The position numbers and the translations under genes were made by a program. A stretch of 64,000 nucleotides of DNA from an uncultured Chloroflexia bacterium (GTDB lineage Bacteria > Chloroflexota > Chloroflexia > QHBQ01 > JADMIH01), in NCBI GenBank assembly GCA_963797095.1, contig CAWCNY010000002.1, positions 352,001-416,000 of the forward strand, written 5' to 3'. Below the pieces are notes generated by a model, which worked only from the letters and a program-made list of their open reading frames with translations, was not told the origin of the DNA and searched no databases. Shown here in pieces: positions 1 to 64,000 of this stretch (its first letter is position 1; each line of letters starts with the position of its first letter).

Positions 1-1
1 T

Positions 2-1066
2 CGTAGCCAGCCCGACCGCAAGCACCGCGCCCACGGCCAGGGTAGATAAGGCTTTGGGGCGGGAGCGGTCGCGCCAGAGAGAGCAAAGGGCGACGGGTAG
101 CAGTAAAAGGGGCACGAACTTGGTGAGGATGCCCGCCATCAACGCGGGTAGAACGGCCACACGCCATGCTTTCACCAGGAAGTAGATGGCGGCGAGGAGG
201 AACATCGCCATGATGGCGTCGTTGTGGCCGTTGCCCGCCACCTCAAAGAGCACCAGAGGGTTCCAGGCGAAGAGGAGCGTGCCGCGCAAGGCCCATTCGG
301 GCTTTATCGTGCGCAGGATGCCGTAGGTGAGGCCGATGCTTATGCCATAGGCAGCCATCACAAGGAGCTTGAAGCCGATCAGGTTGCCTAACAGGTCTCT
401 GCCAGCCAGCCAGCTTACGCCTGCGGCCAGCGATTCCCATACCGGGCCGTAGGGCGATGGGTCGCCCTTCCAGGCCACGTACTGCTGCAAGGGGTCGCCG
501 ACAATGCTGCTGGGCAGGGTGGTGAACGGGTTGTAGCCATAGTGAGCGGTGAGGCGCGCCCTGAATATCTGGTCGAACAGGTCGGCAGCGCCTACAGGGT
601 ACATGAAGAGGAGGTTGACAGCGAAGAAGACGGCCCAGCCGCAGATCATTACCAGCGCGAAGCGCCTGAAAAGTGGCGTGATGCCCTCGGCGGGTGGGCA
701 GATGCGAAAGGCGGCGTAGTAGCAGGCGAAAAGGACGATCCAGGTGAAGGCCCACTCGTTGGCTGAAAGCCCCGTGTGCCCGTTGATTTTGGCAAGGTCC
801 AGCAGGGGTGTCGTATAGTAGACGAGCAGTTGGTACGGCTCTACGAAACCGAGGAAGTAAGAGATGCCGGACACACCGCCCAGGGCGACCAGCGCCGACA
901 GGGCAAGCCAGGGTTCGCGCAGCCGCCGCGGGCGGCTTGGAAGCGCGCTGGAGGCTCCTCCGCTCAATGGCAAATCTGTTGGGTATTCTGTTTGTGGTTG
1001 TTCTTGAGCCTGCGGCGGCTGCACATCCGCGCTCCGTGGGCTATCGGGAGTGAAGATTTGCATCAT
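2..1066 (-). CDS. Polytopic membrane GT-C glycosyltransferase (MptA/MptB / GT87-like), 3'-truncated by the window edge
   Basis: Absent from the ORF track because it runs off the edge. Manual translation from ATG 1066 gives hydrophobic helices with motifs YPVGAADLFDQIFRARL..YGYNPF, SPYGPVW and LLFAWNPLVLFEVAGNGHNDAIM, typical of polyprenol-phosphate-sugar-dependent mannosyltransferases. Confidence 0.8.
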   Translation of the reverse strand, partial: MMQIFTPDSPRSADVQPPQAQEQPQTEYPTDLPLSGGASSALPSRPRRLREPWLALSALVALGGVSGISYFLGFVEPYQLLVYYTTPLLDLAKINGHTGLSANEWAFTWIVLFACYYAAFRICPPAEGITPLFRRFALVMICGWAVFFAVNLLFMYPVGAADLFDQIFRARLTAHYGYNPFTTLPSSIVGDPLQQYVAWKGDPSPYGPVWESLAAGVSWLAGRDLLGNLIGFKLLVMAAYGISIGLTYGILRTIKPEWALRGTLLFAWNPLVLFEVAGNGHNDAIMAMFLLAAIYFLVKAWRVAVLPALMAGILTKFVPLLLLPVALCSLWRDRSRPKALSTLAVGAVLAVGLAT

Positions 1067-1259
1067 AGTGATGCTCTAGCCATTGGATTATTATAGACCA
1101 ATGGGTAGACATGTGACGAATAAACGAGGCATGAGAGGATGGCGGACGAAGGACGAAGGAGTGTACGTAAGGAGGTGGAGGGGCATGTCTGGCTGTTGGA
1201 ATCCTGTTTCGTGGCCGCTGATTATGGTATCCTACTTCTAAATCTTTAGTTCCTGTCCT

Positions 1260-3833
1260 ATGATCGCATCTCAAGAGACGCAGGAAGCGCCAGAGTCCAC
1301 AACCGGCGATTATCATCTCGCTTCGGGCAAAAGTACGGGGCCGGTTTCTCGGTATTCCGGCCTGAGGCGCATCGTGCGAGACCCGAATATCGGGGTTCCG
1401 ATACTCCTGTTTGTGCTGGCGTTCGTTTTCATGTCGCCAGGGCTGCCACCTCTCAAAGTGGCAGCATCCATGCACCAACTGCTGGTCTTCCCACCGTGGC
1501 AGGCGGTCTATCCGGACGTTACCTCCACTATTCGAGGTGGGGACCCGATCCAGCAGCAACTGCCGTGGCGGCACTGGGCGCAGGACGAACTGGCGGCAGG
1601 GAGATTCCCGCTGTGGGCCAGCGGACCGCTCGGTGGAGCGCCCATATTCGCGTACTACCAGTCGGCGGTGCTCTATCCGCTCAATCTGCTGTGGGTGCTT
1701 GTGCCTATATGGATCGGGGCGGGGATTGTGATGGCGCTCAAGCTGTGGCTGGCGGGGCTTGGGATGTGGGTGTTCCTGCGCGCTCTGAAATTGCACTGGA
1801 CGGCTTCGCTGCTTGGGGCGTTGGGGTTCATGTTCTGCACGAGTATGGTTGTATGGTTGCCGTGGGCGCACACCAATGTGTTTCTACTTATGCCCTGGCT
1901 GGCCTGGAGTATATACGCCTGGTGCGTGGAGGAGAAGCGCTGGGCGCCGGTAGCATTGGCTATAACGCTGGGTTGCGCTGTGCTGGGAGGTCACCCTGAG
2001 AACCTCTCCATCGTGACCATTACAGCTGGGATCTGGGCGCTGGGACTGATAGCGGGGAGCGCCCCGCAACGCTGGCCTCGCCAGGTGGGAGGCTTGCTGG
2101 TGGGGGGCATTGTGGGGCTGGCTATCGGAGCGGTGCAGGTACTACCTTTCCTGGAAGCCTACAACTTGTCTCATATTGCGCTGGACCCGGGTAGGGCCGT
2201 CGCATGGCAAATACACCAGGACGCCAGTATGATGATGGACTGGATCATGCCGCGTTGGTGGGGGCAGATTTTCGATGGAGTGGTGGATGGGCCGCTGGGT
2301 TTCTACGATACCGGGTATGTTGGCCTGCCTGCACTGGTGGGACTCGGTTTTGGGGTGGTGGCTCTAGTTCGGAGAAGGTTGAATCTGAGGCTTGTGCTGC
2401 CGTTGTTGGCGATGTTGGTCTTCGCCTGGATCATCACATACGACGATAATTTCGGCAATTTGATCCGGCAACTGCCGGCGTTCAGCCACAGTCTCAATAT
2501 GCGCTGGGTCTTCTCGGTGGAGTTTTCAGTGCTTGTGCTGGGAGCTTTTGGATGGGATTGGTTTGCGCGCTTCGTGGACGAAAGACGAAGGACGACGGAT
2601 GCTGGAAATAGGGGGCCGGAGAATGCGGTAGGCAATAGTCGCGTATCACGTATCACGTACCCTGTTGTAGTTGGGATAGTGCTGCTGGTGGTGGGGGTGG
2701 TGATTCTTATCGAGCATTGGGTGGGGTTGTTTCAGCAGCCTGACCTGGGCACGCCTCGCGGCAATCTAGCTACCGCGAGTTACAGGTTCTACTGGGGTAT
2801 CTGGGTGGGTGGCGTGGCTTTGAGCATGGCGGGAGCTATCTTATTGTGGTGGCTGGGATGGTTGGGGAGGCGCACCGCGCCTGTTATGGGGCTGGTTATG
2901 GGAGGGTTGCTGACGGCAGACCTCTGGATGTTGCTTTTTACGTTCAATCCCGGCGCGCCCGCCAACTGGTATTATCCGGTCACCGACTTCATCGGCCAGA
3001 CGAAGTCGCTGGTTCCCTCGCCGGAGAGGTTGGTTGCGCAGGGTGAGGTAATGGTGACGAACACGGGGCTTGTCTATGACATACGCGACTGGCGATACCA
3101 GGACCCGATGATCAGCGAGCGATCTTTTCAGGCGGCGGAGCTGCTAAGCCCAGGTTTTAAGAACGAGTTGTGGACGCGGTACAACATGTACTTTTCGGGG
3201 ATAAGGCTGGAGGTAGCCCCGATCTTCGGCATCCGCTATGTCGTGTTTCCGGGGGGCGCGAACCCGGACTACCGGGAGCCGGACCCAGAGATGGCTCCGC
3301 TAAAGAGGCTGGCATTTACCGGAGGGGTTGGTCTGTGGGAGATAGAGGGTGTGCCAGGGTTCACTTATTTGAGCGATTACGTGGAGGCGGTGCCGGGGGA
3401 GGCGGAAGCGCGCAAGTGGGTGCAGAACCTGACCTGGGAGAAGGTGCGGGCTTATCCGGCGGTGGTTGAGGCTCCCGCGAGCGCGTTGGCGAATATAGCG
3501 CGTTCGACTGACGGTACATCGCCCGGCAGCACCGATGTGGTTGCGTATACGCCCGGCCATATCGTGATAGAGACTGACGCACAGCGTCCCGCTCTGCTGG
3601 TGGTGGCCGAGAGCTATTATCCAGGGTGGCACGCCACGCTGGATGGGCAGCCGGTAGAGACGCTACGCGCCAACTATATTTCGCAGGGAGTAGTTGTGCC
3701 CGCAGGTAAGCACACCGTTGAGATGAAGTATGAGCCGGATTCATTCAGAAACGGTGCCTTGTTGAGCGTTGCCGGACTGCTGGGATTGGGTGGGTTGATC
3801 GTCTGGTGGCGTCGGGGAGCACGCCGGGCATGA
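1260..3833 (+). CDS. YfhO-family membrane glycosyltransferase (paralog 1)
   Basis: 857 aa with many TM helices; N-terminal GD..QQQLPW..G.FPLW..GP.GG.P motif; C-terminal LLVVAESYYPGWHATLDG..LRANY..VPAGKHTVEMKYEP typical of YfhO. Confidence 0.85.
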   Translation: MIASQETQEAPESTTGDYHLASGKSTGPVSRYSGLRRIVRDPNIGVPILLFVLAFVFMSPGLPPLKVAASMHQLLVFPPWQAVYPDVTSTIRGGDPIQQQLPWRHWAQDELAAGRFPLWASGPLGGAPIFAYYQSAVLYPLNLLWVLVPIWIGAGIVMALKLWLAGLGMWVFLRALKLHWTASLLGALGFMFCTSMVVWLPWAHTNVFLLMPWLAWSIYAWCVEEKRWAPVALAITLGCAVLGGHPENLSIVTITAGIWALGLIAGSAPQRWPRQVGGLLVGGIVGLAIGAVQVLPFLEAYNLSHIALDPGRAVAWQIHQDASMMMDWIMPRWWGQIFDGVVDGPLGFYDTGYVGLPALVGLGFGVVALVRRRLNLRLVLPLLAMLVFAWIITYDDNFGNLIRQLPAFSHSLNMRWVFSVEFSVLVLGAFGWDWFARFVDERRRTTDAGNRGPENAVGNSRVSRITYPVVVGIVLLVVGVVILIEHWVGLFQQPDLGTPRGNLATASYRFYWGIWVGGVALSMAGAILLWWLGWLGRRTAPVMGLVMGGLLTADLWMLLFTFNPGAPANWYYPVTDFIGQTKSLVPSPERLVAQGEVMVTNTGLVYDIRDWRYQDPMISERSFQAAELLSPGFKNELWTRYNMYFSGIRLEVAPIFGIRYVVFPGGANPDYREPDPEMAPLKRLAFTGGVGLWEIEGVPGFTYLSDYVEAVPGEAEARKWVQNLTWEKVRAYPAVVEAPASALANIARSTDGTSPGSTDVVAYTPGHIVIETDAQRPALLVVAESYYPGWHATLDGQPVETLRANYISQGVVVPAGKHTVEMKYEPDSFRNGALLSVAGLLGLGGLIVWWRRGARRA

Positions 3834-6367
3834 ATGGCGCTCCGGGGTCTACGGTCCGCGATCTAGGGTCCAAGATCAAGAACCTGCAATTGGGGGTTCC
3901 GCTACTTCTGCTTCTGCTGGCATTTGTGTTCATGTCGCCGGGTATGCCGCCTTTTCGGGTGGCCGCGCCCATGGACCAACTGCTTATTTTCCCTCCGTGG
4001 CACGCGGTATTCCCCGATGTGGAGGCACGATTGCTGGGCAGCGATGTGCTGTTCCAGCAGTTGCCGTGGCACCACTGGATGCAGGACGAGCTTAAGGCGT
4101 GGCGCTTCCCGCTGTGGGTGTCGGGGCCGCTGGGCGGGTATCCGCTGTTTGCTTACTACCAGGTGGGAGTGCTTTTCCCGCTGAACCTGTTGTGGGCGCT
4201 GTTCCCTACGGGGGCGAGCTTTGGGCCTATTCTGGCGCTCAAGGTGTGGATCGCGGGGCTTGGGATGTGGCTTCTTCTGCGCGCACTCAACCTGCGCAAG
4301 AGCGCATCACTTTTGGGGGCGCTGGGGTTCATGTTCTCTACGGATCTTGTGGTGTGGCTTCCGTGGAGCCACACGAATGCGTATATACTGCTGCCCTGGC
4401 TGTGCTGGGCCGCCTACGAATGGTGCGACAACAGGAAGAAGGGGGCGCTGGCGGGATTTGCTTTTTTGTGGGCTTGCGCACTGCTGGGGGGGAGTCCGGA
4501 GTTCTTCTTTATAGTGGCGGTGTGTGCAGGATTCTGGGTGCTTGGTTTGATTGTGTCGAGCAGGCCGCAGAAGTGGGGATGGCAGGTGGGTGGGTTGGCG
4601 GTGGCGGTGGCGGTGGGCACGCTGATGGGGGCGATCCAGCTTTTGCCGTTCCTGGAAGCGCTTGGGTTGAGCCACATCGCTACCATACGCCCCGTGGATG
4701 TGGAGGCTGCCGTCGAGCGGGCGCGGCTGCACCTGAGTGCGGATATGATCATCAACTGGGTCGAGCCACGATGGTGGGGACAGGTGTATGATGGGGTGCT
4801 TGGGAACAGTTATTTGCCTAACGAGTCGAACGGGTATGTGGGGCAGGTGGCGCTCCTTGGACTGCCTTTGCTGGCGATAGGGGCGGTCAGGCGCAAGATC
4901 GACTTGCGGCTCATGCTGCCGTGGGTTGCGCTTGTTCTGTTTTGCTGGGTATTGGTGTACGATGATGAGTTGGGGGTGTGGGTGCGGCGTCTGCCCGGAT
5001 TCAGCCAGATGGTGAACGACAGGTTCTTGCTGGGGCTGGCGTTTGGCTTGCTTGTGCTGGGGGCACTGGGGTGGGACTGGTTTGCGCGAGTGCTGGAGGG
5101 GTGGCGGGCGGCGAAGACCGGATCGATAGAGAGTGAGCGCGGTTTGTGGGTTGTGTGGCTTGGGGTGGGCCTTGTTATGGTGAGCACGGTTTTTTTGCTT
5201 GTGCATTGGCTGGGGTTGGTGCCTCACCCTGACGTGGGTATGAGTCTGGACAGGCCGCTTCTTGGGGCGCTCTTTGCGCCCAATGCGGATTATCGGCTTT
5301 ACTGGACCTCCTGGGAGGTTGGGATACTGGTTGGGATCGTGGGGGCGGGGATGGTGTGGTGGGGAGCCTCGCGGGGTGGAGCTAGCGGGGGGATGATGTT
5401 GGGGCGCTTTGCGGTGGTGGCTCCCCTGGCGATCGGGGCCTTTCTGGTGGCCGATCTGTGGCAGTTACTTTTTACATTTAACCCAACCGCGCCAGCCGAC
5501 TGGTATTACCCGGAGACGAGTTTTATTGAGCAGCTGGTGACGAATGTGCCGGCTACAGAGCGGGTGATCGCGGAGGGGGATGCGCTGCTTGCCAACACGG
5601 GGCTGGTTTACGGGTATCGTGATTGGAGGGCGCAGGACCCGATGTTTACCGAGCGTGCTATGGTGGCTTCGACGCTGCTTGACCCCGATTATCGCAATAA
5701 TACGTGGGATCGCTACAACATGAGCCTGCATGACATCCGGCTGCCGGTCGCGCCGATGTTCGGTATCCGGTATTTTGTGTTTCCGACAGATATTGACCCC
5801 AACCACCCAGGCCCGGCGGATCCGGACAGGCCGACTTTTAAGCGACTGGCGTTTACGGAGGGATTGGGGTTATGGGAGGCTGATGGGGTGCCGGGGTTCG
5901 CTTACCTGAGCGATGATGTGACGGCTGTGCCGGACGAGGCTGCCGCACGAGAGTGGATGGACAAGATTACCTGGGAGCAAGTGCGCTTGTATGCGGCGAT
6001 GGTGGAGGCACCTGTGGAGAGGTTGGCGGGCGTGCAGCCTGCGGCAGATGGTAGCTCGCCGGGGTCGGCGTCGGTGGTGGAGTATACGCCTGGGCATATT
6101 CGCGTGGAGGTGGACGCAGCGCGTGCGTCGGTGTTGGTGGTGTCGGAGAGCTATTATCCGGGGTGGCACGCTGTGATCGATGGGCAAGACGTGGAGATAT
6201 TGCGCGCCAATTATTTGTCGCAGGGAGTGGTTGTGCCCGCAGGTAAGCATACGGTTGAGATGAAGTATGAGCCGGATTCGTTCCGGAACGGGGCGTTGTT
6301 GAGCCTGTTGGGTTTGGTGGGGCTGGGGGGATTGGTTGTGTGGCCGCGTTTCAGGAAGGGAGTGTAG
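3830..6367 (+). CDS. YfhO-family membrane glycosyltransferase (paralog 2)
   Basis: Collinear with paralog 1 along its full length. ATG at 3830 overlaps the upstream stop (ATGA), so this start is preferred over 3806. Confidence 0.85.
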   Translation: MNGAPGSTVRDLGSKIKNLQLGVPLLLLLLAFVFMSPGMPPFRVAAPMDQLLIFPPWHAVFPDVEARLLGSDVLFQQLPWHHWMQDELKAWRFPLWVSGPLGGYPLFAYYQVGVLFPLNLLWALFPTGASFGPILALKVWIAGLGMWLLLRALNLRKSASLLGALGFMFSTDLVVWLPWSHTNAYILLPWLCWAAYEWCDNRKKGALAGFAFLWACALLGGSPEFFFIVAVCAGFWVLGLIVSSRPQKWGWQVGGLAVAVAVGTLMGAIQLLPFLEALGLSHIATIRPVDVEAAVERARLHLSADMIINWVEPRWWGQVYDGVLGNSYLPNESNGYVGQVALLGLPLLAIGAVRRKIDLRLMLPWVALVLFCWVLVYDDELGVWVRRLPGFSQMVNDRFLLGLAFGLLVLGALGWDWFARVLEGWRAAKTGSIESERGLWVVWLGVGLVMVSTVFLLVHWLGLVPHPDVGMSLDRPLLGALFAPNADYRLYWTSWEVGILVGIVGAGMVWWGASRGGASGGMMLGRFAVVAPLAIGAFLVADLWQLLFTFNPTAPADWYYPETSFIEQLVTNVPATERVIAEGDALLANTGLVYGYRDWRAQDPMFTERAMVASTLLDPDYRNNTWDRYNMSLHDIRLPVAPMFGIRYFVFPTDIDPNHPGPADPDRPTFKRLAFTEGLGLWEADGVPGFAYLSDDVTAVPDEAAAREWMDKITWEQVRLYAAMVEAPVERLAGVQPAADGSSPGSASVVEYTPGHIRVEVDAARASVLVVSESYYPGWHAVIDGQDVEILRANYLSQGVVVPAGKHTVEMKYEPDSFRNGALLSLLGLVGLGGLVVWPRFRKGV

Positions 6368-6494
6368 GGGCCAGGTGTCTCCAGATCCTGCATGGCTGCT
6401 CTTTGTTGGCGTTGCGCCTGGCAAAGGGGATGATCTTGTTCAGGGTGGGCGCTATTTGGCTTGGAACGCCTGCGAATCGTGATCTTGGAGAGCG

Positions 6495-6520
6495 AGATCC
6501 TTCGCTTCGCTCAGGATGAC
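6495..6520. repeat. REP-like short repeat (reverse complement GTCATCCTGAGCGAAGCGAAGGATCT)
   Basis: A related copy, TGTCATTCTGAGCGCAGCGAAGAATGACA, lies at 20081-20109. Both are intergenic. Confidence 0.55.
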
Positions 6521-6594
6521 GACCTCCCTGGTGGGGGAGTTGTGGGTGCTTTCTTGTTATCTGCCACTGGATCGCTGTGCTTTAGTGAGAGGTT

Positions 6595-7962
6595 TTAGCC
6601 GCGCTTCCAGGGTAGGCGGATGCGGTTGCGCGCCATCTCTTCGAGGAGGCGCACACGTTCTTCGAGGGCTATGATGGCGGCATTCTTGCGCTCGATCTCG
6701 GCTTCCAGGTGCTGGGTGTAGAGGGATGCCCTGGTTGCGCTTACTCTTTTTGTTGCTCTTTCAAGAGATTCGGGAAGTGCGGCACCTCTGGTGGGGCGTT
6801 CGGGGGTCATGTGGAAGAGGAACCATTGGCCATCGGTCTGGCCTTGCATGATGGCGCGCTCACCCGTTCCTACGAGGGTTGCAGAGATGTAGTGTTGGAA
6901 GATGCGCTCTTCCTCGCTTCTGTAGGGCTGGAAGTGGGTTTCAGGTTGGACCAGAGGGCAGAGGGTGGTGAAGCGTTTGGTGCTGAAGTTGTCGAGGAGG
7001 GTTTCAATAAGGCGTTCGCTGGACACGTCCTCGAAGGGCAATTCTTCTTCATCGTGTGTTTGGGGGTTCGAGGATTTGTGCTGCACTTGCTCAAGAGCCT
7101 CGGCGCGCATACCTGCTCGTACTACGTCCAGCATCTCGGCGCAGAGGATCTCCTGGAAGGTTTCCCAGCCGAGGACGGGGGTATCGTCGAAATCAATCGC
7201 CAACGCGCCCCAATCCAGCTTTGCTGCTGTACCGGTCACCGTTTTGTAGAGCCATGCCGGGTCGTTGTCCTGGACCCAGGCCAGGAACGGGTCCAGTTGG
7301 GCCATCACGATGTCGTGGAAGGCCCAGGTGTCCATGGTGGCTACTGCATGGTCTACGCCGACGAAGGTGCCGCCGGGCTTGAGGGAATGGCGCACCTGTT
7401 CCAGCAGTCCTTCAAGGTTTGCGATATGGTGGAGGGAGTCCCAGACGACCACGGCGTCGAACTCGCCCGCGGGGAGCTGGGCGTTGTTGAGGTCGGCATA
7501 TTCATACTGGACGCTGCCGAAGATGGTGGGGTCGTAGTCAAGCCCTGCGAAGTTTCTGTAGAGGTAGGGGGAGTTGCGGGTGTTGGTGTCGGCCATGTAG
7601 CGGGCCAGGGCGAGGTTGGCGGGGGAGATGTCGAGGGCGAGCACGTTGGCCCCGAGGCGGGCCATTTCGAGGGAGAGCCACCCAGCACCGCAGCCGAGGT
7701 CGAGCACGCGCAGGCCGGGGCGAGGGACGGCGGTGCGCAGGACGTAGGCGATCTCGCTCATGCGGAAGTTGATGCCGCTGGGGCCGAGGCAGAATGGCCG
7801 CCACTGATGGTTGTACCTGAACTGGGTAAAGGTGAGCCGCCAGTCGATGGAGCCGGGGATCTCGCCGCGCATTAGCCTCTGGGCAACGAAGCTGTCCCAG
7901 TACTCGCCTTCGCCTTCGAGGGCTTGGGTGTATTGGTCGTCCGGAATGTGGTTTGCGGGCAT
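6595..7962 (-). CDS. Class I SAM-dependent methyltransferase with C-terminal coiled coil
   Basis: Motifs VLDLGCGAG, LDIS and FDAVVVWDSLHH..LKPGG; C-terminal heptad-like LEAEIERKNAAIIALEERVRLLEE. Confidence 0.8.
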   Translation of the reverse strand: MPANHIPDDQYTQALEGEGEYWDSFVAQRLMRGEIPGSIDWRLTFTQFRYNHQWRPFCLGPSGINFRMSEIAYVLRTAVPRPGLRVLDLGCGAGWLSLEMARLGANVLALDISPANLALARYMADTNTRNSPYLYRNFAGLDYDPTIFGSVQYEYADLNNAQLPAGEFDAVVVWDSLHHIANLEGLLEQVRHSLKPGGTFVGVDHAVATMDTWAFHDIVMAQLDPFLAWVQDNDPAWLYKTVTGTAAKLDWGALAIDFDDTPVLGWETFQEILCAEMLDVVRAGMRAEALEQVQHKSSNPQTHDEEELPFEDVSSERLIETLLDNFSTKRFTTLCPLVQPETHFQPYRSEEERIFQHYISATLVGTGERAIMQGQTDGQWFLFHMTPERPTRGAALPESLERATKRVSATRASLYTQHLEAEIERKNAAIIALEERVRLLEEMARNRIRLPWKRG

Positions 7963-7980
7963 AGGGAGAACGAATTAGAA

Positions 7981-8028
7981 CACGAAGATACGCAGAAGTA
8001 CGACTTCGTACTTCTGCGTATCTTCGTG
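7981..8028. terminator. Perfect 23-bp inverted repeat (hairpin; possible terminator or repeat element)
   Basis: CACGAAGATACGCAGAAGTACGA-CT-TCGTACTTCTGCGTATCTTCGTG, immediately downstream of the SPFH gene. Confidence 0.55.
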
Positions 8029-8039
8029 GTAGAAGCTAA

Positions 8040-9056
8040 TTACATCCGGTCGAGGACTTCTTTCACTTTGGCGTCGTACTGCTCCTGGGAGATCAGGCCG
8101 TCGGTTAGCATTTGCTTTAGCTGCTTGAGGACGGTGGAAGGATCGGGAGCGGCAGGTGTTTGCGGTTGCTGCTGCGGCTGCTGGCTCTGCGCCTGGGCCA
8201 TGTTCTGGCCGATGATCTGGGCCATGCCAGCGCCTACGCCCATGCCTGCACCGAGGCCGACACCGAGGCCAGCCGCGCCGCCTGCGTCGCCGCCCTGGGC
8301 CGCGCCCTGGCCGACGCCGCCAATAGCCTGCGCCGTCTGGTACTGGAGGTACTGGTTCATGTTGCCGACCACGCCCATGCCTGTGCGCTCGTCGATCCGC
8401 TTGGAGACCTCTTCGGGGGGCGAGATGGTGGTGACGTAGAGGGCCTTGAGGATGAGGCCGAGGTTAGCGAAGTCGTCGTTGACGGAGGCCTTGAGGCCCG
8501 CGCCCACCTCGTTGTACTTGGCGGGAAGGTCGAGGAGGGTGGTCATGGTCTCGCCCATGATATCGTTGAAGCGCGAGACTATGATGCTGCGCAGGTAGTC
8601 CTCGATCTGGCCGGTCTCATAGAGGCCCTGGGTGCCTACGACCTTGTTGACGAAGAGTTGCGGATCGTTGACGGCCATCGCGTAGGTGCCAAAGGCGCGC
8701 AGGCGGACCATGCCGAACTCGCTGTCGCGGAAGGTCACGGGTTCCATAGTGCCCCACTTCATATCAAGGAGGTCGGCGAGGTTGACAAAGATCACCTCGG
8801 CCCGGAAGGGCGACTTGCCGCCGAAGGGGAGGCTGATGAGGTTGGCGAGGAGGGGGATGTTCATGGTGGAGAGGGTGTGCCTCCCCGGCCCGAACACGTC
8901 GAGGGCTTTGCCGTCGCGGAAGAAGACGGCAGCCTGGCTCTCGCGCACAACCAGTTGGGAGCCAAGCCGGAATTCGCCTGACCCGCCCTCAGGCACACGG
9001 TGAACTATCTGACGGCCTGTTGGGTCTAAGAACTCTACTACATCCAGAATTGCCAT
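8040..9056 (-). CDS. SPFH/band-7 domain protein (YdjI-like) with C-terminal SHOCT
   Basis: Motifs GSQLVVRESQAAVFFRDGKALDVFGPGRHTL, KWGT.EP and LRAFGTY; Gly-rich linker; SHOCT-like LKQLKQMLTDGLISQEQYDAKVKEVL; RBS AAGGAG. Confidence 0.9.
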   Translation of the reverse strand: MAILDVVEFLDPTGRQIVHRVPEGGSGEFRLGSQLVVRESQAAVFFRDGKALDVFGPGRHTLSTMNIPLLANLISLPFGGKSPFRAEVIFVNLADLLDMKWGTMEPVTFRDSEFGMVRLRAFGTYAMAVNDPQLFVNKVVGTQGLYETGQIEDYLRSIIVSRFNDIMGETMTTLLDLPAKYNEVGAGLKASVNDDFANLGLILKALYVTTISPPEEVSKRIDERTGMGVVGNMNQYLQYQTAQAIGGVGQGAAQGGDAGGAAGLGVGLGAGMGVGAGMAQIIGQNMAQAQSQQPQQQPQTPAAPDPSTVLKQLKQMLTDGLISQEQYDAKVKEVLDRM

Positions 9057-9150
9057 GTGATTGCTCCTTTATTGGGTTGCAAGTTCCAAGTTCCTAGTTT
9101 CTCGTTCCAGGTTTTGCTTGTCGCATGTCAATAACCAGGAACCAAGAACT

Positions 9151-9831
9151 TTACTGTCCGCCGCTCATGCCCATCTTGGTTTTGAGGTCGGCTAATTGCT
9201 GGTCGATCTGGGTGTTGCGCTCGTCGGTGTCGAATCTGCCAGCCACATCATCGCCTTCGTCGCTGTTTAGCTCGGCTTCGGCTCCCTGGCGTGCCTCTTC
9301 CATTCGTATGCGCTGCTCCATACGCGACAGATCGCTGCTGTAATCGGTCACGTCGAGGTTGCGGCTGGTCTGGTCGATCTGTTGCTGTACTTTTACACGG
9401 CGGTGGCGGGCAAGGAGGGAGTCGCGGTTATTGACCGCATCCTTGTACTTGTCCTCCAGAGCATCAAGTTGCCCACGCAGGCGAGTTACCATCTCGGTCT
9501 GGGCTTGAAGCTGCTGCTGAAGCACGGTAATGTTGGCGTCCGAGTCGGCCTTGCGCTTGAGGGCCTCTTTCGCCATGGCGTCGTTCTCCATACGGACGTA
9601 GTGCATGGCGCGCTCTTCCATGTGCTTGGCTTTGTCCTGCTCGGCTTTCAGGTCGTCTTGATAAAGTTTCTGCTGGGCCATCATATCGGCCACCTGGTTG
9701 CGCGCTTTGCTGATCTCGCTCTCCATATCGCGCAAAATCTGGTTGAGCATTATCTCCGGGTCTTCCGCCGAATCGAGCATGTCGTTGATGTTTGCTCGGA
9801 TCAGCGTGGACAGCCTTTCTAGTATTCCCAT
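9151..9831 (-). CDS. pspA: PspA/IM30 (Vipp1/ESCRT-III superfamily) protein
   Basis: Starts MGILERLSTLIRANINDMLDSAEDPEIMLNQILRDME; long coiled coil with LAKEAL.RK-like motif; ends IDQQLADLKTKMG. Confidence 0.92.
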   Translation of the reverse strand: MGILERLSTLIRANINDMLDSAEDPEIMLNQILRDMESEISKARNQVADMMAQQKLYQDDLKAEQDKAKHMEERAMHYVRMENDAMAKEALKRKADSDANITVLQQQLQAQTEMVTRLRGQLDALEDKYKDAVNNRDSLLARHRRVKVQQQIDQTSRNLDVTDYSSDLSRMEQRIRMEEARQGAEAELNSDEGDDVAGRFDTDERNTQIDQQLADLKTKMGMSGGQ

Positions 9832-9930
9832 CTTGGTGTTCCCCCTTTTTGTTGATGCATGATTACGAGTGACGAGTGACGAGTGACGGAATGCATAGTA
9901 CGAAGTAAGCAGTACGCTGTAGTTCGCGTA

Positions 9931-11208
9931 TCACACGTTGCCGTCTTGCCTGCTGTTGTCGTCTATTGCTTGGGCATCGAGGTCGTCGGCGTCGTTGGAT
10001 AGTTTCGGAGTGTCGGCCAGGTCTTCGCCCGGTAGGGAGGGCGAGGAGGCCGATTCGATGCCGGTGTTGTCGTCTGCGCTGCCCATGCTGGTGCTGTTAT
10101 ACGCACCACCGGAGACCATGCCTCCGCCTGTGGCGAAATCGTCTGCCCGGTCGCTCATTGGTGGTGTAGGGCTAGCGCCCGCGTCTGTTGTGCCTGAGCC
10201 TGAGGCGGCCGGTGGCATGCCTGCTCTGCCAGAAGATGGCTTAGGCATATCCGGGGCCGGTGGAGGGGCGGTCATTCCTCCTGATTGCGCGCCTTCCTGA
10301 TTGGACCAGGGTGAGGGCGCTGAGGGCCACTGGTCGATGGGTGGCACCTCGTCCATGCGTCCCACCTGGCTTGAGGCTTCGGCTCGCGGTGTCTCAGGCT
10401 TGTCCTGCGCCGTGCCCATGCCGGTTGCACCGCCGCTCATATCACCTGCGCCCGTGCCCTGGACTCGTGCCATATCGCCGCCTGTCTGCGGTGGCATAGG
10501 CATGGTGGGCGTGCCTGTGGGTGATGTGCCGATTGTGGAGGGAGGGGCAGGCGGAGCCATGTAGGGCGCGCCTGTGGAGGGTGTTTCGGCTGACGGCGGG
10601 GCCATAGGAGGAGGGGGCGGGGCCATACTCTGGTTGAGATCGCTCATCATACTGTTGTATTCGTCCTGGGGCAGGCCGCGCCCTGTGCTGATGAAGTCCT
10701 GGCGCTGGTTGAGGCGCAGGTTTAGCTCATCGACCTCGCCGGAGAGGCGGTTGAGCGCCGCAGGCACGTCGCCCTTGTCGGTGTCCATCACAGCAGATTC
10801 GAGCGCGCTTATGGCCGACGAAACTTGATCGACGCCCGCTGTAAGGGCCATATCGAATGCATAGAGTTGATCCAGGTCTTGTTCTTCGACCTTTACGGGG
10901 TCGAAAAGGCCGGTGTAGCCGTAGGTGGCGGTGTTGAGTTTGTCGATAAATCGCTGGAGCACTCCCGCGATCCTGTCCACTTCAGCAATATATTCAAGGT
11001 TCTTGCCGCGAACCATCCCCTGCTGCACGCGGGTGAGGCGGGCGCGCCCCTCTGAGTACTGGTGCGCCAGGTATGTGCGGAGCAATTTGTCCGCGTCTCT
11101 CCGCCGCTCGCGCTCCATATACCCGTTGAAGCCGGGTATGATGCCCGCGATCTTGTGGAGAAAATCGTTGGGCTTGTCACCCATCACCCTGTTGCGAATA
11201 TCCATCAT
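9931..11208 (-). CDS. Hypothetical protein: helical N-terminal domain plus long Pro/Gly/Asp-rich disordered tail
   Basis: AGGAGG precedes ATG ATG at 11208/11205. The first ~190 aa look globular (IPGFNGYMERERRRDADKLLR..ATYGYTGLFDPVKV..LDQLYAFD); the remainder is low-complexity. Confidence 0.75.
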   Translation of the reverse strand: MMDIRNRVMGDKPNDFLHKIAGIIPGFNGYMERERRRDADKLLRTYLAHQYSEGRARLTRVQQGMVRGKNLEYIAEVDRIAGVLQRFIDKLNTATYGYTGLFDPVKVEEQDLDQLYAFDMALTAGVDQVSSAISALESAVMDTDKGDVPAALNRLSGEVDELNLRLNQRQDFISTGRGLPQDEYNSMMSDLNQSMAPPPPPMAPPSAETPSTGAPYMAPPAPPSTIGTSPTGTPTMPMPPQTGGDMARVQGTGAGDMSGGATGMGTAQDKPETPRAEASSQVGRMDEVPPIDQWPSAPSPWSNQEGAQSGGMTAPPPAPDMPKPSSGRAGMPPAASGSGTTDAGASPTPPMSDRADDFATGGGMVSGGAYNSTSMGSADDNTGIESASSPSLPGEDLADTPKLSNDADDLDAQAIDDNSRQDGNV

Positions 11209-11393
11209 GACCTCCTGTTCGAGTTTCCAGTGCCGCGCAACGTGCTTTGCGTAGTACATTATGCGTTACTGTAGCTCGTAAACGCATTTCGCACTCCGCG
11301 TTAAGCTCGATATGTTAGTTAATCTACGCGGAGGGCGCAGTCCGATAGCAATTATACATATATGCCCCCGTGATAGCTACATCCATAATCCTT

Positions 11394-11420
11394 TACGAAA
11401 CGGAAATGCAATTGGTTGCA
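11394..11420 (-). promoter_or_regulatory. Candidate ECF-sigma promoter TGCAAC-N17-CGTA
   Basis: Minus strand reads TGCAAC CAATTGCATTTCCGTTT CGTA, upstream of the hypothetical-pspA-SPFH genes. Confidence 0.4.
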
Positions 11421-11533
11421 TTTTGACCGGCTTTGCTACCGTGTGGAGGGGGGAATAAGGGGCAACTCCCGCCACCCTAAGGCTTTCAACGGCAGGTTTT
11501 TCATTAGGACCCACTGGTGAGTGCAGGCTAACA

Positions 11534-11726
11534 CCCCTCGCCCCCGGCCCCTCTCCCCATAAAATGGGGAGAGGGGTCTAAAAAGAAGAAGTAGAGTTAG
11601 GGGGACACCCCAAACCCCCTGTGAGGGGAGTACCCCTGCACCCCCTTCTGAGTTGGGTAGCAGAAGTAGAACCCCTCACCCCCTGCCCCGCCTCCTTCAT
11701 CGGCACCCCGCGTTCGGGGAGAGGGG
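11534..11726. repeat. Nest of GC-rich REP-like hairpins and a GGGGACACCCC..CCCCTGCACCCC element
   Basis: CCCCTC..CTCTCCC..GGGAGAGGGG-type hairpins at 11534-11576 and 11672-11726; a ~55-bp element at 11600-11655 recurs at 12900-12954. Confidence 0.6.
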
Positions 11727-11734
11727 AGTTAATC

Positions 11735-12876
11735 ACTCACCTTACGCAGCCAGGCGAACAGGTTGAAGTTGGCGGAAGGTATCAAAGGCAACCTGCATGG
11801 CACGCAAGTAGATAGTGCTCTTTAGAGCAAAGTGGTTGAGATGATTGGACAGCTTCAACAATTCGAGCTTGACGTACCCACACAAAGAGGCAAACAAATG
11901 GTTGGTCTGGGTGCACACTGTGTGAGTTGGCGAGCGTTCCAAAGAAGCATTCTGCTTCAGCGACTTGTGATACTCTTCCACGTTCCACCGTCTCTGGTAG
12001 ATTGTGGTGATTTGGTCGAAGGTGCATGTCACATCCGAGCACACCAGATACTGGGTGATTTGACCACCATCTTCGTTTGCGAAGAGTTGCTTGACCAATA
12101 TCAAGGGGAAGTCTATCCCTTCAAGATAGACCGTCCGCACCTCACCCGTCTCCAGCGGCACACTGTCCACACGCATGTACCGACCCTGTCGTTTGTCTCC
12201 CTCGGTAAAGGCCACCTTGCGGTTGGTCTTGAGAGGCATGATGAAATCCCCCTCCAATTCGACTTTGACGAAGCGCATATTGTCCGCCGAGGCATACCAC
12301 ACGTCATTGAGCACGAAGTTGAGTACGAAGCGGAACAACACTTGGTTGTGCTTGGCTTGCCGCAACAACGCCTGATAGTGCTCGTTCTTACTGACCGGAT
12401 CACGCCGCTTGGTTTTGCCGTCTTTAGGGTCCACATACTGCTCGGTCTTTCTTACCAACCGAAAACCCACGGGCAGCGACACCTCCAACTCAGGCACATG
12501 GTACAAGGCCGAGAGGAAGTTTATCCCCTTGACCGTTGTGCCTTTGGAGTGGTCATAGTGCCAGGCGATGATGTCGTTCTCATCTGTGTACGGCTTCTCC
12601 GAGATGGAGTCGTCCACGATGATGCACCCATCTTCTTGCTCAACGGCTCGCACATGAGGCTTGACAAAATGCCACAGGTCAGCAGAGGTGAACTCTCCCT
12701 TGGAGAGGAAGCGTTGAATGGGGTCATGGCTCACGCTTCCACTCAGCAATGCGCTCAAGCCCGTGCCGGTGGTCAGACCGAAAGAGCTTATCAGGTAGTC
12801 AGTGTACAGATCAAGCAGTTCTTTGTTCGTCATCCCTTTAGTCTACCATTCAACACTTCGGCTGCGTAAGGTGAGT
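11735..12876 (-). mobile_element. Complete insertion sequence, IS701-like (DDE)
   Basis: Perfect 17-bp terminal inverted repeats ACTCACCTTACGCAGCC (11735-11751) and GGCTGCGTAAGGTGAGT (12860-12876) enclose one transposase. No clean target-site duplication (taatc versus taatt). Confidence 0.85.
11742..12833 (-). CDS. IS701-family DDE transposase
   Basis: Motifs SHD..QRFL, IIVDDSISEKPY (D1), VLNDVWY (D2), YQRRWNVEEYHKSLKQ (YREK/E). The stop codon lies inside the terminal IR. Confidence 0.88.
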   Translation of the reverse strand: MTNKELLDLYTDYLISSFGLTTGTGLSALLSGSVSHDPIQRFLSKGEFTSADLWHFVKPHVRAVEQEDGCIIVDDSISEKPYTDENDIIAWHYDHSKGTTVKGINFLSALYHVPELEVSLPVGFRLVRKTEQYVDPKDGKTKRRDPVSKNEHYQALLRQAKHNQVLFRFVLNFVLNDVWYASADNMRFVKVELEGDFIMPLKTNRKVAFTEGDKRQGRYMRVDSVPLETGEVRTVYLEGIDFPLILVKQLFANEDGGQITQYLVCSDVTCTFDQITTIYQRRWNVEEYHKSLKQNASLERSPTHTVCTQTNHLFASLCGYVKLELLKLSNHLNHFALKSTIYLRAMQVAFDTFRQLQPVRLAA

Positions 12877-12899
12877 TAATTAATGGAAAGGAGAGAGTT

Positions 12900-12954
12900 G
12901 GGGGGACACCCCCAAACCCCCGGCAGGGGAGTACCCCTGCACCCCTTTTAGTTG
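12900..12954 (+). repeat. Second copy of the ~55-bp GGGGACACCCC..GGGGAGTACCCCTGCACCCC element
   Basis: Direct repeat of 11600-11655 on the other side of the IS. Confidence 0.6.
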
Positions 12955-13020
12955 AGCAGTGGGGAACACCACCTTTGGTAAGGGGTTAGGCTGCAATTGA
13001 AGGCATTGCGAGCATCTGCG

Positions 13021-13047
13021 GTGGGGCGAGTCATGACTCGCCCTTAC
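13021..13047. repeat. GTAG-class REP-like palindrome
   Basis: GTGGGGCGAGTCATGACTCGCCCTTAC, directly downstream of the DUF2207 gene. Confidence 0.5.
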
Positions 13048-13067
13048 AAGCGAAGTTGAATGCTCCC

Positions 13068-15065
13068 TCAGTCGGCTCCACCGCCGCCGCCACCACCGCC
13101 TCCGCCGCCGAAGCCGCCGCCACCACCGCCCCAGCCGCCTCCGCCACCGGAGCCGCTGCTGCTGGGCGTGCTGGTGAGCACGTTGGAGGCAGAGTTGATC
13201 ATGGAGGTGAAGCTATCGGAGAGGCCCTGGATCGCGCCTCCTATGGAGTTGCTCATCCCCTGCATTGCCCCGCCGACATCTAAGCCACCTCCACCTCCGA
13301 CAGGTGCGGTTGGCGTGCCGCCTCCCGTTGAACCCTGGTTCGCACCGCCGTAGTACGGGACCCAACCGTAGGGAATGTAGTAGGTGGGCATGGGCATAGC
13401 GTTGGCTGGCACGCTGTTGAACTGGCTGATGTACTGGCGGTCAACGCCGAGGGCCACAGCGTAGGGTAGGTATTGTTGGAACTTCTGGGCTGCTACTTGC
13501 ACGTTACCTTGCGTGTACTGCTGGATGCTTTGCAGATAGCGCTGGAATGCCCTCCACTTCTCGGCTTCTTCGGAGCCGAAGTCAGTCTTGCGGGGCATGA
13601 CCCTCGCCATCATTATTCGCACCACGCCCACCAGGCCAAGACCGAAGGCAGGCACGGCCAGCATCTGGCTGTAGGCATCGCCGAAGGTGAGCCACAGGAC
13701 GCCCACTATTATGCCAAGAATGATGATGCCGACGCCAATGCCCCTGTGGCGCGCTCGCACGGTCTCAGGGTTTTCGGGGAAGTACTTCAGCCTTACCATC
13801 TCTCTGTACATGCTGCTGTATATAGGCGGGAGGCTGGAATAGAAGCTGTTCTTGAGGTCGGAGAGGTTGATAGACTGGCCTTTCTTGAAGAGGGCGTTGA
13901 GGACCAGGCGCTCGAAGTCGTACTGGGTGTTGTTGCCTGTCTGGGTGTATGTGAAGTCTTTGTTGCCGCCGAAGCCGAGGAACCCGGCAGACTGGGTTTC
14001 AGCAATTGTCAGATTGCCCTTCTTGCCCATATCTACGATAGTGGCAATCACATCGCGCACGTCGGCGGACTCGTCGAGGAGGGTGCCCACCAGGCCGGGT
14101 GGCAGGTCGCTGGGGGGGTCGGCCAGGTAATCGATGGGGAGCTTGACGGGCTTATCGCGACCGGCAGTGTACCAGTGCCTGATGGTCAACAGGATGCCGC
14201 CTATGGTTATGAGTAGGCCGAGCAAAAGGACGCCCAACTCAACGAAGGGGCGTATGGTGCTGTCATATTGGGCCTGCCTCTGGCGGGCAGCCTCGGCGTC
14301 TTTCTCTTGCTGGTCCACTCTTTCCTGCCAGGAAGGCTTGACAGGGGAGAGTATGCCCTTGGGTATTTGCGCGCCGATCTCGAAACCGGCGCTCAGGCTG
14401 TTGTTGGCGGTCCATATGATCTTGTTGTCGACCTGGCGCACCTCGGCGCTGTTGGGGGATTGGTTGGTCTTCCAGCCCGCGGTGCTGGTGGCGCTTGGGA
14501 AGGTTACTTCGGCCCTGCTGGCGTAGACAGGTGCTTGCCAGCCGGGAGGCACGGCGTACCAGTCGAACTCGTCGCGGTCGTCATAGACGCGGATCGCGCC
14601 TGAGGCGTGGTAGGAGACGCGGAAAGTGCGGGTGGCATGCGAGGTGTCGCCGAATATCCAGCGTATCCTCAGGAGGGAGCCGGTGTTTTCGGTGCCGTAG
14701 GTTTGAGATGCAGCAGAGTCGGCGTCGTCATCGCCGTTGAACGCCGTTTGCTTGTAAGGGATGTAGGTGTTGCCTTTAACCTCGTCTACTTTTACACCGC
14801 TTATGCCATCTACTTTGTCGAGGTCTATTTCTCGCAGTCCCCGCTTGAATGTACCGCTCTCGAAGACGTAGGTGAGGAACTCTTGCACGTCGAGGGAGCC
14901 ATCATCGTTGACGGTGATGTCTGAGTCGTAGCGGTCCATGTGATACTGCTTCTCCTGGGCATAAGCGCGTGCAGGAGCGCCGAGCACCGCCAACGCGGGC
15001 AGGACGATGGCTCCCAGCAGGAGAAGTAAGAGGGGAATTGAAAATCGCTTCCTGAAACTAAACAT
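13068..15065 (-). CDS. DUF2207 (YciQ-like) membrane protein
   Basis: Signal peptide; YDSDITVNDDGSLDVQE beta-rich ectodomain; PP..LPPGLVGTLLDE..IATIVDM..KG; EKWRAFQRYL, YLPYAVALGV; Gly-rich C-terminus. Confidence 0.88.
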   Translation of the reverse strand: MFSFRKRFSIPLLLLLLGAIVLPALAVLGAPARAYAQEKQYHMDRYDSDITVNDDGSLDVQEFLTYVFESGTFKRGLREIDLDKVDGISGVKVDEVKGNTYIPYKQTAFNGDDDADSAASQTYGTENTGSLLRIRWIFGDTSHATRTFRVSYHASGAIRVYDDRDEFDWYAVPPGWQAPVYASRAEVTFPSATSTAGWKTNQSPNSAEVRQVDNKIIWTANNSLSAGFEIGAQIPKGILSPVKPSWQERVDQQEKDAEAARQRQAQYDSTIRPFVELGVLLLGLLITIGGILLTIRHWYTAGRDKPVKLPIDYLADPPSDLPPGLVGTLLDESADVRDVIATIVDMGKKGNLTIAETQSAGFLGFGGNKDFTYTQTGNNTQYDFERLVLNALFKKGQSINLSDLKNSFYSSLPPIYSSMYREMVRLKYFPENPETVRARHRGIGVGIIILGIIVGVLWLTFGDAYSQMLAVPAFGLGLVGVVRIMMARVMPRKTDFGSEEAEKWRAFQRYLQSIQQYTQGNVQVAAQKFQQYLPYAVALGVDRQYISQFNSVPANAMPMPTYYIPYGWVPYYGGANQGSTGGGTPTAPVGGGGGLDVGGAMQGMSNSIGGAIQGLSDSFTSMINSASNVLTSTPSSSGSGGGGGWGGGGGGFGGGGGGGGGGGAD

Positions 15066-15154
15066 TACACACCCTCTCTATTGAAACGAATGTAAGTGAA
15101 ATACCTGAGAAACGCCCCAGGGATCGGGATCACCGCATCGCGAACGCGTTAGCG

Positions 15155-15799
15155 TTAGCTCTGGGCGGGTGGGGTGGGCTGCGACGGCGGTGCTGCGGGC
15201 GGCGTGGGTGGGGGAGGCGGTTGCGATGGGGAAGGGACCGGCTGCGTGGGTGGGGCCGGGGTGGCGGTTTGGGCCGACTTGGGGATGAAGAACTCAGCAC
15301 CGCAATACTCGCACCGGATCACTCCTTTGCCGCCCACGACCTGTGGAGCGCCGCAGTTGGGGCATTTGCCCGTGATCACCGCCTGGTTGATAACGGCAGC
15401 GTCAGCCGAGACGAGCTTGCCGCCCTTCCAGTCTACATATCCGGTAAAGAGACCTTTGCCGACGAGGTCGTACAGGGCGTTCTTCACCTGGTCCAGGGTC
15501 ATGCCGGTTTCAAGGGCGACGTTGCCGAGCTGCACGGTGCCCTGGGTGGCGACCATGTTAAGTATCTTCTTCTGCTTCTCTACTTCAGCGAATTGGCCGG
15601 CTTCGGTCCTGCCTTGCATTGTGAACCATACACCAAAGCCTGCTATTACAGCGGCGGGTACAACACAGAAAGCGATTCCGAGGGTCTTGGCAGCGGAGTC
15701 GGTGGCTGTGTTGGTGGCGAAATAGGCTATACCAAGTACGGCAACGAGCACGCCTATGCCGATCAAAATCATGCCAATGGTACGTCCAGAGCCGATCAT
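15155..15799 (-). CDS. Membrane protein: 2 TM, PCI-like winged helix, C4 zinc ribbon, Pro-rich tail
   Basis: Two N-terminal hydrophobic helices; ILNMVATQGTVQLGNVALETGMTLDQVKNALYDLVGKGLFTGYVD; CPNCG..CEYCG; RBS GGAGGT. Confidence 0.75.
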   Translation of the reverse strand: MIGSGRTIGMILIGIGVLVAVLGIAYFATNTATDSAAKTLGIAFCVVPAAVIAGFGVWFTMQGRTEAGQFAEVEKQKKILNMVATQGTVQLGNVALETGMTLDQVKNALYDLVGKGLFTGYVDWKGGKLVSADAAVINQAVITGKCPNCGAPQVVGGKGVIRCEYCGAEFFIPKSAQTATPAPPTQPVPSPSQPPPPPTPPAAPPSQPTPPAQS

Positions 15800-15871
15800 G
15801 CTTACTCACCTCCAAAAGGATGGTCAATCAAGGGGGTCGTCCCTCAGGATAGCGTATCAGAGCTACTCGTA

Positions 15872-15899
15872 TATACGCACGCGTTCTGCCCCGGTTTCG
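15872..15899 (-). promoter_or_regulatory. SigW-like ECF promoter CGAAAC-N16-CGTATA
   Basis: Minus strand GAAAC (15898-15894), 16-bp spacer, CGTA (15877-15874), about 75 bp upstream of the start at 15799. Confidence 0.55.
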
Positions 15900-15983
15900 C
15901 ACGCACAAAACGGACCCTGGATGGGGAGAAAGCGTACGAGGCAACTATACACTATGGACGCGGGAAATGTCTATTTTGGAAAT

Positions 15984-17423
15984 CTAGCTGTGCTTTTTGC
16001 CCAGGCCCTGGCGCTGTCTGCGGGGTTGGTCTTGCTTGAAGGCGGCCCAGGGGTCGTTGCTCCACTCTAGCTCGGTCTGGCCTATCATTACGGTGTCTTC
16101 GGACTCTATGCCTTCGTCGCGCAGGGCCTGGGTGATTTTCATCCTCTCAAGCTCTCGCTGGAGGCGTTCGAGGGCGAAGGGATTGCCCATGTCGGTCATC
16201 GAAACGAGGCGCTCGATGCGCTCGCCGCTCACTCGCCAGCGATGTTTGGTCTCGCGCTTGACTTCGAACTGGGCGGATTCTCCTGCTACATAGCGAGGCC
16301 TGACTCTTACCTCGGCTTCTTCGTCGTCGCCTTCCGGGGTGGGTTCGATCTCCCATTCAGGTTTGGGCAGTTCTCTGAGTTTGGCCGCTACCGCCCGCAA
16401 GAGGTCTTGCACGCCTTCGCCTGTGGCCGCAGAGATGGGGAAGGTTCCGTAACCTAATTCGGCGAATTGTTGCTGAAGGGTGGGGAGCCTGTCGCGCACT
16501 TCCTGCAAGTCGATCTTGTTGATGGCTACTATCTGAGGTTTGGAGGCCAGTTCTGGGTCGTACTGCTTAAGCTCCTCGTTGATGCGGTTGAAGTCCTCGA
16601 TAGGGTTGGTGGTCTGGGCGACGTGCGCGCCCTCGGTGGTGATGTCGCCCCACAGGCCGGCAGAGCCATCAACGACATGCACAAGAAGGCGGGTGCGCTC
16701 GACATGGCGGAGAAATTCGAGGCCAAGCCCGGCGCCGCCGCTTGCGCCCTCGATGAGGCCGGGTATGTCGGCCATAACGAAGGAATCGTCGTCAATGCTC
16801 ACAACGCCTAGCATTGGTTGGAGGGTTGTGAAGGGGTAGTCAGCGATCTTGGGTTGCGCGGCTGTGACCACCGAAAGGAGGGTGGACTTGCCCACGTTTG
16901 GATAGCCTACCAAGCCCACGTCGGCTATCACTTTAAGCTCCATTGTGACCAGCCGCTCTTGTCCAGGCTCGCCTTTCTCGGCGAAGCGTGGGGCCTGGTG
17001 GGTGGAGGTGGCGAAGTGGGTATTGCCGAGGCCGCCACGCCCGCCACGGGCTACAAGGAGGGTTTCGCCGGGTACGAGGAGGTCGGCCTGCACCGCTTCG
17101 GCGGCTGCCCCCGATATGGGCTTCTCGTCGATGACTTCTACGAAGGTGCCTGGTGGCACGTCTATGTAGAGGTCCTGGGCGGCCTTGCCGTGCTTCTGGT
17201 TGCCCCCACCATTGCCGCCATGAGACGCTTTGAAGTGCTGCTTGTAGTGGAACGGCAGGAGGGTGTTGAGGTCGGGATTGACGCGCAGGTAGACGCTGCC
17301 GCCGCGCCCGCCGTCGCCGCCGTCGGGGCCGCCCTTAGGGATGTATTTCTCTCGCCGGAAGGAGGCGCTGCCATTGCCGCCATTTCCGGCTTTTACGTTG
17401 ATTTTTGCTCGATCGTAGAACAT
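15984..17423 (-). CDS. obgE: GTPase ObgE/CgtA with C-terminal DUF1967 domain
   Basis: MFYDRAKINVKAGNGGNG..FRREKY.PKGGPDGGDGGRGG; GYPNVGKST, DIPG, NKID. Start set at 17423 because the longer ORF only translates a repeat array. Confidence 0.95.
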   Translation of the reverse strand: MFYDRAKINVKAGNGGNGSASFRREKYIPKGGPDGGDGGRGGSVYLRVNPDLNTLLPFHYKQHFKASHGGNGGGNQKHGKAAQDLYIDVPPGTFVEVIDEKPISGAAAEAVQADLLVPGETLLVARGGRGGLGNTHFATSTHQAPRFAEKGEPGQERLVTMELKVIADVGLVGYPNVGKSTLLSVVTAAQPKIADYPFTTLQPMLGVVSIDDDSFVMADIPGLIEGASGGAGLGLEFLRHVERTRLLVHVVDGSAGLWGDITTEGAHVAQTTNPIEDFNRINEELKQYDPELASKPQIVAINKIDLQEVRDRLPTLQQQFAELGYGTFPISAATGEGVQDLLRAVAAKLRELPKPEWEIEPTPEGDDEEAEVRVRPRYVAGESAQFEVKRETKHRWRVSGERIERLVSMTDMGNPFALERLQRELERMKITQALRDEGIESEDTVMIGQTELEWSNDPWAAFKQDQPRRQRQGLGKKHS

Positions 17424-17563
17424 GGTAGTCGGTAGTCGGTAGTCGGTAGTCGGAGGACGATAGTTCCTGGTTCCTGGTTCCTGGTTACTCGTCACTTGTC
17501 ACTCGTCACTTGTCACTTGTCACTTGTCACTTGTCACTCGTCACTCGTCACTTGTCACTTGTT
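17424..17563. repeat. Array of 20 tandem heptamers in three motif blocks
   Basis: (GGTAGTC)4 GGAGGAC GATAGTT (CCTGGTT)3 (ACTYGTC)10 ACTTGTT = 140 bp, filling the whole NUDIX-obgE spacer. Confidence 0.85.
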
Positions 17564-18020
17564 ATTCGTTGGGCTCCGGGAATTTGGCTTTGAGCTCTGC
17601 CTGGGCTTTCGTTACTATCTGTTTGTCTTTTTCGTAGGTGAGCAAGTTCTGGACCTCATCTAGGGGAACCCAGCGTGCTTCTGAGACTTCCCAGTTGGGT
17701 TTGCCTAGTTCGTTGCTGGTGGCTTCTATCAGGTAATGGTAGACGGTTTTGTGTATCAGGTTGCCGCTGGGTTTGCGGAAGTAGTATTCGACTTTGCCCA
17801 ATGGATGGAGGATGCGGGCATCCAGGCCGGTTTCCTCCTTGATTTCGCGTATGGCTGTCTGCTCTCTGGTTTCCCCGGCCTCGATGTGGCCTTTGGGGAG
17901 GGACCAATCGTCGTGACGTGCTCGCTGGACGGCCACGATTTGCCAGCCTGTGCCACAGGGATTGGGGCGGAAGACGACGCCGCCTGAGCTGTATTCATCT
18001 TTCGTCTCAGGTCTTTTCAT
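17562..18020 (-). CDS. NUDIX hydrolase (Ap4A hydrolase/MutT-like)
   Basis: Nudix box WSLPKGHIEAGETREQTAIREIKEETGL. Confidence 0.9.
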   Translation of the reverse strand: MKRPETKDEYSSGGVVFRPNPCGTGWQIVAVQRARHDDWSLPKGHIEAGETREQTAIREIKEETGLDARILHPLGKVEYYFRKPSGNLIHKTVYHYLIEATSNELGKPNWEVSEARWVPLDEVQNLLTYEKDKQIVTKAQAELKAKFPEPNE

Positions 18021-18688
18021 GTTGTCTTGCTAGTGTGGTCTTCTAGAAGCATAAGCACTTCGCTCATTTGTGTCCACACGTGGTCCGGAGCCAGCCCGTT
18101 CAGGTTGCCCAGCGTGCCCGCGCCCCAGGTGACCCAGGCCGTTTTCATGCCCGCCGCGTGCCCGGCTTCAATGTCGACGCGTGCATCGCCTACGTATATG
18201 GCTTCGCTTGGCTTGATTGCCAGGCGTTGAGCGGCTACCAGCAGAGGGTCGGGCGAGGGCTTGTGTCTGTCGGAGTCCTCCAACGTCACCAGTGTATCGA
18301 AGTAGGGTGCCAGGTCGAACAGATTCAGCCCTTCCAGCGCCGTCCGCAATCGCTTGGCGGTGACCACGCCCAGCATCAGCCCTGCTGCTTTGAGAGCCGA
18401 GAGGGTTTCTTTTGTGCCCGCCACCATCGTCACCATGATGTCGTGCGTCTCGCGCTGGTGTGCCCGGTATACCTGATATAGCTCCTCGCTTCTGCCGGGG
18501 GCGATCTCCTCGAATGCATCATACAATGTTCGCCCCAATGTAGGCAGGATTTCCTCTCGTGTCAACTCGCGGCCAAGACATGTGCGAACCGTGTGCTGCC
18601 AGCAGTCTACAATGTGGTCAACCGAGTTTATGAGGGTGCCGTCGAGGTCGAACAGCACCGCTTTTAGCTTATCCCGGTCACTTTGCAT
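18017..18688 (-). CDS. HAD-IA hydrolase (PpaX / phosphoglycolate phosphatase-like)
   Basis: Motifs LFDLDGTL, VVTAK, KPSPDP, YVGDA..DIEAG. Confidence 0.9.
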   Translation of the reverse strand: MQSDRDKLKAVLFDLDGTLINSVDHIVDCWQHTVRTCLGRELTREEILPTLGRTLYDAFEEIAPGRSEELYQVYRAHQRETHDIMVTMVAGTKETLSALKAAGLMLGVVTAKRLRTALEGLNLFDLAPYFDTLVTLEDSDRHKPSPDPLLVAAQRLAIKPSEAIYVGDARVDIEAGHAAGMKTAWVTWGAGTLGNLNGLAPDHVWTQMSEVLMLLEDHTSKTT

Positions 18689-19556
18689 GGTTCTTCAGAG
18701 TGCTCTGCCATACCGCTTGAAGGGGTGCGTAGCTGAGTAGGATTAATCCCTCCCGCCGGATTAGCTGGGCGGCTTCGGCGGAGGTAAGAAAATCGTAATC
18801 TGCCTGGCGAAACCCGTTGCCTGTTGGCTCTATCGCTTGTAACTCGGCATTTTGAAGGCCGGGATGGACTGCCCATTCGTTTAACCCTGCGGGCAAATCA
18901 CGCAGCAGTTGAGCATAGATGGCGGGTTGGTCCCTGGGGTCCAGGCTTGAGCTGTCCAGGAAATCGTAATCGTTGCATGGCAAGCCCTGGCCTTGCACTT
19001 TTTCAATCCAGGGGCGACTGAAGACTCGGAGCGCAAGGCCGTATTCTTTCGCCAATCCGAGCATTATATCGAAAATGTCAGTCCTCTGCCCCATGCGTAG
19101 GGAGTGCCAATCGAGATGGGTGGGCTTGAGATTGGCTGCCAGCACTGCTTCGATCTGCGCCCTGAATTCCATTTCAAGCTCATCCAGTTTGACGTGAGCC
19201 AGAAACTCGTGCATGCGCTCGAAGTTGTAGAAATAGCCTGCTTCGTTGATAAGGGAGGGCACTATGTGCCGGGGGGTTAGCGGGCGCCAGGCATAGTTGA
19301 ATGCATCAGAGAGGACTGTAAGGTGAACGCCAAAGGCGATGCCGGGGTTTTGCGCGAGGAAATTCATAGCGTGCAAAGCCCAGGGGCACGGGACCATTAA
19401 GGTCGTGGACTGTGCTATACCCCCAAGGAGGGTGCCGGAAACGGCCGCATTGATGGCATGGCACATTCCGAAATCATCGGCGTTGATGATTAGCAGGCGG
19501 GCATCGTCGGGAAAGCCTAATCGCTTGTTTGTATCGCTTTTGTTCAGGTGGCTCAT
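18678..19556 (-). CDS. ChbG/YdjC-family carbohydrate deacetylase
   Basis: Motifs LIINADDFG, GVHLT, PTHLDWH, VHPG. The start is uncertain (19556 or 19565); the longer ORF extends into heptamer repeats. Confidence 0.85.
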   Translation of the reverse strand: MSHLNKSDTNKRLGFPDDARLLIINADDFGMCHAINAAVSGTLLGGIAQSTTLMVPCPWALHAMNFLAQNPGIAFGVHLTVLSDAFNYAWRPLTPRHIVPSLINEAGYFYNFERMHEFLAHVKLDELEMEFRAQIEAVLAANLKPTHLDWHSLRMGQRTDIFDIMLGLAKEYGLALRVFSRPWIEKVQGQGLPCNDYDFLDSSSLDPRDQPAIYAQLLRDLPAGLNEWAVHPGLQNAELQAIEPTGNGFRQADYDFLTSAEAAQLIRREGLILLSYAPLQAVWQSTLKNHAK

Positions 19557-19716
19557 TGGTGGCATTATGACGGACCGGTGACGAGTGACGAGTGGCGAGT
19601 ATGATAGTTGTTCGTGGTTTCGGTTGTTGGCGAAAAGCGAAGGACGAAAGCTTTGGGACGTTGGTCCTTTGTCTTTCGTCCTTGGTTGCCTCCCAGGAAG
19701 GGGAGGAAAGAGTGCG

Positions 19717-19981
19717 CCGTGCACCCTTTTCCGATAACAGCACTCCGGCTTGCAACCTGCCAGCCTGCTCGAACCAGGCTACCCCACGACACCCGAGAGG
19801 AACTATTTACCGCTGCTTCCTTCCGGACCTGACGGGATTCATAGGCTCACGCCGCGTAGGACCCGGTTGTCAACGCTGCTTAACAGGCGCAGTCCCACAA
19901 TGCCGTACCTCGAAAGGGATTTCAACCCCGCTGAGGCGAGTTGCGGGTTACAGGGCATCGCCAGTTCCCCGTCTAGCACGG
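19717..19981 (-). ncRNA. ffs: Signal recognition particle RNA, large bacterial type (with Alu domain)
   Basis: Minus strand CCGTGCTAGACGGGGAACTGGCGATGCCCTGTAACCCGCAA..GTCAGGTCCGGAAGGAAGCAGC..GGGTGCACGG; the 5' and 3' ends pair; TTGACA-N18-TAAGAT upstream. Confidence 0.93.
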
Positions 19982-20080
19982 TGTAATTGATCTTACCGAA
20001 TTGGGTGCATTACTGTCAAGGTGACGAGTGGCGAGTCAGGGTCTATTCAAAGTCGGTGAATGCAGTGCCAAGTTGGAGTA

Positions 20081-20109
20081 TGTCATTCTGAGCGCAGCGA
20101 AGAATGACA
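20081..20109. repeat. REP-like short repeat
   Basis: TGTCATTCTGAGCGCAGCGAAGAATGACA, related to 6495-6520. Confidence 0.5.
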
Positions 20110-20595
20110 AGGCGTAGTTGGCTCTCTTGCAATCAGCATCTTCCCGACTTTGAATAGACCCTGGTGGCGAGTGGTGGGTAGTCGGTAGTGGGTAGTCGGA
20201 GGGTGGGGGATGGGAGGATTGGCATAGGAAATCTTTGCTATGTGAATGCTTGCTGCACTGCACGCAGGGTTAGTACGCGTAGTCGTTGCGGGGATCTTCC
20301 GGTGTGCAACACAAAAGGTACTACGCCGTTGCTAATGCAATGGTATTAGGAAGCAGGTACTAAGGCAATTAACACCTATTGGTAATGTGCTTTCCTCATA
20401 TTGCCCTTATGATTTTCTATCGAGAGGCCATCTTACGGGGCTTCTCCGCGAAAAACCAAAATAGTTTGCGCGTTTCAGACAACCTTGATCTTATGAGATC
20501 ACCGCTGCCCGACCGCATACCGGCTCCTTTACGTGCTCTGAGTTTTACCGGTATCGTCTTCTTCACGGTTTCTGAAATAGCTGAGAAGGAACAAG

Positions 20596-23274
20596 ATGAT
20601 CTTTCGATTGTTGAAGAAGACGCGGTCAGTAAACTGGACATTCCACTTACTGCTGGCGACCTGTCTGATCCTCCCTCTCCTGGCTCTACAACCGAATCTG
20701 CGCGAGGCAACGGCCTATGCTCACCCGACGTTGCTCGATATGGCTGCAACTCAGCCCGACGCGCAGGTGAAGGTGATCGTGCAGAAGACCTCATCAAATG
20801 CGGACGTGGAGAGCGCTCTCCCGGCGCTAGGTGGATTCGTCACCAAAGACCTGAGCATCATCAATGCCTTCTCGGCCCAATTGCCCGCCAGGTCAGTGCC
20901 CGCTCTTGCCATGCAAGATGGGGTGCGCTGGATATCTCCCGATGCTCCCGTAGCGCAGTCGGCAGGCTCGCAGCAGACTTATAATACGACTACCTGGGCC
21001 ACGGAAATGGGCAGCATACCTGCCAATCAAAGCAACTCCAGCTTCAACAGCACATCCATATCGTCGGGGCGCTATATCTGGTTCAACAGCATGATCAAGG
21101 TGACCGGTATCAGTTATTCGGTCCCTACCACGGTCTATTATGACGATGTTACTGTGCAGTTCTCGTTCAGCGGCACCGACTATACGCTCAATATGCCCAG
21201 CTCCGTACTTACCTTCGACCCCAGCCTCCACTCCTGGGAAGGTTCGACCACATACGACGACGTGAACGGCCAATGGCTAACCACGGTTCCGGAGGATTAC
21301 GACTCTGAAGAAACTTTCCTGACCGGCCTGGCTTATAAGGTGCCGGTCAACTTCCCAGGCTCAATCAATAACGTTACCTGGGCAGGGCGCTTCACCACCG
21401 ATACACCCGGAGTTAGCATCAGTTATTGGAAGTGGTCTGCTGCCACATACCCTGTGCTCCCCAGCGACTACAATGCGCTGGGCGTGAAGCCATGTACCGA
21501 CAACTGGTGCAGCAGCAGCTACCATAATACCGACGCGGCGGGCACACCTGAAGGGTATAAGTACACGGTTGTTTCGGGCGCTCGCGGCACAGGCGGCACG
21601 AACTATACAGGCTCGTTCAGCAGCGCCCAATCGCTTGCTCCTGTAGTGCTGTTCAAGAACCTGAACAACACGATTGACGCGCCCGAAGGCCCCAACGGCA
21701 CCTACGGGTCCGCCGGGTCAACGATGGGCTATTTCACCGGCTTCTCAGGCGAGCGGACGCCAGATACGACCATCACCAAAGTTGAGGCCGCGTTGCGCTT
21801 CTACGTGCCGTCGTCCATCAGCGCCGATGTACGCGTGACGCCTATAGTGGACAACAGCGCAGGCAGCACTTTTACCGCCAGCCGGTCGGTATTCAACGCT
21901 CATGTTGGGCAATCGAACGCTTACACCTACTACGTTGACATCACCTCTGCGCGCTCCTGGCAGTGGGCTGATTTCGACAAATCGGTGCAGATCAAAATAG
22001 ACCAAAGCTCGCTGAATTCCGACTCCACCGTCTATTACGATGCGGTTGGTCTGCGGGTCACTTACAGCACAGGGAGCGATGACAGCGCGGTTATTAATTC
22101 CACTGATGGCACAACCGCTCCCGTTGACATCAGCAACCTCACCAACGTCTATAACCAGTCGATCCGGGCTACTGATGTGTGGAATATGACCCACGGCGAC
22201 CTGGGCCAGGGCGTGAACATAGCGGTGGTGGATAGCGGTATCATCAAGCATAAAGACCTCAAGGGAAATATCATAGGATCGGTCAATTTCAATTCAGGCC
22301 AGCACTCCTCGGTTGATGCCTACGGGCATGGCACGTTCGTGGCGGACATCATAGCAGGCACCGGCAAGCAATCGCGCGGTAAGTATATGGGTGTGGCACC
22401 CAAGGCAGGCCTGATAAGCGTGCGCGTGAGCGACGACCAGGGTATGTCCACGGAATCGGATGTGGTGGCGGGCTTGCAGTGGATATACAGGAACAAGAAC
22501 CGCTACAACATCAAGGTAGTCAATATATCGCTCAACTCTTCGGTGGCGCAGTCGTATCACACCAGCCCAATGTGCGCCGCCGCCGAGATACTCTGGTTCA
22601 ACGGCATTGTGGTGGTGGTGTCGGCGGGCAATAACGGCTCGGCCAATCTCTACCCGCCCGCCAACGACCCATTCGTAATCACCGTGGGCGCGGTAGACGA
22701 TCATGGCACAACCTCGCTTCTCGACGATACAATGGCGAGTTTCTCGGCCTACGGTACTGTGGATGGCGTCGCGAAGCCCGACCTGGTAGCACCGGGCAGA
22801 AACATCATAGCGCTGCTGCCCAGCAACAGCCGCACAACCATCTCGGAAGACCACCCGAACAATCGCGTCAACGCCAACTACTTCCGCATGTCGGGCACAT
22901 CTATGGCCGCACCAATAGTGAGCGGTGCGGTGGCCCTCCTGTTGAAAGATGAGCCGAACCTCAACCCCGACCAGGTGAAATACCGCCTGAAGGCTACCGC
23001 CAGGACCAACCTTACAGGCTGGCTGGCATACAACGCCACCAAGGCAGGCGCAGGCTACCTCGATATATATGCCGCCGTCACAGGCAACACCACCCAGACG
23101 GCCAATACCGGTATTCGAGCCAGCCAACTCCTATGGAGCGGCCAGGACCCGATAACATGGGGTACGGTGAACTGGTCGTCCGTCAATTGGAGCACTGTGA
23201 ACTGGTCGTCTGTCAATTGGAGCACTGTCAATTGGTCCTCGGTGAACTGGTCCAGCGATACCTGGGAACCATGA
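20596..23274 (+). CDS. Secreted S8 (subtilisin-like) serine peptidase with large insert and C-terminal Trp repeats
   Basis: Signal peptide; catalytic motifs AVVDSG, YGHGTFVA, SAGN, MSGTSMAAP; C-terminus (WSSVN/WSTVN)n. Confidence 0.92.
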   Translation: MIFRLLKKTRSVNWTFHLLLATCLILPLLALQPNLREATAYAHPTLLDMAATQPDAQVKVIVQKTSSNADVESALPALGGFVTKDLSIINAFSAQLPARSVPALAMQDGVRWISPDAPVAQSAGSQQTYNTTTWATEMGSIPANQSNSSFNSTSISSGRYIWFNSMIKVTGISYSVPTTVYYDDVTVQFSFSGTDYTLNMPSSVLTFDPSLHSWEGSTTYDDVNGQWLTTVPEDYDSEETFLTGLAYKVPVNFPGSINNVTWAGRFTTDTPGVSISYWKWSAATYPVLPSDYNALGVKPCTDNWCSSSYHNTDAAGTPEGYKYTVVSGARGTGGTNYTGSFSSAQSLAPVVLFKNLNNTIDAPEGPNGTYGSAGSTMGYFTGFSGERTPDTTITKVEAALRFYVPSSISADVRVTPIVDNSAGSTFTASRSVFNAHVGQSNAYTYYVDITSARSWQWADFDKSVQIKIDQSSLNSDSTVYYDAVGLRVTYSTGSDDSAVINSTDGTTAPVDISNLTNVYNQSIRATDVWNMTHGDLGQGVNIAVVDSGIIKHKDLKGNIIGSVNFNSGQHSSVDAYGHGTFVADIIAGTGKQSRGKYMGVAPKAGLISVRVSDDQGMSTESDVVAGLQWIYRNKNRYNIKVVNISLNSSVAQSYHTSPMCAAAEILWFNGIVVVVSAGNNGSANLYPPANDPFVITVGAVDDHGTTSLLDDTMASFSAYGTVDGVAKPDLVAPGRNIIALLPSNSRTTISEDHPNNRVNANYFRMSGTSMAAPIVSGAVALLLKDEPNLNPDQVKYRLKATARTNLTGWLAYNATKAGAGYLDIYAAVTGNTTQTANTGIRASQLLWSGQDPITWGTVNWSSVNWSTVNWSSVNWSTVNWSSVNWSSDTWEP

Positions 23275-23305
23275 TAACCTGATAATCCTTCCTTCCCTAA
23301 GCAAC

Positions 23306-23363
23306 CCCACAAGGGGTGTAAGAGCAGAGTAGTCTCCTCGTTGCTCTTACGCCCCTTGTGGGA
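23306..23363. terminator. Long hairpin downstream of the S8 peptidase
   Basis: CCCACAAGGGGTGTAAGAGCA..TGCTCTTACGCCCCTTGTGGG. Confidence 0.6.
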
Positions 23364-23392
23364 TTCCGGTCTCTGATACATCTCCAGACCGA

Positions 23393-23421
23393 TTGACTGT
23401 GTTGTGCCAATGGGATATAGT
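23393..23421 (+). promoter_or_regulatory. Sigma70-type promoter TTGACT-N17-TATAGT
   Basis: Near-consensus hexamers with 17-bp spacing, upstream of the leader ORF and the RIO1 gene. Confidence 0.65.
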
Positions 23422-23463
23422 TGTGGCGCAAGAGGCAAACCAACCCGCAGGAGGCGATGGCAG

Positions 23464-23535
23464 ATGAGAAATGTGAATACTAACACCGCCTTGAATAGTG
23501 GCCTTCCATTTGATGGGAGTCGCGCCTCTGCATAG
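23464..23535 (+). CDS. Putative leader peptide MRNVNTNTALNSGLPFDGSRASA
   Basis: AGGAGG at 23449-23454 lies 9 nt upstream; the ORF sits between the promoter and terminator hairpins. Confidence 0.4.
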   Translation: MRNVNTNTALNSGLPFDGSRASA

Positions 23536-23562
23536 TATTATATCTTCGCTTGTGATTATTGC

Positions 23563-23670
23563 GGCTGTGTGCGCTCTCCGGCACACGGCTTTTTGTTTCT
23601 CCTGAGCGCGCACCGGGCGACGCCTGCGAGAGGGGCTGTGGCGATGGAACGCCAGGGCCTCTTTTGTTTG
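23563..23670 (+). terminator. Two intrinsic-terminator-like hairpins in the RIO1 leader
   Basis: GCTGTGTGC..GCACACGGC-TTTTTGTTT and GAGGGGCTGTGGCG..CGCCAGGGCCTC-TTTTGTTT. Confidence 0.5.
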
Positions 23671-23704
23671 ATTACAGGATTCAGCACACAGGAGAAACAC
23701 CACC

Positions 23705-24667
23705 TTGCGTTACAAATGGAATTACCAGGACGAACTGGAAGAATACCTGGACGATAGGCCGCAAAAGCTCGCGAAGCCGAGGCCGCATCGCAGGCACGCC
23801 CGCGAAGAGATCGTAGCCACCCTGGTCGAGCGCGGCGACGACACCAGGCAGGGCTTCGACCCGTCTTTCGGCTCTAGATCAGCCGAGAAGCACAATGTAT
23901 CGCGTCACGAGCGCGCATGGATAATCGAATATCTCAGCGGGTTCTACGAAGACCACCAGATAATCGACGTGGTCAAGCCGGTCAAAGGCGGCAAGGAGGC
24001 CACCGTCTACTGCTGCCTGGCCGGGCCGTCAGTGGGTGCAGAGTTTGTGGCCGCCAAGCTTTATCGCCCACGCATCTTCCGCAACCTGCGCAACAACTCG
24101 CTTTACAGGATGGGCCGGGATATGGTCGATGAGCAGGGGAAGACCTCGTTTAAGCGTCGCGAAGCGCTGGCGCTGGCTAAGGGCACGCGTTTTGGGCGCG
24201 ACCTGCGCCAGCTTGCCTGGGCCGGGCAGGAGGTGGCGGCCCTCGAACGCCTCAGCGAGGCGGGAGCCGACGTACCCCGCGTCTATGCCTATACCGACCA
24301 CGCCATCCTGATGGATTACTACGGCGTGGCCGACCTGGCCGCGCCCACTCTGATCAATGTCACTTTGCGCGGGAAAGAGGCTCGCCCCCTGTTTGATCGC
24401 GTCGTGTACAACATCGACTTGATGCTGGCGAGCGGTCTGATTCATGGCGATTTGTCGGCGCACAACATTCTCTACTGGCAGGGCGAGATCAAGCTGATCG
24501 ACTTTCCGCAGGCGATCGATCCGAACGTGAACCCTTACGCTTATGGCATATTCGTGCGCGACGTGGCGCGGGTTTGCCAGTACTTCGAGCGATATGGTAT
24601 CAGGGAGGCCCCCGAACGGCTGGCGGCGGATATATGGGCCAGGCATGTTCTCACGATGGAAGAATAG
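23705..24667 (+). CDS. RIO1-family atypical Ser/Thr kinase/ATPase
   Basis: Motifs VKGGKEATVY, AAKLYRP, LIHGDLSAHNIL, IDFPQA, RDV; TTG start with RBS AGGAGA. Confidence 0.9.
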   Translation: MRYKWNYQDELEEYLDDRPQKLAKPRPHRRHAREEIVATLVERGDDTRQGFDPSFGSRSAEKHNVSRHERAWIIEYLSGFYEDHQIIDVVKPVKGGKEATVYCCLAGPSVGAEFVAAKLYRPRIFRNLRNNSLYRMGRDMVDEQGKTSFKRREALALAKGTRFGRDLRQLAWAGQEVAALERLSEAGADVPRVYAYTDHAILMDYYGVADLAAPTLINVTLRGKEARPLFDRVVYNIDLMLASGLIHGDLSAHNILYWQGEIKLIDFPQAIDPNVNPYAYGIFVRDVARVCQYFERYGIREAPERLAADIWARHVLTMEE

Positions 24668-24705
24668 GGGTTTGGGGACGCTGAAACGAAGCCGGGTTCA
24701 ATGAC

Positions 24706-24737
24706 AAACAACCGCCTCCATAAGGGGCGGTTGTTTT
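24706..24737. terminator. Bidirectional terminator between RIO1 and the tRNA cluster
   Basis: AAACAACCGCCTC-CATAA-GGGGCGGTTGTTTT. Confidence 0.65.
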
Positions 24738-24738
24738 G

Positions 24739-24827
24739 TGGCGGAGAGGGTGGGATTCGAACCCACGACGGATTTTACCCGTACCCGCTTTCCAGGCGAG
24801 CGCCCTAGGCCACTAGGCGACCTCTCC
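24739..24827 (-). tRNA. tRNA-Ser(GGA)
   Basis: GGAGAGG acceptor stem; anticodon arm CTCGC-CTGGAAA-GCGGG; long variable arm; GGTTCGAATCC; encoded CCA. Confidence 0.95.
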
Positions 24828-24919
24828 ACAACTCGGATTGCGATTTTAGATTTCGGATTTAGCGTTCGGTTTCGGGGCTTAATCCCCAATCCTACGTCTA
24901 AAATCCGAAATAGAGCGGG

Positions 24920-25009
24920 CGGAGAGGGTGGGATTCGAACCCACGGAGAGCTTTTCAAACCCTCACTCGTTTTCGAGACGAGCTCCATCAACCGCTCGGA
25001 CACCTCTCC
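24920..25009 (-). tRNA. tRNA-Ser(CGA)
   Basis: Anticodon arm CTCGT-CTCGAAA-ACGAG; long variable arm; the 3' end reads GCCC, so CCA is not fully encoded. Confidence 0.93.
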
Positions 25010-25071
25010 CGGTGAAAAAGGGCCAACCTTTGTGGGGCTGACCCTCTCGCTGCACTACGTCTGGGTGCAGT

Positions 25072-25147
25072 TGGCGTGCCTGGAGGGGCTCGAACCCCCG
25101 TCCTTTGGGTCCGCAACCCAACGCTCTATCCACTGAGCTACAGGCAC
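25072..25147 (-). tRNA. tRNA-Arg(GCG)
   Basis: GTGCCTGTAGCTCAGTGGATAGAGCG-TTGGG-TTGCGGA-CCCAA..GGTTCGAGCCC..CAGGCACGCCA. Confidence 0.92.
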
Positions 25148-25169
25148 CCGCTCGCTTTGCAGCACCCCA

Positions 25170-25198
25170 ATTATATCAGATGGCCCCCTTGATTGCAA
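25170..25198 (-). promoter_or_regulatory. Sigma70 promoter of the tRNA operon, TTGCAA-N17-TATAAT
   Basis: Consensus -10 and 17-bp spacer, 22 bp upstream of tRNA-Arg. Confidence 0.7.
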
Positions 25199-25238
25199 CC
25201 TTGACTCCTCTGCTACTACTATGCTATTAATCCATGCT

Positions 25239-26567
25239 ATGCCAGCGACCTACAGAGACACAGTTCTTGATATTTTGCATGCCGCGTTCAGCGCAGACCC
25301 TTACGCCGCGACGCTCGCGGCTTTGACGGGAGATCCGCGCGTTCAAAAAGTTCTTAAGTCGCTTCCTGCCAACGGCAGGATATATGTAGTGGGGGCGGGT
25401 AAGGCCGGCGCGACTATGGCCCATGCGGTCGAAGATACTTTGCGCTATCGCATTACGTCGGGGCTGATTATTGTCAAAGATGGGCATGCATCCACAGGTG
25501 GCGCGCCTCTCCGGTATATTTCCGTGCGCGAGGCTGCGCACCCTCTACCGGATGCCCGTGGCGTAGCGGCTACCGCCGAGCTTTTGAGGATTGTGCAGAG
25601 CGCTGGCGAGGGCGACCTTGTGATCTGCCTGATCTCAGGAGGCGGCTCTGCGCTGCTCACACAGCCGACGGAGGGTATTACCCTGGAGGATGTGCAGGCG
25701 GTCACGGACGAAATGCTCAAATCGGGTGCGTCGATCAACGAGTTGAATGGAGTCCGCAAGCATCTCAGTGGCGTGTCGGGCGGGCAATTGGCTCGTATTG
25801 CCTCCCCGGCCTCGGTGCTCTCTCTTATCCTCAGCGACGTAGTAGGCTCGCCGCTGGATGTGATCGCTTCAGGCCCCACAGTGCCCGACCCTACCTCTTA
25901 CTCGTATGCGCTTGCTACGCTGGAACGCTACGACCTGCTGGGTCATGTTCCTCCCATGGTAGTGTCTCGACTGCGTGCCGGGCTGGCCCAATTGCTTCCG
26001 GAAACACCGAAGCCCGGCGATTCGATCTTCGGTGCGGTGACGAACGTGCTTGTAGCCAGCAATGTGCAGGCTGTGGAGGCTGCCGCGGAGTTGGCTCGCG
26101 GGCACGGTCTGAATACGGTGATCGTCTCGACATATTTGGAGGGTGAAGCGCGCGAAGTTGGGCGAGTGCTGGCGGGCATGGCGCGTGAAATAGCGCAGTA
26201 TGGCAGGCCCATACAGCGTCCGGCGTGTCTCGTGTTCGGGGGCGAAACGACCGTTACGGTGCGAGGTAAGGGGATTGGGGGGCGCAACAGCGAGCTTGCC
26301 CTCAGCGCAGCCTTGCATATACGGGGTCTCGGTGCTCGCGTGATCGTGGCGTCGGTGGCAACCGACGGCGGCGATGGCCCCTCGCCCGGCGCGGGCGCTA
26401 TCGTGGATGGTACCACGATAGATCGAGGGACCAAGGCAGGTCTTGACGCCCAGGCCAGCCTGGCCGACAATGACAGCTACACTTATCTCTCGCAAATACA
26501 TGATGCCCTGGTAACAGGGCCCACAGGCACAAACGTAAATGATATAATAGCGGTGTTTGTGTTCTAA
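25239..26567 (+). CDS. Glycerate 2-kinase (MOFRL/GckA/TtuD family)
   Basis: Motifs GAGKA, AAHPLPD, LISGGGSAL, LSDVVG..IASGPT, GGETTV, GGRN.E, TDG.DG, TGPTGTNVND. Confidence 0.92.
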   Translation: MPATYRDTVLDILHAAFSADPYAATLAALTGDPRVQKVLKSLPANGRIYVVGAGKAGATMAHAVEDTLRYRITSGLIIVKDGHASTGGAPLRYISVREAAHPLPDARGVAATAELLRIVQSAGEGDLVICLISGGGSALLTQPTEGITLEDVQAVTDEMLKSGASINELNGVRKHLSGVSGGQLARIASPASVLSLILSDVVGSPLDVIASGPTVPDPTSYSYALATLERYDLLGHVPPMVVSRLRAGLAQLLPETPKPGDSIFGAVTNVLVASNVQAVEAAAELARGHGLNTVIVSTYLEGEAREVGRVLAGMAREIAQYGRPIQRPACLVFGGETTVTVRGKGIGGRNSELALSAALHIRGLGARVIVASVATDGGDGPSPGAGAIVDGTTIDRGTKAGLDAQASLADNDSYTYLSQIHDALVTGPTGTNVNDIIAVFVF

Positions 26568-26617
26568 TACCGACAAGCGACAATCGACGACCGACAACTA
26601 ACGACTAGGAGCATCCA

Positions 26618-28393
26618 ATGAGACTAGGCGGTTTTACGTTTGTGCTACATTCGCATATGCCTTTTTACAGGGGAGCAGGGCGCTGGCCTCACGGCGAGGA
26701 GAATTTGCATGAAGTGATGGCCGAAACTTATGTGCCTCTGCTCGCGGCCCTCACTGACTTACGGGAAGCAGGCGTTCGAGCCAGGGTTACTTTGGGCATT
26801 ACGCCTGTGCTTGCCGAGCAACTGGCAGATGAGCAGATCAAGGAGCGCTTCGAGGAATATCTCAATCAAGAGATAGAGGGCGCAACCGACGACATCGAAC
26901 GCTTCGAACGTTCCAACGACTTGCATTTCCTGTACCTGGCCCACTTCTATCTCGATTGGTACCGCAACATTCTGAATACATTTCAGGAGCGCTTCGGGCG
27001 CGATATCATAGGAGGTTTCCGCCGCCTCCAGGATGCAGGCATGGTTGAGGTCCTTACCTCCGCCGCCACTCACCCCTACTTGCCTTTAATGCAGCGCGAC
27101 TCCACGATCCATGCCCAGCTTGCTATTGGCAAGCGCACTACAGCCCGCCACTTCGGCAAAGCGCCTCGCGCTATCTGGCTGCCGGAATGTGCCTACCGTC
27201 CCGGATACTATGCCAAAGGCCCCGATGGCACACGCTATGAACGGCCTGGTCTCGAAGCCTTTTTGGATGCCCAGGGCCTGAGGCTCTTTTTCAGCGAAAG
27301 CGCCTCGATTGAGGGAAGTCGTGTTGTCGGTGAAGCCCGGCGTGAGACACACGAGATTATACGTTCCGCTCCTAACAGCCAGGATACGCTTGATATTTAC
27401 GGGCAGGTGGAACGCGCCATCGACGAGAAGGGTTATGAGAGCGCGGGCTTCGTCACAAGAAAGCATGTGGTTCCATTTGACGGTGGCGGGCATGCCGCGG
27501 GAGCTAACGGGGGCACGTTCGAGCCATATTTAGTGCGCGACTCGGATGTGGCTGTGATAGGCCGCAACCGCGTGGTTGGCGAGCAGGTGTGGGCCGCTGC
27601 CGTCGGTTATCCGGGCGACGGTAATTACCGCGAATTCCATAAGAAAGATGCCGCCCACGGCTTGCAGTACTGGCGAGTGACAGACACACATACCGATATT
27701 GCCTACAAAGAGCCGTATGAGCCGTACCACGCGGGCCAACGGGTGGAGGAACACGCCAAACACTTCGTCTGGCTGCTAGAACAGGAATTACGCGACTTCG
27801 AGGGCAAGCACGGAAAGCAGGGCTTTATCGCGTCGGCATACGACACTGAGCTTTTCGGTCACTGGTGGTTCGAGGGTGTTGATTGGCTCAAGCGGGTGCT
27901 CACTCTCCTTGCCGAGCACGAGGAGATCGAGTTGACTACCGCCTCGGAATGGCTGGAGGCCCACCCTCCCGATAAGGTAATCGACCTGCCTGAAAGCTCA
28001 TGGGGACATACAGGTACCCACATCACCTGGATCAACCCTGAAACGACCTGGATGTGGTCGGCGGTGTACGCAGCCGAGCGCAGGATGGAGGGCCTGGTTG
28101 ACCGTTATCCATCGGCGTATGATGGCACCTGGGAAGCGCTCAACCAGGCAGCGCGCGAATTGGTCTTGTTGGAGGCCAGCGACTGGGAATTCCTCTACAC
28201 GACGGGCCAGGCCCGCCAGTATTCCACCGACCAATTCTCCGAGCATGTAGAGCGCTTCAATACTCTCGCGGGCGCACTGGAATCGCAGGCCGACAACAAC
28301 TCGCTCCTTCAATTGGCACGCGAATACAACCAACGCGATAATCTCTTCCCCGACATAGATTACCGGCTCTTTACGCGCCGGCAGGCGGAATAA
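26618..28393 (+). CDS. GH57 1,4-alpha-glucan branching enzyme (with DUF1957)
   Basis: Motifs VLHSHMPF, ETYVPLL, SAATH.YLP, IWLPECAY, YREFH, YDTELFGHWWFEG, ARELVLLEASDW.F. Confidence 0.92.
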   Translation: MRLGGFTFVLHSHMPFYRGAGRWPHGEENLHEVMAETYVPLLAALTDLREAGVRARVTLGITPVLAEQLADEQIKERFEEYLNQEIEGATDDIERFERSNDLHFLYLAHFYLDWYRNILNTFQERFGRDIIGGFRRLQDAGMVEVLTSAATHPYLPLMQRDSTIHAQLAIGKRTTARHFGKAPRAIWLPECAYRPGYYAKGPDGTRYERPGLEAFLDAQGLRLFFSESASIEGSRVVGEARRETHEIIRSAPNSQDTLDIYGQVERAIDEKGYESAGFVTRKHVVPFDGGGHAAGANGGTFEPYLVRDSDVAVIGRNRVVGEQVWAAAVGYPGDGNYREFHKKDAAHGLQYWRVTDTHTDIAYKEPYEPYHAGQRVEEHAKHFVWLLEQELRDFEGKHGKQGFIASAYDTELFGHWWFEGVDWLKRVLTLLAEHEEIELTTASEWLEAHPPDKVIDLPESSWGHTGTHITWINPETTWMWSAVYAAERRMEGLVDRYPSAYDGTWEALNQAARELVLLEASDWEFLYTTGQARQYSTDQFSEHVERFNTLAGALESQADNNSLLQLAREYNQRDNLFPDIDYRLFTRRQAE

Positions 28394-28473
28394 ACGATTA
28401 GCTATCCCGCCAAGTGTCCTGCTTCGCCGCCATATTGCGCCGGTCCGGCCACGGGATCTCCTCTGCGCCTAAC

Positions 28474-28719
28474 TTAGGCCAGCCCTGAGCCCGGATCGGC
28501 GTCGTTGCTATCCATCTCCAGAGTCAGGTCAATTCCTGTGCCGGTGTCGTCGAACTCACCGAACTGCTCGCCCTCCCCGCTGTTGTTGTCACCGGGCGCT
28601 TCCGCATCGGCTTGAGCCTGGTTTTCGCCGTTTGTTTCTTGCACATCGTCGGTGGCGGGACTGCCGTAATCTTCTATCTTAGGAATACCCTCGTTGTAGT
28701 CGCCGGCATTATTGTTCAC
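28474..28719 (-). CDS. Small, very acidic hypothetical protein
   Basis: 81 aa, GTG start with RBS AAGGAGGA; Asp/Glu/Asn/Gly-rich. Confidence 0.6.
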   Translation of the reverse strand: MNNNAGDYNEGIPKIEDYGSPATDDVQETNGENQAQADAEAPGDNNSGEGEQFGEFDDTGTGIDLTLEMDSNDADPGSGLA

Positions 28720-28860
28720 TTTTATCCTCCTTGGATCCGGTAGTTCTACGTATAATTATCGATCCGGGAGCAAGTGATATGCCAACCGGCGGTTGGTAAG
28801 GGGCCAGGATCGGCGCTTTGGTATAATCACATACTGCAAGTTTACAGGAGGGTATTCGAT

Positions 28861-29277
28861 ATGAAGATCAGCGCTCAAGTTCAAAATAGCCAGGGGAGCC
28901 ACCAGATTACTCTGAGCACGAATGACAATATACATTCGATCACGATACCTCCCAGGTCTTCAGGGTTTGGTTCAAGCGCGAACGGGGGTGAGTTGCTGTT
29001 CCTGGCGCTGGCGACCTGTTATTGCAACGATATTTACCGCGAGGCTGCCAGGAGGAATATCTCCGTACAGCAAGTGGAGGTGACGGTCGATGGGGATTTT
29101 GAGGCGGAAGGAGGGCCTGCCACCAACGTCACTTATCATGCCAAAGTAGTCGCGAACGCGCCTGAGGACGATATCAAAGCGCTGATGCTGTTGACCGACA
29201 CGGTAGCAGAGATCCAGAATACACTGAGGGCGATGACACCTGTTGCGCTTCAGAGTGTCGAGGCTGTATCGGTCTGA
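28861..29277 (+). CDS. OsmC/Ohr-family protein
   Basis: ANGGELLFLALATCYC motif; RBS AGGAGG before ATG 28861; TATAAT upstream. Confidence 0.8.
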   Translation: MKISAQVQNSQGSHQITLSTNDNIHSITIPPRSSGFGSSANGGELLFLALATCYCNDIYREAARRNISVQQVEVTVDGDFEAEGGPATNVTYHAKVVANAPEDDIKALMLLTDTVAEIQNTLRAMTPVALQSVEAVSV

Positions 29278-29294
29278 GATAATGTTGAGTAGTA

Positions 29295-29385
29295 TTCTAA
29301 AAAAGGCAAAATGGCGGTGGAGCCGCCATTTTGCCTTTTTTAGAATGAGATTGTATTCCTGCAAACCCGCATCTAAAATTCGAGC
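29295..29385. repeat. Partial copy of a palindromic MITE-like element (also a likely terminator)
   Basis: TTCTAAAAAAGGCAAAATGGCGG..CCGCCATTTTGCCTTTTTTAGAA..GCATCTAAAATTCG matches 55735-55828. Confidence 0.65.
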
Positions 29386-29419
29386 TGACTAATCACTTAT
29401 CAACTCTTGAACTTCAGGA

Positions 29420-30163
29420 TTATCTTGGCCTTCGGCGCGACTGATCGTACAGCAGGTAAGCGCCGAGAGCGATCAGGACGATGGGCCACAGGGCGAACAA
29501 CCGGAATATACTGGATAGGCCGCCCAGCAAGATCACCCCGCCGGGGATCAGCGCCCACCAGTGCTTGCGCTCAAAGAACCAGATCATGCAGAAGCCGAGA
29601 CCCAGGGTAATCGCCGAGATGCTGCCACCAAAGAGCCAATCTACGGGTGCAAATCCCTCCAGGAACTGTCCCGCACCGATGCCGAGCAGGATGGAGCCGG
29701 GGATCAGGAAGCCGATCCGGTAACCGGGCCTGGTGGTGAAGTAGGCGTACATAAAGATGCCGCCGATCAACAGCAGAACCATATCCCCAAAGCTGGGGAA
29801 GAATCTGAACTGGTCAAGCAAGAAGAGCAGCCCGCCGCCGATCAATACCATCGCGAGGATAGTGCGGTCGCGGTCGCGCCTGGCTGTGGAGGCGTAGTAA
29901 GGTTGAGTGGTGGTCTGCACCTGCCCATAGGTGCCGTATTGAGGCTGCGCGTAGCCGCCGGGCGCGTTCACGTTAGCCTGTGGGTTTGCTCCCGGCAGCT
30001 CGGGGCCGGTGTAGCCGCCGTAAGGCTGCCCAGGGTTGTACGACTGGCCCGAGCCTGGAACTTCCGGCTTTGGCGTTTCCTGAGGAGGGAAATAGCGCGT
30101 CGGGTTGGGGTCGTTTGTAGGAGGCTGTTGTGTTTGTGCGCCCCCATTGGTATAAGAGTCCAT
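29420..30163 (-). CDS. Membrane protein with P/Q/G/Y-rich disordered N-terminus and LiaF/LiaI-like TM domain
   Basis: RBS GGAGGAG before ATG 30163; ILAMVLIGGGLLFLL..LIPG.IL repeats; ends LWPIVLIALGAYLL. Confidence 0.7.
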   Translation of the reverse strand: MDSYTNGGAQTQQPPTNDPNPTRYFPPQETPKPEVPGSGQSYNPGQPYGGYTGPELPGANPQANVNAPGGYAQPQYGTYGQVQTTTQPYYASTARRDRDRTILAMVLIGGGLLFLLDQFRFFPSFGDMVLLLIGGIFMYAYFTTRPGYRIGFLIPGSILLGIGAGQFLEGFAPVDWLFGGSISAITLGLGFCMIWFFERKHWWALIPGGVILLGGLSSIFRLFALWPIVLIALGAYLLYDQSRRRPR

Positions 30164-30218
30164 ATTATCTCCTCCAGACCTGCTTTTTGTAGAGTATATC
30201 TCTCTGTCTATTCTAATG

Positions 30219-30244
30219 TACGCATATACCTGCCGAAAGTTGCG
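30219..30244 (-). promoter_or_regulatory. SigW-like ECF promoter CGCAAC-N16-CGTA
   Basis: Minus strand GCAAC (30243-30239), TTTCGGCAGGTATATG, CGTA (30222-30219), within the 83-bp spacer after nadD. Confidence 0.55.
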
Positions 30245-30246
30245 CC

Positions 30247-30885
30247 CTATTCGGCCACATCTTGATCTTTGTAGAGGCCTTTTGCCTCGATATACTCTCT
30301 TACAGGCTCCGGAACCCTGTACCTGATGGAGCGCCCTTCGCGCACCCGCCTCCGTATATCGGTGGCGGATATTTCGAGCAGGGGTACGTCTACCCAATCG
30401 ATGGCGGCCGTGATGCCGGGAATCTGCGCTTCCAGGCCCGATGTATCCGCCGCGAAGGTGGGCCTGCGCACTACCGCCAGCCGTGCCTGCGCCACTATTC
30501 GCACAGGCTCGCGCCAGCGTGGGAGGTTCATGAGCGAGTCGCTGCCGATGATGAACCACATGGCGACCTCGCCCGCGCTGCCCCACTCGCGCCGCAACTG
30601 CTCCATGCTATCGGCGGTATAGGATGGCCCTACACGGTCCACATCCACCCGCGATAACCTGAACCGGGGATTGCCCTCGATAGCCAGCCCAATCATTTGC
30701 ACGCGCTCCTCGGCTGGCGTGACGGGCTTGCTTTGCTTTAACGGCTGTAGACCGGCGGGCAAAAAGAGCACGATGTCCAGCGACAGGGCTTCGCGCGCCG
30801 TCTCCGCCATGATGAGGTGGGCTATGTGGATAGGGTCAAACGACCCGCCCATCACCCCTATTCTGGTGCCAGGCGTTCCTTTCAT
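30247..30885 (-). CDS. nadD: Nicotinate-nucleotide adenylyltransferase
   Basis: Motifs GGSFDPIHIAH, GPSYT, FIIGSDS...LP.W, ISATDIR. Confidence 0.93.
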   Translation of the reverse strand: MKGTPGTRIGVMGGSFDPIHIAHLIMAETAREALSLDIVLFLPAGLQPLKQSKPVTPAEERVQMIGLAIEGNPRFRLSRVDVDRVGPSYTADSMEQLRREWGSAGEVAMWFIIGSDSLMNLPRWREPVRIVAQARLAVVRRPTFAADTSGLEAQIPGITAAIDWVDVPLLEISATDIRRRVREGRSIRYRVPEPVREYIEAKGLYKDQDVAE

Positions 30886-31730
30886 TCGACCGCTATATCA
30901 GCGTCCGGCCATTTAGCGCGCAAAGCCGCCACCGCTCTCGATACGACCTCTGCCCGCTGGCCTGTGAGGAACCAGAACTCGGCCCGCAAACGGGCCGTCC
31001 CCTCTGCCACACCCTCCACAATCACCGTGGGTGCGGGACTCTGCGCAACCTCCTTTATTCCTGTGAGCGCCTGATTGATATCTTTTGCCATCTCCTGGAG
31101 ACCTTCCAGGTCGGTTGTCTCCAGGCTCACTTTTATGCCTGCTCGTTGCTGGGGAGATGCCGAGCGATTGGTTACGATCTCGGTCAGCATGGTGTTGTTG
31201 GGCACGACAACCTGCAAACCCTCGTCTGTTCTCAGGTGAGTGGTCCTTAGCTCGATCCCCTGCACCGCTCCGGTTACATCTTTCACGGTGATGCGATCTC
31301 CAATACTGAAAGGCTGCTCCAGCAAGATGAATATGCCCGCTACTACATTGCGCAACAGGTCCTGCAACGACAGGGAGATAGCAAGCCCCGCCACGCTCAA
31401 CACCGCTACCAGGCTGGCGAGTTCGACGCCGATGGCGGCCAGCACATTGATGATACCAAGTAGCACGATCCCGATCTGCGCCAGGTTGCCCACAAGACTG
31501 GCTACGTTCGCATTGAGCCGTTTGCCGCGCAGCAGGAGGCGCACGATCCATCGCTTGGTGGCGCTTGCCAGCACAAGCGCCACCAGCAAGATCACCAGCG
31601 CCCTGACGATATTGAACAGGATGGGTTGCAAGGGGTCGTCGGGTGCGAAGATGCCGAGGATAGCGGTCGCTGCGGGCGGTGGAGTGGGGATAGCGATGGG
31701 TAGTGGGGTAGGTGTGATGATCTGGGTCAT
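30882..31730 (-). CDS. Small-conductance mechanosensitive channel (MscS family)
   Basis: Three TM helices; GLAISLSLQDLLRNVVAGIFILLEQPFSIGD.I; V..IELRTT; VVPN. Confidence 0.9.
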   Translation of the reverse strand: MTQIITPTPLPIAIPTPPPAATAILGIFAPDDPLQPILFNIVRALVILLVALVLASATKRWIVRLLLRGKRLNANVASLVGNLAQIGIVLLGIINVLAAIGVELASLVAVLSVAGLAISLSLQDLLRNVVAGIFILLEQPFSIGDRITVKDVTGAVQGIELRTTHLRTDEGLQVVVPNNTMLTEIVTNRSASPQQRAGIKVSLETTDLEGLQEMAKDINQALTGIKEVAQSPAPTVIVEGVAEGTARLRAEFWFLTGQRAEVVSRAVAALRAKWPDADIAVE

Positions 31731-32233
31731 TTTCCGGCAATTGCCTGCAATATGGCTTGCTCCACTTCGCGAGCCTCCATCTGGTCATGCCAGGTGTAAG
31801 AGGCTTTGTGCTCGCTTCGCGTTCCGGTTGGGTCTTGTAGTGCCAGTTTCAGATTATAGAGGTTGGGCAGACTTGCCAGCCAAACCTGCCAGATGAAGAT
31901 GAACGCTATGAGATAGAGCAATAGAACTCCCGCGAGCACCACCCCGTAAAGCACACCTGTTGCGCCGCTTGCGAGCCACATAAGAAGAAACCCCAGCAGA
32001 AAGCACACCGCGGCAAGTACAATGAGTGGGATGGTGCGTTGGTTGAGTTTTAGCCAGTTACCAAGCTTGATCTGCTTGCGTGTAACCAGGCTTGCGCCGG
32101 CGATAGTCTCAATCTCCCACCGCTCAGCGCCCAGCACCAGCCGCCGGTCGGTCACGATCACCTGACCATCTTTTGATGTATACAGCGTGCGCTCTCCAGG
32201 CCGGGTAGTGTCTGTCATGGGTTTGCTTTTCAC
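31727..32233 (-). CDS. Hypothetical membrane protein (DUF6232-like)
   Basis: VIVTDRRLVLG N-terminus, two central TM helices, C-terminal VEQAILQAI; the stop overlaps the mscS start. Confidence 0.6.
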   Translation of the reverse strand: MKSKPMTDTTRPGERTLYTSKDGQVIVTDRRLVLGAERWEIETIAGASLVTRKQIKLGNWLKLNQRTIPLIVLAAVCFLLGFLLMWLASGATGVLYGVVLAGVLLLYLIAFIFIWQVWLASLPNLYNLKLALQDPTGTRSEHKASYTWHDQMEAREVEQAILQAIAGK

Positions 32234-32243
32234 TTCTCATATT

Positions 32244-35111
32244 TTACTTCGTGAACGAGGCTTCTATTGCTTCCTGTAGCGTGGCTACGGCCAAACCCTT
32301 CATGCCGCTTGGAAGATACGGCTTCTTACTGGTTGGTGGGTATATGGCGCGGGTGAATCCCAGCTTGGCGGCCTCCTGTAGACGTCTTTCGAGTTGTCCC
32401 ACGCTCCTCAGTTCTCCTGATAATCCTATCTCGCCTACCAGAGCCAGTTCAGGGGCCACCTGGGCATCTCTGAACGATGATGCCACGGCCACCGCTACGG
32501 CGAGGTCTACGGCAGGCTCGTTTACTTTCAGACCGCCCACTATATTGACGTAGATGTCCTGGTCGGACAGGCTGAGGCCTACGCGCTTGGTGAGCACGGC
32601 GGTTAGCAAGAGTAGGCGGTTGAGGTCTATGCCGTTGGCTGTACGCCGGGGGAGGCCGAAGCTGGTAGAGGAGGTGAGGGCCTGCACTTCCACCAGGATG
32701 GGGCGCGTGCCTTCCAATGTCACCGCTATGGACGCACCGGGTGAGCCGTCAGATCGTTCGGCCAGAAACGCGGCTGAGGGGTTAGTGATCTCTATCATCC
32801 CCTCGTTGCCCATCTCGAACACTCCCACCTCATTGGTGGAGCCGAAGCGGTTCTTTACGCCCCTGAGCAGGCGGTACTGGTGGAACCTGTCGCCCTCAAG
32901 GTAGAGCACTACGTCCACCATATGTTCGAGGACGCGCGGTCCGGCGATTGCGCCCTCTTTGGTGACGTGGCCCACCAGGAAGATCGGGATATTGCGCATT
33001 TTCGCCAGCCGCAGCAGGCGGGCTGTACACTCGCGCACCTGGCTGACCGAGCCGGCAGCCGACGACATTTCGGCCAGGAACATGGTCTGGATCGAGTCGA
33101 CGATCACCAGCCCCGGCCGCAAAGCGTCGATCTGGGCAAGTATCAATTCGAGGTCTGTCTCCGACAGGAGGAGCAGCTTTTCGGGGTTGAGGTCGAGGCG
33201 GTTGGCGCGCAGCTTGATCTGCTGCGGGCTTTCCTCACCTGAAATGTAGAGTATGGGCTTGTCGCTCCAGAGCGCAAGTTCAGAGGCTAGCTGCAAGAGC
33301 ACTGTTGAGTTATGAACGATAAGATCGTTGGCTACGAAGTTAGATAGCTCAGGTACGGTTATATCGTAAACTTGCGCCTCTCCTGCGGGCTTGATACTTT
33401 CGACCTGATCCCAGTAAACGTTACTATGAGCAAGTGTAGTTAGTTCGGGGCTATCCAACACACCAGCAAGCCTCTGTACTGTACTTCTTGTGAGAGGTCT
33501 CTCGTGCCGCCTATTCATTATCCTGGTGCCCAACGACCTGGAAACGTCAGCCATCGTTCTTTTGCCCCTGGCTTGACTGAATTCTTCCCAGAATCGTGGT
33601 CCTGTCGGCACTACGTCACAGTGGGTAGATGGCAGTTGGGGCTGACGCATTGCCCGTATGCGCACTACAGCCTCCGCGCGCCCCATGATCCCAATCTCGG
33701 CCAGGAATTGCTTGATCATTGCTATTCCAAGCAGGGTCACCTCATAGGCCACATAAGGCTGCCAATTGACGCGCAGATTTTCGGTTCGCAGTTTTGCCAC
33801 CAGTCCGAATCTCAACAAAAGGTGTTGCACATCTTCCGCTAGCTGTTTGCTGATGGTGCTGTAAGATATACCGGGCATGCCATACTTATTCACATAGACA
33901 GAGCCGTCGCAGGTAAATAAGACTTTGAGAAAAATCGCCAACTGCTCCCTGGGGAGTGTGAAAATACAGGGAGGGATAGCCTTGTCTCGCGCTCTCTTGT
34001 AACGCAGGCCGATCTCCTCCAATATTTGTGCGATAGGTGTCTTCATTGCTGCCGCATTACGGGCATCGGGCAGCAACCGCTCGACGGGTAGATTTACCGC
34101 ACCCGCCAGCTTTTCCAATTCAGCGAGGCTGGGAACGCACTCTCCCTTTCGCCATGCGCGCAAGATGCTGTAGCTAACTTGAGCGTCTCGCGCCCATTTC
34201 AGCCAATTAATGCCCGATTCTTGCTTGACTTCGACTAATGCTTTCGACACAAGCGCTCTGTTAGCAACCCGCCTTTTCTGGTCAGTACAGAAGCGATATT
34301 GGGCAGCACTGTTCCCTTTCTTCTCCCATTGAACAAGTTTCATGCCAAATTCTGAGGCGATGGCCTCCAGGTCAGCTGCCACTTCCGGCAATGCTGTTGT
34401 AACGGCTATGGTATCTTGTGCTGAGCCATCGGAGAGCACATATGCGATGAGTTTGACGGTAGCTTCAGTCAAAGCTTGGTTGCCGAAGTAGGGGAGTGCG
34501 CGCGGTGTTGCTATGTAATCCCCATTCTTGAGATCGTCCACACATTTCCAACCTTCATTGGTAAGCAATGGGTGCGCGGGGGTGCAGCGCAGCGTTCGCC
34601 CCAGCCTCGTTCTGACCTCAACTATAGGCTTGATCCCCTGGTGGTGGAACATAGTTACCTTGCTCGATTTAAGCTTCATCGTTTGCCGATCCAGGGCAAG
34701 GATTGATCTGTTGGTACTTTCCCATTCAGTGATGGGTAAATAGGCTCCGGTTGTAGGATCGAGTACACGGGTATCGCCTACGACACATTTTCCGATGCCT
34801 GGTTCGCCCCCGATCAGCACCAGCGAACCCTGGACGATGCCCCCGCCCAGCACCCGGTTGAACTCCTCGCCCGGTATCTTTATGCGCCCGAAGTCCTCGC
34901 TTCTGACCTGTGTGATGGGCGTGGGCCTGTTGCCTGTGCCTTCGTTGCGGGTCGAGGATAGCGCCGATGCAGTCGCCGTGGAAGTGGTGGTCACCGTTTC
35001 CACGAAGGTGTTCCACTCCCCACAATCGGGGCATCTCCCCGTCCATTTCGGTTGTTCTGAGCCGCACTGCTGGCAGACAAACATTGTGCGGGACCTTGGT
35101 TTAGCAGGCAT
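32244..35111 (-). CDS. radA: DNA repair protein RadA/Sms precursor containing an intein
   Basis: C4 zinc finger CQQCG..CPDC; Walker A GGEPGIGK|ST split by the insert; IVDSIQT; KNRFG; Lon-like C-terminus. The exteins total 462 aa, a normal RadA size. Confidence 0.95.
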   Translation of the reverse strand: MPAKPRSRTMFVCQQCGSEQPKWTGRCPDCGEWNTFVETVTTTSTATASALSSTRNEGTGNRPTPITQVRSEDFGRIKIPGEEFNRVLGGGIVQGSLVLIGGEPGIGKCVVGDTRVLDPTTGAYLPITEWESTNRSILALDRQTMKLKSSKVTMFHHQGIKPIVEVRTRLGRTLRCTPAHPLLTNEGWKCVDDLKNGDYIATPRALPYFGNQALTEATVKLIAYVLSDGSAQDTIAVTTALPEVAADLEAIASEFGMKLVQWEKKGNSAAQYRFCTDQKRRVANRALVSKALVEVKQESGINWLKWARDAQVSYSILRAWRKGECVPSLAELEKLAGAVNLPVERLLPDARNAAAMKTPIAQILEEIGLRYKRARDKAIPPCIFTLPREQLAIFLKVLFTCDGSVYVNKYGMPGISYSTISKQLAEDVQHLLLRFGLVAKLRTENLRVNWQPYVAYEVTLLGIAMIKQFLAEIGIMGRAEAVVRIRAMRQPQLPSTHCDVVPTGPRFWEEFSQARGKRTMADVSRSLGTRIMNRRHERPLTRSTVQRLAGVLDSPELTTLAHSNVYWDQVESIKPAGEAQVYDITVPELSNFVANDLIVHNSTVLLQLASELALWSDKPILYISGEESPQQIKLRANRLDLNPEKLLLLSETDLELILAQIDALRPGLVIVDSIQTMFLAEMSSAAGSVSQVRECTARLLRLAKMRNIPIFLVGHVTKEGAIAGPRVLEHMVDVVLYLEGDRFHQYRLLRGVKNRFGSTNEVGVFEMGNEGMIEITNPSAAFLAERSDGSPGASIAVTLEGTRPILVEVQALTSSTSFGLPRRTANGIDLNRLLLLTAVLTKRVGLSLSDQDIYVNIVGGLKVNEPAVDLAVAVAVASSFRDAQVAPELALVGEIGLSGELRSVGQLERRLQEAAKLGFTRAIYPPTSKKPYLPSGMKGLAVATLQEAIEASFTK
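33309..34787 (-). mobile_element. Intein (493 aa) with LAGLIDADG homing endonuclease
   Basis: Block A CVVGDTRV; block B LRCTPAHPLLT; LAGLIDADG-like IAYVLSDG and FLKVLFTCDG; blocks F/G VYDITVPELSNFVANDLIVHN followed by +1 Ser; visibly more AT-rich than the exteins. Confidence 0.95.
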
Positions 35112-35133
35112 ATCTCTCCGATTTTCTAGCTCA

Positions 35134-36792
35134 TTAGTTCGTATTTTGCCTTCGATCTAAGTATAACACAGCGGGGATAATGTACTGGGGTACGAGTTCA
35201 TCTCGGTATTTGCTCCATGTCCTGTAATCACCGTAATTGGCAGCCGTGAACATCACCACCAGATCAAGGTCGGGCACGACTATCACGAACTGGCCGCCAT
35301 TGCCGCCCGCCTCTACCCTTCGATAGGTGCGTCCGGCTACGCTGTACTCACCAAGGTGCCAACCATAGCCGTAGTTGTGGTTCTCAAGCGTTGAGTGGGG
35401 CTGCCAGCTTGCTTCAGTCCACTGTTTGCTGACGATCTGCTTGCCGTTCCATTTGCCTCCTCGCAAGAAAAGCTCTCCAAGTTTCATGAAATCGCGCGGC
35501 CGCATGTATGCGCCACCTCCCAAATAGACGTCTTTGAGGGGTGTCAGGTTCAGGTGGTAGCGTCCGAAGTTGAGGGGGCCGGCTATGTACTCATGCACGA
35601 ATTCGGGCAGCCATGTGCCGGTGGCGTTGGCAATGATTCCGCCCAGCAGGTTGATTCCTGCGCTGCAGTATGCACCCTGCTCGCCCGGTTCATGGGCCAT
35701 AGGGAGGTCCAGGGCATACTTGTACCAATCGAGCTGGGCGCGCTGGTTTTGCATGGTGTCCTCGTTGCCCGGCGAATCGTCGTCATTGTCATCACAATCA
35801 AGCCCGGAGGCCATGGTCAGTAGATGCTCGACGGTAATCCTTTCTTTTCGGGGGTCGTTGTTGGCGAAGCTCGCATAGGATGTGAAGAGGGAGCAGGCGG
35901 GTGTATTGAGGGTGAATCGTGCTCGGCGGTCGAGGGCTATACCTATTATTGGTGAGATGAGGCTCTTGCTCGCTGAGCGCATATCATGAGGGCGCTCGCT
36001 GTCGAAACCATAGAAGTATTCCTCAAGGACCAATCTGCTGTGCCTGGCGATCAGCAAGCCCTGGATGTAGGGTGTCCTTATGCTGTTTGTTTTGGTTTGT
36101 AGTATGTGCTCAATGAGAGCCTTGATCGGCTCAGGGTATATGCCAGCCTCTACGAGTGTACCGGTGCTCCAGCCATCGTTCTGTGCCACGGGTGGGCGGT
36201 AGGCATATTGCTGAGTGTCGGATGTGCGTGGGTAGAAACCGGGTGCGCTGGCGCTGTCACGCCGGGTGAAGGCGAGCGGTTGTGGATGGTCGGGCAGTTC
36301 GATCGAGATCGTGCCGGTGGTGCTGTCGTACCGGATGCTTTCACCTCTCGCCAGGCTGCCGGCTGATATGGGGCCAGGATGCCACCACAGCCCGGCATTC
36401 CTTTCAGGATCTTTTATGAATGCGGAAAGGGTGCCATCGCGCTCCTGATTGATGACCAGGTATAGCTCCAGCCTGTCGTCGAGAGGCACAACTTCGCCTT
36501 TCCAGGCGCTGTTACCTGTGGAGCGCAGAGTGAGCGGTGTGGCATAGGCGGTGCCACTGGTGATATTAGGTGGCTGTATCCAGTGCCCGGCGATTTCTTC
36601 GTCCGCGACTTTGCCTCTGTATTCGCTGCCATCCTCGAACGCGAAGGCTATGCGATCATTGGTTGGCGTGGCAGTGGCGTGCCTCGCGGCGATGCGAGCA
36701 TGCCACACATTCCCATCCGTCGTGATCTCTAGCTCGCCGTGTAGCGATGGGCCGAGCAGTTGTTCATAGCCCCAGATACCGTTGATATCCAT
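35134..36792 (-). CDS. Serine hydrolase, beta-lactamase class C/AmpC-like family
   Basis: SxxK motif (RSASKS); ITVEHLLTMASG; PG...AYCS; MRPRDFMKLG; AGGNGGQ. Confidence 0.85.
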   Translation of the reverse strand: MDINGIWGYEQLLGPSLHGELEITTDGNVWHARIAARHATATPTNDRIAFAFEDGSEYRGKVADEEIAGHWIQPPNITSGTAYATPLTLRSTGNSAWKGEVVPLDDRLELYLVINQERDGTLSAFIKDPERNAGLWWHPGPISAGSLARGESIRYDSTTGTISIELPDHPQPLAFTRRDSASAPGFYPRTSDTQQYAYRPPVAQNDGWSTGTLVEAGIYPEPIKALIEHILQTKTNSIRTPYIQGLLIARHSRLVLEEYFYGFDSERPHDMRSASKSLISPIIGIALDRRARFTLNTPACSLFTSYASFANNDPRKERITVEHLLTMASGLDCDDNDDDSPGNEDTMQNQRAQLDWYKYALDLPMAHEPGEQGAYCSAGINLLGGIIANATGTWLPEFVHEYIAGPLNFGRYHLNLTPLKDVYLGGGAYMRPRDFMKLGELFLRGGKWNGKQIVSKQWTEASWQPHSTLENHNYGYGWHLGEYSVAGRTYRRVEAGGNGGQFVIVVPDLDLVVMFTAANYGDYRTWSKYRDELVPQYIIPAVLYLDRRQNTN

Positions 36793-36874
36793 GCAACCCC
36801 TCTATTTGTCGGGCGGATGATCTTATTCCAAAAGAATTATGCTACAATAAGCGGCAGGAGGCTAGAGGAATAGT

Positions 36875-37453
36875 ATGGAACTAGCTGAATTGGGCGCGTC
36901 CATACGCGCCATACGCTCCGAACAGGGCCTTACGCTGGAGGCACTGGCCGAGAAATCGGGTGTGAGTCGCGCTATGCTGTCGGACATCGAGCGCGGCGCG
37001 AAAAGCCCCACGGTACGGGTGCTTGCAGGGATCGCTACCGCGCTGGAATACCCTGTGTCTCAATTATTAGGGGAGCAGCCTCAGGGCGCGCAGCAGCCGC
37101 CTTATACCGTAGTGCGGCGCAAGGAAAGGCAGGTAACGGTCGAGCCGCGCACCGATGCCGAACGACATTTGTTAGCACCTTCGTTCATGCGGCGGGGTAT
37201 CGAGGTTGCCTTCCTATCGATCCCGCCCAACAGCCGCACCACTCTCCAACCCTACCCTGCGGGCGCGGAGGTGCACCTTACCTCGATAAGAGGGCCTGTG
37301 GGCGTGCGCCTGGGCAACGATAATTTTACCCTGGACGAAGGCGACTCGGCGCAATTTTATCCGAGCACGGAAGCCACGCTGGTGAATAGCGAGAAGAAGT
37401 CGGCGCGATTGTTTCTGGTGGTGGACCTGGGGCGGGCAGGCTCGAAGAAATAG
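36875..37453 (+). CDS. XRE-family HTH regulator with cupin domain
   Basis: LTLEALAEKSGVSRAMLSDIERG.KSPT; C-terminal L.EGDS..F cupin; divergent from the serine hydrolase. Confidence 0.9.
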   Translation: MELAELGASIRAIRSEQGLTLEALAEKSGVSRAMLSDIERGAKSPTVRVLAGIATALEYPVSQLLGEQPQGAQQPPYTVVRRKERQVTVEPRTDAERHLLAPSFMRRGIEVAFLSIPPNSRTTLQPYPAGAEVHLTSIRGPVGVRLGNDNFTLDEGDSAQFYPSTEATLVNSEKKSARLFLVVDLGRAGSKK

Positions 37454-37498
37454 GCCAGATCCGGTGGGGCGGATACCTCTCGCTGGCGCATAACCTGA

Positions 37499-37549
37499 GT
37501 CCAAAATAGAGCAAGGGGCGGCTTAGTCGCCCCTTGCTCTATTTTGGAC
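37499..37549. terminator. Long hairpin (terminator; resembles the MITE-like hairpins)
   Basis: GTCCAAAATAGAGCAAGGGGCGGCT-T-AGTCGCCCCTTGCTCTATTTTGGAC. Confidence 0.6.
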
Positions 37550-37742
37550 AGCGCCTTTTCTGCCGCAACATCTCAGTATGTCAAAAAGAATAGTTAGTCG
37601 ACGGCATTAGATTAGTTAGTCCTAACGATGACCTGTGGCTTCGTGCGCCCTAGAATGAGTACAGGTGAGAATTGGCGCTTGCCAAACAACCCCTGGAAGA
37701 GACCGGATTGAAACCCATAAAAAGAGGAGAAGGATACGGAAC

Positions 37743-40094
37743 ATGAAAATGTACTCTGAAAGCGGCAGCGGTGAGGAGAAGCGGCACCTTGATATCTGGG
37801 TGATCAGTATGTTTGTATTCATCGTGCTGGCATTGGCACTGGTGTTTGTGTCAGGTGGGTGGAGCGCACATGCCGCTACCCTGGGCCAGACCCAGGGCAA
37901 AGACCAGCAGCAACTGGATAGCGCGAAAGGCTCAAGCCCTGACGATGTCCCTTACCTTATCAACGAGAAGTTCCTGGGCGACAACCTGGCAAGCAGCGTG
38001 TTCTACTCGCAAGTGGCTACCTGCGTTCCGGGAGGTTGCGGCTGGAACGCGGTCGGCAATTACTGGTTTTCCCCTGCGCGTTCGGCGATGGCGGTTGGCC
38101 CGGCGGGGGTATCGGACCAGCAGTTAATATTGAACACAGGTGTCGTGATCCCCTCCGACGCTGTAACGGCCACCCTTGCTTTCCACCATTATTACAATTT
38201 CGAAGCGACTGGTTCGAACTACTATGACGGTGGCGTGCTCGAAGTCAGCACCGACAGTGGGAGCACCTGGTCGGATAGTGGCGTGCAATTCACCAGTGGA
38301 GGCTATAATGTTACCCTTCACGCGGGGTCGAACCCGTTGGCGGGGCGCTCGGCGTGGGGCGGCGATAGCTCGACATATGTGCAGACAAAAGCCAATCTGC
38401 TGTCATATGCCGGTCATACTGTTCTGATACGCTTCCGCGAGGGGACCGATACCAGCAATGCCTCTATTGGCTGGTCGGTTGATGATATCGAGTTGACAGT
38501 CAATACCCCCACGCCCTGCTCCAGCCCGGCCTGGGACATACGCACACCTTATACGCTTGCTTCATCCGCACCCGCTTCCGTCGTTTATAACGGTCTGCTC
38601 TATCTGTTTGGCGGAAGGAACAGTAGTGGGATACCGGCAACCGAATCGTACAGGTACAACCCGGTTTACAACCAGTGGTACGCGAATGCATCTATGCCTG
38701 AGGGGCGCTATGGGTTTACCGCGGTGACCGATGGTAGATACATCTATCTCGTTGGCGGCTATGATTACTCCGGATATACAACCGCCAACCTTTGGCGCTA
38801 CGATCCGGCTCTCAACACCTATACAGCTCTCGCCGACTCTCCACATGCTATAGCGTTGCACGCAGCGGCGCTCTACGGCGGCAGAATGTTCCGCTTTGGA
38901 GGGTTTGACGACCAGAACCACAGCGTCAGTACTGTCGATATCTATAACATCAGCTCAAATACATGGTCGGCAGGGCCTGACTATCCGATTTCAGTTGGCA
39001 TGTTGACGGCAACAGTTGACGGCTTGTATATCTATACGGCGGGCGGCTATCACCAGACAGTAGGTGTCAGCGAGCCGGAGAACAAGACCTACAGGTACAA
39101 TCCGAACAACGATACATGGGACGATGCGGCTATCGCAGACCTGCCCGATGCCCGTAGTTCTGCTACTTCTGCTTTGTTGAACGGGCGCATACTGGTAGCA
39201 GGCGGCTACCCCCCAAGCCTGAAGACCACAGTCATTGCATGGGAGCCTTCCAGCAATGCCTGGACCTCGCTGCCTGATATGCCACAGATGTCGTACGCCT
39301 CGGGAGGGGGGGCGATCAACCAGGCATTCTATGTTGTGGGCGGTTACGACGAGGGGAATAACTCTGTTAGCGCGACAAGGCGTTACAGCGAAGTGCCTTG
39401 CGTGCCACTCACACCCTCACCGACGCCTACCAATCCGCCAACTTCTACTCCCACCGCAACAGCCACCGCTACCGCTTGCCCTCTCCAGTTCAGTGATGTG
39501 CCTGCCGCCTCCACTTTCTACTCTTTTATCGAGTGTTTGGCTTGCCGCGGAATTGTGTCGGGATATGCTGATGGCACCTTTCGTCCGGGCAACGATGTGA
39601 CCAGGGGCCAGATAGCCAAGATCGTGTCTAACGCGGCAGGATTCACTGAGACCCATTCCACCCAGACGTTCACGGATATTCCTACCAATCACACCTTCTA
39701 CCAGTTTATAGAGAGGCTGGCATCTCGCAACATCATAGCGGGGTATGCCTGCGGAGGAGTTGGCGAGCCGTGCGGGGCAGGGAGCCTGCCCTACTTCCGA
39801 TCGAACAACAACGCGACCAGGGGGCAGTTAGCCAAAATAGTATGCAAGGCGTTCAACTGCTCAGGTGCGCCGAGCGGGCAGACGTTCGAGGATGTGCCCA
39901 CCAACCACACGTTCTACACGGAGATAGAGCAGTTGTACGCATTGGGTGCTATCAACGGGTACGCGTGCGGAGGAGTTGGTGAGCCGTGCGGGGCAGGGAG
40001 CAAGCCGTACTTCAGGCCGGGAGCCAATGTATCGAGAGGGCAGACCACCAAGATTGTGGGTAATGTCTTCTTCCCAAGTTGCCAGACGCCATGA
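37743..40094 (+). CDS. Secreted Kelch-repeat protein with C-terminal SLH repeats
   Basis: Signal/TM segment; beta-sandwich motif YYDGGVLEVSTD.G.TW..GW.VDDI; six Kelch blades (LYLFGG, IYLVGG, RFGG, YTAGG, VAGG, VVGG); PT linker; three SLH (FSDVP..GY.DGTFRP...TRGQ). Confidence 0.85.
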   Translation: MKMYSESGSGEEKRHLDIWVISMFVFIVLALALVFVSGGWSAHAATLGQTQGKDQQQLDSAKGSSPDDVPYLINEKFLGDNLASSVFYSQVATCVPGGCGWNAVGNYWFSPARSAMAVGPAGVSDQQLILNTGVVIPSDAVTATLAFHHYYNFEATGSNYYDGGVLEVSTDSGSTWSDSGVQFTSGGYNVTLHAGSNPLAGRSAWGGDSSTYVQTKANLLSYAGHTVLIRFREGTDTSNASIGWSVDDIELTVNTPTPCSSPAWDIRTPYTLASSAPASVVYNGLLYLFGGRNSSGIPATESYRYNPVYNQWYANASMPEGRYGFTAVTDGRYIYLVGGYDYSGYTTANLWRYDPALNTYTALADSPHAIALHAAALYGGRMFRFGGFDDQNHSVSTVDIYNISSNTWSAGPDYPISVGMLTATVDGLYIYTAGGYHQTVGVSEPENKTYRYNPNNDTWDDAAIADLPDARSSATSALLNGRILVAGGYPPSLKTTVIAWEPSSNAWTSLPDMPQMSYASGGGAINQAFYVVGGYDEGNNSVSATRRYSEVPCVPLTPSPTPTNPPTSTPTATATATACPLQFSDVPAASTFYSFIECLACRGIVSGYADGTFRPGNDVTRGQIAKIVSNAAGFTETHSTQTFTDIPTNHTFYQFIERLASRNIIAGYACGGVGEPCGAGSLPYFRSNNNATRGQLAKIVCKAFNCSGAPSGQTFEDVPTNHTFYTEIEQLYALGAINGYACGGVGEPCGAGSKPYFRPGANVSRGQTTKIVGNVFFPSCQTP

Positions 40095-40108
40095 TAGGGT
40101 AAAACCGG

Positions 40109-40159
40109 GCAACAAAGAGGGGAATGGGCCGACTAATAGCCCATTCCCCTCTTTGTTGC
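40109..40159. terminator. Bidirectional terminator between convergent SLH genes
   Basis: Perfect 21-bp IR GCAACAAAGAGGGGAATGGGC..GCCCATTCCCCTCTTTGTTGC. Confidence 0.75.
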
Positions 40160-40169
40160 TTCTCTAGCT

Positions 40170-43100
40170 TTATCGAGGTTGGTCTGCGAGGTAGATCATC
40201 TTGGATAGCTGTCCACGGGTAGCGTTGTTGGATGGGCGGAAGTAGGGACGGTTGCCTGTGCCGCACGGCTCACCGGGGCCACCACATGGGTAGCCATTGA
40301 TTATCTCCCTGGAGGCCATCCTCCCTATGAAGTCGTAGAAGGTTGAGCCTGGAGCCACATCCTCGAACGTCTGCCCGCTTATAGTGTCGGTAAAGCGAGA
40401 GCCGTTGGAGATGATCTTGGCTATCTGGCCCCTGGTCACGTTGGCGGAGGGGCGGAAATAGGGCCTGCTCGCGCTGTCGCACGGCTCACCCGGCCCACCA
40501 CATGGGTAGCCTGAGACTACACCTTCACGGTATGCCGCTTCCACATAGAGGAAGAAGGTGCTGCCCGATGGCACATCGGCAAAGGTGTAGGGGTCTGATG
40601 CTATGTTCCACTGCCACTTGATCAATTCCATCTCCTTTTGTGGATCGGCCTGGCCCGCTTGCCCGGAAGGAGGGTCGAGGTGCCACTCGTAAGTGAGGGC
40701 CATCATTTTGGAGATTTGGCCTCTTGAAGCGTTATTGGAGGGGCGGAAGGTGCCTTCGGAGTAGCCTGAGGCTATACCGTGGCAGGTGATCCAGTTGATA
40801 TAGGTGTAGAAAGTTGAGCCGGAAGGCACATCGGAGAATACAGTCTGAGAGTTGGGTTGGGCGAACACACCGTAGATACCCCATTGCGTGATATCGGCTG
40901 CTGCCCCGTGCCAATCCTCATTGATTAGGGTGGTGAGGGCGTCCCAACCTGTGCCGTTGTATCTGTAGATTTGTATGCTGCCGGGTTGCAGGCCGCAATA
41001 GCTCTCCGCTTGATAAGCCATGCTCAAGCGCACCGCGCCGACAATAGGGTTTTGTCCCTGCACACTCATTGGACCTCCTACCAATAGCAGGTTATTCGGT
41101 GGGTCAGCAGGAGGGCGCACCTCACCCGCCATTACGCCTGTGCCATCGGTCATGCTACCGGGTTTTACACTGAGATTGGTCGGGCTTTCAGGCCCCAGGA
41201 TATCCCAATCGGTTGGTATCTCCGGCACGAACGGCGGGTCGTTCTTGCTTTTCTCGGCCGGTCCGCTGGAGTGGAACTGGCTAGCATTGAACCTGTAGGG
41301 GAAGAGTTCGAGGCCGTTGGTGCCCGTGAGGCCAACCTCGAACTGGAAGTCGGTGATGACGTCGGGATTGAGTGCGTAGGTACCTGTGTAGTTGTGCTGC
41401 GCCGAATTGTAGGCCAGAGGAATCTGCTGCCTGTTTATGCCGCCCTGGCTGGCATAGAGGATGGGCTGAGCGGGTGGGTCTGCTGTGAAGTGAAGGGAAG
41501 TATTGACCTGGTCGAGGCTGTAGTTGGCGGTTGCGGTCAGCCAATTGGTAGGCCATTGGGTATCGGCCTGGCTGCTTTCTGTATCGAGGAAGATGCTAAG
41601 GGGTATCGTAATAGCTCCGCAACTTGTGATATCGGCGCTACCGCTCAACAGGTGGGAGGAGAATCCTGGTCCCAACACTGTCACTTTGTCGTGGCCCGAT
41701 ACCGCTCCATAGACGAGACGCTGTCCATTTATGTCGGTTGTACCCTCATCTATTACATAGCCATTATGTTGCAAGCTAAGAGTGGCAGTTTGAACCGGGC
41801 TTCCTGTGATACCCAGCACCGTCACCATAATAGGCGCGCAGGATGCTGCGCTTACAGGCACTATTGTTGGTTCTGCTCTTTGTGCTTCGTTGCTGATGTA
41901 AATTAGAGGCCCCGGGTCAAAGAAACCTCTGTTGTTGGGAGTGAGGATAGTCCATCTACCCGCAGGATCGGTCCATCTATGCTGAAGTGTTTGCCACACA
42001 GCCTCACCGAGCATGATTTGTTGGTGGGTAGCCTCATTATGGTTGTCAATTGTACAAAACTCGCTTGAGTTGCGCTGATTCCACATGATACTTGCGCGTA
42101 AATCATAATCGGGATCAGGTGTGAGGTTGCACATGGCAGCATCGCCATCTTGATGGTAGAAGTATTCATCATAGGCGCCTATGGCGTAGTGCCCGAATTC
42201 ATGTATCAAGGTGCTATATGCTGAAAGTTGGTCCCAGGGCGTTCCATAGTCGCCGGAGGCTTGAATATGAATGTGCGATAGACTATTTGTAGGGATGCCA
42301 ACATGGCTGGTATCTGCTCTGAGATAGTCGGCGAAGAACTGGTAATCAGCATCGTTCCAATGCTGATCGTCTTCATAGATGGTCACCTGCTCGAAAAACA
42401 TCTGGCCGTCCGTTACATCCAGCAGGTAATCGGATGCACCTTGCAAGTAGTACCCAGTCGGGAGGGGCTTGCCGCTGAAGCCCTGGGCAATGAGGGCCAA
42501 CTCGTCGGGGGTGGCGTTAAACTCGACGCTGGCAACGATATTGAAGCCGATCAAGGGGCTTGTGGTGGTGACAACCAGGGTTTGAGTCAACTGGTTGGTG
42601 TTGGTTATTATGAAAGCGCTCTGCGAGCCGATATTGTCCTGGGTAATGTTGGTGGCCCATACGTGATATGCCCAATCGTCGTGGGCGGCCTTCTGGGTGG
42701 TGCCTGTGTAGACCAGGGAGCGGGCAATGAGGTATTCGTTCAACTGCGGGCTAGGCAAGGATACTGTGCCGTTCATATTAGTAGTGCCTACGAAAGTAGA
42801 TGGATTGCCCGCGCCCTGAGAGTTGCGCCACACCTGTGCATTGGGCACGGGTGTGCCCTGCGCGTTCAGCACCAGCACCACAGGGTCTGCATGCCTCTGC
42901 CAATTTGGGCTGAGATCAAACTGAGAGCTATTGGGGACTACGGCGTCATTGCTTCCGTCAGCATTGACGATGTGTATTTGTGCGACAAATGGGTTGAAGC
43001 TTTCATGTTGATAGGCAATCTTCTCACCATCGGGTGACCATGTGGGGAAGAGATCGCCGCCACCGGTGACGGGTGTTATATTACCGCCGTTCTGATCCAT

Positions 43101-43889
43101 TGTGTAAACCCGGCCATCGCTACCGCTACCTCTGAGAAAAGCTATATGTGCTCCATCGGGAGACCAGTCGGGCAAGAGGTCGTATAGTCCGGAATCGGGG
43201 CCAGGGTCACTGATTTTGTGAGGGTTGCTTCCGTCTGCGTTCATGATGTAGATTTCGACATTGTCGTCGCCGTCTCTCATGGTATTGGAGAAGGCGATCC
43301 TGGTGCCATCGGGTGACCACGTGGGTGAGCGGCTATTTGTGTGGTCTGAGGTGCGAGCTATATCGTTGGTGCCGTCCGCATTTATTACGTGTATTTCGCT
43401 ATCCTGAAGATTGCCGTATGCGATAGTTTGGCCGTCAGGAGACCAGGCGGGAGGAAACTCTGAGCGGTCTTGGAGCTGGACGAAGTGCGTACCATCACTA
43501 TTTATCAAGCAAATACTATTGCCTCCGTTGAGATATGCGATTCTCGTGCCATCAGGCGAAATGGAGGGCCGGACCTGGACACCGTTACCAGTGGTTACGC
43601 GCCTAACATCGCTTCCATCGGGTAGCATCGTATAAATATCTATTACCGATATTGGTTGACCGTTTCTTCTACTCGCGAACGCAATGCGCCCTCCTGTCGC
43701 TGATGTAGATGATGTAGATGTAGATGTAGATGTAGATGTATTGGTAATAGTCTTTTCAGTGGCCATAGGTGGCTGGGCCTGAGCGCTGCCGGTAAGTGTA
43801 AGGGTCACAAGTGTCGCTATTGCTCCGATGACCGCCAGCCATATATTTGTATGCCTCGGCATCGTTCTTTTCTGAAAGCTCGGTTCCAT
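40170..43889 (-). CDS. Secreted multidomain protein: TolB-like PD40 propeller, CLCA-like HExxH metallopeptidase, SLH repeats
   Basis: Repeated P.WSPDG..IA(F/Y); LIHEFGHYAIGAYDEY..C..ASIM..EFC...HN; three SLH at the C-terminus. Confidence 0.82.
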   Translation of the reverse strand: MEPSFQKRTMPRHTNIWLAVIGAIATLVTLTLTGSAQAQPPMATEKTITNTSTSTSTSTSSTSATGGRIAFASRRNGQPISVIDIYTMLPDGSDVRRVTTGNGVQVRPSISPDGTRIAYLNGGNSICLINSDGTHFVQLQDRSEFPPAWSPDGQTIAYGNLQDSEIHVINADGTNDIARTSDHTNSRSPTWSPDGTRIAFSNTMRDGDDNVEIYIMNADGSNPHKISDPGPDSGLYDLLPDWSPDGAHIAFLRGSGSDGRVYTMDQNGGNITPVTGGGDLFPTWSPDGEKIAYQHESFNPFVAQIHIVNADGSNDAVVPNSSQFDLSPNWQRHADPVVLVLNAQGTPVPNAQVWRNSQGAGNPSTFVGTTNMNGTVSLPSPQLNEYLIARSLVYTGTTQKAAHDDWAYHVWATNITQDNIGSQSAFIITNTNQLTQTLVVTTTSPLIGFNIVASVEFNATPDELALIAQGFSGKPLPTGYYLQGASDYLLDVTDGQMFFEQVTIYEDDQHWNDADYQFFADYLRADTSHVGIPTNSLSHIHIQASGDYGTPWDQLSAYSTLIHEFGHYAIGAYDEYFYHQDGDAAMCNLTPDPDYDLRASIMWNQRNSSEFCTIDNHNEATHQQIMLGEAVWQTLQHRWTDPAGRWTILTPNNRGFFDPGPLIYISNEAQRAEPTIVPVSAASCAPIMVTVLGITGSPVQTATLSLQHNGYVIDEGTTDINGQRLVYGAVSGHDKVTVLGPGFSSHLLSGSADITSCGAITIPLSIFLDTESSQADTQWPTNWLTATANYSLDQVNTSLHFTADPPAQPILYASQGGINRQQIPLAYNSAQHNYTGTYALNPDVITDFQFEVGLTGTNGLELFPYRFNASQFHSSGPAEKSKNDPPFVPEIPTDWDILGPESPTNLSVKPGSMTDGTGVMAGEVRPPADPPNNLLLVGGPMSVQGQNPIVGAVRLSMAYQAESYCGLQPGSIQIYRYNGTGWDALTTLINEDWHGAAADITQWGIYGVFAQPNSQTVFSDVPSGSTFYTYINWITCHGIASGYSEGTFRPSNNASRGQISKMMALTYEWHLDPPSGQAGQADPQKEMELIKWQWNIASDPYTFADVPSGSTFFLYVEAAYREGVVSGYPCGGPGEPCDSASRPYFRPSANVTRGQIAKIISNGSRFTDTISGQTFEDVAPGSTFYDFIGRMASREIINGYPCGGPGEPCGTGNRPYFRPSNNATRGQLSKMIYLADQPR
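43703..43740. repeat. Coding hexamer repeat (GATGTA)n encoding a Thr-Ser linker
   Basis: gatgtagatgatgtagatgtagatgtagatgtagatgta encodes TSTSTSTSTSSTS. Confidence 0.7.
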
Positions 43890-44052
43890 TGCTCAATCCC
43901 TCCTGAAGATTGCCGGGCTAGTGCAGCTTTGCTAAGCGGTCGACAACACCGCCCGGTAATTAAAGGGATTATATATTGGCGAGCGTTCCCAAAGCGTTCC
44001 GAATGGGGTGATAAGGGCATCAAATCAAATGAGATTGTAGTGGGGTGGATCA

Positions 44053-44089
44053 ATGAAGGAGGGCGAGCCACAAGCTCGCCCTCCTTCAT
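44053..44089 (-). terminator. clpC terminator hairpin
   Basis: ATGAAGGAGGGCGAGC-CACAA-GCTCGCCCTCCTTCAT. Confidence 0.7.
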
Positions 44090-44105
44090 CAAATGCGTTA
44101 CTGTG

Positions 44106-46658
44106 TTACTTTTCGCTCTCGTTGCCCGGCCCGGCACTTGCGGCCAGAGCTTCGGGCTCACGGTCTTCTTCCTTCTTCTTGCGTCCCTTCTTCACGGGGG
44201 CGTTAGCTTCCTCGTATTCGTCCTGCGAGCTTAGCTTGAGCAAGCCATCGTCCACGGTTACGTATACAGAGGTATCGGGCTGGAAGCGCTGCTCCAGCAT
44301 ACCCTCGGCCAGCGGGTCTTCGATCAGGTTCTGGATGATGCGGCGCAGGGGGCGCGCTCCAAAGTTGTGGTCGTAGCCGCGATTGGCCAGCAACTCCATC
44401 GCATCGTCGGTTACTTCCAGTTTGATGTTCTGCTCGCCCAGCTGTGTCCGCACTCTCTTGAGCATAAGGTCGGCTATCTTCCTGATGTGGGTGGTGGTGA
44501 GAGAGTGGAAGACGATCACGGCATCGAGCCTGTTCAGGAACTCAGGGCGGAAGGTCTTCTTTAGCTCTTGCAGCACTTTGTCCTTCATGGCGTCGTATTC
44601 GCGCTGGGCGGTCTTGGACTCGTCGCTGCGAACTGTGAAGCCGAGCGACACGTCGCGGTTGATCACGTCAGCGCCCACGTTGGAGGTCATGATGATGATG
44701 GTGTTGCGGAAGTCCACCTTGCGGCCCTTGGCGTCCGAGAGGTTGCCGTCCTCCATGATCTGGAGGAGCATGTTGAAGGCTTCGGGGTGAGCCTTCTCGA
44801 TCTCATCGAGGAGGATCACCGAGTAGCTCTTGCGGCGCACGGCCTCAGTAAGCTGGCCGCCCTCTTCGTAGCCGACGTAGCCCGGAGGCGAGCCGACCAG
44901 GCGCGACACGTTGTGGCGCTCCATGAACTCGGACATATCGATCTTGATGAGGGCCTCTTCGGAGCCGAACATGAACTCGGCGAGGGCCTTCGCAAGCTCG
45001 GTTTTGCCGACGCCGGTGGGGCCGAGGAAGATGAAGGAGCCGATTGGGCGCTTGGGGTCTTTGAGGCCGGCCCTGGCGCGCCTGACTGCTTTCGACAGGT
45101 TGGTGACCGCCTCGTCCTGGCCGATAACGCGGCTGTGCAGGTCGGATTCCATTTGGAGGAGGCGTTCCGACTCTTCGCCCGCGATCCTGGTAAGGGGTAT
45201 GCCGGTCCACATAGAAACGACCTGGGCGATGTCCTCTTCGGTCACGTAAGGTACGTCGGCGCTCTTCTCAGCCTGGAAATCGCCCTCCATCTGGGAGATG
45301 CGGGAGCGCAGAGCAGATTCGCGCTCGCGGAGGTCGGCTGCTCTTTCGTAGTCTTCGGAGGCTACCAGGCTCTCTTTCTCTTTGGAGATAGCCTCTAGCT
45401 CCTGCATCGCTTCGCGCAGGCCGGTAGGTTGGGCCGAGCGATAGAGCCTGACGCGGCTTGACGCTTCGTCCACGAGGTCTATTGCCTTGTCGGGCATAAA
45501 GCGGTCGGTGACATAGCGCGCCGCGAGATTGGCGGCAGCCTTCAGAGCCTCGTCGGTGATCTTCAGGCGGTGGTGCTCCTCATAGAGGTGCTTGACGCCT
45601 TCGAGGATGGCGATTGTCTCTTCGACGTTCGGCTCGTCCACATGCACAGGCTGGAACCTGCGCTCAAGGGCGGCGTCACGCTCGATATATTTGCGGTACT
45701 CGTCGAGGGTGGTCGCGCCGATAGTCTGTAACTCGCCCCTGGAGAGGGCAGGCTTGAGAATATTGGCGGCATCGACCGCGCCCTCGGCAGCGCCAGCGCC
45801 CACCAGGGTGTGTAATTCGTCGATAAAGAGGATAGCTCCGGTGTCCTTGATCTCGGCAACGACCTTCTTCAGTCTCTCCTCGAACTCGCCCCTGTACTTG
45901 GTGCCGGCGACGAGAGCGCCCATATCGAGGGCCAGCACGCGCTTGCCCTGCAACGTTTCGGGCACGTCATTGGTGATTATGCGCTGGGCCAGACCCTCTA
46001 CGATGGCGGTCTTGCCAACACCAGGCTCGCCGATGAGGGCGGGGTTGTTCTTGGTGCGGCGGGAGAGAATCTGGATTACGCGCTCGACCTCTTTCTGGCG
46101 TCCGATCAATGGGCCGAGCTTGCCAGCGGCGGCCAGGGCGGTCAGGTCGGTGCCGAGGGCGTCCACATAGGGGGTCTTGCTTGAGGTCTTGCCGCTCTGC
46201 GAAGAGTAGCCGCTGGACGACTTGAGCACGTCTATAACCTGTGCGCGCACCTTCTCAAGGGATACGCCCAGGCTCTCCAGCACTCCCGCTGCTATGCCCT
46301 CACCTTCACGTACCAGCCCCAACAACAGGTGCTCGGTGCCGATGTAGTGGTGGTTCAGACGGCGTGCCTCGTCCACAGCAAGCTCGATTACTCGCTTGGC
46401 GCGGGGAGTAAGCCCTATCTCCCCCATCACCATGCGGTCGCCCCGGCCAATAATGAACTCCACCGCCGAGCGCACTTTGGTCAATTCTATACCGAGGTTG
46501 TTCAGCACGCGGGCGGCCACTCCATCCCCCTCGCGCACCAACCCGAGCAGTATATGTTCGGTGCCTATGTAGTTATGGTTGAAGCGTTGTGCTTCTTCCT
46601 GGGCGAGTTGCAGGGTCTTGCGTGCTCGTTCTGTAAATTTATCAAATCGGTCTGTCAT
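44106..46658 (-). CDS. clpC: ATP-dependent Clp protease ATP-binding subunit ClpC
   Basis: Two Clp-N repeats (GTEH.LLGL); GEPGVGKT and GPTGVGKT Walker A motifs; short UVR-type M domain; LGF ClpP-binding loop; GARPLRR. Confidence 0.95.
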
Positions 46659-47052
46659 AGCTCTCTTCTCCAGCGCCTTGCACTCTATCGCGGAAAATCA
46701 GGTTAGATTTCGTAGGATATTGTCAGGTAGTAGTGCTGTATCGGACTTTGGCTTGGATGTACGGCTCTATCGGTGGTCCGTTTCCGTTTATGAAAAGCTC
46801 TCTTCCAGTAAGTATGTGGGGATCGAATACTGGCTGGTTAATGATACGCGATGGGGTTGCGTAGCGGTTGCTTTATCCACCGGGCATAAAAGCTGCGCCC
46901 GTGCCTTAAGCATACGCACGTAATGCGTATGTGTCAAGTAAATTCGGTCCTACTTTAGGCCTATTTACCAACCGACGGATGGTGTGGATGTTATGGGATC
47001 TTTTTGTTGTCTTGATTGTTTCCATTTCGACAGTATATCAATTAAGGAACGA

Positions 47053-47085
47053 GCAAGGGGTGGAGACATATCTCACACCCCTTGC
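47053..47085 (-). terminator. rpsA terminator hairpin
   Basis: GCAAGGGGTG-GAGA-CATA-TCTC-ACACCCCTTGC. Confidence 0.6.
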
Positions 47086-47120
47086 ATCCTTGCCCGGTGT
47101 TTCGGATTTGCGTGTTGCGA

Positions 47121-49673
47121 TTACCCTTCTTCGTCGTCGTTTTCGCGGTTGATGAAGGCTCCCAGCGCCTGCGCCAGCGCGCCTCTAGGTTCGTCGCCTT
47201 CGCCTTCGCCCTGGCCGCCGGAGTGCTGCCTGCCCTGGCCTCTCTGGCCCTGGCCTCGTGACTGGTCGCGTCCGCCGCGTTCGTTGCGCTCAGGGCGTTC
47301 CTGGCGCTCAGGACGTTCGGCACGCTGCTCGGTAGCCTGGGGAGCCTGGGGAGCCTGGGCCTCCGGCTGCGCTTCCGCACTCACCTCAGCCACGGCTTCC
47401 TGGGCTTCCGCAGAGCTAGCCTCGGCTGCCTGCACCTGGCTTTCAGGGGCTATGTCCATCTCGCCGGTAGCGCCCATTGTTGGTGCTGTACTTGGCGCGC
47501 CCTCCTCTGCATCCTCAGTGGGGGCAGCCGGTGGATTCTCGTCTTCGTGCACTCGCTTGAGGGAGAGGCCGATCCGCCTCTTGGCAGGGTCTATCCTGAT
47601 CACCTTTAGCTCAAGCACATCGCCCACGTTTACCACGTTCTTGGGGTGTGCGACCCGGCCCTCGGCCAACTCGGATACGTGTATCAGGCCCTCAATCCCG
47701 TCTTCAAGGCGGGCAAACGCCCCGAAGGTGGTCAACTGGGTGATCGTGCCTCGCACGATCTGGCCCAGCTTATAGTTCTCGGTGATGGTGGACCACGGCT
47801 CCGGTTGTGTGCGCTTCAGCGATAACGCTATCTTGCGCTCGTTGGGGTCGACCGACAGCACGTACACATTCACGATGTCGCCCACCTTGAGCACATCGCT
47901 GGGGTGCGCAACTCTCTTCCAGGAGATCTCGGAAAGGTGGATCAGACCGTCGGCTCCGCCGATGTCAACGAAGGCCCCGAAGTCGCAGATGGAAGAAACG
48001 CGCCCCTGGCGTACCTGCCCAGGCTCAAGCTCGCGCAGCAGGCGGGTGCGCACGCTCTCTCTTTGCTCCTGCATAGCCTGGCGCTCGGAGAGAATGAGGC
48101 GGTTGCGGCTCCTGTTGATCTCGATGATCTTCATCGGGATGGTCTGGTTCTGCAATCTCGCCATCTCAGACTGCTTGTTAGCTTCGCTGCCGCCGGTGAG
48201 CGAGGATATCTGAGAAGAGGGCACGAAGCCGCGCACTCCTTCCAGGTTCACAAGCAGGCCGCCTTTGTTGTAGCCCGTCACCCTGGCCTGGATTATCTCG
48301 CCTGCCTCGAACCTGCGCTGGAGGTCGCGCCACGAGCGCTCCTGGCGTGCGCGGTCTAGCGAAAGGACGGCATGCCCTTCGTTGTTCTCAGGCTGTACTA
48401 CCGAAACTAGAAGCGTATCGCCTATCTGCAAAGCTTCGCGTTCCTCACTGGTAAGGCTCTGCAATTCCGAGTTCGGTATTATCCCCTCGGTTTTAGCTCC
48501 GATATCGACCAGGATTTCGTCCCGGCCAGCCTTCATGACGGTGCCTTCAACCACATCGCCATGCTTAAGGGTGCGGTACTGCTGCTCGGAGGCACGCAGC
48601 AGGTCTTCCATCGAGGCATTGGGTGCCACATCTTGCAGGCGCGTGCTGCGCACTACCGGCTCTTCGTATCCGCCTGCGCTTTCGCCTTCTTCTGTAGTTT
48701 CTTGTGTGGTTTCTTGTGTGGTTTCTTGTGTGGTTGCCTCGCCCTCCGCAGCCTGCATGGTTGCGGTTTCGGCTGTGGGGCTAGTCTCGCCCGCATCGTC
48801 AGTCGTTGCGGTGGCCTCACCGGTGCTCATGGCCATGGTGGCGCTCGTGTCAGCACTCGTATCGGCGCCCATATCCGCGCTCAAGACGTCGGCCTGGGTG
48901 GCAGGAGCAGGGGCAGGTGCTTCGACCTGCACGGCAGGTTCGCTTATAGCCTCCGGCTCGCCTTCAGCCTGGCTTGTCTCGCTGGCCTGTGCAACCTGAG
49001 GTGCCGCCTCGTCCTGGGCGGGCATTTCGACAGCGCCGGGCATCTGTGCGTCCTGCTGGTCGCGCGCTTCCTCGGCGATGATGACTGCCGGGCTTTCCTC
49101 CGATTCCGCGTCGCTCGCGGATTCGGCATCACTTGTATCAGCCACTGTATCAGCCACTGTATCAGCCACTGTATCAGCCACTGTATCAGCCACTGTATCA
49201 GTTGCAACGCCGGTTTCTATGTCAGCATCGCCTGATGCGTCCATGCCCAGGTCGTCGGCAGCGATTGTATCGCTCACAGAGCCGGCATCGTCCGCAATGC
49301 CCGCGCCAGCGCCTGTATCACTCACGATGTCAGCATCGTCCATAGTGACTGCATCGCCCGCATCGCCCGCATCGCCCGCATCGCCCGCATCGCTTGCGAC
49401 ACCAGTATCGGTCATAGCACTTGCGTCGTCCACAGCGTCTGTTTCCATGCTGGCATCGCTTGCCGCGCCCATGCCCAGGTCGTCCGTAGAGGCGGTATCG
49501 CCTGCGTCAGCGGCCACCATATCGTCGCTGTCAGCGGTCGCCTGGAGCGCGGTCTCGTCACCGGCTACGGCATCGGCCATATCTGTTACATTGTTCACGG
49601 TGTCGCCTGCCGTGTCGTCCATGTCGTCGGCCTGCGCCACTCGTGGCTGCATATCCTGCTCGTCGTTGTTCAT
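47121..49673 (-). CDS. rpsA: 30S ribosomal protein S1 (4 S1 domains) with very long acidic N- and C-terminal extensions
   Basis: S1 repeats GDVVEGTV..VDIG.KTEG, YNKGGL.V..RGFVP.SQ, FGAFVDIGG.DGLIH.SE, FGAFARL..GIEGLIHVSE. Start at 49673 has RBS AAGGA. About 350 aa of D/E/A/T-rich sequence precede the first S1 domain. Confidence 0.9.
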   Translation of the reverse strand: MNNDEQDMQPRVAQADDMDDTAGDTVNNVTDMADAVAGDETALQATADSDDMVAADAGDTASTDDLGMGAASDASMETDAVDDASAMTDTGVASDAGDAGDAGDAGDAVTMDDADIVSDTGAGAGIADDAGSVSDTIAADDLGMDASGDADIETGVATDTVADTVADTVADTVADTVADTSDAESASDAESEESPAVIIAEEARDQQDAQMPGAVEMPAQDEAAPQVAQASETSQAEGEPEAISEPAVQVEAPAPAPATQADVLSADMGADTSADTSATMAMSTGEATATTDDAGETSPTAETATMQAAEGEATTQETTQETTQETTEEGESAGGYEEPVVRSTRLQDVAPNASMEDLLRASEQQYRTLKHGDVVEGTVMKAGRDEILVDIGAKTEGIIPNSELQSLTSEEREALQIGDTLLVSVVQPENNEGHAVLSLDRARQERSWRDLQRRFEAGEIIQARVTGYNKGGLLVNLEGVRGFVPSSQISSLTGGSEANKQSEMARLQNQTIPMKIIEINRSRNRLILSERQAMQEQRESVRTRLLRELEPGQVRQGRVSSICDFGAFVDIGGADGLIHLSEISWKRVAHPSDVLKVGDIVNVYVLSVDPNERKIALSLKRTQPEPWSTITENYKLGQIVRGTITQLTTFGAFARLEDGIEGLIHVSELAEGRVAHPKNVVNVGDVLELKVIRIDPAKRRIGLSLKRVHEDENPPAAPTEDAEEGAPSTAPTMGATGEMDIAPESQVQAAEASSAEAQEAVAEVSAEAQPEAQAPQAPQATEQRAERPERQERPERNERGGRDQSRGQGQRGQGRQHSGGQGEGEGDEPRGALAQALGAFINRENDDEEG
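49135..49200. repeat. Coding 12-bp tandem repeat (GTATCAGCCACT)x5 encoding (DTVA)n
   Basis: Lies inside the S1 N-terminal extension; other repeats there are (GCATCGCCC)n near 49351-49392 and (TTTCTTGTGTGG)x3 near 48698-48733. Confidence 0.85.
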
Positions 49674-49861
49674 CAGCACCGTCCTTAAGGGTTGATAAAG
49701 TGGGGCTATATGAGCTTGTTGGTGTTGCAGGGGCAAATCTCGAAAAATAGAGTGGGGAAACACCACATGGGCGATTGGACCGCAACCGCCTTTAGCGAAG
49801 AATAATATGTGGTGTAATGGGGAGATTTCTGCACAAAACTCAATCTAGCGATCCGGTTTGT

Positions 49862-49914
49862 ATTATACGTAAAGCGCACCGTAATTGCAAGCAATTCTGA
49901 GGCTGTATTATACT
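49862..49914. promoter_or_regulatory. Divergent sigma70 promoters (rpsA / methyltransferase) sharing a palindromic TTGCAA
   Basis: Minus strand TTGCAA-N17-TATAAT; plus strand TTGCAA-N18-TATACT. Confidence 0.6.
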
Positions 49915-49924
49915 CAAGCCATAA

Positions 49925-51825
<1,901 letters not shown>

Positions 51826-51831
51826 TTGTTC

Positions 51832-52530
51832 TTACTTCCTGGCGGCGATCAGCGCCCTGTTGCCGTGCAGGTGCAGGCACGCGACCTCGGCGAACCCGGC
51901 ATCTCTGAGCCAAGCGAAATGCTCCTCCAGGGTGGCGGGCTGGTCGCCGCGCGTGCTTACCGAGCGTTCGTGCTCTTCGAAGGAGCGCCCTTCGTGGGGG
52001 CGTCCACTCGATAGCCGCTCCAGTCTATCCCATACGCTTCTGTAGGTGCTGAACAGGCCGGGGGTGCTGACCCTTATTCGGTCCTGCAACAGGAAAAGCC
52101 CGCCGGGCATGAGCGCCTGGTAAATAAAGGCGAAAACCTCTTTCTTGTATGGGTGGGCCACATTGTGGACGACTTGCACGCTAAAAGCGACCGAGTACTC
52201 GTAAGTGGGTAGCCGGGCATCGCCGGGATGTGTAAGGTCCTGCCGCACTATCTCGTAACGGTTGGCATAAGGGGCCAGCCGTGCCCGCGCCAGATCAAGC
52301 ATAGCTTCGGAAAAATCGGTCCCAACGACGTACACTTCCGGTATGCGCTTGAATAGCATCTCCTCCACCTGTCCCGAGCCCATGCCGATATCGAGCACGA
52401 CCGTGCCGGGCAGGTATTCGTCCCGCAAGATGGTGAGCATGATGTCCAGTTGTTCAAGCCGGGTGGGGTTATGGCTTGTGTTATCGGCATCCCATTGGCG
52501 CGCAATATCAGGATCGGTCCAATCTTCCAT
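51832..52530 (-). CDS. Class I SAM-dependent methyltransferase (CmoA-like)
   Basis: Motifs VLDIGMGSG, GTDFSEAML, HNV..K, L.PGG.F, WLRDAGF; RBS AAGGAG. Confidence 0.82.
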   Translation of the reverse strand: MEDWTDPDIARQWDADNTSHNPTRLEQLDIMLTILRDEYLPGTVVLDIGMGSGQVEEMLFKRIPEVYVVGTDFSEAMLDLARARLAPYANRYEIVRQDLTHPGDARLPTYEYSVAFSVQVVHNVAHPYKKEVFAFIYQALMPGGLFLLQDRIRVSTPGLFSTYRSVWDRLERLSSGRPHEGRSFEEHERSVSTRGDQPATLEEHFAWLRDAGFAEVACLHLHGNRALIAARK

Positions 52531-52579
52531 TATGCTCTCCTTGAGTAATGATAGCGGGTTATCGGCGTGTGCTCTCTGA

Positions 52580-53218
52580 TCACTGGCATAGCGCTTCCCA
52601 GGTTTCGCTTCGGTGGGCGCTGAAGGCATGGGGAACGCGAAACGCATGGCTGCCGTGCATATCCAAAGCTTGCAATTCATCCTGGCTGAAATAGCCGTAA
52701 GCTATGGTCTCGTTGGTAAGGGTGAGTTCTCCACCTTGCCGCTCGCACAGAAAATCGATGTGATACAGGTGCACGGGCACGAGCGACCCCGACTTGCGCG
52801 AGTCGAACACACCTATGAGCTTCATCGCCTGCACCCGTAGACCTGTCTCCTCCCACACTTCACGCACAGCAACCTCCGAGGGCGTTTCGCCCACGTCGGC
52901 CAGCCCGCCCGGCATGCACCACTTGCTGTTGTCCTTTCTTTGGGTGAGGAGAATACGACCCTCGCCGTCGAATATGGCCGCAGCTACTCCCACCAGGGGT
53001 GAGCGTATCCCCAGTTCTCCCCGGAATATACGCTCGATTTCGTCCACGCCCCGGCTGTCAGCGAGGGCTAGCGCCTGCGCGGCAAGCGCCATCACCTTCT
53101 CGTAGCGGGCCAGGTCGTATTCGTCTTCCCTGCGTTTCGCCCAGTACAAACCGTTCTGGGCTGCCGACCTTAGCTCGTCCGCGATCTCTATCAATTTGCG
53201 GGCGGGGTCTTCTTGCAT
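52580..53218 (-). CDS. NUDIX hydrolase with N-terminal helical domain (YjhB-like)
   Basis: ADELRSAAQNGLY..YD..RY N-terminal domain; Nudix box PGGLADVGETPSEVAVREVWEETGL. Confidence 0.88.
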   Translation of the reverse strand: MQEDPARKLIEIADELRSAAQNGLYWAKRREDEYDLARYEKVMALAAQALALADSRGVDEIERIFRGELGIRSPLVGVAAAIFDGEGRILLTQRKDNSKWCMPGGLADVGETPSEVAVREVWEETGLRVQAMKLIGVFDSRKSGSLVPVHLYHIDFLCERQGGELTLTNETIAYGYFSQDELQALDMHGSHAFRVPHAFSAHRSETWEALCQ

Positions 53219-53275
53219 GAGGACTCCTTGTTGCTGCATACTGCGTGATAATACCTAATTATCTCAGGAGATTAT

Positions 53276-53926
53276 ATGCCAACGGTCCTTATCGCTACCA
53301 CCAACCCCGGCAAGCTACGGGAATTTCGGGAGATGTTTGCCTCGGTTCCACCGGCGCGCGTGGTGTCTCCCAACGATATTGAGGTGTGGGTCGAGGTGGC
53401 CGAAACCGGGTCTTCCTACGAGGAGAACGCACTTCTAAAGGCGCGTGCCCTGCATAACGCTCTCCCCGCCGAGATGCGCCGGGGCGATGGCGTGTGGGTG
53501 CTAGGGGATGACAGCGGGCTGGAAGTGGACGCTTTAGGAGGCATCCCCGGCCTTCATAGCAACAGGTGGGCTGGGCCAAACACCACCGCAGCCCAGCGCA
53601 ACGCGGCACTCTTGAAGCGGTTGGAGGGCGTGCCCTACGAGAGGCGAACGGCCCGATTCGTGTGCGTGATCGCGTTCATAGAACCGGATGGCAAAGAGCA
53701 CATACTTGAGGGCACGGTCGAAGGCCGGATCGCGCACGAATCGAGGGGCACAGGGGGTTTCGGTTACGACCCGCTGTTCGTGCTAGCCGATGGACGGCGA
53801 ATGTCGGAGCTTCCGCCCGACGAGAAGAACCGCCTCAGTCATCGCGCCGTGGCGGGCCTACAGGCCGTGTCGATCCTGGCACTTGCAACACAGAAAGAAA
53901 GGAATAGGCACGATGCTAGACCTTAA
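53276..53926 (+). CDS. rdgB: Non-canonical purine NTP pyrophosphatase (RdgB/HAM1)
   Basis: Motifs ATTNPGK..E, ENALLKA, DDSGL.VDALGG.PG..S, GFGYDPLF, KN.LSHR. Confidence 0.93.
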   Translation: MPTVLIATTNPGKLREFREMFASVPPARVVSPNDIEVWVEVAETGSSYEENALLKARALHNALPAEMRRGDGVWVLGDDSGLEVDALGGIPGLHSNRWAGPNTTAAQRNAALLKRLEGVPYERRTARFVCVIAFIEPDGKEHILEGTVEGRIAHESRGTGGFGYDPLFVLADGRRMSELPPDEKNRLSHRAVAGLQAVSILALATQKERNRHDARP

Positions 53927-54731
53927 CCGCTTGTACGAAGAGCGCGTGGTCTACGAGATTCCGGATATGGACCAGGCGAGAGTGCGCGAGGACCTTGTCT
54001 ACCGAAGCCTGGAAGACGGCACCGACTTGAAGCTGGACATATATTACCCCTCAACATATGTGCCCGGCATTCCCCTGCCCGCCGTCATACTGGTGCATGG
54101 GGATTGGCCCCCGCACATTATCCAGCACTCCAAGGACCTGGGGGTGTATATCTCCTGGGGCCAATTGATAGCGGCTTCGGGGCTGGTAACCGTCAACTTC
54201 AACCACAGAGCAACCGAGCGCCTAACGCGGGTTCGCGAAGCCGCCAGCGATGTCGCACAATTGCTCGGCTACATCAGGTACTTCGCGGAGAGCCTGGACA
54301 TAATCGGCGACCGACTCTGTATCTGGACATTCTCTGCCGGCATGCCGGTGGGGATGTGGGCCGCGCTCTGCGACGCCCCGGAGTATGTGCGGTCAATAGT
54401 GGCCTACTACGGAGTGATGGACCTGCAACAGGCGCGCGACATTCTGCCTGAAGAGGTCACGGAAGACGACATTGCTGATTACTCCGCACTGCATTACCTG
54501 GACAAATACGAGGGGAAGATAGCTCCCATGTTGATCGCCAAGGCGGGGCAGGATAGCCCACGGCTCAATGCTACCATCGACCGCTTTGTGGAACGCGCCG
54601 CTGAACTAGGCGCGCCGGTGACGCTATTGGAGCACGAGCATGGCCGCCACGGGTTCGACGTACTTAACGACGATGACCGCTCGCGAGAGATAATCAGGCG
54701 CTCGCTTGAATTCGCGGTACGCGAGACTTAG
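53913..54731 (+). CDS. Alpha/beta hydrolase
   Basis: LDIYYP..PAVILVHG; nucleophile elbow TFSAG; GQD; HGFD; start ATG 53913 with RBS AAAGGA. Confidence 0.8.
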   Translation: MLDLNRLYEERVVYEIPDMDQARVREDLVYRSLEDGTDLKLDIYYPSTYVPGIPLPAVILVHGDWPPHIIQHSKDLGVYISWGQLIAASGLVTVNFNHRATERLTRVREAASDVAQLLGYIRYFAESLDIIGDRLCIWTFSAGMPVGMWAALCDAPEYVRSIVAYYGVMDLQQARDILPEEVTEDDIADYSALHYLDKYEGKIAPMLIAKAGQDSPRLNATIDRFVERAAELGAPVTLLEHEHGRHGFDVLNDDDRSREIIRRSLEFAVRET

Positions 54732-54746
54732 GCGCTAATTAACGGA

Positions 54747-55550
54747 CTAGTGAGGCACGACATAGCTGGAGATCACGTGGTCGATAATGTCGTCGTAAGT
54801 GCCATCCTCGAATGCTCTCTCGGTGGTGGCGAGCATTAGCATATAGAGGCTGCCCTGGCGGCCTTCGACAAAAGCCTGCGCGTCCCACTGAATATCCCCG
54901 GCATAGAACTTGAAGTCGATGCGGTAGCTGCCGTCGTTCTGCTCGGTCTGGCCGCTCTCTTCGTAATTGTCGAAACTCGACTCAAATTGCGTGCTGGCTA
55001 GCTGGGCCAGTTCCTCATTGGACGTGCTGCCCGCGGCTCCGGAGGAGTAAGTAACCTGTGTAAATGCTTCACCGCTCGGCTCTAAGAACTGGTAATTTGG
55101 TGGTTCCTCGTTCACCACCCAGTTGTCCGGATAGTCGATGCTCCAGTCACCCTCAGGTGCCACATAATTCAGGTATCCCGCTTCACTCGTGGGAAACTCT
55201 TCAACTTCGGTGGCGGTTGGTTCTTCGGTCGGCTCTTCCGTGGGAATTTCGGTAGCGGTCGGCCTGCGGGTGGCGGTGGGGCGTGGTCTAGGCGTAGCGG
55301 TGGCAGGTTCCACTTCTTCAGGCGTGGAAGTAGCTTCCTCAGGAACCACTTCGCTGGTGGCAGTGGCAGGAGGATTTGTAGCCCGTGGCCTGACCGCTTC
55401 GACTGTTGCCGTGGGCCGCCCTGGCGTAGCGACCGGCTGATCGACGCCCCCGGTGGCATCGCAAGCCGCCAGCGGAATGAGCATGATGAAGGCAGCAGCA
55501 AAGACGAGCGCATAAAGGACGCCCATGCGTGTAAACCTGGCCGCGAACAT
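54747..55550 (-). CDS. Lipoprotein with Pro/Thr/Glu-rich linker and PsbP-like C-terminal domain
   Basis: Lipobox LAAC; PTATE repeats; WSIDYPDNW motif; TTGACA-N17-TAGACT upstream. Confidence 0.7.
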   Translation of the reverse strand: MFAARFTRMGVLYALVFAAAFIMLIPLAACDATGGVDQPVATPGRPTATVEAVRPRATNPPATATSEVVPEEATSTPEEVEPATATPRPRPTATRRPTATEIPTEEPTEEPTATEVEEFPTSEAGYLNYVAPEGDWSIDYPDNWVVNEEPPNYQFLEPSGEAFTQVTYSSGAAGSTSNEELAQLASTQFESSFDNYEESGQTEQNDGSYRIDFKFYAGDIQWDAQAFVEGRQGSLYMLMLATTERAFEDGTYDDIIDHVISSYVVPH

Positions 55551-55656
55551 AGGTTACCCTCCCCTGAAGCCCGGTACGACTGTGTAAAGTCTATTACTTC
55601 CAGGCGGCAATGTCAACAGTTGCACCCGGAATTCACCCGGCAAATAATCATGGGTT

Positions 55657-55828
55657 ATCCCGAATTTTGAAATCGTCCGCAGGAGAGCACCGGGATGCCC
55701 CAGGACCCCCCCTCCCGAAACTTCGGGAGGGGCTTTCTAAAATAGGCAAAAATGGCAGCACAGCCGCCATTTTTGCCTATTTTAGAAGTAGATTGCACGA
55801 CTGCGAAGCTGCATCTAAAATTCGGGAT
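55657..55828. mobile_element. Putative MITE (172 bp)
   Basis: 12-bp terminal IR ATCCCGAATTTT/AAAATTCGGGAT flanked by GTT on both sides; internal hairpins; partial copy at 29295-29385. Confidence 0.55.
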
Positions 55829-55853
55829 GTTTCATGTTTGGCGCTGTAACTGC

Positions 55854-56858
55854 CTATTTACCGCGCCAGTCGTCCACCATCCACTTCACAGATGCGGCAT
55901 AACTTGACGGACTATTGCCATCGTCGGCGGGAGCATACACGGGCACAATATCATCTACGGTGCGGAGGCCCCACTGGTTGATATAGAGGTCTGTGATCAG
56001 TTTGTACCAGTCCTCCATGCCTGCTACCCATGAAGGGTACATACGATAGCCGCTGTAGTTGTCCCAGCCTGGCGACCAGCGGACGTTGCCGAGCGACTTT
56101 GTGAAGCGCGCCACACCCTTAGTGCCGCATGCGCTCTCGTGCACGAAGAAGGCAAGGGCATAGGCAGGGTTGATGTCGTAGCTGACGCCCAGGTCGTAGA
56201 GTTGCTGGCCGAGGCCGGTGGCTGGAGAACCGTACTTCTGCAAGACAAACTCGATTTGCGCCACACTTATGCTTGGCGCGCCGATCAGGCTGTAGTTGCC
56301 ATCGCTCGCGCTGGAGTGGGGTACTACCTGTGAAACTCCCTCCCCTGGAGTAGTGCCCACGTCGATCACAGGAGCGGCGACCTCAGGACCGGAGATCGCG
56401 CCCTGGCTCTGCTCGCTGTAGCGGCTGATTGCGCCGGGTGAGACGGCGAAGGCGGGGGTGACGAAGACGAACGCGAGCACCGCCAGCACCACGACCGCCA
56501 CCACAGCCCAGGCCCCGGGCGTTACAAGATTGCCGAATACCTTCCTCGATGCTGCTTCGTCCACGTCCCATTCATCATAGGGGTCGACATCGGGGGACGT
56601 GGGTCGAAGCACGAACTGGGAGGGACGACGGGTCGGCGAGTACGAGGACTGAGCCGGAAGCTGGCCGAGGTCGCCACCAGCGAGAGCGCCTGCGTTGACC
56701 GCCCATGTTCCGGCCCGTGCCGTGTCGAATACCCTTATCAGGCCACTATCGTGTTTGCTCGCCCGACCCGTCTGTGCAATACGAGGATCGCTTACTGCGG
56801 TTCTCGCATAGGCTGAAACCGGTGCGGCGGACCCGTAAGCCGAACCCTGGCGGCTCAC
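55854..56858 (-). CDS. Membrane-anchored glucosaminidase/lysozyme-like (GH73-related) peptidoglycan hydrolase
   Basis: Disordered N-terminus, one TM, then INPAYALAFFVHESACGT..GN..Y.SW..G..DWY..YAP..D.N.P..Y. Confidence 0.75.
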   Translation of the reverse strand: MSRQGSAYGSAAPVSAYARTAVSDPRIAQTGRASKHDSGLIRVFDTARAGTWAVNAGALAGGDLGQLPAQSSYSPTRRPSQFVLRPTSPDVDPYDEWDVDEAASRKVFGNLVTPGAWAVVAVVVLAVLAFVFVTPAFAVSPGAISRYSEQSQGAISGPEVAAPVIDVGTTPGEGVSQVVPHSSASDGNYSLIGAPSISVAQIEFVLQKYGSPATGLGQQLYDLGVSYDINPAYALAFFVHESACGTKGVARFTKSLGNVRWSPGWDNYSGYRMYPSWVAGMEDWYKLITDLYINQWGLRTVDDIVPVYAPADDGNSPSSYAASVKWMVDDWRGK

Positions 56859-57679
56859 TTGCTCACCTCGCCAGGGTTGGTGGCGGTGCTGCCGTTGGGG
56901 GCAGAGGGTGTCTGGCGCTGAGCCTTTTCAATGGCTAACCTCTCTTCAGTGGTGGCAAGCCTGAACGAACTGCCGTCGTTGAGATAGAGCAATTGCTCGT
57001 TCTTGACCGACACTATCAGGTCAGCAAGGCCATCCGCATTGAGATCGGTCGAAGCCAGGGTCACGGCGGTGAGGTCCTCGCCCTGCCCGAACAGGTAAGG
57101 CCCGACGATTGTGCTAACTTTGGTGCTGTCGCCGCCGGGCATCTCAAGGATAGTCACGCGCCTGTTGAGGTTCATGGCGACGAAGTGAGACGGCACACCA
57201 TCGGTCTCGCTGTGGCCCACGTAGGCATCCATCTGCATGGTGCGGGGTCTGCCGTATTGCAGATCGTCCAGCTTGACCTGGGTCCACTCGACGGCGGCGC
57301 TGATCACTATATAAAGGACGGCAAGAAGGGCCACAGACCCGGCTATCAACATAACCGATCGTGCTTCGACCACCTTTTCAGCGCCGGTAACTGTCCTGGC
57401 TTGACCTTGAGCCACCTGCCGCTGGGCATTGGGTTGAGGTCTGGTGGGCGTAAGTCGCTCCGCAGCTTTCTCGCGCCGCCAGGGAAGGGAAATCTCCTTG
57501 GGGCGTGGGGCTGGCGGTGCCTGCACCTGAGCAACGGCCCTGAGCTGCGGCACAGCAGTAAATAGCTCGTCGTCCAGCCCATCGAGGGGCATCCAGGCCC
57601 CAGTCTTTTGCCTATCGCTTTCGTTATCCCAGTCTACCTGGCGCGCATTAGCTCCATTTGATCGAGCGTTGGTAGCCAT
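56855..57679 (-). CDS. Hypothetical single-TM protein with DxNxDG (FG-GAP/EF-like) Ca-binding motif
   Basis: TM at about aa 110-130; DDLQYGRPRT..AYVGH; SHFVAMNL; DLNADGLADLIV; GTGA-coupled to the glucosaminidase. Confidence 0.75.
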   Translation of the reverse strand: MATNARSNGANARQVDWDNESDRQKTGAWMPLDGLDDELFTAVPQLRAVAQVQAPPAPRPKEISLPWRREKAAERLTPTRPQPNAQRQVAQGQARTVTGAEKVVEARSVMLIAGSVALLAVLYIVISAAVEWTQVKLDDLQYGRPRTMQMDAYVGHSETDGVPSHFVAMNLNRRVTILEMPGGDSTKVSTIVGPYLFGQGEDLTAVTLASTDLNADGLADLIVSVKNEQLLYLNDGSSFRLATTEERLAIEKAQRQTPSAPNGSTATNPGEVSK

Positions 57680-57732
57680 TGTCTTCCCTCCAAATTGATG
57701 AGATGAGTAGTTGCGGAATTACCGAGTTGATA

Positions 57733-58008
57733 TCAGTTATCGGACAGGTAAGGTATCGACATGAGCGCGCAGTATGGGCGCAGGAGCCTGCCGAGGTAGG
57801 AGTTGGGGTTGGCGACCGCGTCGGTTTCGCCAGCTGTGGCTACCTGCCACTCGCCACGCTTGTCGGGCATCTCTATGAGTAGAAGGGCAGGGGTCATGCG
57901 CTTGAAGACGTTGCTTGGCGCAGAGGCTTCGGCCCAAAGGGGGGCTAGCTCCGCACCCTCAGGCCTTTCCCGGTTGAACTCCGAGCCCTCTTTGTGGTAT
58001 CGTTGCAT
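57733..58008 (-). CDS. Small hypothetical protein
   Basis: 91 aa, RBS GGAGA; first ORF after the SOS-box promoter. Confidence 0.5.
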   Translation of the reverse strand: MQRYHKEGSEFNRERPEGAELAPLWAEASAPSNVFKRMTPALLLIEMPDKRGEWQVATAGETDAVANPNSYLGRLLRPYCALMSIPYLSDN

Positions 58009-58036
58009 CGCTGAGTCTCCGTTCCAGTGTTAATCA

Positions 58037-58095
58037 GCACAACTGTTCTAATATCTTATAGCCGGATGATATATTAGAACAAGTGTTCAAGTCAA
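58037..58095 (-). promoter_or_regulatory. Promoter TTGACT-N18-TATCAT with LexA (GAAC-N4-GTTC) operators
   Basis: GAAC-AAGT-GTTC at 58077-58088 lies between -35 (58090-58095) and -10 (58066-58071); a second, degenerate GCAC-AACT-GTTC lies at 58037-58048. Confidence 0.7.
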
Positions 58096-58201
58096 TAGGG
58101 TTTTCCACATATTTGGAGCGCTTTGGGTACGAGTTCCTAGTTCCTGGGTTCATGGTTCCTGGGTTCTGGCGTCAAATATTGTCAACCGACAACCGAAAAC
58201 T

Positions 58202-58963
58202 GTGAAAGTTGTTCTATTCGATTTCCATAACACCCTGGTTACTTGCGACGATTGGCTTGACCTTGAGATCAATACGCTGCCATCGCTTGCGCTTGACCTG
58301 TTGCGGGCCAACGGGGACCTGGGCCACACACCACAGCATGATGGCGCCGAGGCCAGGCAGCGTTTCAAAGTGGTGCGGCAACGTGCGCGAGAATCGGGCG
58401 TTGAGGTGAGTGCAGTTGAGGGTGTGCATCTGGTGCTGGCCGATATGGGCTATCGCCCCACTTTCGAGGCAATCGAGGAGGCCGTAGCAGTGCTTGAAAA
58501 GCATTGCCTATTGCAGGTAGAGGCAATCGAGGGGGCGCTTGTCGCGCTGCAACAGTTACGCGATGACGGCTATACGCTTGGTGTCGTATCGAGCGCGGGC
58601 TGGCCGCCATTCGTGGAGATGGCCCTCGAACAGGAGGGGATGCGCTCGTTCTTCAGCGCCGTGATCACTAGCGCGGGCGAAGGGATTTACAAGTCGGACC
58701 CTCAGATATTTCGGGGGGCCTGCGACCGCCTCGGCTCGAAGCCCGAAGAAACCGTGCACGTTGGTGATCACGCTAAGTATGATGTTCAGACCGCCCGTAA
58801 GGCGGGACTGCATACGGTGTGGTTCAATGCTCACGCAAGGCGTACAGCCCTGCTGCACAACGCCGATTGGGAGGAATTGGAGCGCCAGGGCAACGAAGCC
58901 GACGTGGTGATTGAGCGCATGTCACAGGTGGCTGGCGCGATCAGGAGTGCTCTGCTACAATAA
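58202..58963 (+). CDS. HAD-superfamily hydrolase
   Basis: Motifs VLFDFHNTL, VVSS, KSDPQIF, HVGD..YDV..A..AG. Confidence 0.85.
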   Translation: MKVVLFDFHNTLVTCDDWLDLEINTLPSLALDLLRANGDLGHTPQHDGAEARQRFKVVRQRARESGVEVSAVEGVHLVLADMGYRPTFEAIEEAVAVLEKHCLLQVEAIEGALVALQQLRDDGYTLGVVSSAGWPPFVEMALEQEGMRSFFSAVITSAGEGIYKSDPQIFRGACDRLGSKPEETVHVGDHAKYDVQTARKAGLHTVWFNAHARRTALLHNADWEELERQGNEADVVIERMSQVAGAIRSALLQ

Positions 58964-59016
58964 ATAGACGTCCCGCGAATATAAGTCAATAACTATTTCA
59001 AGACCAAGAGACCAAT

Positions 59017-60480
59017 ATGCCCCAGGAAAAAACCAACGAACAGGCTCTACCAAACCGTACAACCGATTTCCCCGGCTGGTACCACGATGTTGTAATGCGT
59101 GCCGAACTGGCCGAGGAGGCCCCGGTGCGTGGCTGCATGGTTGTGCGGCCCTACGGCTGGACGCTGTGGGAGAACGCGCAGGCCATCCTTGACCGCCGCT
59201 TCAAAGACACAGGCGTGGTGAATGCCGCCTTCCCTCTGCTCATTCCTCGGTCGTACCTGGTGCAGGAGGCCGACCATGTGGAGGGCTTTGTGCCGGAGGT
59301 GGCCTGGGTAACACAGGTAGGCTCAGGCCAGGAAGAACTTGCCGAGCCGTATGCGATCCGGCCCACATCCGAGGCGATCATCGGCCCCATTTACGCGAAG
59401 TGGGTGCAGTCGTATCGCGACCTGCCGATCTTGATCAACCAGTGGTGTTCCGTCATGCGCTGGGAGAAGCGGCCCCGATTGTTCCTCAGGACGTCCGAAT
59501 TCTGGTGGCAGGAGGGTCACACCTGCCACGCCAGCGAGGCGGAGGCCGAGGAGCGCACGCGACAGATGCTGGAGGTCTACAGGGCTTTCCTCGAAGAAGA
59601 TATGGCGATACCGGTAATACCGGGCCTCAAGTCGGAAGCGCAGAAGTTCCCCGGCGCGCTCCGAACCTATACGGTGGAGGCGATGATGGGCGATGGCAAG
59701 GCTCTCCAGTCGGGCACATCGCACAACCTGGGCGACCACTTCGCCCGCGCCTACGACATCCAGTACCTGGACGAGTCGAACCAGCGCCAGTACGCCTGGA
59801 CCACATCATGGGGGATGTCCACGCGCATCATCGGGGCCACGATCATGGTGCACGGCGACCAGCAGGGCCTTATTCTGCCGCCTCGCGTGGCTCCCCACCA
59901 GGCTGTGATCGTGCCGATCTACCGCACCGACGACCAGAAGGGGCCCGTGCTCGAAGCGGTTGATCGGGCCGCCGCGATACTGAAAGGTGCCGGCGTGCGG
60001 TTGAAAGTTGACGCTTCGGATGCGCGCTCCGCAGGGTGGAAGTTCAACGAGTGGGAGTTGAAAGGAGTGCCTTTGCGGGTTGAGATCGGCCCGCGCGACG
60101 TCGAGAACAACTCCGTTGTGCTGGCTCGCCGCGACCGCCCTGGCAGGGGGGGCAAGGAGTTTGTGCAGACTGATGCGTTGGCGGCTCGCGCTTCCGAGTT
60201 GCTGGACGACATTCAGCGATCGCTCTTCCGGCGAGGCGCAGAGTTTCGTGATGCGAACACGGTTGATGTGCGAACGGTGGTAGAGCTTACCGAAGCGGTA
60301 ACGTCGAGCAAGTTCGCGCGTGCCTACTGGTCGGGTGACCCGGTGGGCGAGGAGCGCATAAAGCAGGAGACCGGGGCCACGGTCCGGTGTATTCCGCTCG
60401 ACCAGCCTGATGTTGCAGGTCAGTGCATCACCAGCGCGGTTAGCACCACGCAGCAGGCGATCTTCGCCAGGGCATATTGA
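59017..60480 (+). CDS. proS: Proline--tRNA ligase (archaeal/eukaryote-like type, no editing insertion)
   Basis: Motifs VRGCMV.RPYG, IRPTSE, RWE..PRLFLRT.EF.WQEGH, LQSGTSH.LG, SWG.STR.IG; C-terminal FARAY. Confidence 0.95.
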   Translation: MPQEKTNEQALPNRTTDFPGWYHDVVMRAELAEEAPVRGCMVVRPYGWTLWENAQAILDRRFKDTGVVNAAFPLLIPRSYLVQEADHVEGFVPEVAWVTQVGSGQEELAEPYAIRPTSEAIIGPIYAKWVQSYRDLPILINQWCSVMRWEKRPRLFLRTSEFWWQEGHTCHASEAEAEERTRQMLEVYRAFLEEDMAIPVIPGLKSEAQKFPGALRTYTVEAMMGDGKALQSGTSHNLGDHFARAYDIQYLDESNQRQYAWTTSWGMSTRIIGATIMVHGDQQGLILPPRVAPHQAVIVPIYRTDDQKGPVLEAVDRAAAILKGAGVRLKVDASDARSAGWKFNEWELKGVPLRVEIGPRDVENNSVVLARRDRPGRGGKEFVQTDALAARASELLDDIQRSLFRRGAEFRDANTVDVRTVVELTEAVTSSKFARAYWSGDPVGEERIKQETGATVRCIPLDQPDVAGQCITSAVSTTQQAIFARAY

Positions 60481-60531
60481 GCCTGGTCTGTAGGCACATG
60501 ATTATGCCCTCCCTCGTTCGCAGCTATTTGA

Positions 60532-61691
60532 ATGTCGCACACTGAAGACCTGTCGATCACCATCCAGGTGGTAGCCCGACTGGTGCGATTACTCTATGCT
60601 ACTGAGGTTGAACTTATCGATTGGCGACTGGACCCGATCAATGTGGTGCCCGGCCAATCGACGGGGGGTTTGTATCGCCTTTCCGCTACGGCGCGGAGCG
60701 CGGGCATTATGGAACAGTGGAGGTTTGTGCTGAAAGTGGTGGCGCTCCCGCCGAACGCCGAGCCATTCTTTACCGAGCCGGACCAGCCTCTCTACTGGAA
60801 ACGAGAAATCCTCGCATACCAGTCGGGCCTTCTCGATGCTCTACCTGGAGGGCTTAAGGCACCGCGTTGTTTTGAGGTTGCCGAGCAGCCCGATGGCTCT
60901 TACCATCTGTGGATGGAGGACGTTACGAACATGTATGGCCTGGTGTGGCCGCTCGATCTCTACGGGCCAGCCGCGCACATATTGGGTGCATTCAACGGCG
61001 CTTATCTCACCGGGCGAACTATTCCATCCGATATATGGCTTGTAACCGAAGCTACTGCAGCGCAACGGGGCGCAATCGCACATAATGACTGGCTGCGCTA
61101 TCTCGTTGCAGACCCTCGCACATGGCAGCATCCCCTGCTCCGCTCTACTTTTCCAACGGATACCGCCTCGCGTCTCCTCGACCTGTGGGATGCCCACGAC
61201 ACTCTGTTTGACACTATGGCACGCTTCCCACAGACGCTTTGCCACCTGGATGGCTGGCAGGGCAATCTCTTCTTTCCTCCGTCAAACGATGAACATCATA
61301 GTATCACTGCAATCGACTGGGCATCGGTCGGGCGAGCGGCTCCTGGCGTCGATGCGGGCGATCTGCTTGCCAGCTTTTTTCTGTTTCGCGTTCAGCCCGC
61401 CGACATCCGTGCCCTTGATAGCACGATATTTGGGGTTACATGGCAGGACTGCGAGAGGCCGGGTTGGAAGGCGACGACCGCCAGATACGTTTCAGATTTT
61501 GTGCATTCACCGCCCTCAAATACGCGCTGCGGGCGCATTGGCTGACAGGTGTGGCCGACGAAAGCAAGTACGCTGTGTGGGAGCTTCACTCGCGCCACTC
61601 GATGCGCGAATTTATGGAGAACCAGGCCATCTTTCTCACATATCTTCTTGATCTTGCGGACGAAGCGCGTGCGCTCCTCGCATCGCTGTAA
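60532..61691 (+). pseudogene. APH/choline-kinase-like phosphotransferase, frameshifted
   Basis: VLK, YWKRE..AY, TLCHLD...GNL and IDW in the first frame. The natural-looking C-terminus GYMAGLREAG..ALKY continues in another frame from the G-run at 61432-61435. Confidence 0.65.
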
Positions 61692-61744
61692 GGTGCTTGC
61701 TTGCCGCGCCTGCGTGGGTGCGCTATGCTAATCTCAGACGATTC

Positions 61745-62860
61745 ATGTCACGCCTCCTCACCATTCTGCTCGGTGTTGCCCTGTTGCTCTTGCTGGCCGC
61801 AGGCTTTATGCCGGCGCTGCCTGCTTCACCACAAACTTCCGTAGCCACTCCAACCCCCACCGTTCCGCCCCAGGCCCAGGTCATAAACACCAAGATCGGG
61901 CTTCACACTCGCCTGTCTGACGAACCTGACCCAGCCAATATCAGCCGCGAGTTTCAACTCTTGCACGCAATGGGGACGACCTGGGCCACCGAGTTCTTTC
62001 CCTGGCTCTACATCCAGCCATCGGACCGCAACCGGTTCGACTGGTCGCACACCGACCTTGTGGTAAATGCGGCTGCTGCCAATGGGATCACGCTGATAGC
62101 TCGCCTGGATGGTGTTCCTGAGTGGGCGCGTCCGGCCAATACCACCTGGAAGTACATTGATCCTGACTATTACGATGCCTATGCTGATTTTGTCTACGCA
62201 TTCGTCCAGAGGTACAAAGACTGCGTACATTACTTCGTGATCTGGAACGAGCCAAACACCGCCGCCGAGTGGGGAGGCCGCAAGCCCGATCCCACAGCAT
62301 ACACCGAGCTCCTGAAGCGCGCGTATACACGTGCCAAAGAGGCCGACCCCACGGCCACAATCCTGCTGGCCGGGCTGGCCCCCAACCTTGAGGGTGAGAA
62401 CAGCACCCTTGCCCTCAACGACCTGGTGTATTTAGACCGCCTTTACGATGCTGGTGCTGCATCTTACTTCGACGGCGTGGCGGTGCACGCTTATGGCCTG
62501 CGAGCCCCACCTGACGCCCCTTCGGCCCCGGACCGCCTCAACTTCGCCCGCGCCGCACAGACCCATGAGGGTATGGTCAGGCGCGGGGACGGCGCGAAGC
62601 CGATCTTCATCACCGAAGGCGGTTGGAATGACAGCCCGCGCTGGTCATACGCCGTCAAGCCCTATGAGCGGGTGGAATACACGATAGGAGCATATAAGTT
62701 GGCCGAAACGTGGCCCTGGTGCAAGGCGGTCACGCTCTGGATGTCCCGCCTACCTACCGCCGCACATACTTACTTCGACAACTACACCTTCCTGACGCCC
62801 GATTTCATTCCGAAGGCGATCTACCTGGAGGTGCAGAAATATGCTTTTTCGGGCGAGTAA
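61745..62860 (+). CDS. Secreted clan GH-A glycoside hydrolase (GH39/GH5-like)
   Basis: Signal peptide; IWNEPN (acid/base); AVHAY; FITEGGW (nucleophile). Confidence 0.85.
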   Translation: MSRLLTILLGVALLLLLAAGFMPALPASPQTSVATPTPTVPPQAQVINTKIGLHTRLSDEPDPANISREFQLLHAMGTTWATEFFPWLYIQPSDRNRFDWSHTDLVVNAAAANGITLIARLDGVPEWARPANTTWKYIDPDYYDAYADFVYAFVQRYKDCVHYFVIWNEPNTAAEWGGRKPDPTAYTELLKRAYTRAKEADPTATILLAGLAPNLEGENSTLALNDLVYLDRLYDAGAASYFDGVAVHAYGLRAPPDAPSAPDRLNFARAAQTHEGMVRRGDGAKPIFITEGGWNDSPRWSYAVKPYERVEYTIGAYKLAETWPWCKAVTLWMSRLPTAAHTYFDNYTFLTPDFIPKAIYLEVQKYAFSGE

Positions 62861-62909
62861 CGAGTGACGAGTGGCGTATGACAGTGCTGAAAGAGACGGA
62901 TTGGGATTT

Positions 62910-63701
62910 ATGCGACAGTTGGTGATCAATCTTTTTATCGTAATGGGGCTTGGGATTGTGGCCTTGCTTACCTGGGCCGGGCAACAGCATCCCGCCGATC
63001 CTTATCTTCAGGATATAGAGGCGCGGGGTGTTTTGCGGGTGGGGCTTGATCCGACGTACCCGCCTTTCGATGCTCTCCAGGATGCGAAGCCGGTGGGGTA
63101 CGATGTTTCGCTGGCGAACGCTCTCGCCGCCGACCTGGGGGTGCGCGTCGAGTACCACACCCTTTCCATTGACATACTTTACGATGCCCTCGCTTCCAAG
63201 CAGGTGGATATTCTGGTCTCGGCGCTCCCCTTCGTGTACGAGCGCCAGAAGGAGGTGCGCTACTCGGTTCCTTATTACCAATCAGGAGAGGTGCTGGCAA
63301 TCCGCTCCGGTGATACGTCGATCCGGTCGATGCAGGACCTGGGAGGCAGGATCGTGGCGGTAGAGCTTGGCTCGAACGGCGATACGGAAGCCCGCTTGCT
63401 TGCTCGCGAGATCACACCAACAAGCGATCTGCACTCCACGTATCGCTCGCCCGATGAGGCATTGGACGCTCTCGCCAATGGGATGGCGGACGCAGCCATT
63501 GTAGATAACCTGTCGGTTCAGACCTATATTGCCGCCCACCCAGGCACGCTTGATGTGATACAACCGCCTCTTACCGACGAGCCTTATGTGGTAGCTATGC
63601 CGGTTGGGGCAGATGCCCTGGCCGACTGCGTAAATGCCACCATCGAGCGGCTTCGCGCCTCGGGCGAGCTGTCACAAATGCTTAATACTGTAATCCCTTA
63701 A
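62910..63701 (+). CDS. Amino-acid ABC transporter substrate-binding protein (family 3)
   Basis: Motifs GVLRVG.D.TYPPF, G.DV.LA..LA, YS.PYY, DL.G..VAV..GS. Confidence 0.88.
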   Translation: MRQLVINLFIVMGLGIVALLTWAGQQHPADPYLQDIEARGVLRVGLDPTYPPFDALQDAKPVGYDVSLANALAADLGVRVEYHTLSIDILYDALASKQVDILVSALPFVYERQKEVRYSVPYYQSGEVLAIRSGDTSIRSMQDLGGRIVAVELGSNGDTEARLLAREITPTSDLHSTYRSPDEALDALANGMADAAIVDNLSVQTYIAAHPGTLDVIQPPLTDEPYVVAMPVGADALADCVNATIERLRASGELSQMLNTVIP

Positions 63702-63728
63702 TCCGATATCCACATCCGATATCCACAC

Positions 63729-63912
63729 TCAAGCCCAAGAGAAGCGAGGCAGAGCCTGAGCAGCTATATCGAATTCTACAACCAAGAGCGGCTGCACCAA
63801 GCACTTGGCTACCAAACACCGGCCAATATCTATCATCAAATCAACACTGAGAAAGGAGTAAGTTCCACCTTATCTTTGGCCTCCTAGTTGTCTTGACAAA
63901 GAGTACACCTTA
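63729..63912 (+). mobile_element. IS3-family remnant (transposase C-terminus plus right end)
   Basis: Translates as SSPREARQSLSSYIEFYNQERLHQALGYQTPANIY, an integrase-core tail, followed by IR-like TTGTCTTGACAAAGAGTACACCTTA. Confidence 0.75.
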
Positions 63913-64000
63913 CTCGGTTGTTTCCGACATAGCTTCGGTAGTTAATCTTTCCATAAGCCACATACGAATTAACGTTTGATAGCCAAGACCTTTGCTTCTT

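Follow-up and report, generated by a model that had tools for sequence, protein, structure and literature searches.

A conserved set of five genes, probably induced by a sigma factor that responds to cell-envelope stress, occupies positions 8040 to 15799 on the minus strand of the 64,000-nucleotide stretch of Chloroflexia DNA analysed here (the window). We assign a probability of about 0.62 to the reading that the products form an envelope-stress complex, induced by an ECF sigma factor and working in the manner of PspA–YdjGHI (SamGHI) of Bacillus, with different anchors.

Locus layout, conservation and promoters

From first to last gene, the module encodes a 214-amino-acid candidate membrane adaptor with a two-transmembrane (2TM) hairpin, a PCI-type winged helix, a C4 zinc ribbon and a Pro-rich tail (15155–15799; sequence, profile and model); a 665-amino-acid DUF2207 membrane protein, the candidate receptor or anchor (13068–15065; profile and hydrophobic segments); a LIMLP_15305-related soluble four-helix bundle of about 180 amino acids with a variable low-complexity tail (9931–11208; profile and model); a PspA/IM30 (ESCRT-III-like) protein of a module-linked PspA group (9151–9831; profile and tree); and a soluble YdjI-type SPFH (Band_7_1) protein with a SHOCT-like C terminus (8040–9056; profile and hydrophobicity). 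All five were judged real by sequence and profile checks and, as originally predicted, they are co-oriented and split by an insertion sequence (IS) and repeats. The claimed absence of PspB, PspC, PspF and LiaRS was also borne out, with no match to these families among the 12 window proteins scanned. A perfect 23-bp inverted repeat directly after the SPFH stop codon (7981–8028, strand undefined), of which no other copy was found in the genome, is a likely terminator.

The grouping is not due to chance, because all five genes keep one order at 8/8 loci that could be assessed in the window's genus group, the synteny in relatives on which the original prediction depended. Outside this group, SPFH (22/25 loci), the helical gene (21/26) and DUF2207 (22/27) are retained, and gene order is reshuffled yet adjacency is kept across classes. 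The description of the system as lineage-specific therefore stands for the five-gene form only and fails for the SPFH–helical core, which is widespread.

A SigW-type motif, G[AC]AAC-N16/17-CGTA, is located 72 nt upstream of the first gene (CGAAAC-N16-CGTATA, 15872–15899, minus strand) and recurs just past the IS, before the helical, PspA and SPFH genes (TGCAAC-N17-CGTAAA, 11392–11420, minus strand). The search for the first copy gave one match in the window versus 0.01 expected. The motif is present in 11 of 13 genus-group operons, and 11 of these 13 served to spot it; in held-out sets it precedes 10/32 other operons (shuffles 0.24, maximum 3), being missing in 22, and 28/72 metagenomic helical genes (shuffles 0.35, maximum 4). 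The genome background is 34 of 3,109 gene starts. The second copy is also found in 5/9 other genus-group loci; with some start positions approximate, the motif is missing in 15/17 further Chloroflexota helical-gene loci and in 6/7 from the sister family and locus L008, gaps that weigh against the envelope-stress complex. Farther upstream of the first gene lies a sigma-70-like motif (TAGACA-N18-TATAGT, 15944–15973, minus strand; motif and upstream comparison), the TAGACA box of which recurs in most genus-group upstream regions.

TGAAAC/CGTA is described as the SigW signature (PMC5758882), and pspA and flotillins are reported to be under SigW control (PMC8144471). In the window's genome the motif also stands before a flotillin operon, yidC, a zinc peptidase, a second pspA and the gene of a SigW-like sigma, a set that sketches an envelope-stress regulon of SigW-like type in Chloroflexota. 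This sigma, the best candidate in the genome, is encoded at G000:C5:583019–583936, ahead of a zf-HC2 gene; it scores 154 bits versus a SigW cut-off of 243, hence only SigW-like. The envelope-stress role originally proposed for the operon is thus supported, at the level of sequence, by a conserved SigW-type promoter.

The IS (11736–12875, minus strand; transposase 11742–12833) does not belong to the module. It is a complete IS701-family copy with 16-bp inverted repeats and a 7-bp target duplication with one mismatch; its transposase scores 322 bits on NF049921 (cut-off 250), and several further copies occur in the genome. It was inserted among REP-like short repeats that are spread genome-wide (46–47 BLAST matches each). 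That it silences the last three genes is unlikely, because the second promoter lies downstream of it.

The SPFH–bundle core and PspA

The core of the module is the soluble YdjI-type SPFH protein and the unnamed four-helix bundle. The SPFH protein matches Band_7_1 (E 2.9e-66) and has no hydrophobic segment; Band_7_1 also detects the B. subtilis control, and the YdjI-type label rests on this family level. Its C-terminal SHOCT match (E 6.6e-5, 23 bits) is under the 27-bit cut-off, and a PDB sequence search with the SPFH profile gave no match.

For the helical gene, a GGAGG site accompanies the ATG at 11208 but not the one at 11259. Residues 1–190 of the product are modelled as a four-helix bundle (pTM 0.78), followed by a 235-amino-acid tail rich in P, A, G and S. 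The protein aligns to positions 28–172 of the 175 in NCBIfam NF047596 (LIMLP_15305; E 6.6e-15) and scores 55–58 bits, under the curated cut-off of 210; it belongs to a related, broader and unnamed family. In the LIMLP_15305 paper the name occurs only as a locus tag within a table. Fold searches gave the bundle no clear structural relative: the best Foldseek E was 0.12, LemA was not listed and the best Z scores (11.7–11.0, for a designed repeat and an Rx-CC bundle) lie in a range common for helical bundles.

SPFH comes directly after the helical gene in 50/59 metagenomic loci. Among the 17 helical-gene loci L134–L148, L151 and L152, 9 lack a following SPFH gene and carry xanthine-dehydrogenase-like or other genes instead (labels from sequence). 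Co-folding of SPFH with the bundle scored 0.49 versus 0.00 for the best control, which we grade as weak support; runs share at least 81% of contacts, with partner pLDDT of at least 77. In comparison, 116 of 157 solved pairs and 2 of 215 mismatched pairs passed the mark, but the passes at or under 0.60 include just 18 of the solved pairs and both mismatches, and a weak pass at this level is more often wrong than right unless the pair is likely a priori.

The bundle is also found joined to the hairpin of the module's first protein: in 12 other genomes the same hairpin is fused to a four-helix bundle and DUF4178 (hhalign probabilities 98.7 and 99.1), in 10 of them directly after DUF2207. Such fusions, the adjacency kept despite reordering and the weak co-folding support all argue against a purely regulatory gathering, in which independent SigW-regulon genes share one promoter and form no complex. 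This explanation, which we consider distinctly unlikely, would accommodate the two promoters and the finding of the parts apart in several genomes; the latter counts against a complex.

The original prediction placed PspA (PF04012, E 1.7e-43) at the centre of the system, a view that the distribution of its gene does not sustain. Among assessable loci outside the genus group pspA is absent in 24/25 and present in 1, and it was not found anywhere in 8/14 module-carrying genomes (89–99% complete). Where PspA is present it belongs to a separate group: a 100/100 branch divides the 11 module-linked PspAs from 12 other Chloroflexota PspAs. A recent insertion of pspA in the window's genus was rejected as the simplest story; the module PspAs of L008 and of genomes G273 and G020 group with those of the genus. 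In a quick SPFH tree, without an outgroup from other phyla, a PspA-less sister family nests with L008, which suggests losses of pspA. PspA is best read as a dedicated but dispensable effector, an optional part of the module.

A PCI-type winged helix on a membrane hairpin

The product of 15155–15799 has hydrophobic helices at residues 7–25 and 39–57, then a winged helix (model residues 66–140) and the C4 zinc ribbon. Although its structure model is of low confidence (pLDDT 63, pTM 0.34), the winged helix aligns with CSN2 at Z 9.5 and rmsd 1.8 over 71 residues, and its top 50 fold matches are mostly PCI or DDRGK1 chains. DDRGK1 and UFL1 are among the top matches (Foldseek 24–26% identity, E 0.007–0.025; Z 8.0–8.3). 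In profile searches, 24/25 winged-helix members match the PCI domain PF01399 with E values no higher than 1 (best 9.5e-7). Several relatives exceed the 22-bit cut-off; the domain of the window's protein, with 13.3 bits, stays under it. As modelled, the winged helix is thus PCI-type, nearest to COP9 and proteasome-lid subunits and DDRGK1 among the matches listed. It shares this domain with the PCI proteins of the COP9 signalosome, proteasome lid and eIF3 (Z up to 9.5), but unlike these and DDRGK1 it is bacterial, a single small domain with no helical-repeat part and a zinc ribbon after it, and homology is seen for the domain only. A search for the 2TM–PCI–zinc-ribbon family gave 942 cluster representatives with E of 0.001 or lower, among them matches to the zinc ribbon alone. 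Three Caldisericaceae loci carry the PCI gene without any module partner nearby.

These matches bear on the analogy drawn in the original prediction between the membrane-tethered winged-helix protein and an ESCRT-II adaptor. In such a reading, with VIA1–VIPP1 as precedent, the winged helix would bind helix 1 of PspA directly and nucleate the ESCRT-III polymer. Winged helix and pspA do share one operon in L008 and at 8/8 loci of the genus group, a hairpin fusion lies before the pspA of G273, the module PspAs are a group of their own, and VIA1, with transmembrane segments and a winged helix, is reported to bind VIPP1 (10.1101/2023.10.10.561251). Like ESCRT-II (Vps22/25/36) and VIA1, the window's genus has a membrane-held winged helix, here in an operon with an ESCRT-III-family gene. 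However, VIA1 is described there as an N-terminal winged helix with three transmembrane segments, whereas the module protein has a single winged helix that follows a two-helix hairpin; the likeness seen is one of architecture. PCI subunits give the strongest matches in both structure and profile searches, and the G273 hairpin protein beside pspA has no winged helix. ESCRT-II chains are absent among the matches listed in three fold searches and ESCRT-II/EAP30 Pfam families among the first 25 of 49 families matched, so far as these reach, which is compatible with a relation. ESCRT-II would be expected to travel with its ESCRT-III partner; the winged-helix gene travels instead with SPFH and DUF2207, occurring without pspA in 24/25 outside loci and in the 8/14 genomes in which pspA was not found. 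The conserved partner of the winged helix therefore cannot be PspA, and we regard the ESCRT-II-like adaptor as quite unlikely.

A more tentative extension, doubtful but of wider consequence, is that the protein is a membrane-anchored bacterial PCI adaptor whose winged helix would mediate oligomerization, as in PCI subunits. With DUF2207 and the four-helix protein it would build, under stress, a platform that carries a soluble SPFH cage, onto which an ESCRT-III polymer could be plugged or unplugged. If true, PCI/DDRGK1-type adaptors and SPFH–ESCRT-III coupling would have a modular forerunner in prokaryotes, and DUF2207 would gain a first mechanistic role.

DDRGK1 is a membrane-anchored winged-helix adaptor, and its presence among the top matches recalls membrane protein quality control. 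By analogy with HflK/C–FtsH and DDRGK1, the SPFH cage and PCI adaptor might catch membrane proteins that are damaged or stalled and pass them to a protease or insertase, with PspA incidental. Multi-winged-helix relatives match E3_UFM1_ligase, and yidC and a zinc peptidase share the SigW-type promoter; against this, inspection of loci by eye recognized no protease or ATPase gene among the conserved neighbours, and the DDRGK1 likeness is confined to the winged helix. We hold this reading to be unlikely, and it is compatible with an envelope-stress complex.

Some transcription-factor matches (an AsnC-family chain, E 0.0035; NiaR-type TM1602, Z 8.5), and the report that pspA genes often adjoin HTH genes (PMC9239133), could point to a membrane-tethered transcription regulator passing a signal from DUF2207 on to DNA. 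PCI matches, among them the PCI wing motif, dominate, however; the operon already has an ECF promoter and the same hairpin bears a non-DNA-binding bundle in the DUF4178 fusions, which together make such a role very improbable.

DUF2207 and the likeness to PspA–YdjGHI

The DUF2207 protein consists of an N-terminal hydrophobic segment, a DUF2207 N domain (E 2e-22), a transmembrane segment, a DUF2207_C domain (E 1.5e-42), two further transmembrane segments and a Gly-rich tail, with four hydrophobic segments in all; both domains (80 and 146 bits) are above their cut-offs (24 and 33). A PDB sequence search matched neither domain. The sensor role originally proposed for the protein is putative. A GPP34-like fold has been a lead for DUF2207_C, but only 1/27 members gave it, at E 0.021. 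LemA has been associated with DUF2207 as a partner; no LemA was found in this 93%-complete genome, and a literature search was likewise empty. DUF2207_C and the PCI domain show a weak profile likeness (probability 54). In four genomes (G025, G002, G015 and G037) the DUF2207 gene is located elsewhere. A Streptococcus DUF2207 mutant is reported to be acid- and peroxide-sensitive, with no raised sensitivity to envelope antibiotics (PMC10457818), a phenotype that counts against the envelope-stress complex.

The parallel with B. subtilis pspA-ydjGHI/samGHI drawn in the original prediction is supported. As described for that system (PMC8581546, PMC13713150, PMC11237479), the module has PspA, and a soluble Band_7_1-type SPFH protein as the last gene; also in common are a membrane protein with a zinc ribbon, a second and larger one whose tail is of low complexity, and a SigW-type promoter, here a sequence match. 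The module appears to follow the same logic, but its anchor and adaptor proteins are different and unstudied. B. subtilis has the TPM protein YdjH, whereas the module has DUF2207 and no TPM match in any locus protein; YdjG comprises two zinc ribbons, an NTF2-like domain and a transmembrane segment, and shares with the 2TM–PCI protein, which has one zinc ribbon, only the ribbon and membrane anchoring. The module adds the four-helix protein, the most constant SPFH neighbour, and lacks pspA at most loci. We did not find the five-part combination in the literature searched, and the accessible part of the PMC11237479 supplement contains neither DUF2207 nor PCI; the PMC11237479 web-app tables and PMC9239133 external data sets, beyond the search, could list it.

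YdjI is reported to have no membrane anchor, to need YdjG/H and to recruit PspA (PMC8581546), and PspA to be dispensable for the SamGHI developmental phenotype (PMC13713150). For the envelope-stress complex, we hypothesize that a SigW-like sigma and its zinc-finger anti-sigma, encoded elsewhere in the genome, would turn on the operon from the two promoters. Adjacency and domain swaps suggest that DUF2207 and the two-helix hairpin replace YdjH/YdjG as membrane receptor or anchor, with the PCI and zinc-ribbon domains as probable protein-interaction surfaces. The cytosolic four-helix protein, given the gene pairing and the weakly predicted contact, may bind the soluble SPFH protein and, by the hairpin–bundle fusions, could link it to the anchor. 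SPFH would oligomerize under the membrane and, where a module-linked PspA is kept, might recruit it to the stressed membrane as YdjI does; with PspA dispensable, the scaffold would have a PspA-independent role. A YdjI-type SPFH scaffold could thus use unrelated receptors as anchors, usually without PspA, which bears on PspA-independent scaffold roles in general. Three unstudied families would each receive a testable role: DUF2207, the bundle related to LIMLP_15305 and the bacterial 2TM–PCI–zinc-ribbon family.

In G020 a bundle–DUF4178-like fusion precedes pspA and SPFH. The C terminus of the SPFH protein also varies: YdjI of B. subtilis ends in a zinc ribbon, some orthologous SPFH proteins of the module end in double zinc ribbons, and that of the window has the SHOCT-like tail.

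Gene layout and domain content

The five co-oriented genes of the original prediction are borne out in content, strand and position. On the minus strand, in gene order, they encode a 214-amino-acid protein (the PCI gene; 15155–15799), a DUF2207 protein (13068–15065), a helical protein (9931–11208, with 11208 the most likely start), PspA (9151–9831) and an SPFH protein (8040–9056), separated by 89, 1,859, 99 and 94 nt. The predicted split by an insertion sequence and repeats was also found: a complete IS701 (11736–12875; NF049921 above cut-off) fills the 1,859-nt gap among short repeats spread genome-wide, has 16-bp inverted repeats at its ends and a 7-bp target duplication with one mismatch, and occurs in several more copies elsewhere in the genome. 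Those relatives that carry names are Chloroflexia and Anaerolineae MAGs, which makes Chloroflexota the most probable phylum of the source genome. At this position, one relative (L119) carries a two-gene insertion, read from the sequence as SRPBCC-like and zinc-dehydrogenase-like. Heptamer tandem repeats occupy intergenic gaps at 9862–9888, 17453–17578 and about 9085–9150, and the two repeat units tested form 73 and 18 arrays of at least three copies genome-wide. Because a perfect 23-bp DNA hairpin directly after the SPFH stop lies in between, a downstream SAM-dependent methyltransferase gene (6595–7962), which takes this place behind the module otherwise only in the genus-group relatives L119 and L126, is probably outside the module. 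Two tandem YfhO-family membrane proteins (1260–6367) lie on the opposite strand.

In the 214-amino-acid protein, two hydrophobic helices are combined with a winged helix and with a zinc ribbon of the C4 type, the four cysteines of which are invariant across 66 aligned sequences. Foldseek, structural realignment and Pfam agree in suggesting a PCI-type winged helix. The proposed Foldseek check put PCI-type chains (COP9, proteasome-lid and DDRGK1/UFL1) in the top rows, but with a best E of only 0.004, none at or below 0.001, from a weak model (pLDDT 63, pTM 0.34). Realignment ranked CSN2 first (Z 9.5, rmsd 1.8, 71 residues), and Pfam PCI matches 24 of 25 isolated winged-helix domains (best E 9.5e-7), the copy in the window falling below the cut-off. 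One transcription factor appears in the same realignment at Z 8.5; set beside these PCI matches, a tethered transcription factor is a highly improbable reading of the protein.

Some relatives carry winged helices in tandem and four transmembrane segments. They include large families (P0163, P0164, P0179 and P0207–P0309) with four transmembrane segments, tandem PCI winged helices and a zinc ribbon, some duplicated, with a weak E3_UFM1_ligase match; one member (P0254) is fused to a beta-propeller. Family f13 genomes encode a protein of about 355 amino acids with a coiled coil, a PH-like region and a zinc ribbon (L045:1492–2553, L048:583–1653, L050 and L054), the PH-like region of which weakly matches Vps36_ESCRT-II (E 0.0057) and which we take to be reminiscent of Asgard Znr_CC_PH proteins.

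Residues 1–190 of the helical protein are confidently modelled as a four-helix bundle (pTM 0.78), for which Foldseek, as originally proposed for this product, and structural realignment of the model returned no clear structural relative. The protein resembles NCBIfam LIMLP_15305 at a score below cut-off and has a variable, low-complexity tail; a similar ESM Atlas cluster, a lead only, is 67% archaeal, most commonly Nitrososphaerota. The SPFH protein, a Band_7_1 member, lacks a membrane segment. As read from the tails, its orthologues differ in the C-terminal module, which is SHOCT-like in some, a double zinc ribbon in others and a short HTH-like domain in the rest. The Gly-rich end of DUF2207 is kept in 21 of 22 orthologues.

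Conservation, PspA history and fusions

Synteny was counted around the PCI gene in 42 non-redundant loci (duplicates L058, L130 and L133 removed), with L004 assigned to the window's genus group on the basis of identity and its position in the tree. For each gene, assessable loci were those that showed it or had sufficient flank, a criterion slightly biased toward presence. The synteny expected in relatives holds in the genus group, in which all five genes keep the order of the window in 8/8 assessable loci; outside it, DUF2207 (22/27), the helical gene (21/26) and SPFH (22/25) persist, frequently as DUF2207–PCI–helical–SPFH, but pspA occurs in only 1/25. The PCI gene is present in 22/30 relatives, two of which (G316 and G326) are unpublished genomes that enter this tally alone, and a phylum sample of 301 genomes has the full PCI protein in 12 and the helical gene in 43. 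Eight of 14 other PCI-gene genomes, 89–99% complete, gave zero pspA matches, and the remaining six have unlinked, distant copies. A metagenomic search with a limit of 600 gave 555 helical-gene loci; in the best 80 of these, SPFH directly follows the helical gene in 50/59 with enough flank, with the PCI gene in 7/54, DUF2207 in 3/26 and pspA in 0/44 assessable loci. These counts therefore indicate a hierarchy of a helical–SPFH core, a DUF2207–PCI anchor pair and an optional PspA.

In many f13 genomes (L134–L148), the helical gene precedes xanthine-dehydrogenase-like genes (labels read from sequence), not SPFH. Caldisericaceae loci L009, L012 and L014 have a 2TM–PCI–zinc-ribbon gene with module partners absent nearby, and the module contains two or three tandem copies of DUF2207 at L006/L133, L008, L062, L119 and L121.

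In a midpoint-rooted tree of Chloroflexota sequences only, a 100/100 branch separates the 11 PspAs linked to the module (genus group, L008, G273 and G020) from 12 other Chloroflexota PspAs, including the second copy of the window's own genome (G000). A quick SPFH tree nests the sister family, which lacks PspA, with pspA-bearing L008. A dedicated PspA with repeated losses would fit better than a recent insertion. The original prediction centred the locus on PspA as an ESCRT-III-like remodeller, with the winged-helix protein as an adaptor by analogy with ESCRT-II. A direct PspA adaptor of this kind has a precedent in VIA1 (10.1101/2023.10.10.561251; PMC7619361) and, given how rarely pspA is linked outside the genus group, seems quite unlikely.

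In 12 further genomes, an unnamed family (L037–L044, L046 and L067–L078) has the two-helix hairpin fused to the four-helix bundle and DUF4178, in place of PCI. hhalign supports the hairpin–bundle fusion (probabilities 98.7 and 99.1), and two of three fusion proteins tested score above the Pfam DUF4178 cut-off. This fusion directly follows DUF2207 in 10/12 genomes, with pspA next in G273; G020 has a bundle–DUF4178-like fusion with pspA and SPFH. DUF4178 is described as a pspA neighbour (PMC11237479). The hairpin thus follows DUF2207 irrespective of the attached domain and can be joined to the bundle, and it is mainly for these reasons that we propose that DUF2207, hairpin, bundle and SPFH are linked in this order. 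Co-folding weakly supports the modelled SPFH–bundle pairing (0.49 versus 0.00 for the best control; contacts agreeing by at least 81% between runs, partner pLDDT at least 77); the co-folding mark was reached by 116/157 solved and 2/215 mismatched pairs, of which only 18/157 solved pairs and both mismatches reached it at scores of 0.60 or less.

Promoter motif and putative regulon

Alignment of 11 upstream regions revealed [TC]G[AC]AAC-N16-CGTATA in 10, an ECF promoter motif with its sole window match at 15872–15899 (0.01 expected). TGAAAC with CGTA is reported as the Bacillus subtilis SigW signature (PMC5758882). Held-out tests used the looser G[AC]AAC-N16/17-CGT[AC], for which the background in G000 is 34/3109 gene starts. 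It precedes 10/32 operons outside the genus (shuffles 0.24, maximum 3) and 28/72 metagenomic helical genes (shuffles 0.35, maximum 4), these being the loci of the 80 with about 220 nt or more upstream, some of them kin. It also precedes 5/9 genus-group helical genes, 1/7 in the sister family and L008, and 2/17 further Chloroflexota helical genes. A second motif (11392–11420) lies downstream of IS701, and the last three genes therefore retain a predicted promoter.

In G000, the stricter motif occurs 7 times with spacer 16 and 12 times with spacer 17, compared with 0–5 times at other spacer lengths. One precedes the genome's best SigW-like sigma gene (154 bits, under the 243 cut-off), which is likely to reflect autoregulation and makes this sigma a candidate master switch. 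A weak zf-HC2 gene follows, presumably RsiW-like by its architecture; at G000:C5:582969–584726 (L271), the gene for this zf-HC2 membrane protein comes after the sigma gene, together with one that is bactofilin-like. The motif further precedes an operon of two genes, the first of which has no Pfam match and is presumably YuaF-like and the second of which encodes a Band_7+Flot flotillin, as well as yidC, a Zn_peptidase_2 gene, two ABC transporters, Yip1, DUF4342 and a family 5 solute-binding protein (L262–L270); at several other sites the gene behind is not convincing. In its looser form the motif also lies ahead of the second pspA, the first gene of an operon that further encodes a solute-binding protein and two small membrane proteins (L066:9475–13920, G000:C4). 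Together these genes form a putative SigW-like regulon; pspA and flotillins are reported SigW targets in B. subtilis (PMC8144471). That the module is a mere regulatory cluster is, beside the fusions, very unlikely.

Proposed mechanism and known systems

We favour, with a probability of about 0.6 and by analogy, an ECF-induced envelope-stress complex with pspA–ydjGHI logic, of which the genes, domain content, synteny, fusions and promoter motif are observed. The SigW-like sigma would induce the operon under envelope stress through a promoter recognized as a sequence match; DUF2207 and the hairpin would serve as a membrane anchor; the bundle would bind the SPFH protein and link it to this anchor; SPFH would oligomerise beneath the membrane, and PspA, where present, would be recruited. 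The template is B. subtilis, in which YdjI, an SPFH protein with no anchor of its own, depends on YdjG/H for its membrane localisation, after which it recruits PspA (PMC8581546); PspA is reported to be dispensable for the SamGHI developmental phenotype (PMC13713150). Although the module would work like pspA–ydjGHI, it has neither a TPM protein nor the YdjG architecture and is therefore not a strict member. Counting against the mechanism, components of the module lie apart in some genomes, and a DUF2207 mutant of Streptococcus is described as sensitive to acid and peroxide, with no envelope-antibiotic phenotype in that account (PMC10457818). Membrane protein quality control is an unlikely alternative.

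Earlier papers already note that PspA is linked with Band 7 proteins and has winged-helix neighbours (PMC9239133, PMC11237479 and PMC10936438). Literature searches returned no description of DUF2207, PCI and bundle together, within a scope that did not extend to the supplements on bioRxiv or to the web-app and external tables of the two PSP surveys. The SigW-type promoter motif is a new element of this analysis.

Follow-up and report, generated by a model that had tools for sequence, protein, structure and literature searches.

An intein with an apparently intact LAGLIDADG homing endonuclease within Walker A of a bacterial RadA/Sms protein

The window analysed here, a stretch of 64,000 nucleotides from an uncultured Chloroflexia bacterium, carries on its minus strand a radA/sms gene whose ATP-binding loop is interrupted in frame by an intein. 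The features of the locus are as follows, with coordinates counted from the first letter of the window and slashes marking splice junctions here and below:

32244..35111, minus strand: radA/sms precursor gene, 955 codons plus stop in one uninterrupted frame
34788..35111, minus strand: N-extein, amino acids 1-108, comprising the zinc ribbon and the start of Walker A up to ...GGEPGIGK
33309..34787, minus strand: intein, protein amino acids 109-601 (493 aa), from Cys1 to His-Asn
34473..34787, minus strand: N-terminal splicing (HINT) lobe, intein aa 1-105 (TIGR01445; sequence and structure matches to mini-inteins)
34572..34583, minus strand: block B, TPAH (Thr-x-x-His), intein residues 69-72
33468..34472, minus strand: homing-endonuclease region, intein aa 106-440 (LAGLIDADG_3; fold matches; dN/dS 0.052 for the pair G419-G409)
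34422..34454, minus strand: first LAGLIDADG motif, KLIAYVLSDGS, with acidic Asp120 of the intein
34068..34214, minus strand: putative HTH-like helical module separating the LAGLIDADG halves, intein aa ~192-240
33900..33932, minus strand: second LAGLIDADG motif, FLKVLFTCDGS, with acidic Asp294 of the intein
33309..33467, minus strand: C-terminal splicing lobe with VHN at its end, intein aa 441-493 (TIGR01443)
32244..33308, minus strand: C-extein, amino acids 602-955 plus stop, in which Ser+1-Thr completes the Walker A GK/ST, followed by Walker B, KNRFG and the Lon-like domain

The host protein is a bacterial RadA/Sms, a helicase of DNA repair, with an N-terminal zinc ribbon, a RecA-like ATPase bearing Walker A and B, the KNRFG motif (found as GVKNRFG in the translated precursor), and a Lon-protease-like C-terminal domain. 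The ATG at 35111 is preceded by a Shine-Dalgarno GGAG at a spacing of 5-6 nt, while the database gene call begins at Met10 (nt 35084) and gives 946 aa. Pfam recognizes Zn_ribbon_LapB, AAA_25, ChlI, and Lon_C in the precursor, and the RadA/sms family profile TIGR00416 scores 596.7 bits against a cut-off of 403, its match being split into an N-terminal stretch (profile positions 4-109) and a C-terminal stretch (residues 599-949, profile positions 105-454), so that both sides of the intein are covered. The domain search found no Rad51 domain in the precursor, and the host matches Sms, not the archaeal Rad51-type RadA; the earlier note had called the two different families, which stands with the qualifier that bacterial RadA is itself described as a DnaB-type helicase (PMC5512693). 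A second radA was not found in the genome, both genome matches falling within the one frame at 32244..35111.

The junctions read LIGGEPGIGK/CVVGDTRV on the N side and NDLIVHN/STVLLQ on the C side, placing the insertion point exactly between the Lys and Ser of Walker A (GEPGIGK/C...VHN/ST, on the pattern GxxxxGK[ST]). Because intein-free orthologues from the same genus carry GEPGIGKSTVLLQ across this site, the insertion is exact and in frame, and its excision leaves a RadA/Sms of 462 aa (453 aa counted from Met10). The earlier note had described a 493-aa Cys1...His-Asn/Ser+1 intein with a homing endonuclease in this motif, removal of which would give a normal 462-aa RadA, and both statements are borne out by the junctions and by the TIGR00416 matches on either side. 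By its residues (Cys1, TxxH, and HN followed by Ser+1, with in-frame restoration of the host motif) the element is a class-1 intein, and profile searches return Intein_splicing (2.2e-28) and LAGLIDADG_3 (1.8e-17) from Pfam and intein_Nterm (TIGR01445, residues 109-184) and intein_Cterm (TIGR01443, residues 581-602) from NCBIfam. Across 123 RadA/Sms inteins, Cys1, the block B Thr and His, and the terminal His-Asn are 100% conserved, the first and second LAGLIDADG Asp residues are conserved in 98% and 99%, respectively, and Cys68, which adjoins block B, is conserved in at least 90%. The homing endonuclease is, as judged from these residues, a monomeric two-motif LAGLIDADG enzyme that keeps its catalytic residues and is apparently intact.

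The AF2 model of the intein (pLDDT 92.2, pTM 0.89) predicts both a HINT fold in the splicing domain and a pseudo-dimeric alpha-beta-beta-alpha-beta-beta-alpha LAGLIDADG fold in the nuclease. Its top Foldseek matches are full-length endonuclease inteins, namely TliVMA (7qss, E 3e-21), PI-PfuI (1dq3), PI-TkoII (2cw7), and PI-SceI, and the nuclease part additionally matches the free-standing enzymes I-OnuI, I-SmaMI, and I-Tsp061I. The splicing lobe of the model superposes on the Ssp DnaB, Npu DnaB, and Mtu RecA mini-inteins with an rmsd of 1.0-1.7 over 95-100 columns (1.0-1.1 over 95-98 columns for the Ssp and Npu DnaB mini-inteins alone). Between the nuclease halves the model predicts three short helices at the place where Pfam HTH_31 or HTH_3 is found in six relatives (P0122, P0133, P0145, P0149, P0157, and P0162); the intein itself has no Pfam HTH match at E <= 0.01, and it is these relatives together with the predicted model that suggest an HTH module here.

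The intein was searched against databases and radA was surveyed in Chloroflexota. The best 120 database matches were all RadA/Sms proteins; 116 of the 119 that could be parsed carried an intein at the same site, and all 109 measured inteins among these best 120 were 490-497 aa long, with exactly 493 aa in 85. Among species-representative genomes the intein occurs at 44 named loci, all in MAGs and all with Ser at +1, spread over some six phyla (Chloroflexota, Thermomicrobiota, Acidobacteriota, Armatimonadota, Methylomirabilota/Rokubacteria, and Sysuimicrobiota). The allele is thus not rare but abundant in sequence databases. Within the host genus, 7 of the 22 genomes with a readable site have the intein and the other 15 have intein-free alleles only, and in the wider phylum sample about 395 of 400 other genomes are without it. 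Five phylum genomes in which the TIGR00416 match is split (G322, G149, G013, G359, and G187) were rejected as further carriers, their splits reflecting contig breaks or short inserts elsewhere in the gene and not Walker A inteins. One genome (G434) holds a deleted form of the intein, 341 aa long, and its relative G436, the extein of which is 91.6% identical to that of G434, holds a full-length intein.

On the maximum-likelihood tree of the exteins (21 rows), intein presence requires 6 changes, the same as for shuffled labels (mean 6.1), and carriers stand beside non-carriers in three well-supported sister groupings: G000/G417 (100/96; G000 is the genome of the window), G440/G404 (98/91), and G409 with G407 and G421 (99/97). 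In the closest pair of inteins, G419-G409, the dN/dS values are 0.057 (whole intein), 0.052 (endonuclease part), and 0.049 (C-extein), and the endonuclease part is thus under strong purifying selection. Synonymous divergence in the same pair is higher in the intein (dS 1.62) than in the C-extein (0.47), and in other pairs intein dS is saturated against extein values of 0.57-1.47, a contrast that may be inflated because intein and extein differ in codon usage and because NG86 is a simple estimator. The scatter, the selection, and the high intein dS fit an ongoing homing cycle among relatives. Much of the distribution could also have arisen by vertical inheritance and recurrent precise loss, or be a presence/absence polymorphism of long standing, and strong conservation of the endonuclease is equally expected from a domesticated, host-useful function. 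In the intein tree the genus forms one clade (SH-aLRT 91) with a same-order genome as its sister (81), and since genus and order are recovered there is no sign of recent long-range transfer. A reading of transfer between phyla, suggested by intein identities that stay flat at 51-57% while extein identities span 48-88%, was dropped on account of this tree; the identity plot behind it was biased, having been built on the best 120 database matches, and fast intein evolution with exchange among relatives is favoured in its place.

The evidence for co-conversion of the flanks is mixed. The earlier note had observed AT-rich codons continuing into the C-extein, which is true as a description (GC3 of 0.58 over the first 24 C-extein codons) but not distinctive, as 54 of 331 C-extein windows are as low or lower (binomial p = 0.087); composition was accordingly rejected as standalone evidence. 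In the comparative data, the flank of G000 shows 18/90 differences both to the intein-free G404 and to the intein-bearing G415, and the co-conversion signal in this genome is not specific. Over the element as a whole, GC3 is 0.55 in the intein and 0.73 in the extein.

Our preferred reading, to which we assign a probability of roughly 85%, is that a canonical class-1 intein with a two-motif LAGLIDADG endonuclease occupies the P-loop of the sole radA/sms gene and behaves in this lineage as a selfish gene, gained and precisely lost in the course of a prolonged homing cycle among related Chloroflexota. The anatomy, conservation, predicted fold, distribution, and selection pattern are observed, and from them we infer splicing, cleavage, and homing. 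The gene would be translated as a 955-aa precursor that is presumably dead as an ATPase; Cys109 would begin an N-S acyl shift, Ser602 would attack, and Asn601 would cyclise, ligating GEPGIGK to ST to give a normal RadA/Sms of 462 aa and setting free the 493-aa endonuclease. The endonuclease would be expected to cleave intein-free radA alleles at the insertion site, and repair of the cut allele would copy the intein in. Because the genome has no second radA, RadA activity must depend on splicing, a dependence that the earlier note had put forward and that follows by logic.

The origin of the intein was attributed in the earlier note to a jump from a DnaB-like P-loop site. Several observations speak for such a source: DnaB P-loop inteins (RPxMGK/C...HN/T) can be aligned along all 493 aa with 33-36% identity, are similarly long (489-500 aa), and share the internal HTH module, and all P-loop inteins are separated from inteins at the DnaB H4 site by a branch with a support of 98, while RadA/Sms is itself counted among DnaB-type helicases (PMC5512693). 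The nearest non-RadA inteins, however, occupy the same K/S or K/T position in other RecA-like ATPases of the AAA_25/KaiC type, at 40-44% identity, and together with the RadA inteins these form a clade of their own (support 100, stem length 0.71) that branches from the same polytomy as several DnaB P-loop clades, not from inside one of them. The P-loop of the genome's own DnaB is uninterrupted (ARPGVGKTSLSL), its sole intein sitting at the H4 site with 34-35% identity to the RadA/Sms intein, and the RadA allele is already spread across about six phyla. An identity of 33-36% rules out any recent jump. We regard a recent intragenomic or lateral transfer from a DnaB P-loop into RadA/Sms in this lineage as unlikely, and the earlier note's derivation is not shown; the intein tree does not resolve a DnaB donor.

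A second alternative is that the intein has been domesticated as a conditional switch, in parallel with the inteins of Pyrococcus horikoshii RadA and Mycobacterium smegmatis DnaBi1, such that splicing would be gated by ssDNA, DNA damage, redox state, or temperature and the RadA helicase released on need. The position in the ATP-binding loop of a sole radA gene, the constant length of 490-497 aa (109/109 measured among the best 120 matches), a dN/dS of about 0.05, persistence across the genus and order clade, and the conserved Cys68 beside block B would all suit such a role, for which there are precedents in recombinase and helicase P-loops (PMC5238726, PMC4513877, PMC6195587). On the other hand, most relatives do without the intein (15/22 readable genomes of the genus and ~395/400 others of the phylum), its presence on the extein tree is as random as shuffled labels, and the conserved residues are the catalytic ones of the endonuclease, as in a mobile element. 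Some redox-sensitive inteins are held in check by a disulfide trap between Cys1 and Cys+1, which is impossible in the RadA/Sms intein because its +1 residue is Ser. A switch of this kind is purely speculative, and we consider it quite improbable. A related version, in which the intein is a long-lived presence/absence polymorphism maintained by selection and splicing answers DNA damage or ssDNA, possibly through the conserved HTH-bearing DNA-binding region, so that a branch-migration helicase is released post-translationally, is a longer shot again; if true, it would give bacteria an equivalent of the intein switch of archaeal RadA, housed in a helicase of DnaB type that works alongside RecA. 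The reading of an assembly chimera, or of a dead insertion inactivating radA, is effectively refuted: the source is a metagenome-type assembly of 8 contigs, and one search of public runs found three from a single soil-metagenome study, which share few words with the locus (0.13, 0.06, and 0.00), and no RNA; two of these runs gave three short contigs that bridge neither junction (one reaches 9 nt over the C-terminal one), but the frame is exact and free of stops over 955 codons, no splicing residue is lost, purifying selection acts on the element, and the same architecture and junctions recur in 116/119 parsed independent proteins of the best 120 matches and at 44 named loci, so the insertion is not an assembly artefact.

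The selfish element favoured here is thus real and, in kind, ordinary and well known, in a host protein for which we found no published account of an intein. This absence is provisional, since Novikova et al. (PMC4760082) may list COG1066 hosts in their supplementary table for bacteria; RadA/Sms does not figure among the top 15 bacterial intein hosts given in that paper. The earlier note's description of RadA/Sms as an uncommon host therefore holds for the literature and fails for the sequence record, and its caveat that a common allele would lessen the novelty applies in part, this one being abundant in databases across about six phyla. Many lineages of soil and sediment carry the allele, which is why intein censuses of cultured genomes miss it. 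How inteins work is understood no differently after this finding; what it adds is that bacterial RadA/Sms, a DnaB-type branch-migration helicase unlisted in the published surveys consulted, joins the ATPases of replication and repair that carry inteins in their P-loops. The genus also offers a compact natural data set for the homing cycle, since close relatives carry alleles with the intein, without it, or with its endonuclease deleted, among which the difference between TCN and AGY codons for Ser+1 may mark sensitive versus resistant targets. Intein-free alleles of the type found in G417, G404, and G412 read ...GGC AAR/TCN ACN... at the site, and those of the G407 and G423 type ...AAA/AGC ACA TTG... 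Seven replication and repair genes of the genome hold nine inteins between them, which makes the genome a candidate for asking whether such inteins are coordinated.

Compared with known systems, the RadA/Sms intein is a classic P-loop insertion as defined in PMC5050341 and PMC4760082, the former of which names the K/T position 'classic'. The mycobacteriophage TerL1-a inteins treated there likewise separate the invariant Lys of Walker A from a nucleophilic Thr/Ser, and differ in their host, a phage terminase. The Thermococcales RadA intein, known from Pyrococcus horikoshii (PDB 2LQM, 4E2T), also interrupts the ATPase domain of a recombination protein named RadA and is the precedent for control of splicing by exteins, temperature, and ssDNA (PMC4513877, PMC5238726); however, this mini-intein has no endonuclease, its host is a Rad51/RecA-type recombinase instead of a helicase of Sms type, and its sequence matches the RadA/Sms intein weakly (E 1.6e-5, 27 bits). 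The full-length inteins TliVMA (7QSS), PI-PfuI (1DQ3), PI-TkoII (2CW7), and PI-SceI (1VDE) have the same combination of HINT domain and pseudo-dimeric LAGLIDADG nuclease (Foldseek probability 1.00, target TM-score 0.48-0.72) but are 10-16% identical, reside in VMA ATPase, RNR, or DNA polymerase, and have no HTH module at the same place. The best sequence matches of solved structure to the splicing lobe are the Ssp and Npu DnaB mini-inteins (PDB 1MI8, 4O1R, 6FRG; E 2.6e-26 to 4.4e-23, 36-39% identity), which, like the genome's own DnaB intein, lie at the motif H4 site (RESG/C...HN/SIEQD) and not in the P-loop. DnaB P-loop inteins (insertion point b in PMC4760082, for example M. smegmatis DnaBi1, PMC6195587) come closer, being inserted at the Walker A Lys/Ser or Lys/Thr of a RecA-fold hexameric helicase and sharing Cys1...HN, a length of ~490-500 aa, and the LAGLIDADG and HTH modules at 33-36% full-length identity; they differ in their host, in a +1 residue that is mostly Thr, and in forming separate clades in intein trees, and for DnaBi1 splicing has been shown to be under redox control. 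The RadA/Sms intein is not an insertion-point-b intein of DnaB, its host having TIGR00416, the zinc ribbon, and the Lon-like domain and the intein itself falling in a separate clade. Closest of all are the P-loop inteins of AAA_25/KaiC-type ATPases (P0123, P0124, P0127, P0133, P0135, and P0140), which have the GK/C...HN/ST junctions common to RadA/Sms inteins and, except for P0140 (423 aa), the same length range (490-498 aa), in hosts that lack the RadA zinc ribbon and mostly the Lon-like domain, although P0127 may be a divergent RadA.

As the earlier note had described, the window's radA/sms gene carries an intein inside its Walker A motif (P-loop), and every detail of that observation was borne out, from the open reading frame (ORF) and its domains to the junctions and the restored motif GEPGIGKST:

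32244..35111, minus strand: radA/sms precursor ORF, 955 aa
33309..34787, minus strand: intein within the RadA/Sms precursor (aa 109-601), 493 aa

A GGAG lies 5-6 nt ahead of the ORF's ATG, and the corresponding database entry (P0002) has its start called at Met10, giving 946 aa. Pfam identified a zinc ribbon, AAA_25, ChlI, and Lon_C in the host part, with Intein_splicing (2.2e-28) and LAGLIDADG_3 (1.8e-17) between the host domains. The NCBIfam RadA/sms model TIGR00416 scored 596.7 bits (cut-off 403), split over two stretches, and intein_Nterm and intein_Cterm were placed at residues 109-184 and 581-602. The junctions (slashes) read GGEPGIGK/CVVGDTRV on the N side and DLIVHN/STVLLQ on the C side; in silico removal of the intein leaves a 462-aa protein whose restored Walker A sequence is that of intein-free orthologues from the same genus. 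The neighbors of radA, all on the minus strand, encode a 552-aa beta-lactamase-family (serine hydrolase) protein (35134-36792), a membrane protein of 168 aa that weakly matches DUF6232 (31727-32233), and an MscS-type mechanosensitive channel (30882-31730); no link to the intein was seen for any of the three.

The element is a real, intact intein of the textbook kind. When the window's intein was aligned with 116 database matches and six genome loci (123 RadA/Sms inteins in all), conservation was 100% at Cys1, at the Thr and His of block B, and at the C-terminal His-Asn, the LAGLIDADG acidic residues were conserved at 98% (motif KLIAYVLSDGS) and 99% (motif FLKVLFTCDGS), and conservation of the endonuclease region equaled that of the splicing lobes. 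An AlphaFold2 model built from 31 sequences (mean pLDDT 92.2, pTM 0.89) had endonuclease-containing inteins as its top solved-structure matches, namely TliVMA (7qss; E 3e-21, TM 0.72 on target), PI-PfuI, PI-TkoII, and PI-SceI; its splicing lobe matched the mini-inteins Ssp DnaB, Npu DnaB, and Mtu RecA, and its nuclease part matched free-standing LAGLIDADG meganucleases. By sequence, the closest solved chains were the Ssp and Npu DnaB mini-inteins (E 2.6e-26 to 4.4e-23). A helical segment (intein residues about 192-240; window 34068-34214) separates the two LAGLIDADG halves, and in six relatives (P0122, P0133, P0145, P0149, P0157, and P0162) this segment scored as HTH_31 or HTH_3 in Pfam, which returned no HTH match in the window's own intein; the module could provide extra DNA binding or regulation. 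The intein is probably still mobile.

Established intein chemistry suggests how the gene would function. The precursor would be unable to bind ATP because its P-loop is split, and splicing via Cys109, Ser602, and Asn601 would yield active RadA/Sms and a free nuclease. No second radA was found in the window's genome (G000), so RadA function would depend on splicing.

RadA/Sms inteins are numerous in databases and rare per genome. Of 8000 candidates scored in a protein search with the intein only, 942 passed E <= 1e-3, and the best 120 of these were all RadA/Sms (51-70% identity), 119 with RadA-type domains and one a 532-aa fragment with the same junctions. The pattern GxPGxGK/C...HN/S[TS] was present in 116 of 119 proteins (P0003-P0121), and the 109 matches with a long C-extein had inteins of 490-497 aa, exactly 493 in 85. 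Among species-representative genomes, 165 stretches encode a relative of the intein; the best 80 comprise 79 loci, 44 of which have RadA/Sms junctions, all 44 from metagenome-assembled genomes. By record title these belong to the Chloroflexota classes Chloroflexia, Anaerolineae, Caldilineae, Ardenticatenia, Thermoflexia, and Ktedonobacteria, and to Thermomicrobiota, Acidobacteriota (Blastocatellia), Armatimonadota, Methylomirabilota/Rokubacteria, and Sysuimicrobiota. Few genomes have one, however: of 400 further genomes sampled evenly across the phylum (three candidates scored per genome), four had a full-length copy and one a partial copy, radA itself being present in 363 of 401. The radA match was split in five genomes of this sample, none of which had an intein at that place.

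Of the 26 genomes of the genus, 23 yielded a radA, and in 22 of these the Walker A site was readable; seven carry the intein (G000, G415, G419, G409, G440, G408, and G422) and 16 the intein-free allele, G408 being counted in both sets; leaving out the unpublished genomes G421 and G422 gives six of 20. The two G408 alleles lie on different contigs (C179, locus L043; C343, locus L022) with many synonymous differences near the junction. G243, metagenome-assembled like G408, likewise has one radA with the intein and one without it, on separate contigs (C51, C75); such bins could be mixed populations or real polymorphism. In sister families of the order, two of 14 genomes have the intein: G436 a full-length 493-aa copy (L044:960-2438), and G434 a 341-aa copy (L045:1026-2048) missing about residues 135-265, a deletion that begins just downstream of the first LAGLIDADG motif and spans most of the segment between the two motifs, including the HTH-like module. 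The G434 intein looks like endonuclease decay in progress. The exteins of these two are 91.6% identical, their inteins just 53%.

A maximum-likelihood extein tree of 21 rows required six changes in intein presence, five forced by well-supported branches, the same as under shuffled labels (mean 6.1). G417, the nearest relative of G000 (extein identity 90%, support 100/96), lacks the intein, and presence is also mixed within the groupings G440 + G404 and G409 + G407 + G421. In the intein tree the genus nevertheless forms a single clade (SH-aLRT 91) and G436 is its sister (81), which argues for exchange among relatives and against a recent arrival from outside the phylum. For G419-G409, the closest pair, dN/dS was 0.057 for the intein, 0.052 for its nuclease part, and 0.049 for the C-extein, and dS was 1.62 in the intein versus 0.47 in the extein; in the other four pairs, intein dS was saturated or near 3.7 versus 0.57-1.47 in the extein. 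At face value, the intein lineages would be older than the host-gene splits, and such values would be expected either from homing between species or from a long-standing presence/absence polymorphism. The contrast may be inflated by the difference in codon usage (GC3 0.55 in the intein versus 0.73 in the extein).

The junction flanks bear on co-conversion. The Ser+1 codon (33306-33308) is TCN in all intein-bearing alleles examined (44/44 named loci, 8/8 from the genus and its order) and AGY in eight of 14 intein-free genus alleles (7/13 without G421), which may mark cleavable versus resistant target sites. G409 (intein-bearing) and G407 (intein-free) differ by 6.5% overall but at 6 of 12 nt at the junction (AAG/TCG ACT CTG vs AAA/AGC ACA TTG; per-window probability 5e-5), a pattern compatible with either a short tract of co-conversion or a target that resists the nuclease. 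The picture for the window's own allele is weaker: of the 90 nt flanking the junction, 31 differ between G000 and G417, whose overall difference is 20%, and since G000 is equally near to intein-bearing G415 and intein-free G404 (18/90 each), the odd flank is that of G417. The low-GC3 run in the C-extein, previously read as a trace of co-conversion, is not unusual within the gene (54/331 windows).

The genome holds nine inteins in seven replication/repair genes, namely RtcB, DnaB (at the H4 site), UvrD, RadA/Sms, PolA (two), class II ribonucleotide reductase (two), and UvrB. The G000 intein gene loci outside the window are:

C2:1270514-1271449
C6:617767-619032
C3:384217-384810
C6:470546-473224
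C6:802587-803933
G000:C2:590408-591922, minus strand: UvrB, 561-aa intein

The UvrB intein occupies the same Walker A position (GATGTGK/SLGY...FFVHN/TYVM), begins with Ser in place of Cys, and is no more than about 25% identical to the RadA intein.

The literature searches turned up no paper describing bacterial RadA/Sms as an intein host. P-loop inteins are known in DnaB (site b), MCM, and RFC (Novikova et al., PMC4760082), RadA/Sms is absent from that paper's top-15 bacterial host list, the Lys/Thr position is the classic P-loop insertion (PMC5050341), and RecA/RadA are given as bacterial/archaeal hosts in the recombinase sense only (PMC5874633). RadA/Sms appears to have been missed as a host by published surveys, yet hundreds of cases appear in sequence databases; the main value of this otherwise modest finding is as a natural case well suited to studying the homing cycle.

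The intein may have jumped from a DnaB-like P-loop, as the earlier note proposed. Searching 1.84 billion representatives without a profile yielded 8570 matches (699 at E <= 1e-30), with junctions parsed for the best 150 and Pfam run on 45 of those. Next after RadA/Sms inteins among the best 150 were GK/C...HN/S or T inteins of other RecA-like AAA_25/KaiC-type ATPases (40-44% identity); the hosts of the closest non-RadA relatives (P0123, P0124, P0133, P0135, and P0140) are AAA_25/KaiC-like ATPases of 785-991 aa lacking the RadA zinc ribbon. Further down, below DnaB P-loop inteins, were DnaB H4-site inteins and P-loop inteins of terminase-like, MoxR, DnaX, ClpB-type, and Rad51 proteins. Two mutually consistent trees (FastTree, n=108; IQ-TREE mixture model, n=49) split P-loop inteins from DnaB H4 inteins (support 98) and united RadA/Sms and AAA_25 inteins in a single clade (support 100), which in both lies in a polytomy with several DnaB P-loop clades and so points to no particular DnaB donor. 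In the DnaB encoded by this genome the P-loop is intact, and the H4-site intein shares just 35% identity with the RadA one. DnaB is thus a possible donor at most, and any such jump is not recent. Bacterial RadA is itself described as a DnaB-type helicase (PMC5512693). DnaB P-loop inteins rank third among the relatives, aligning over their full length (489-500 aa) at 33-36% identity, and share with the RadA/Sms inteins an HTH_3/HTH_31-type module inside the endonuclease region.
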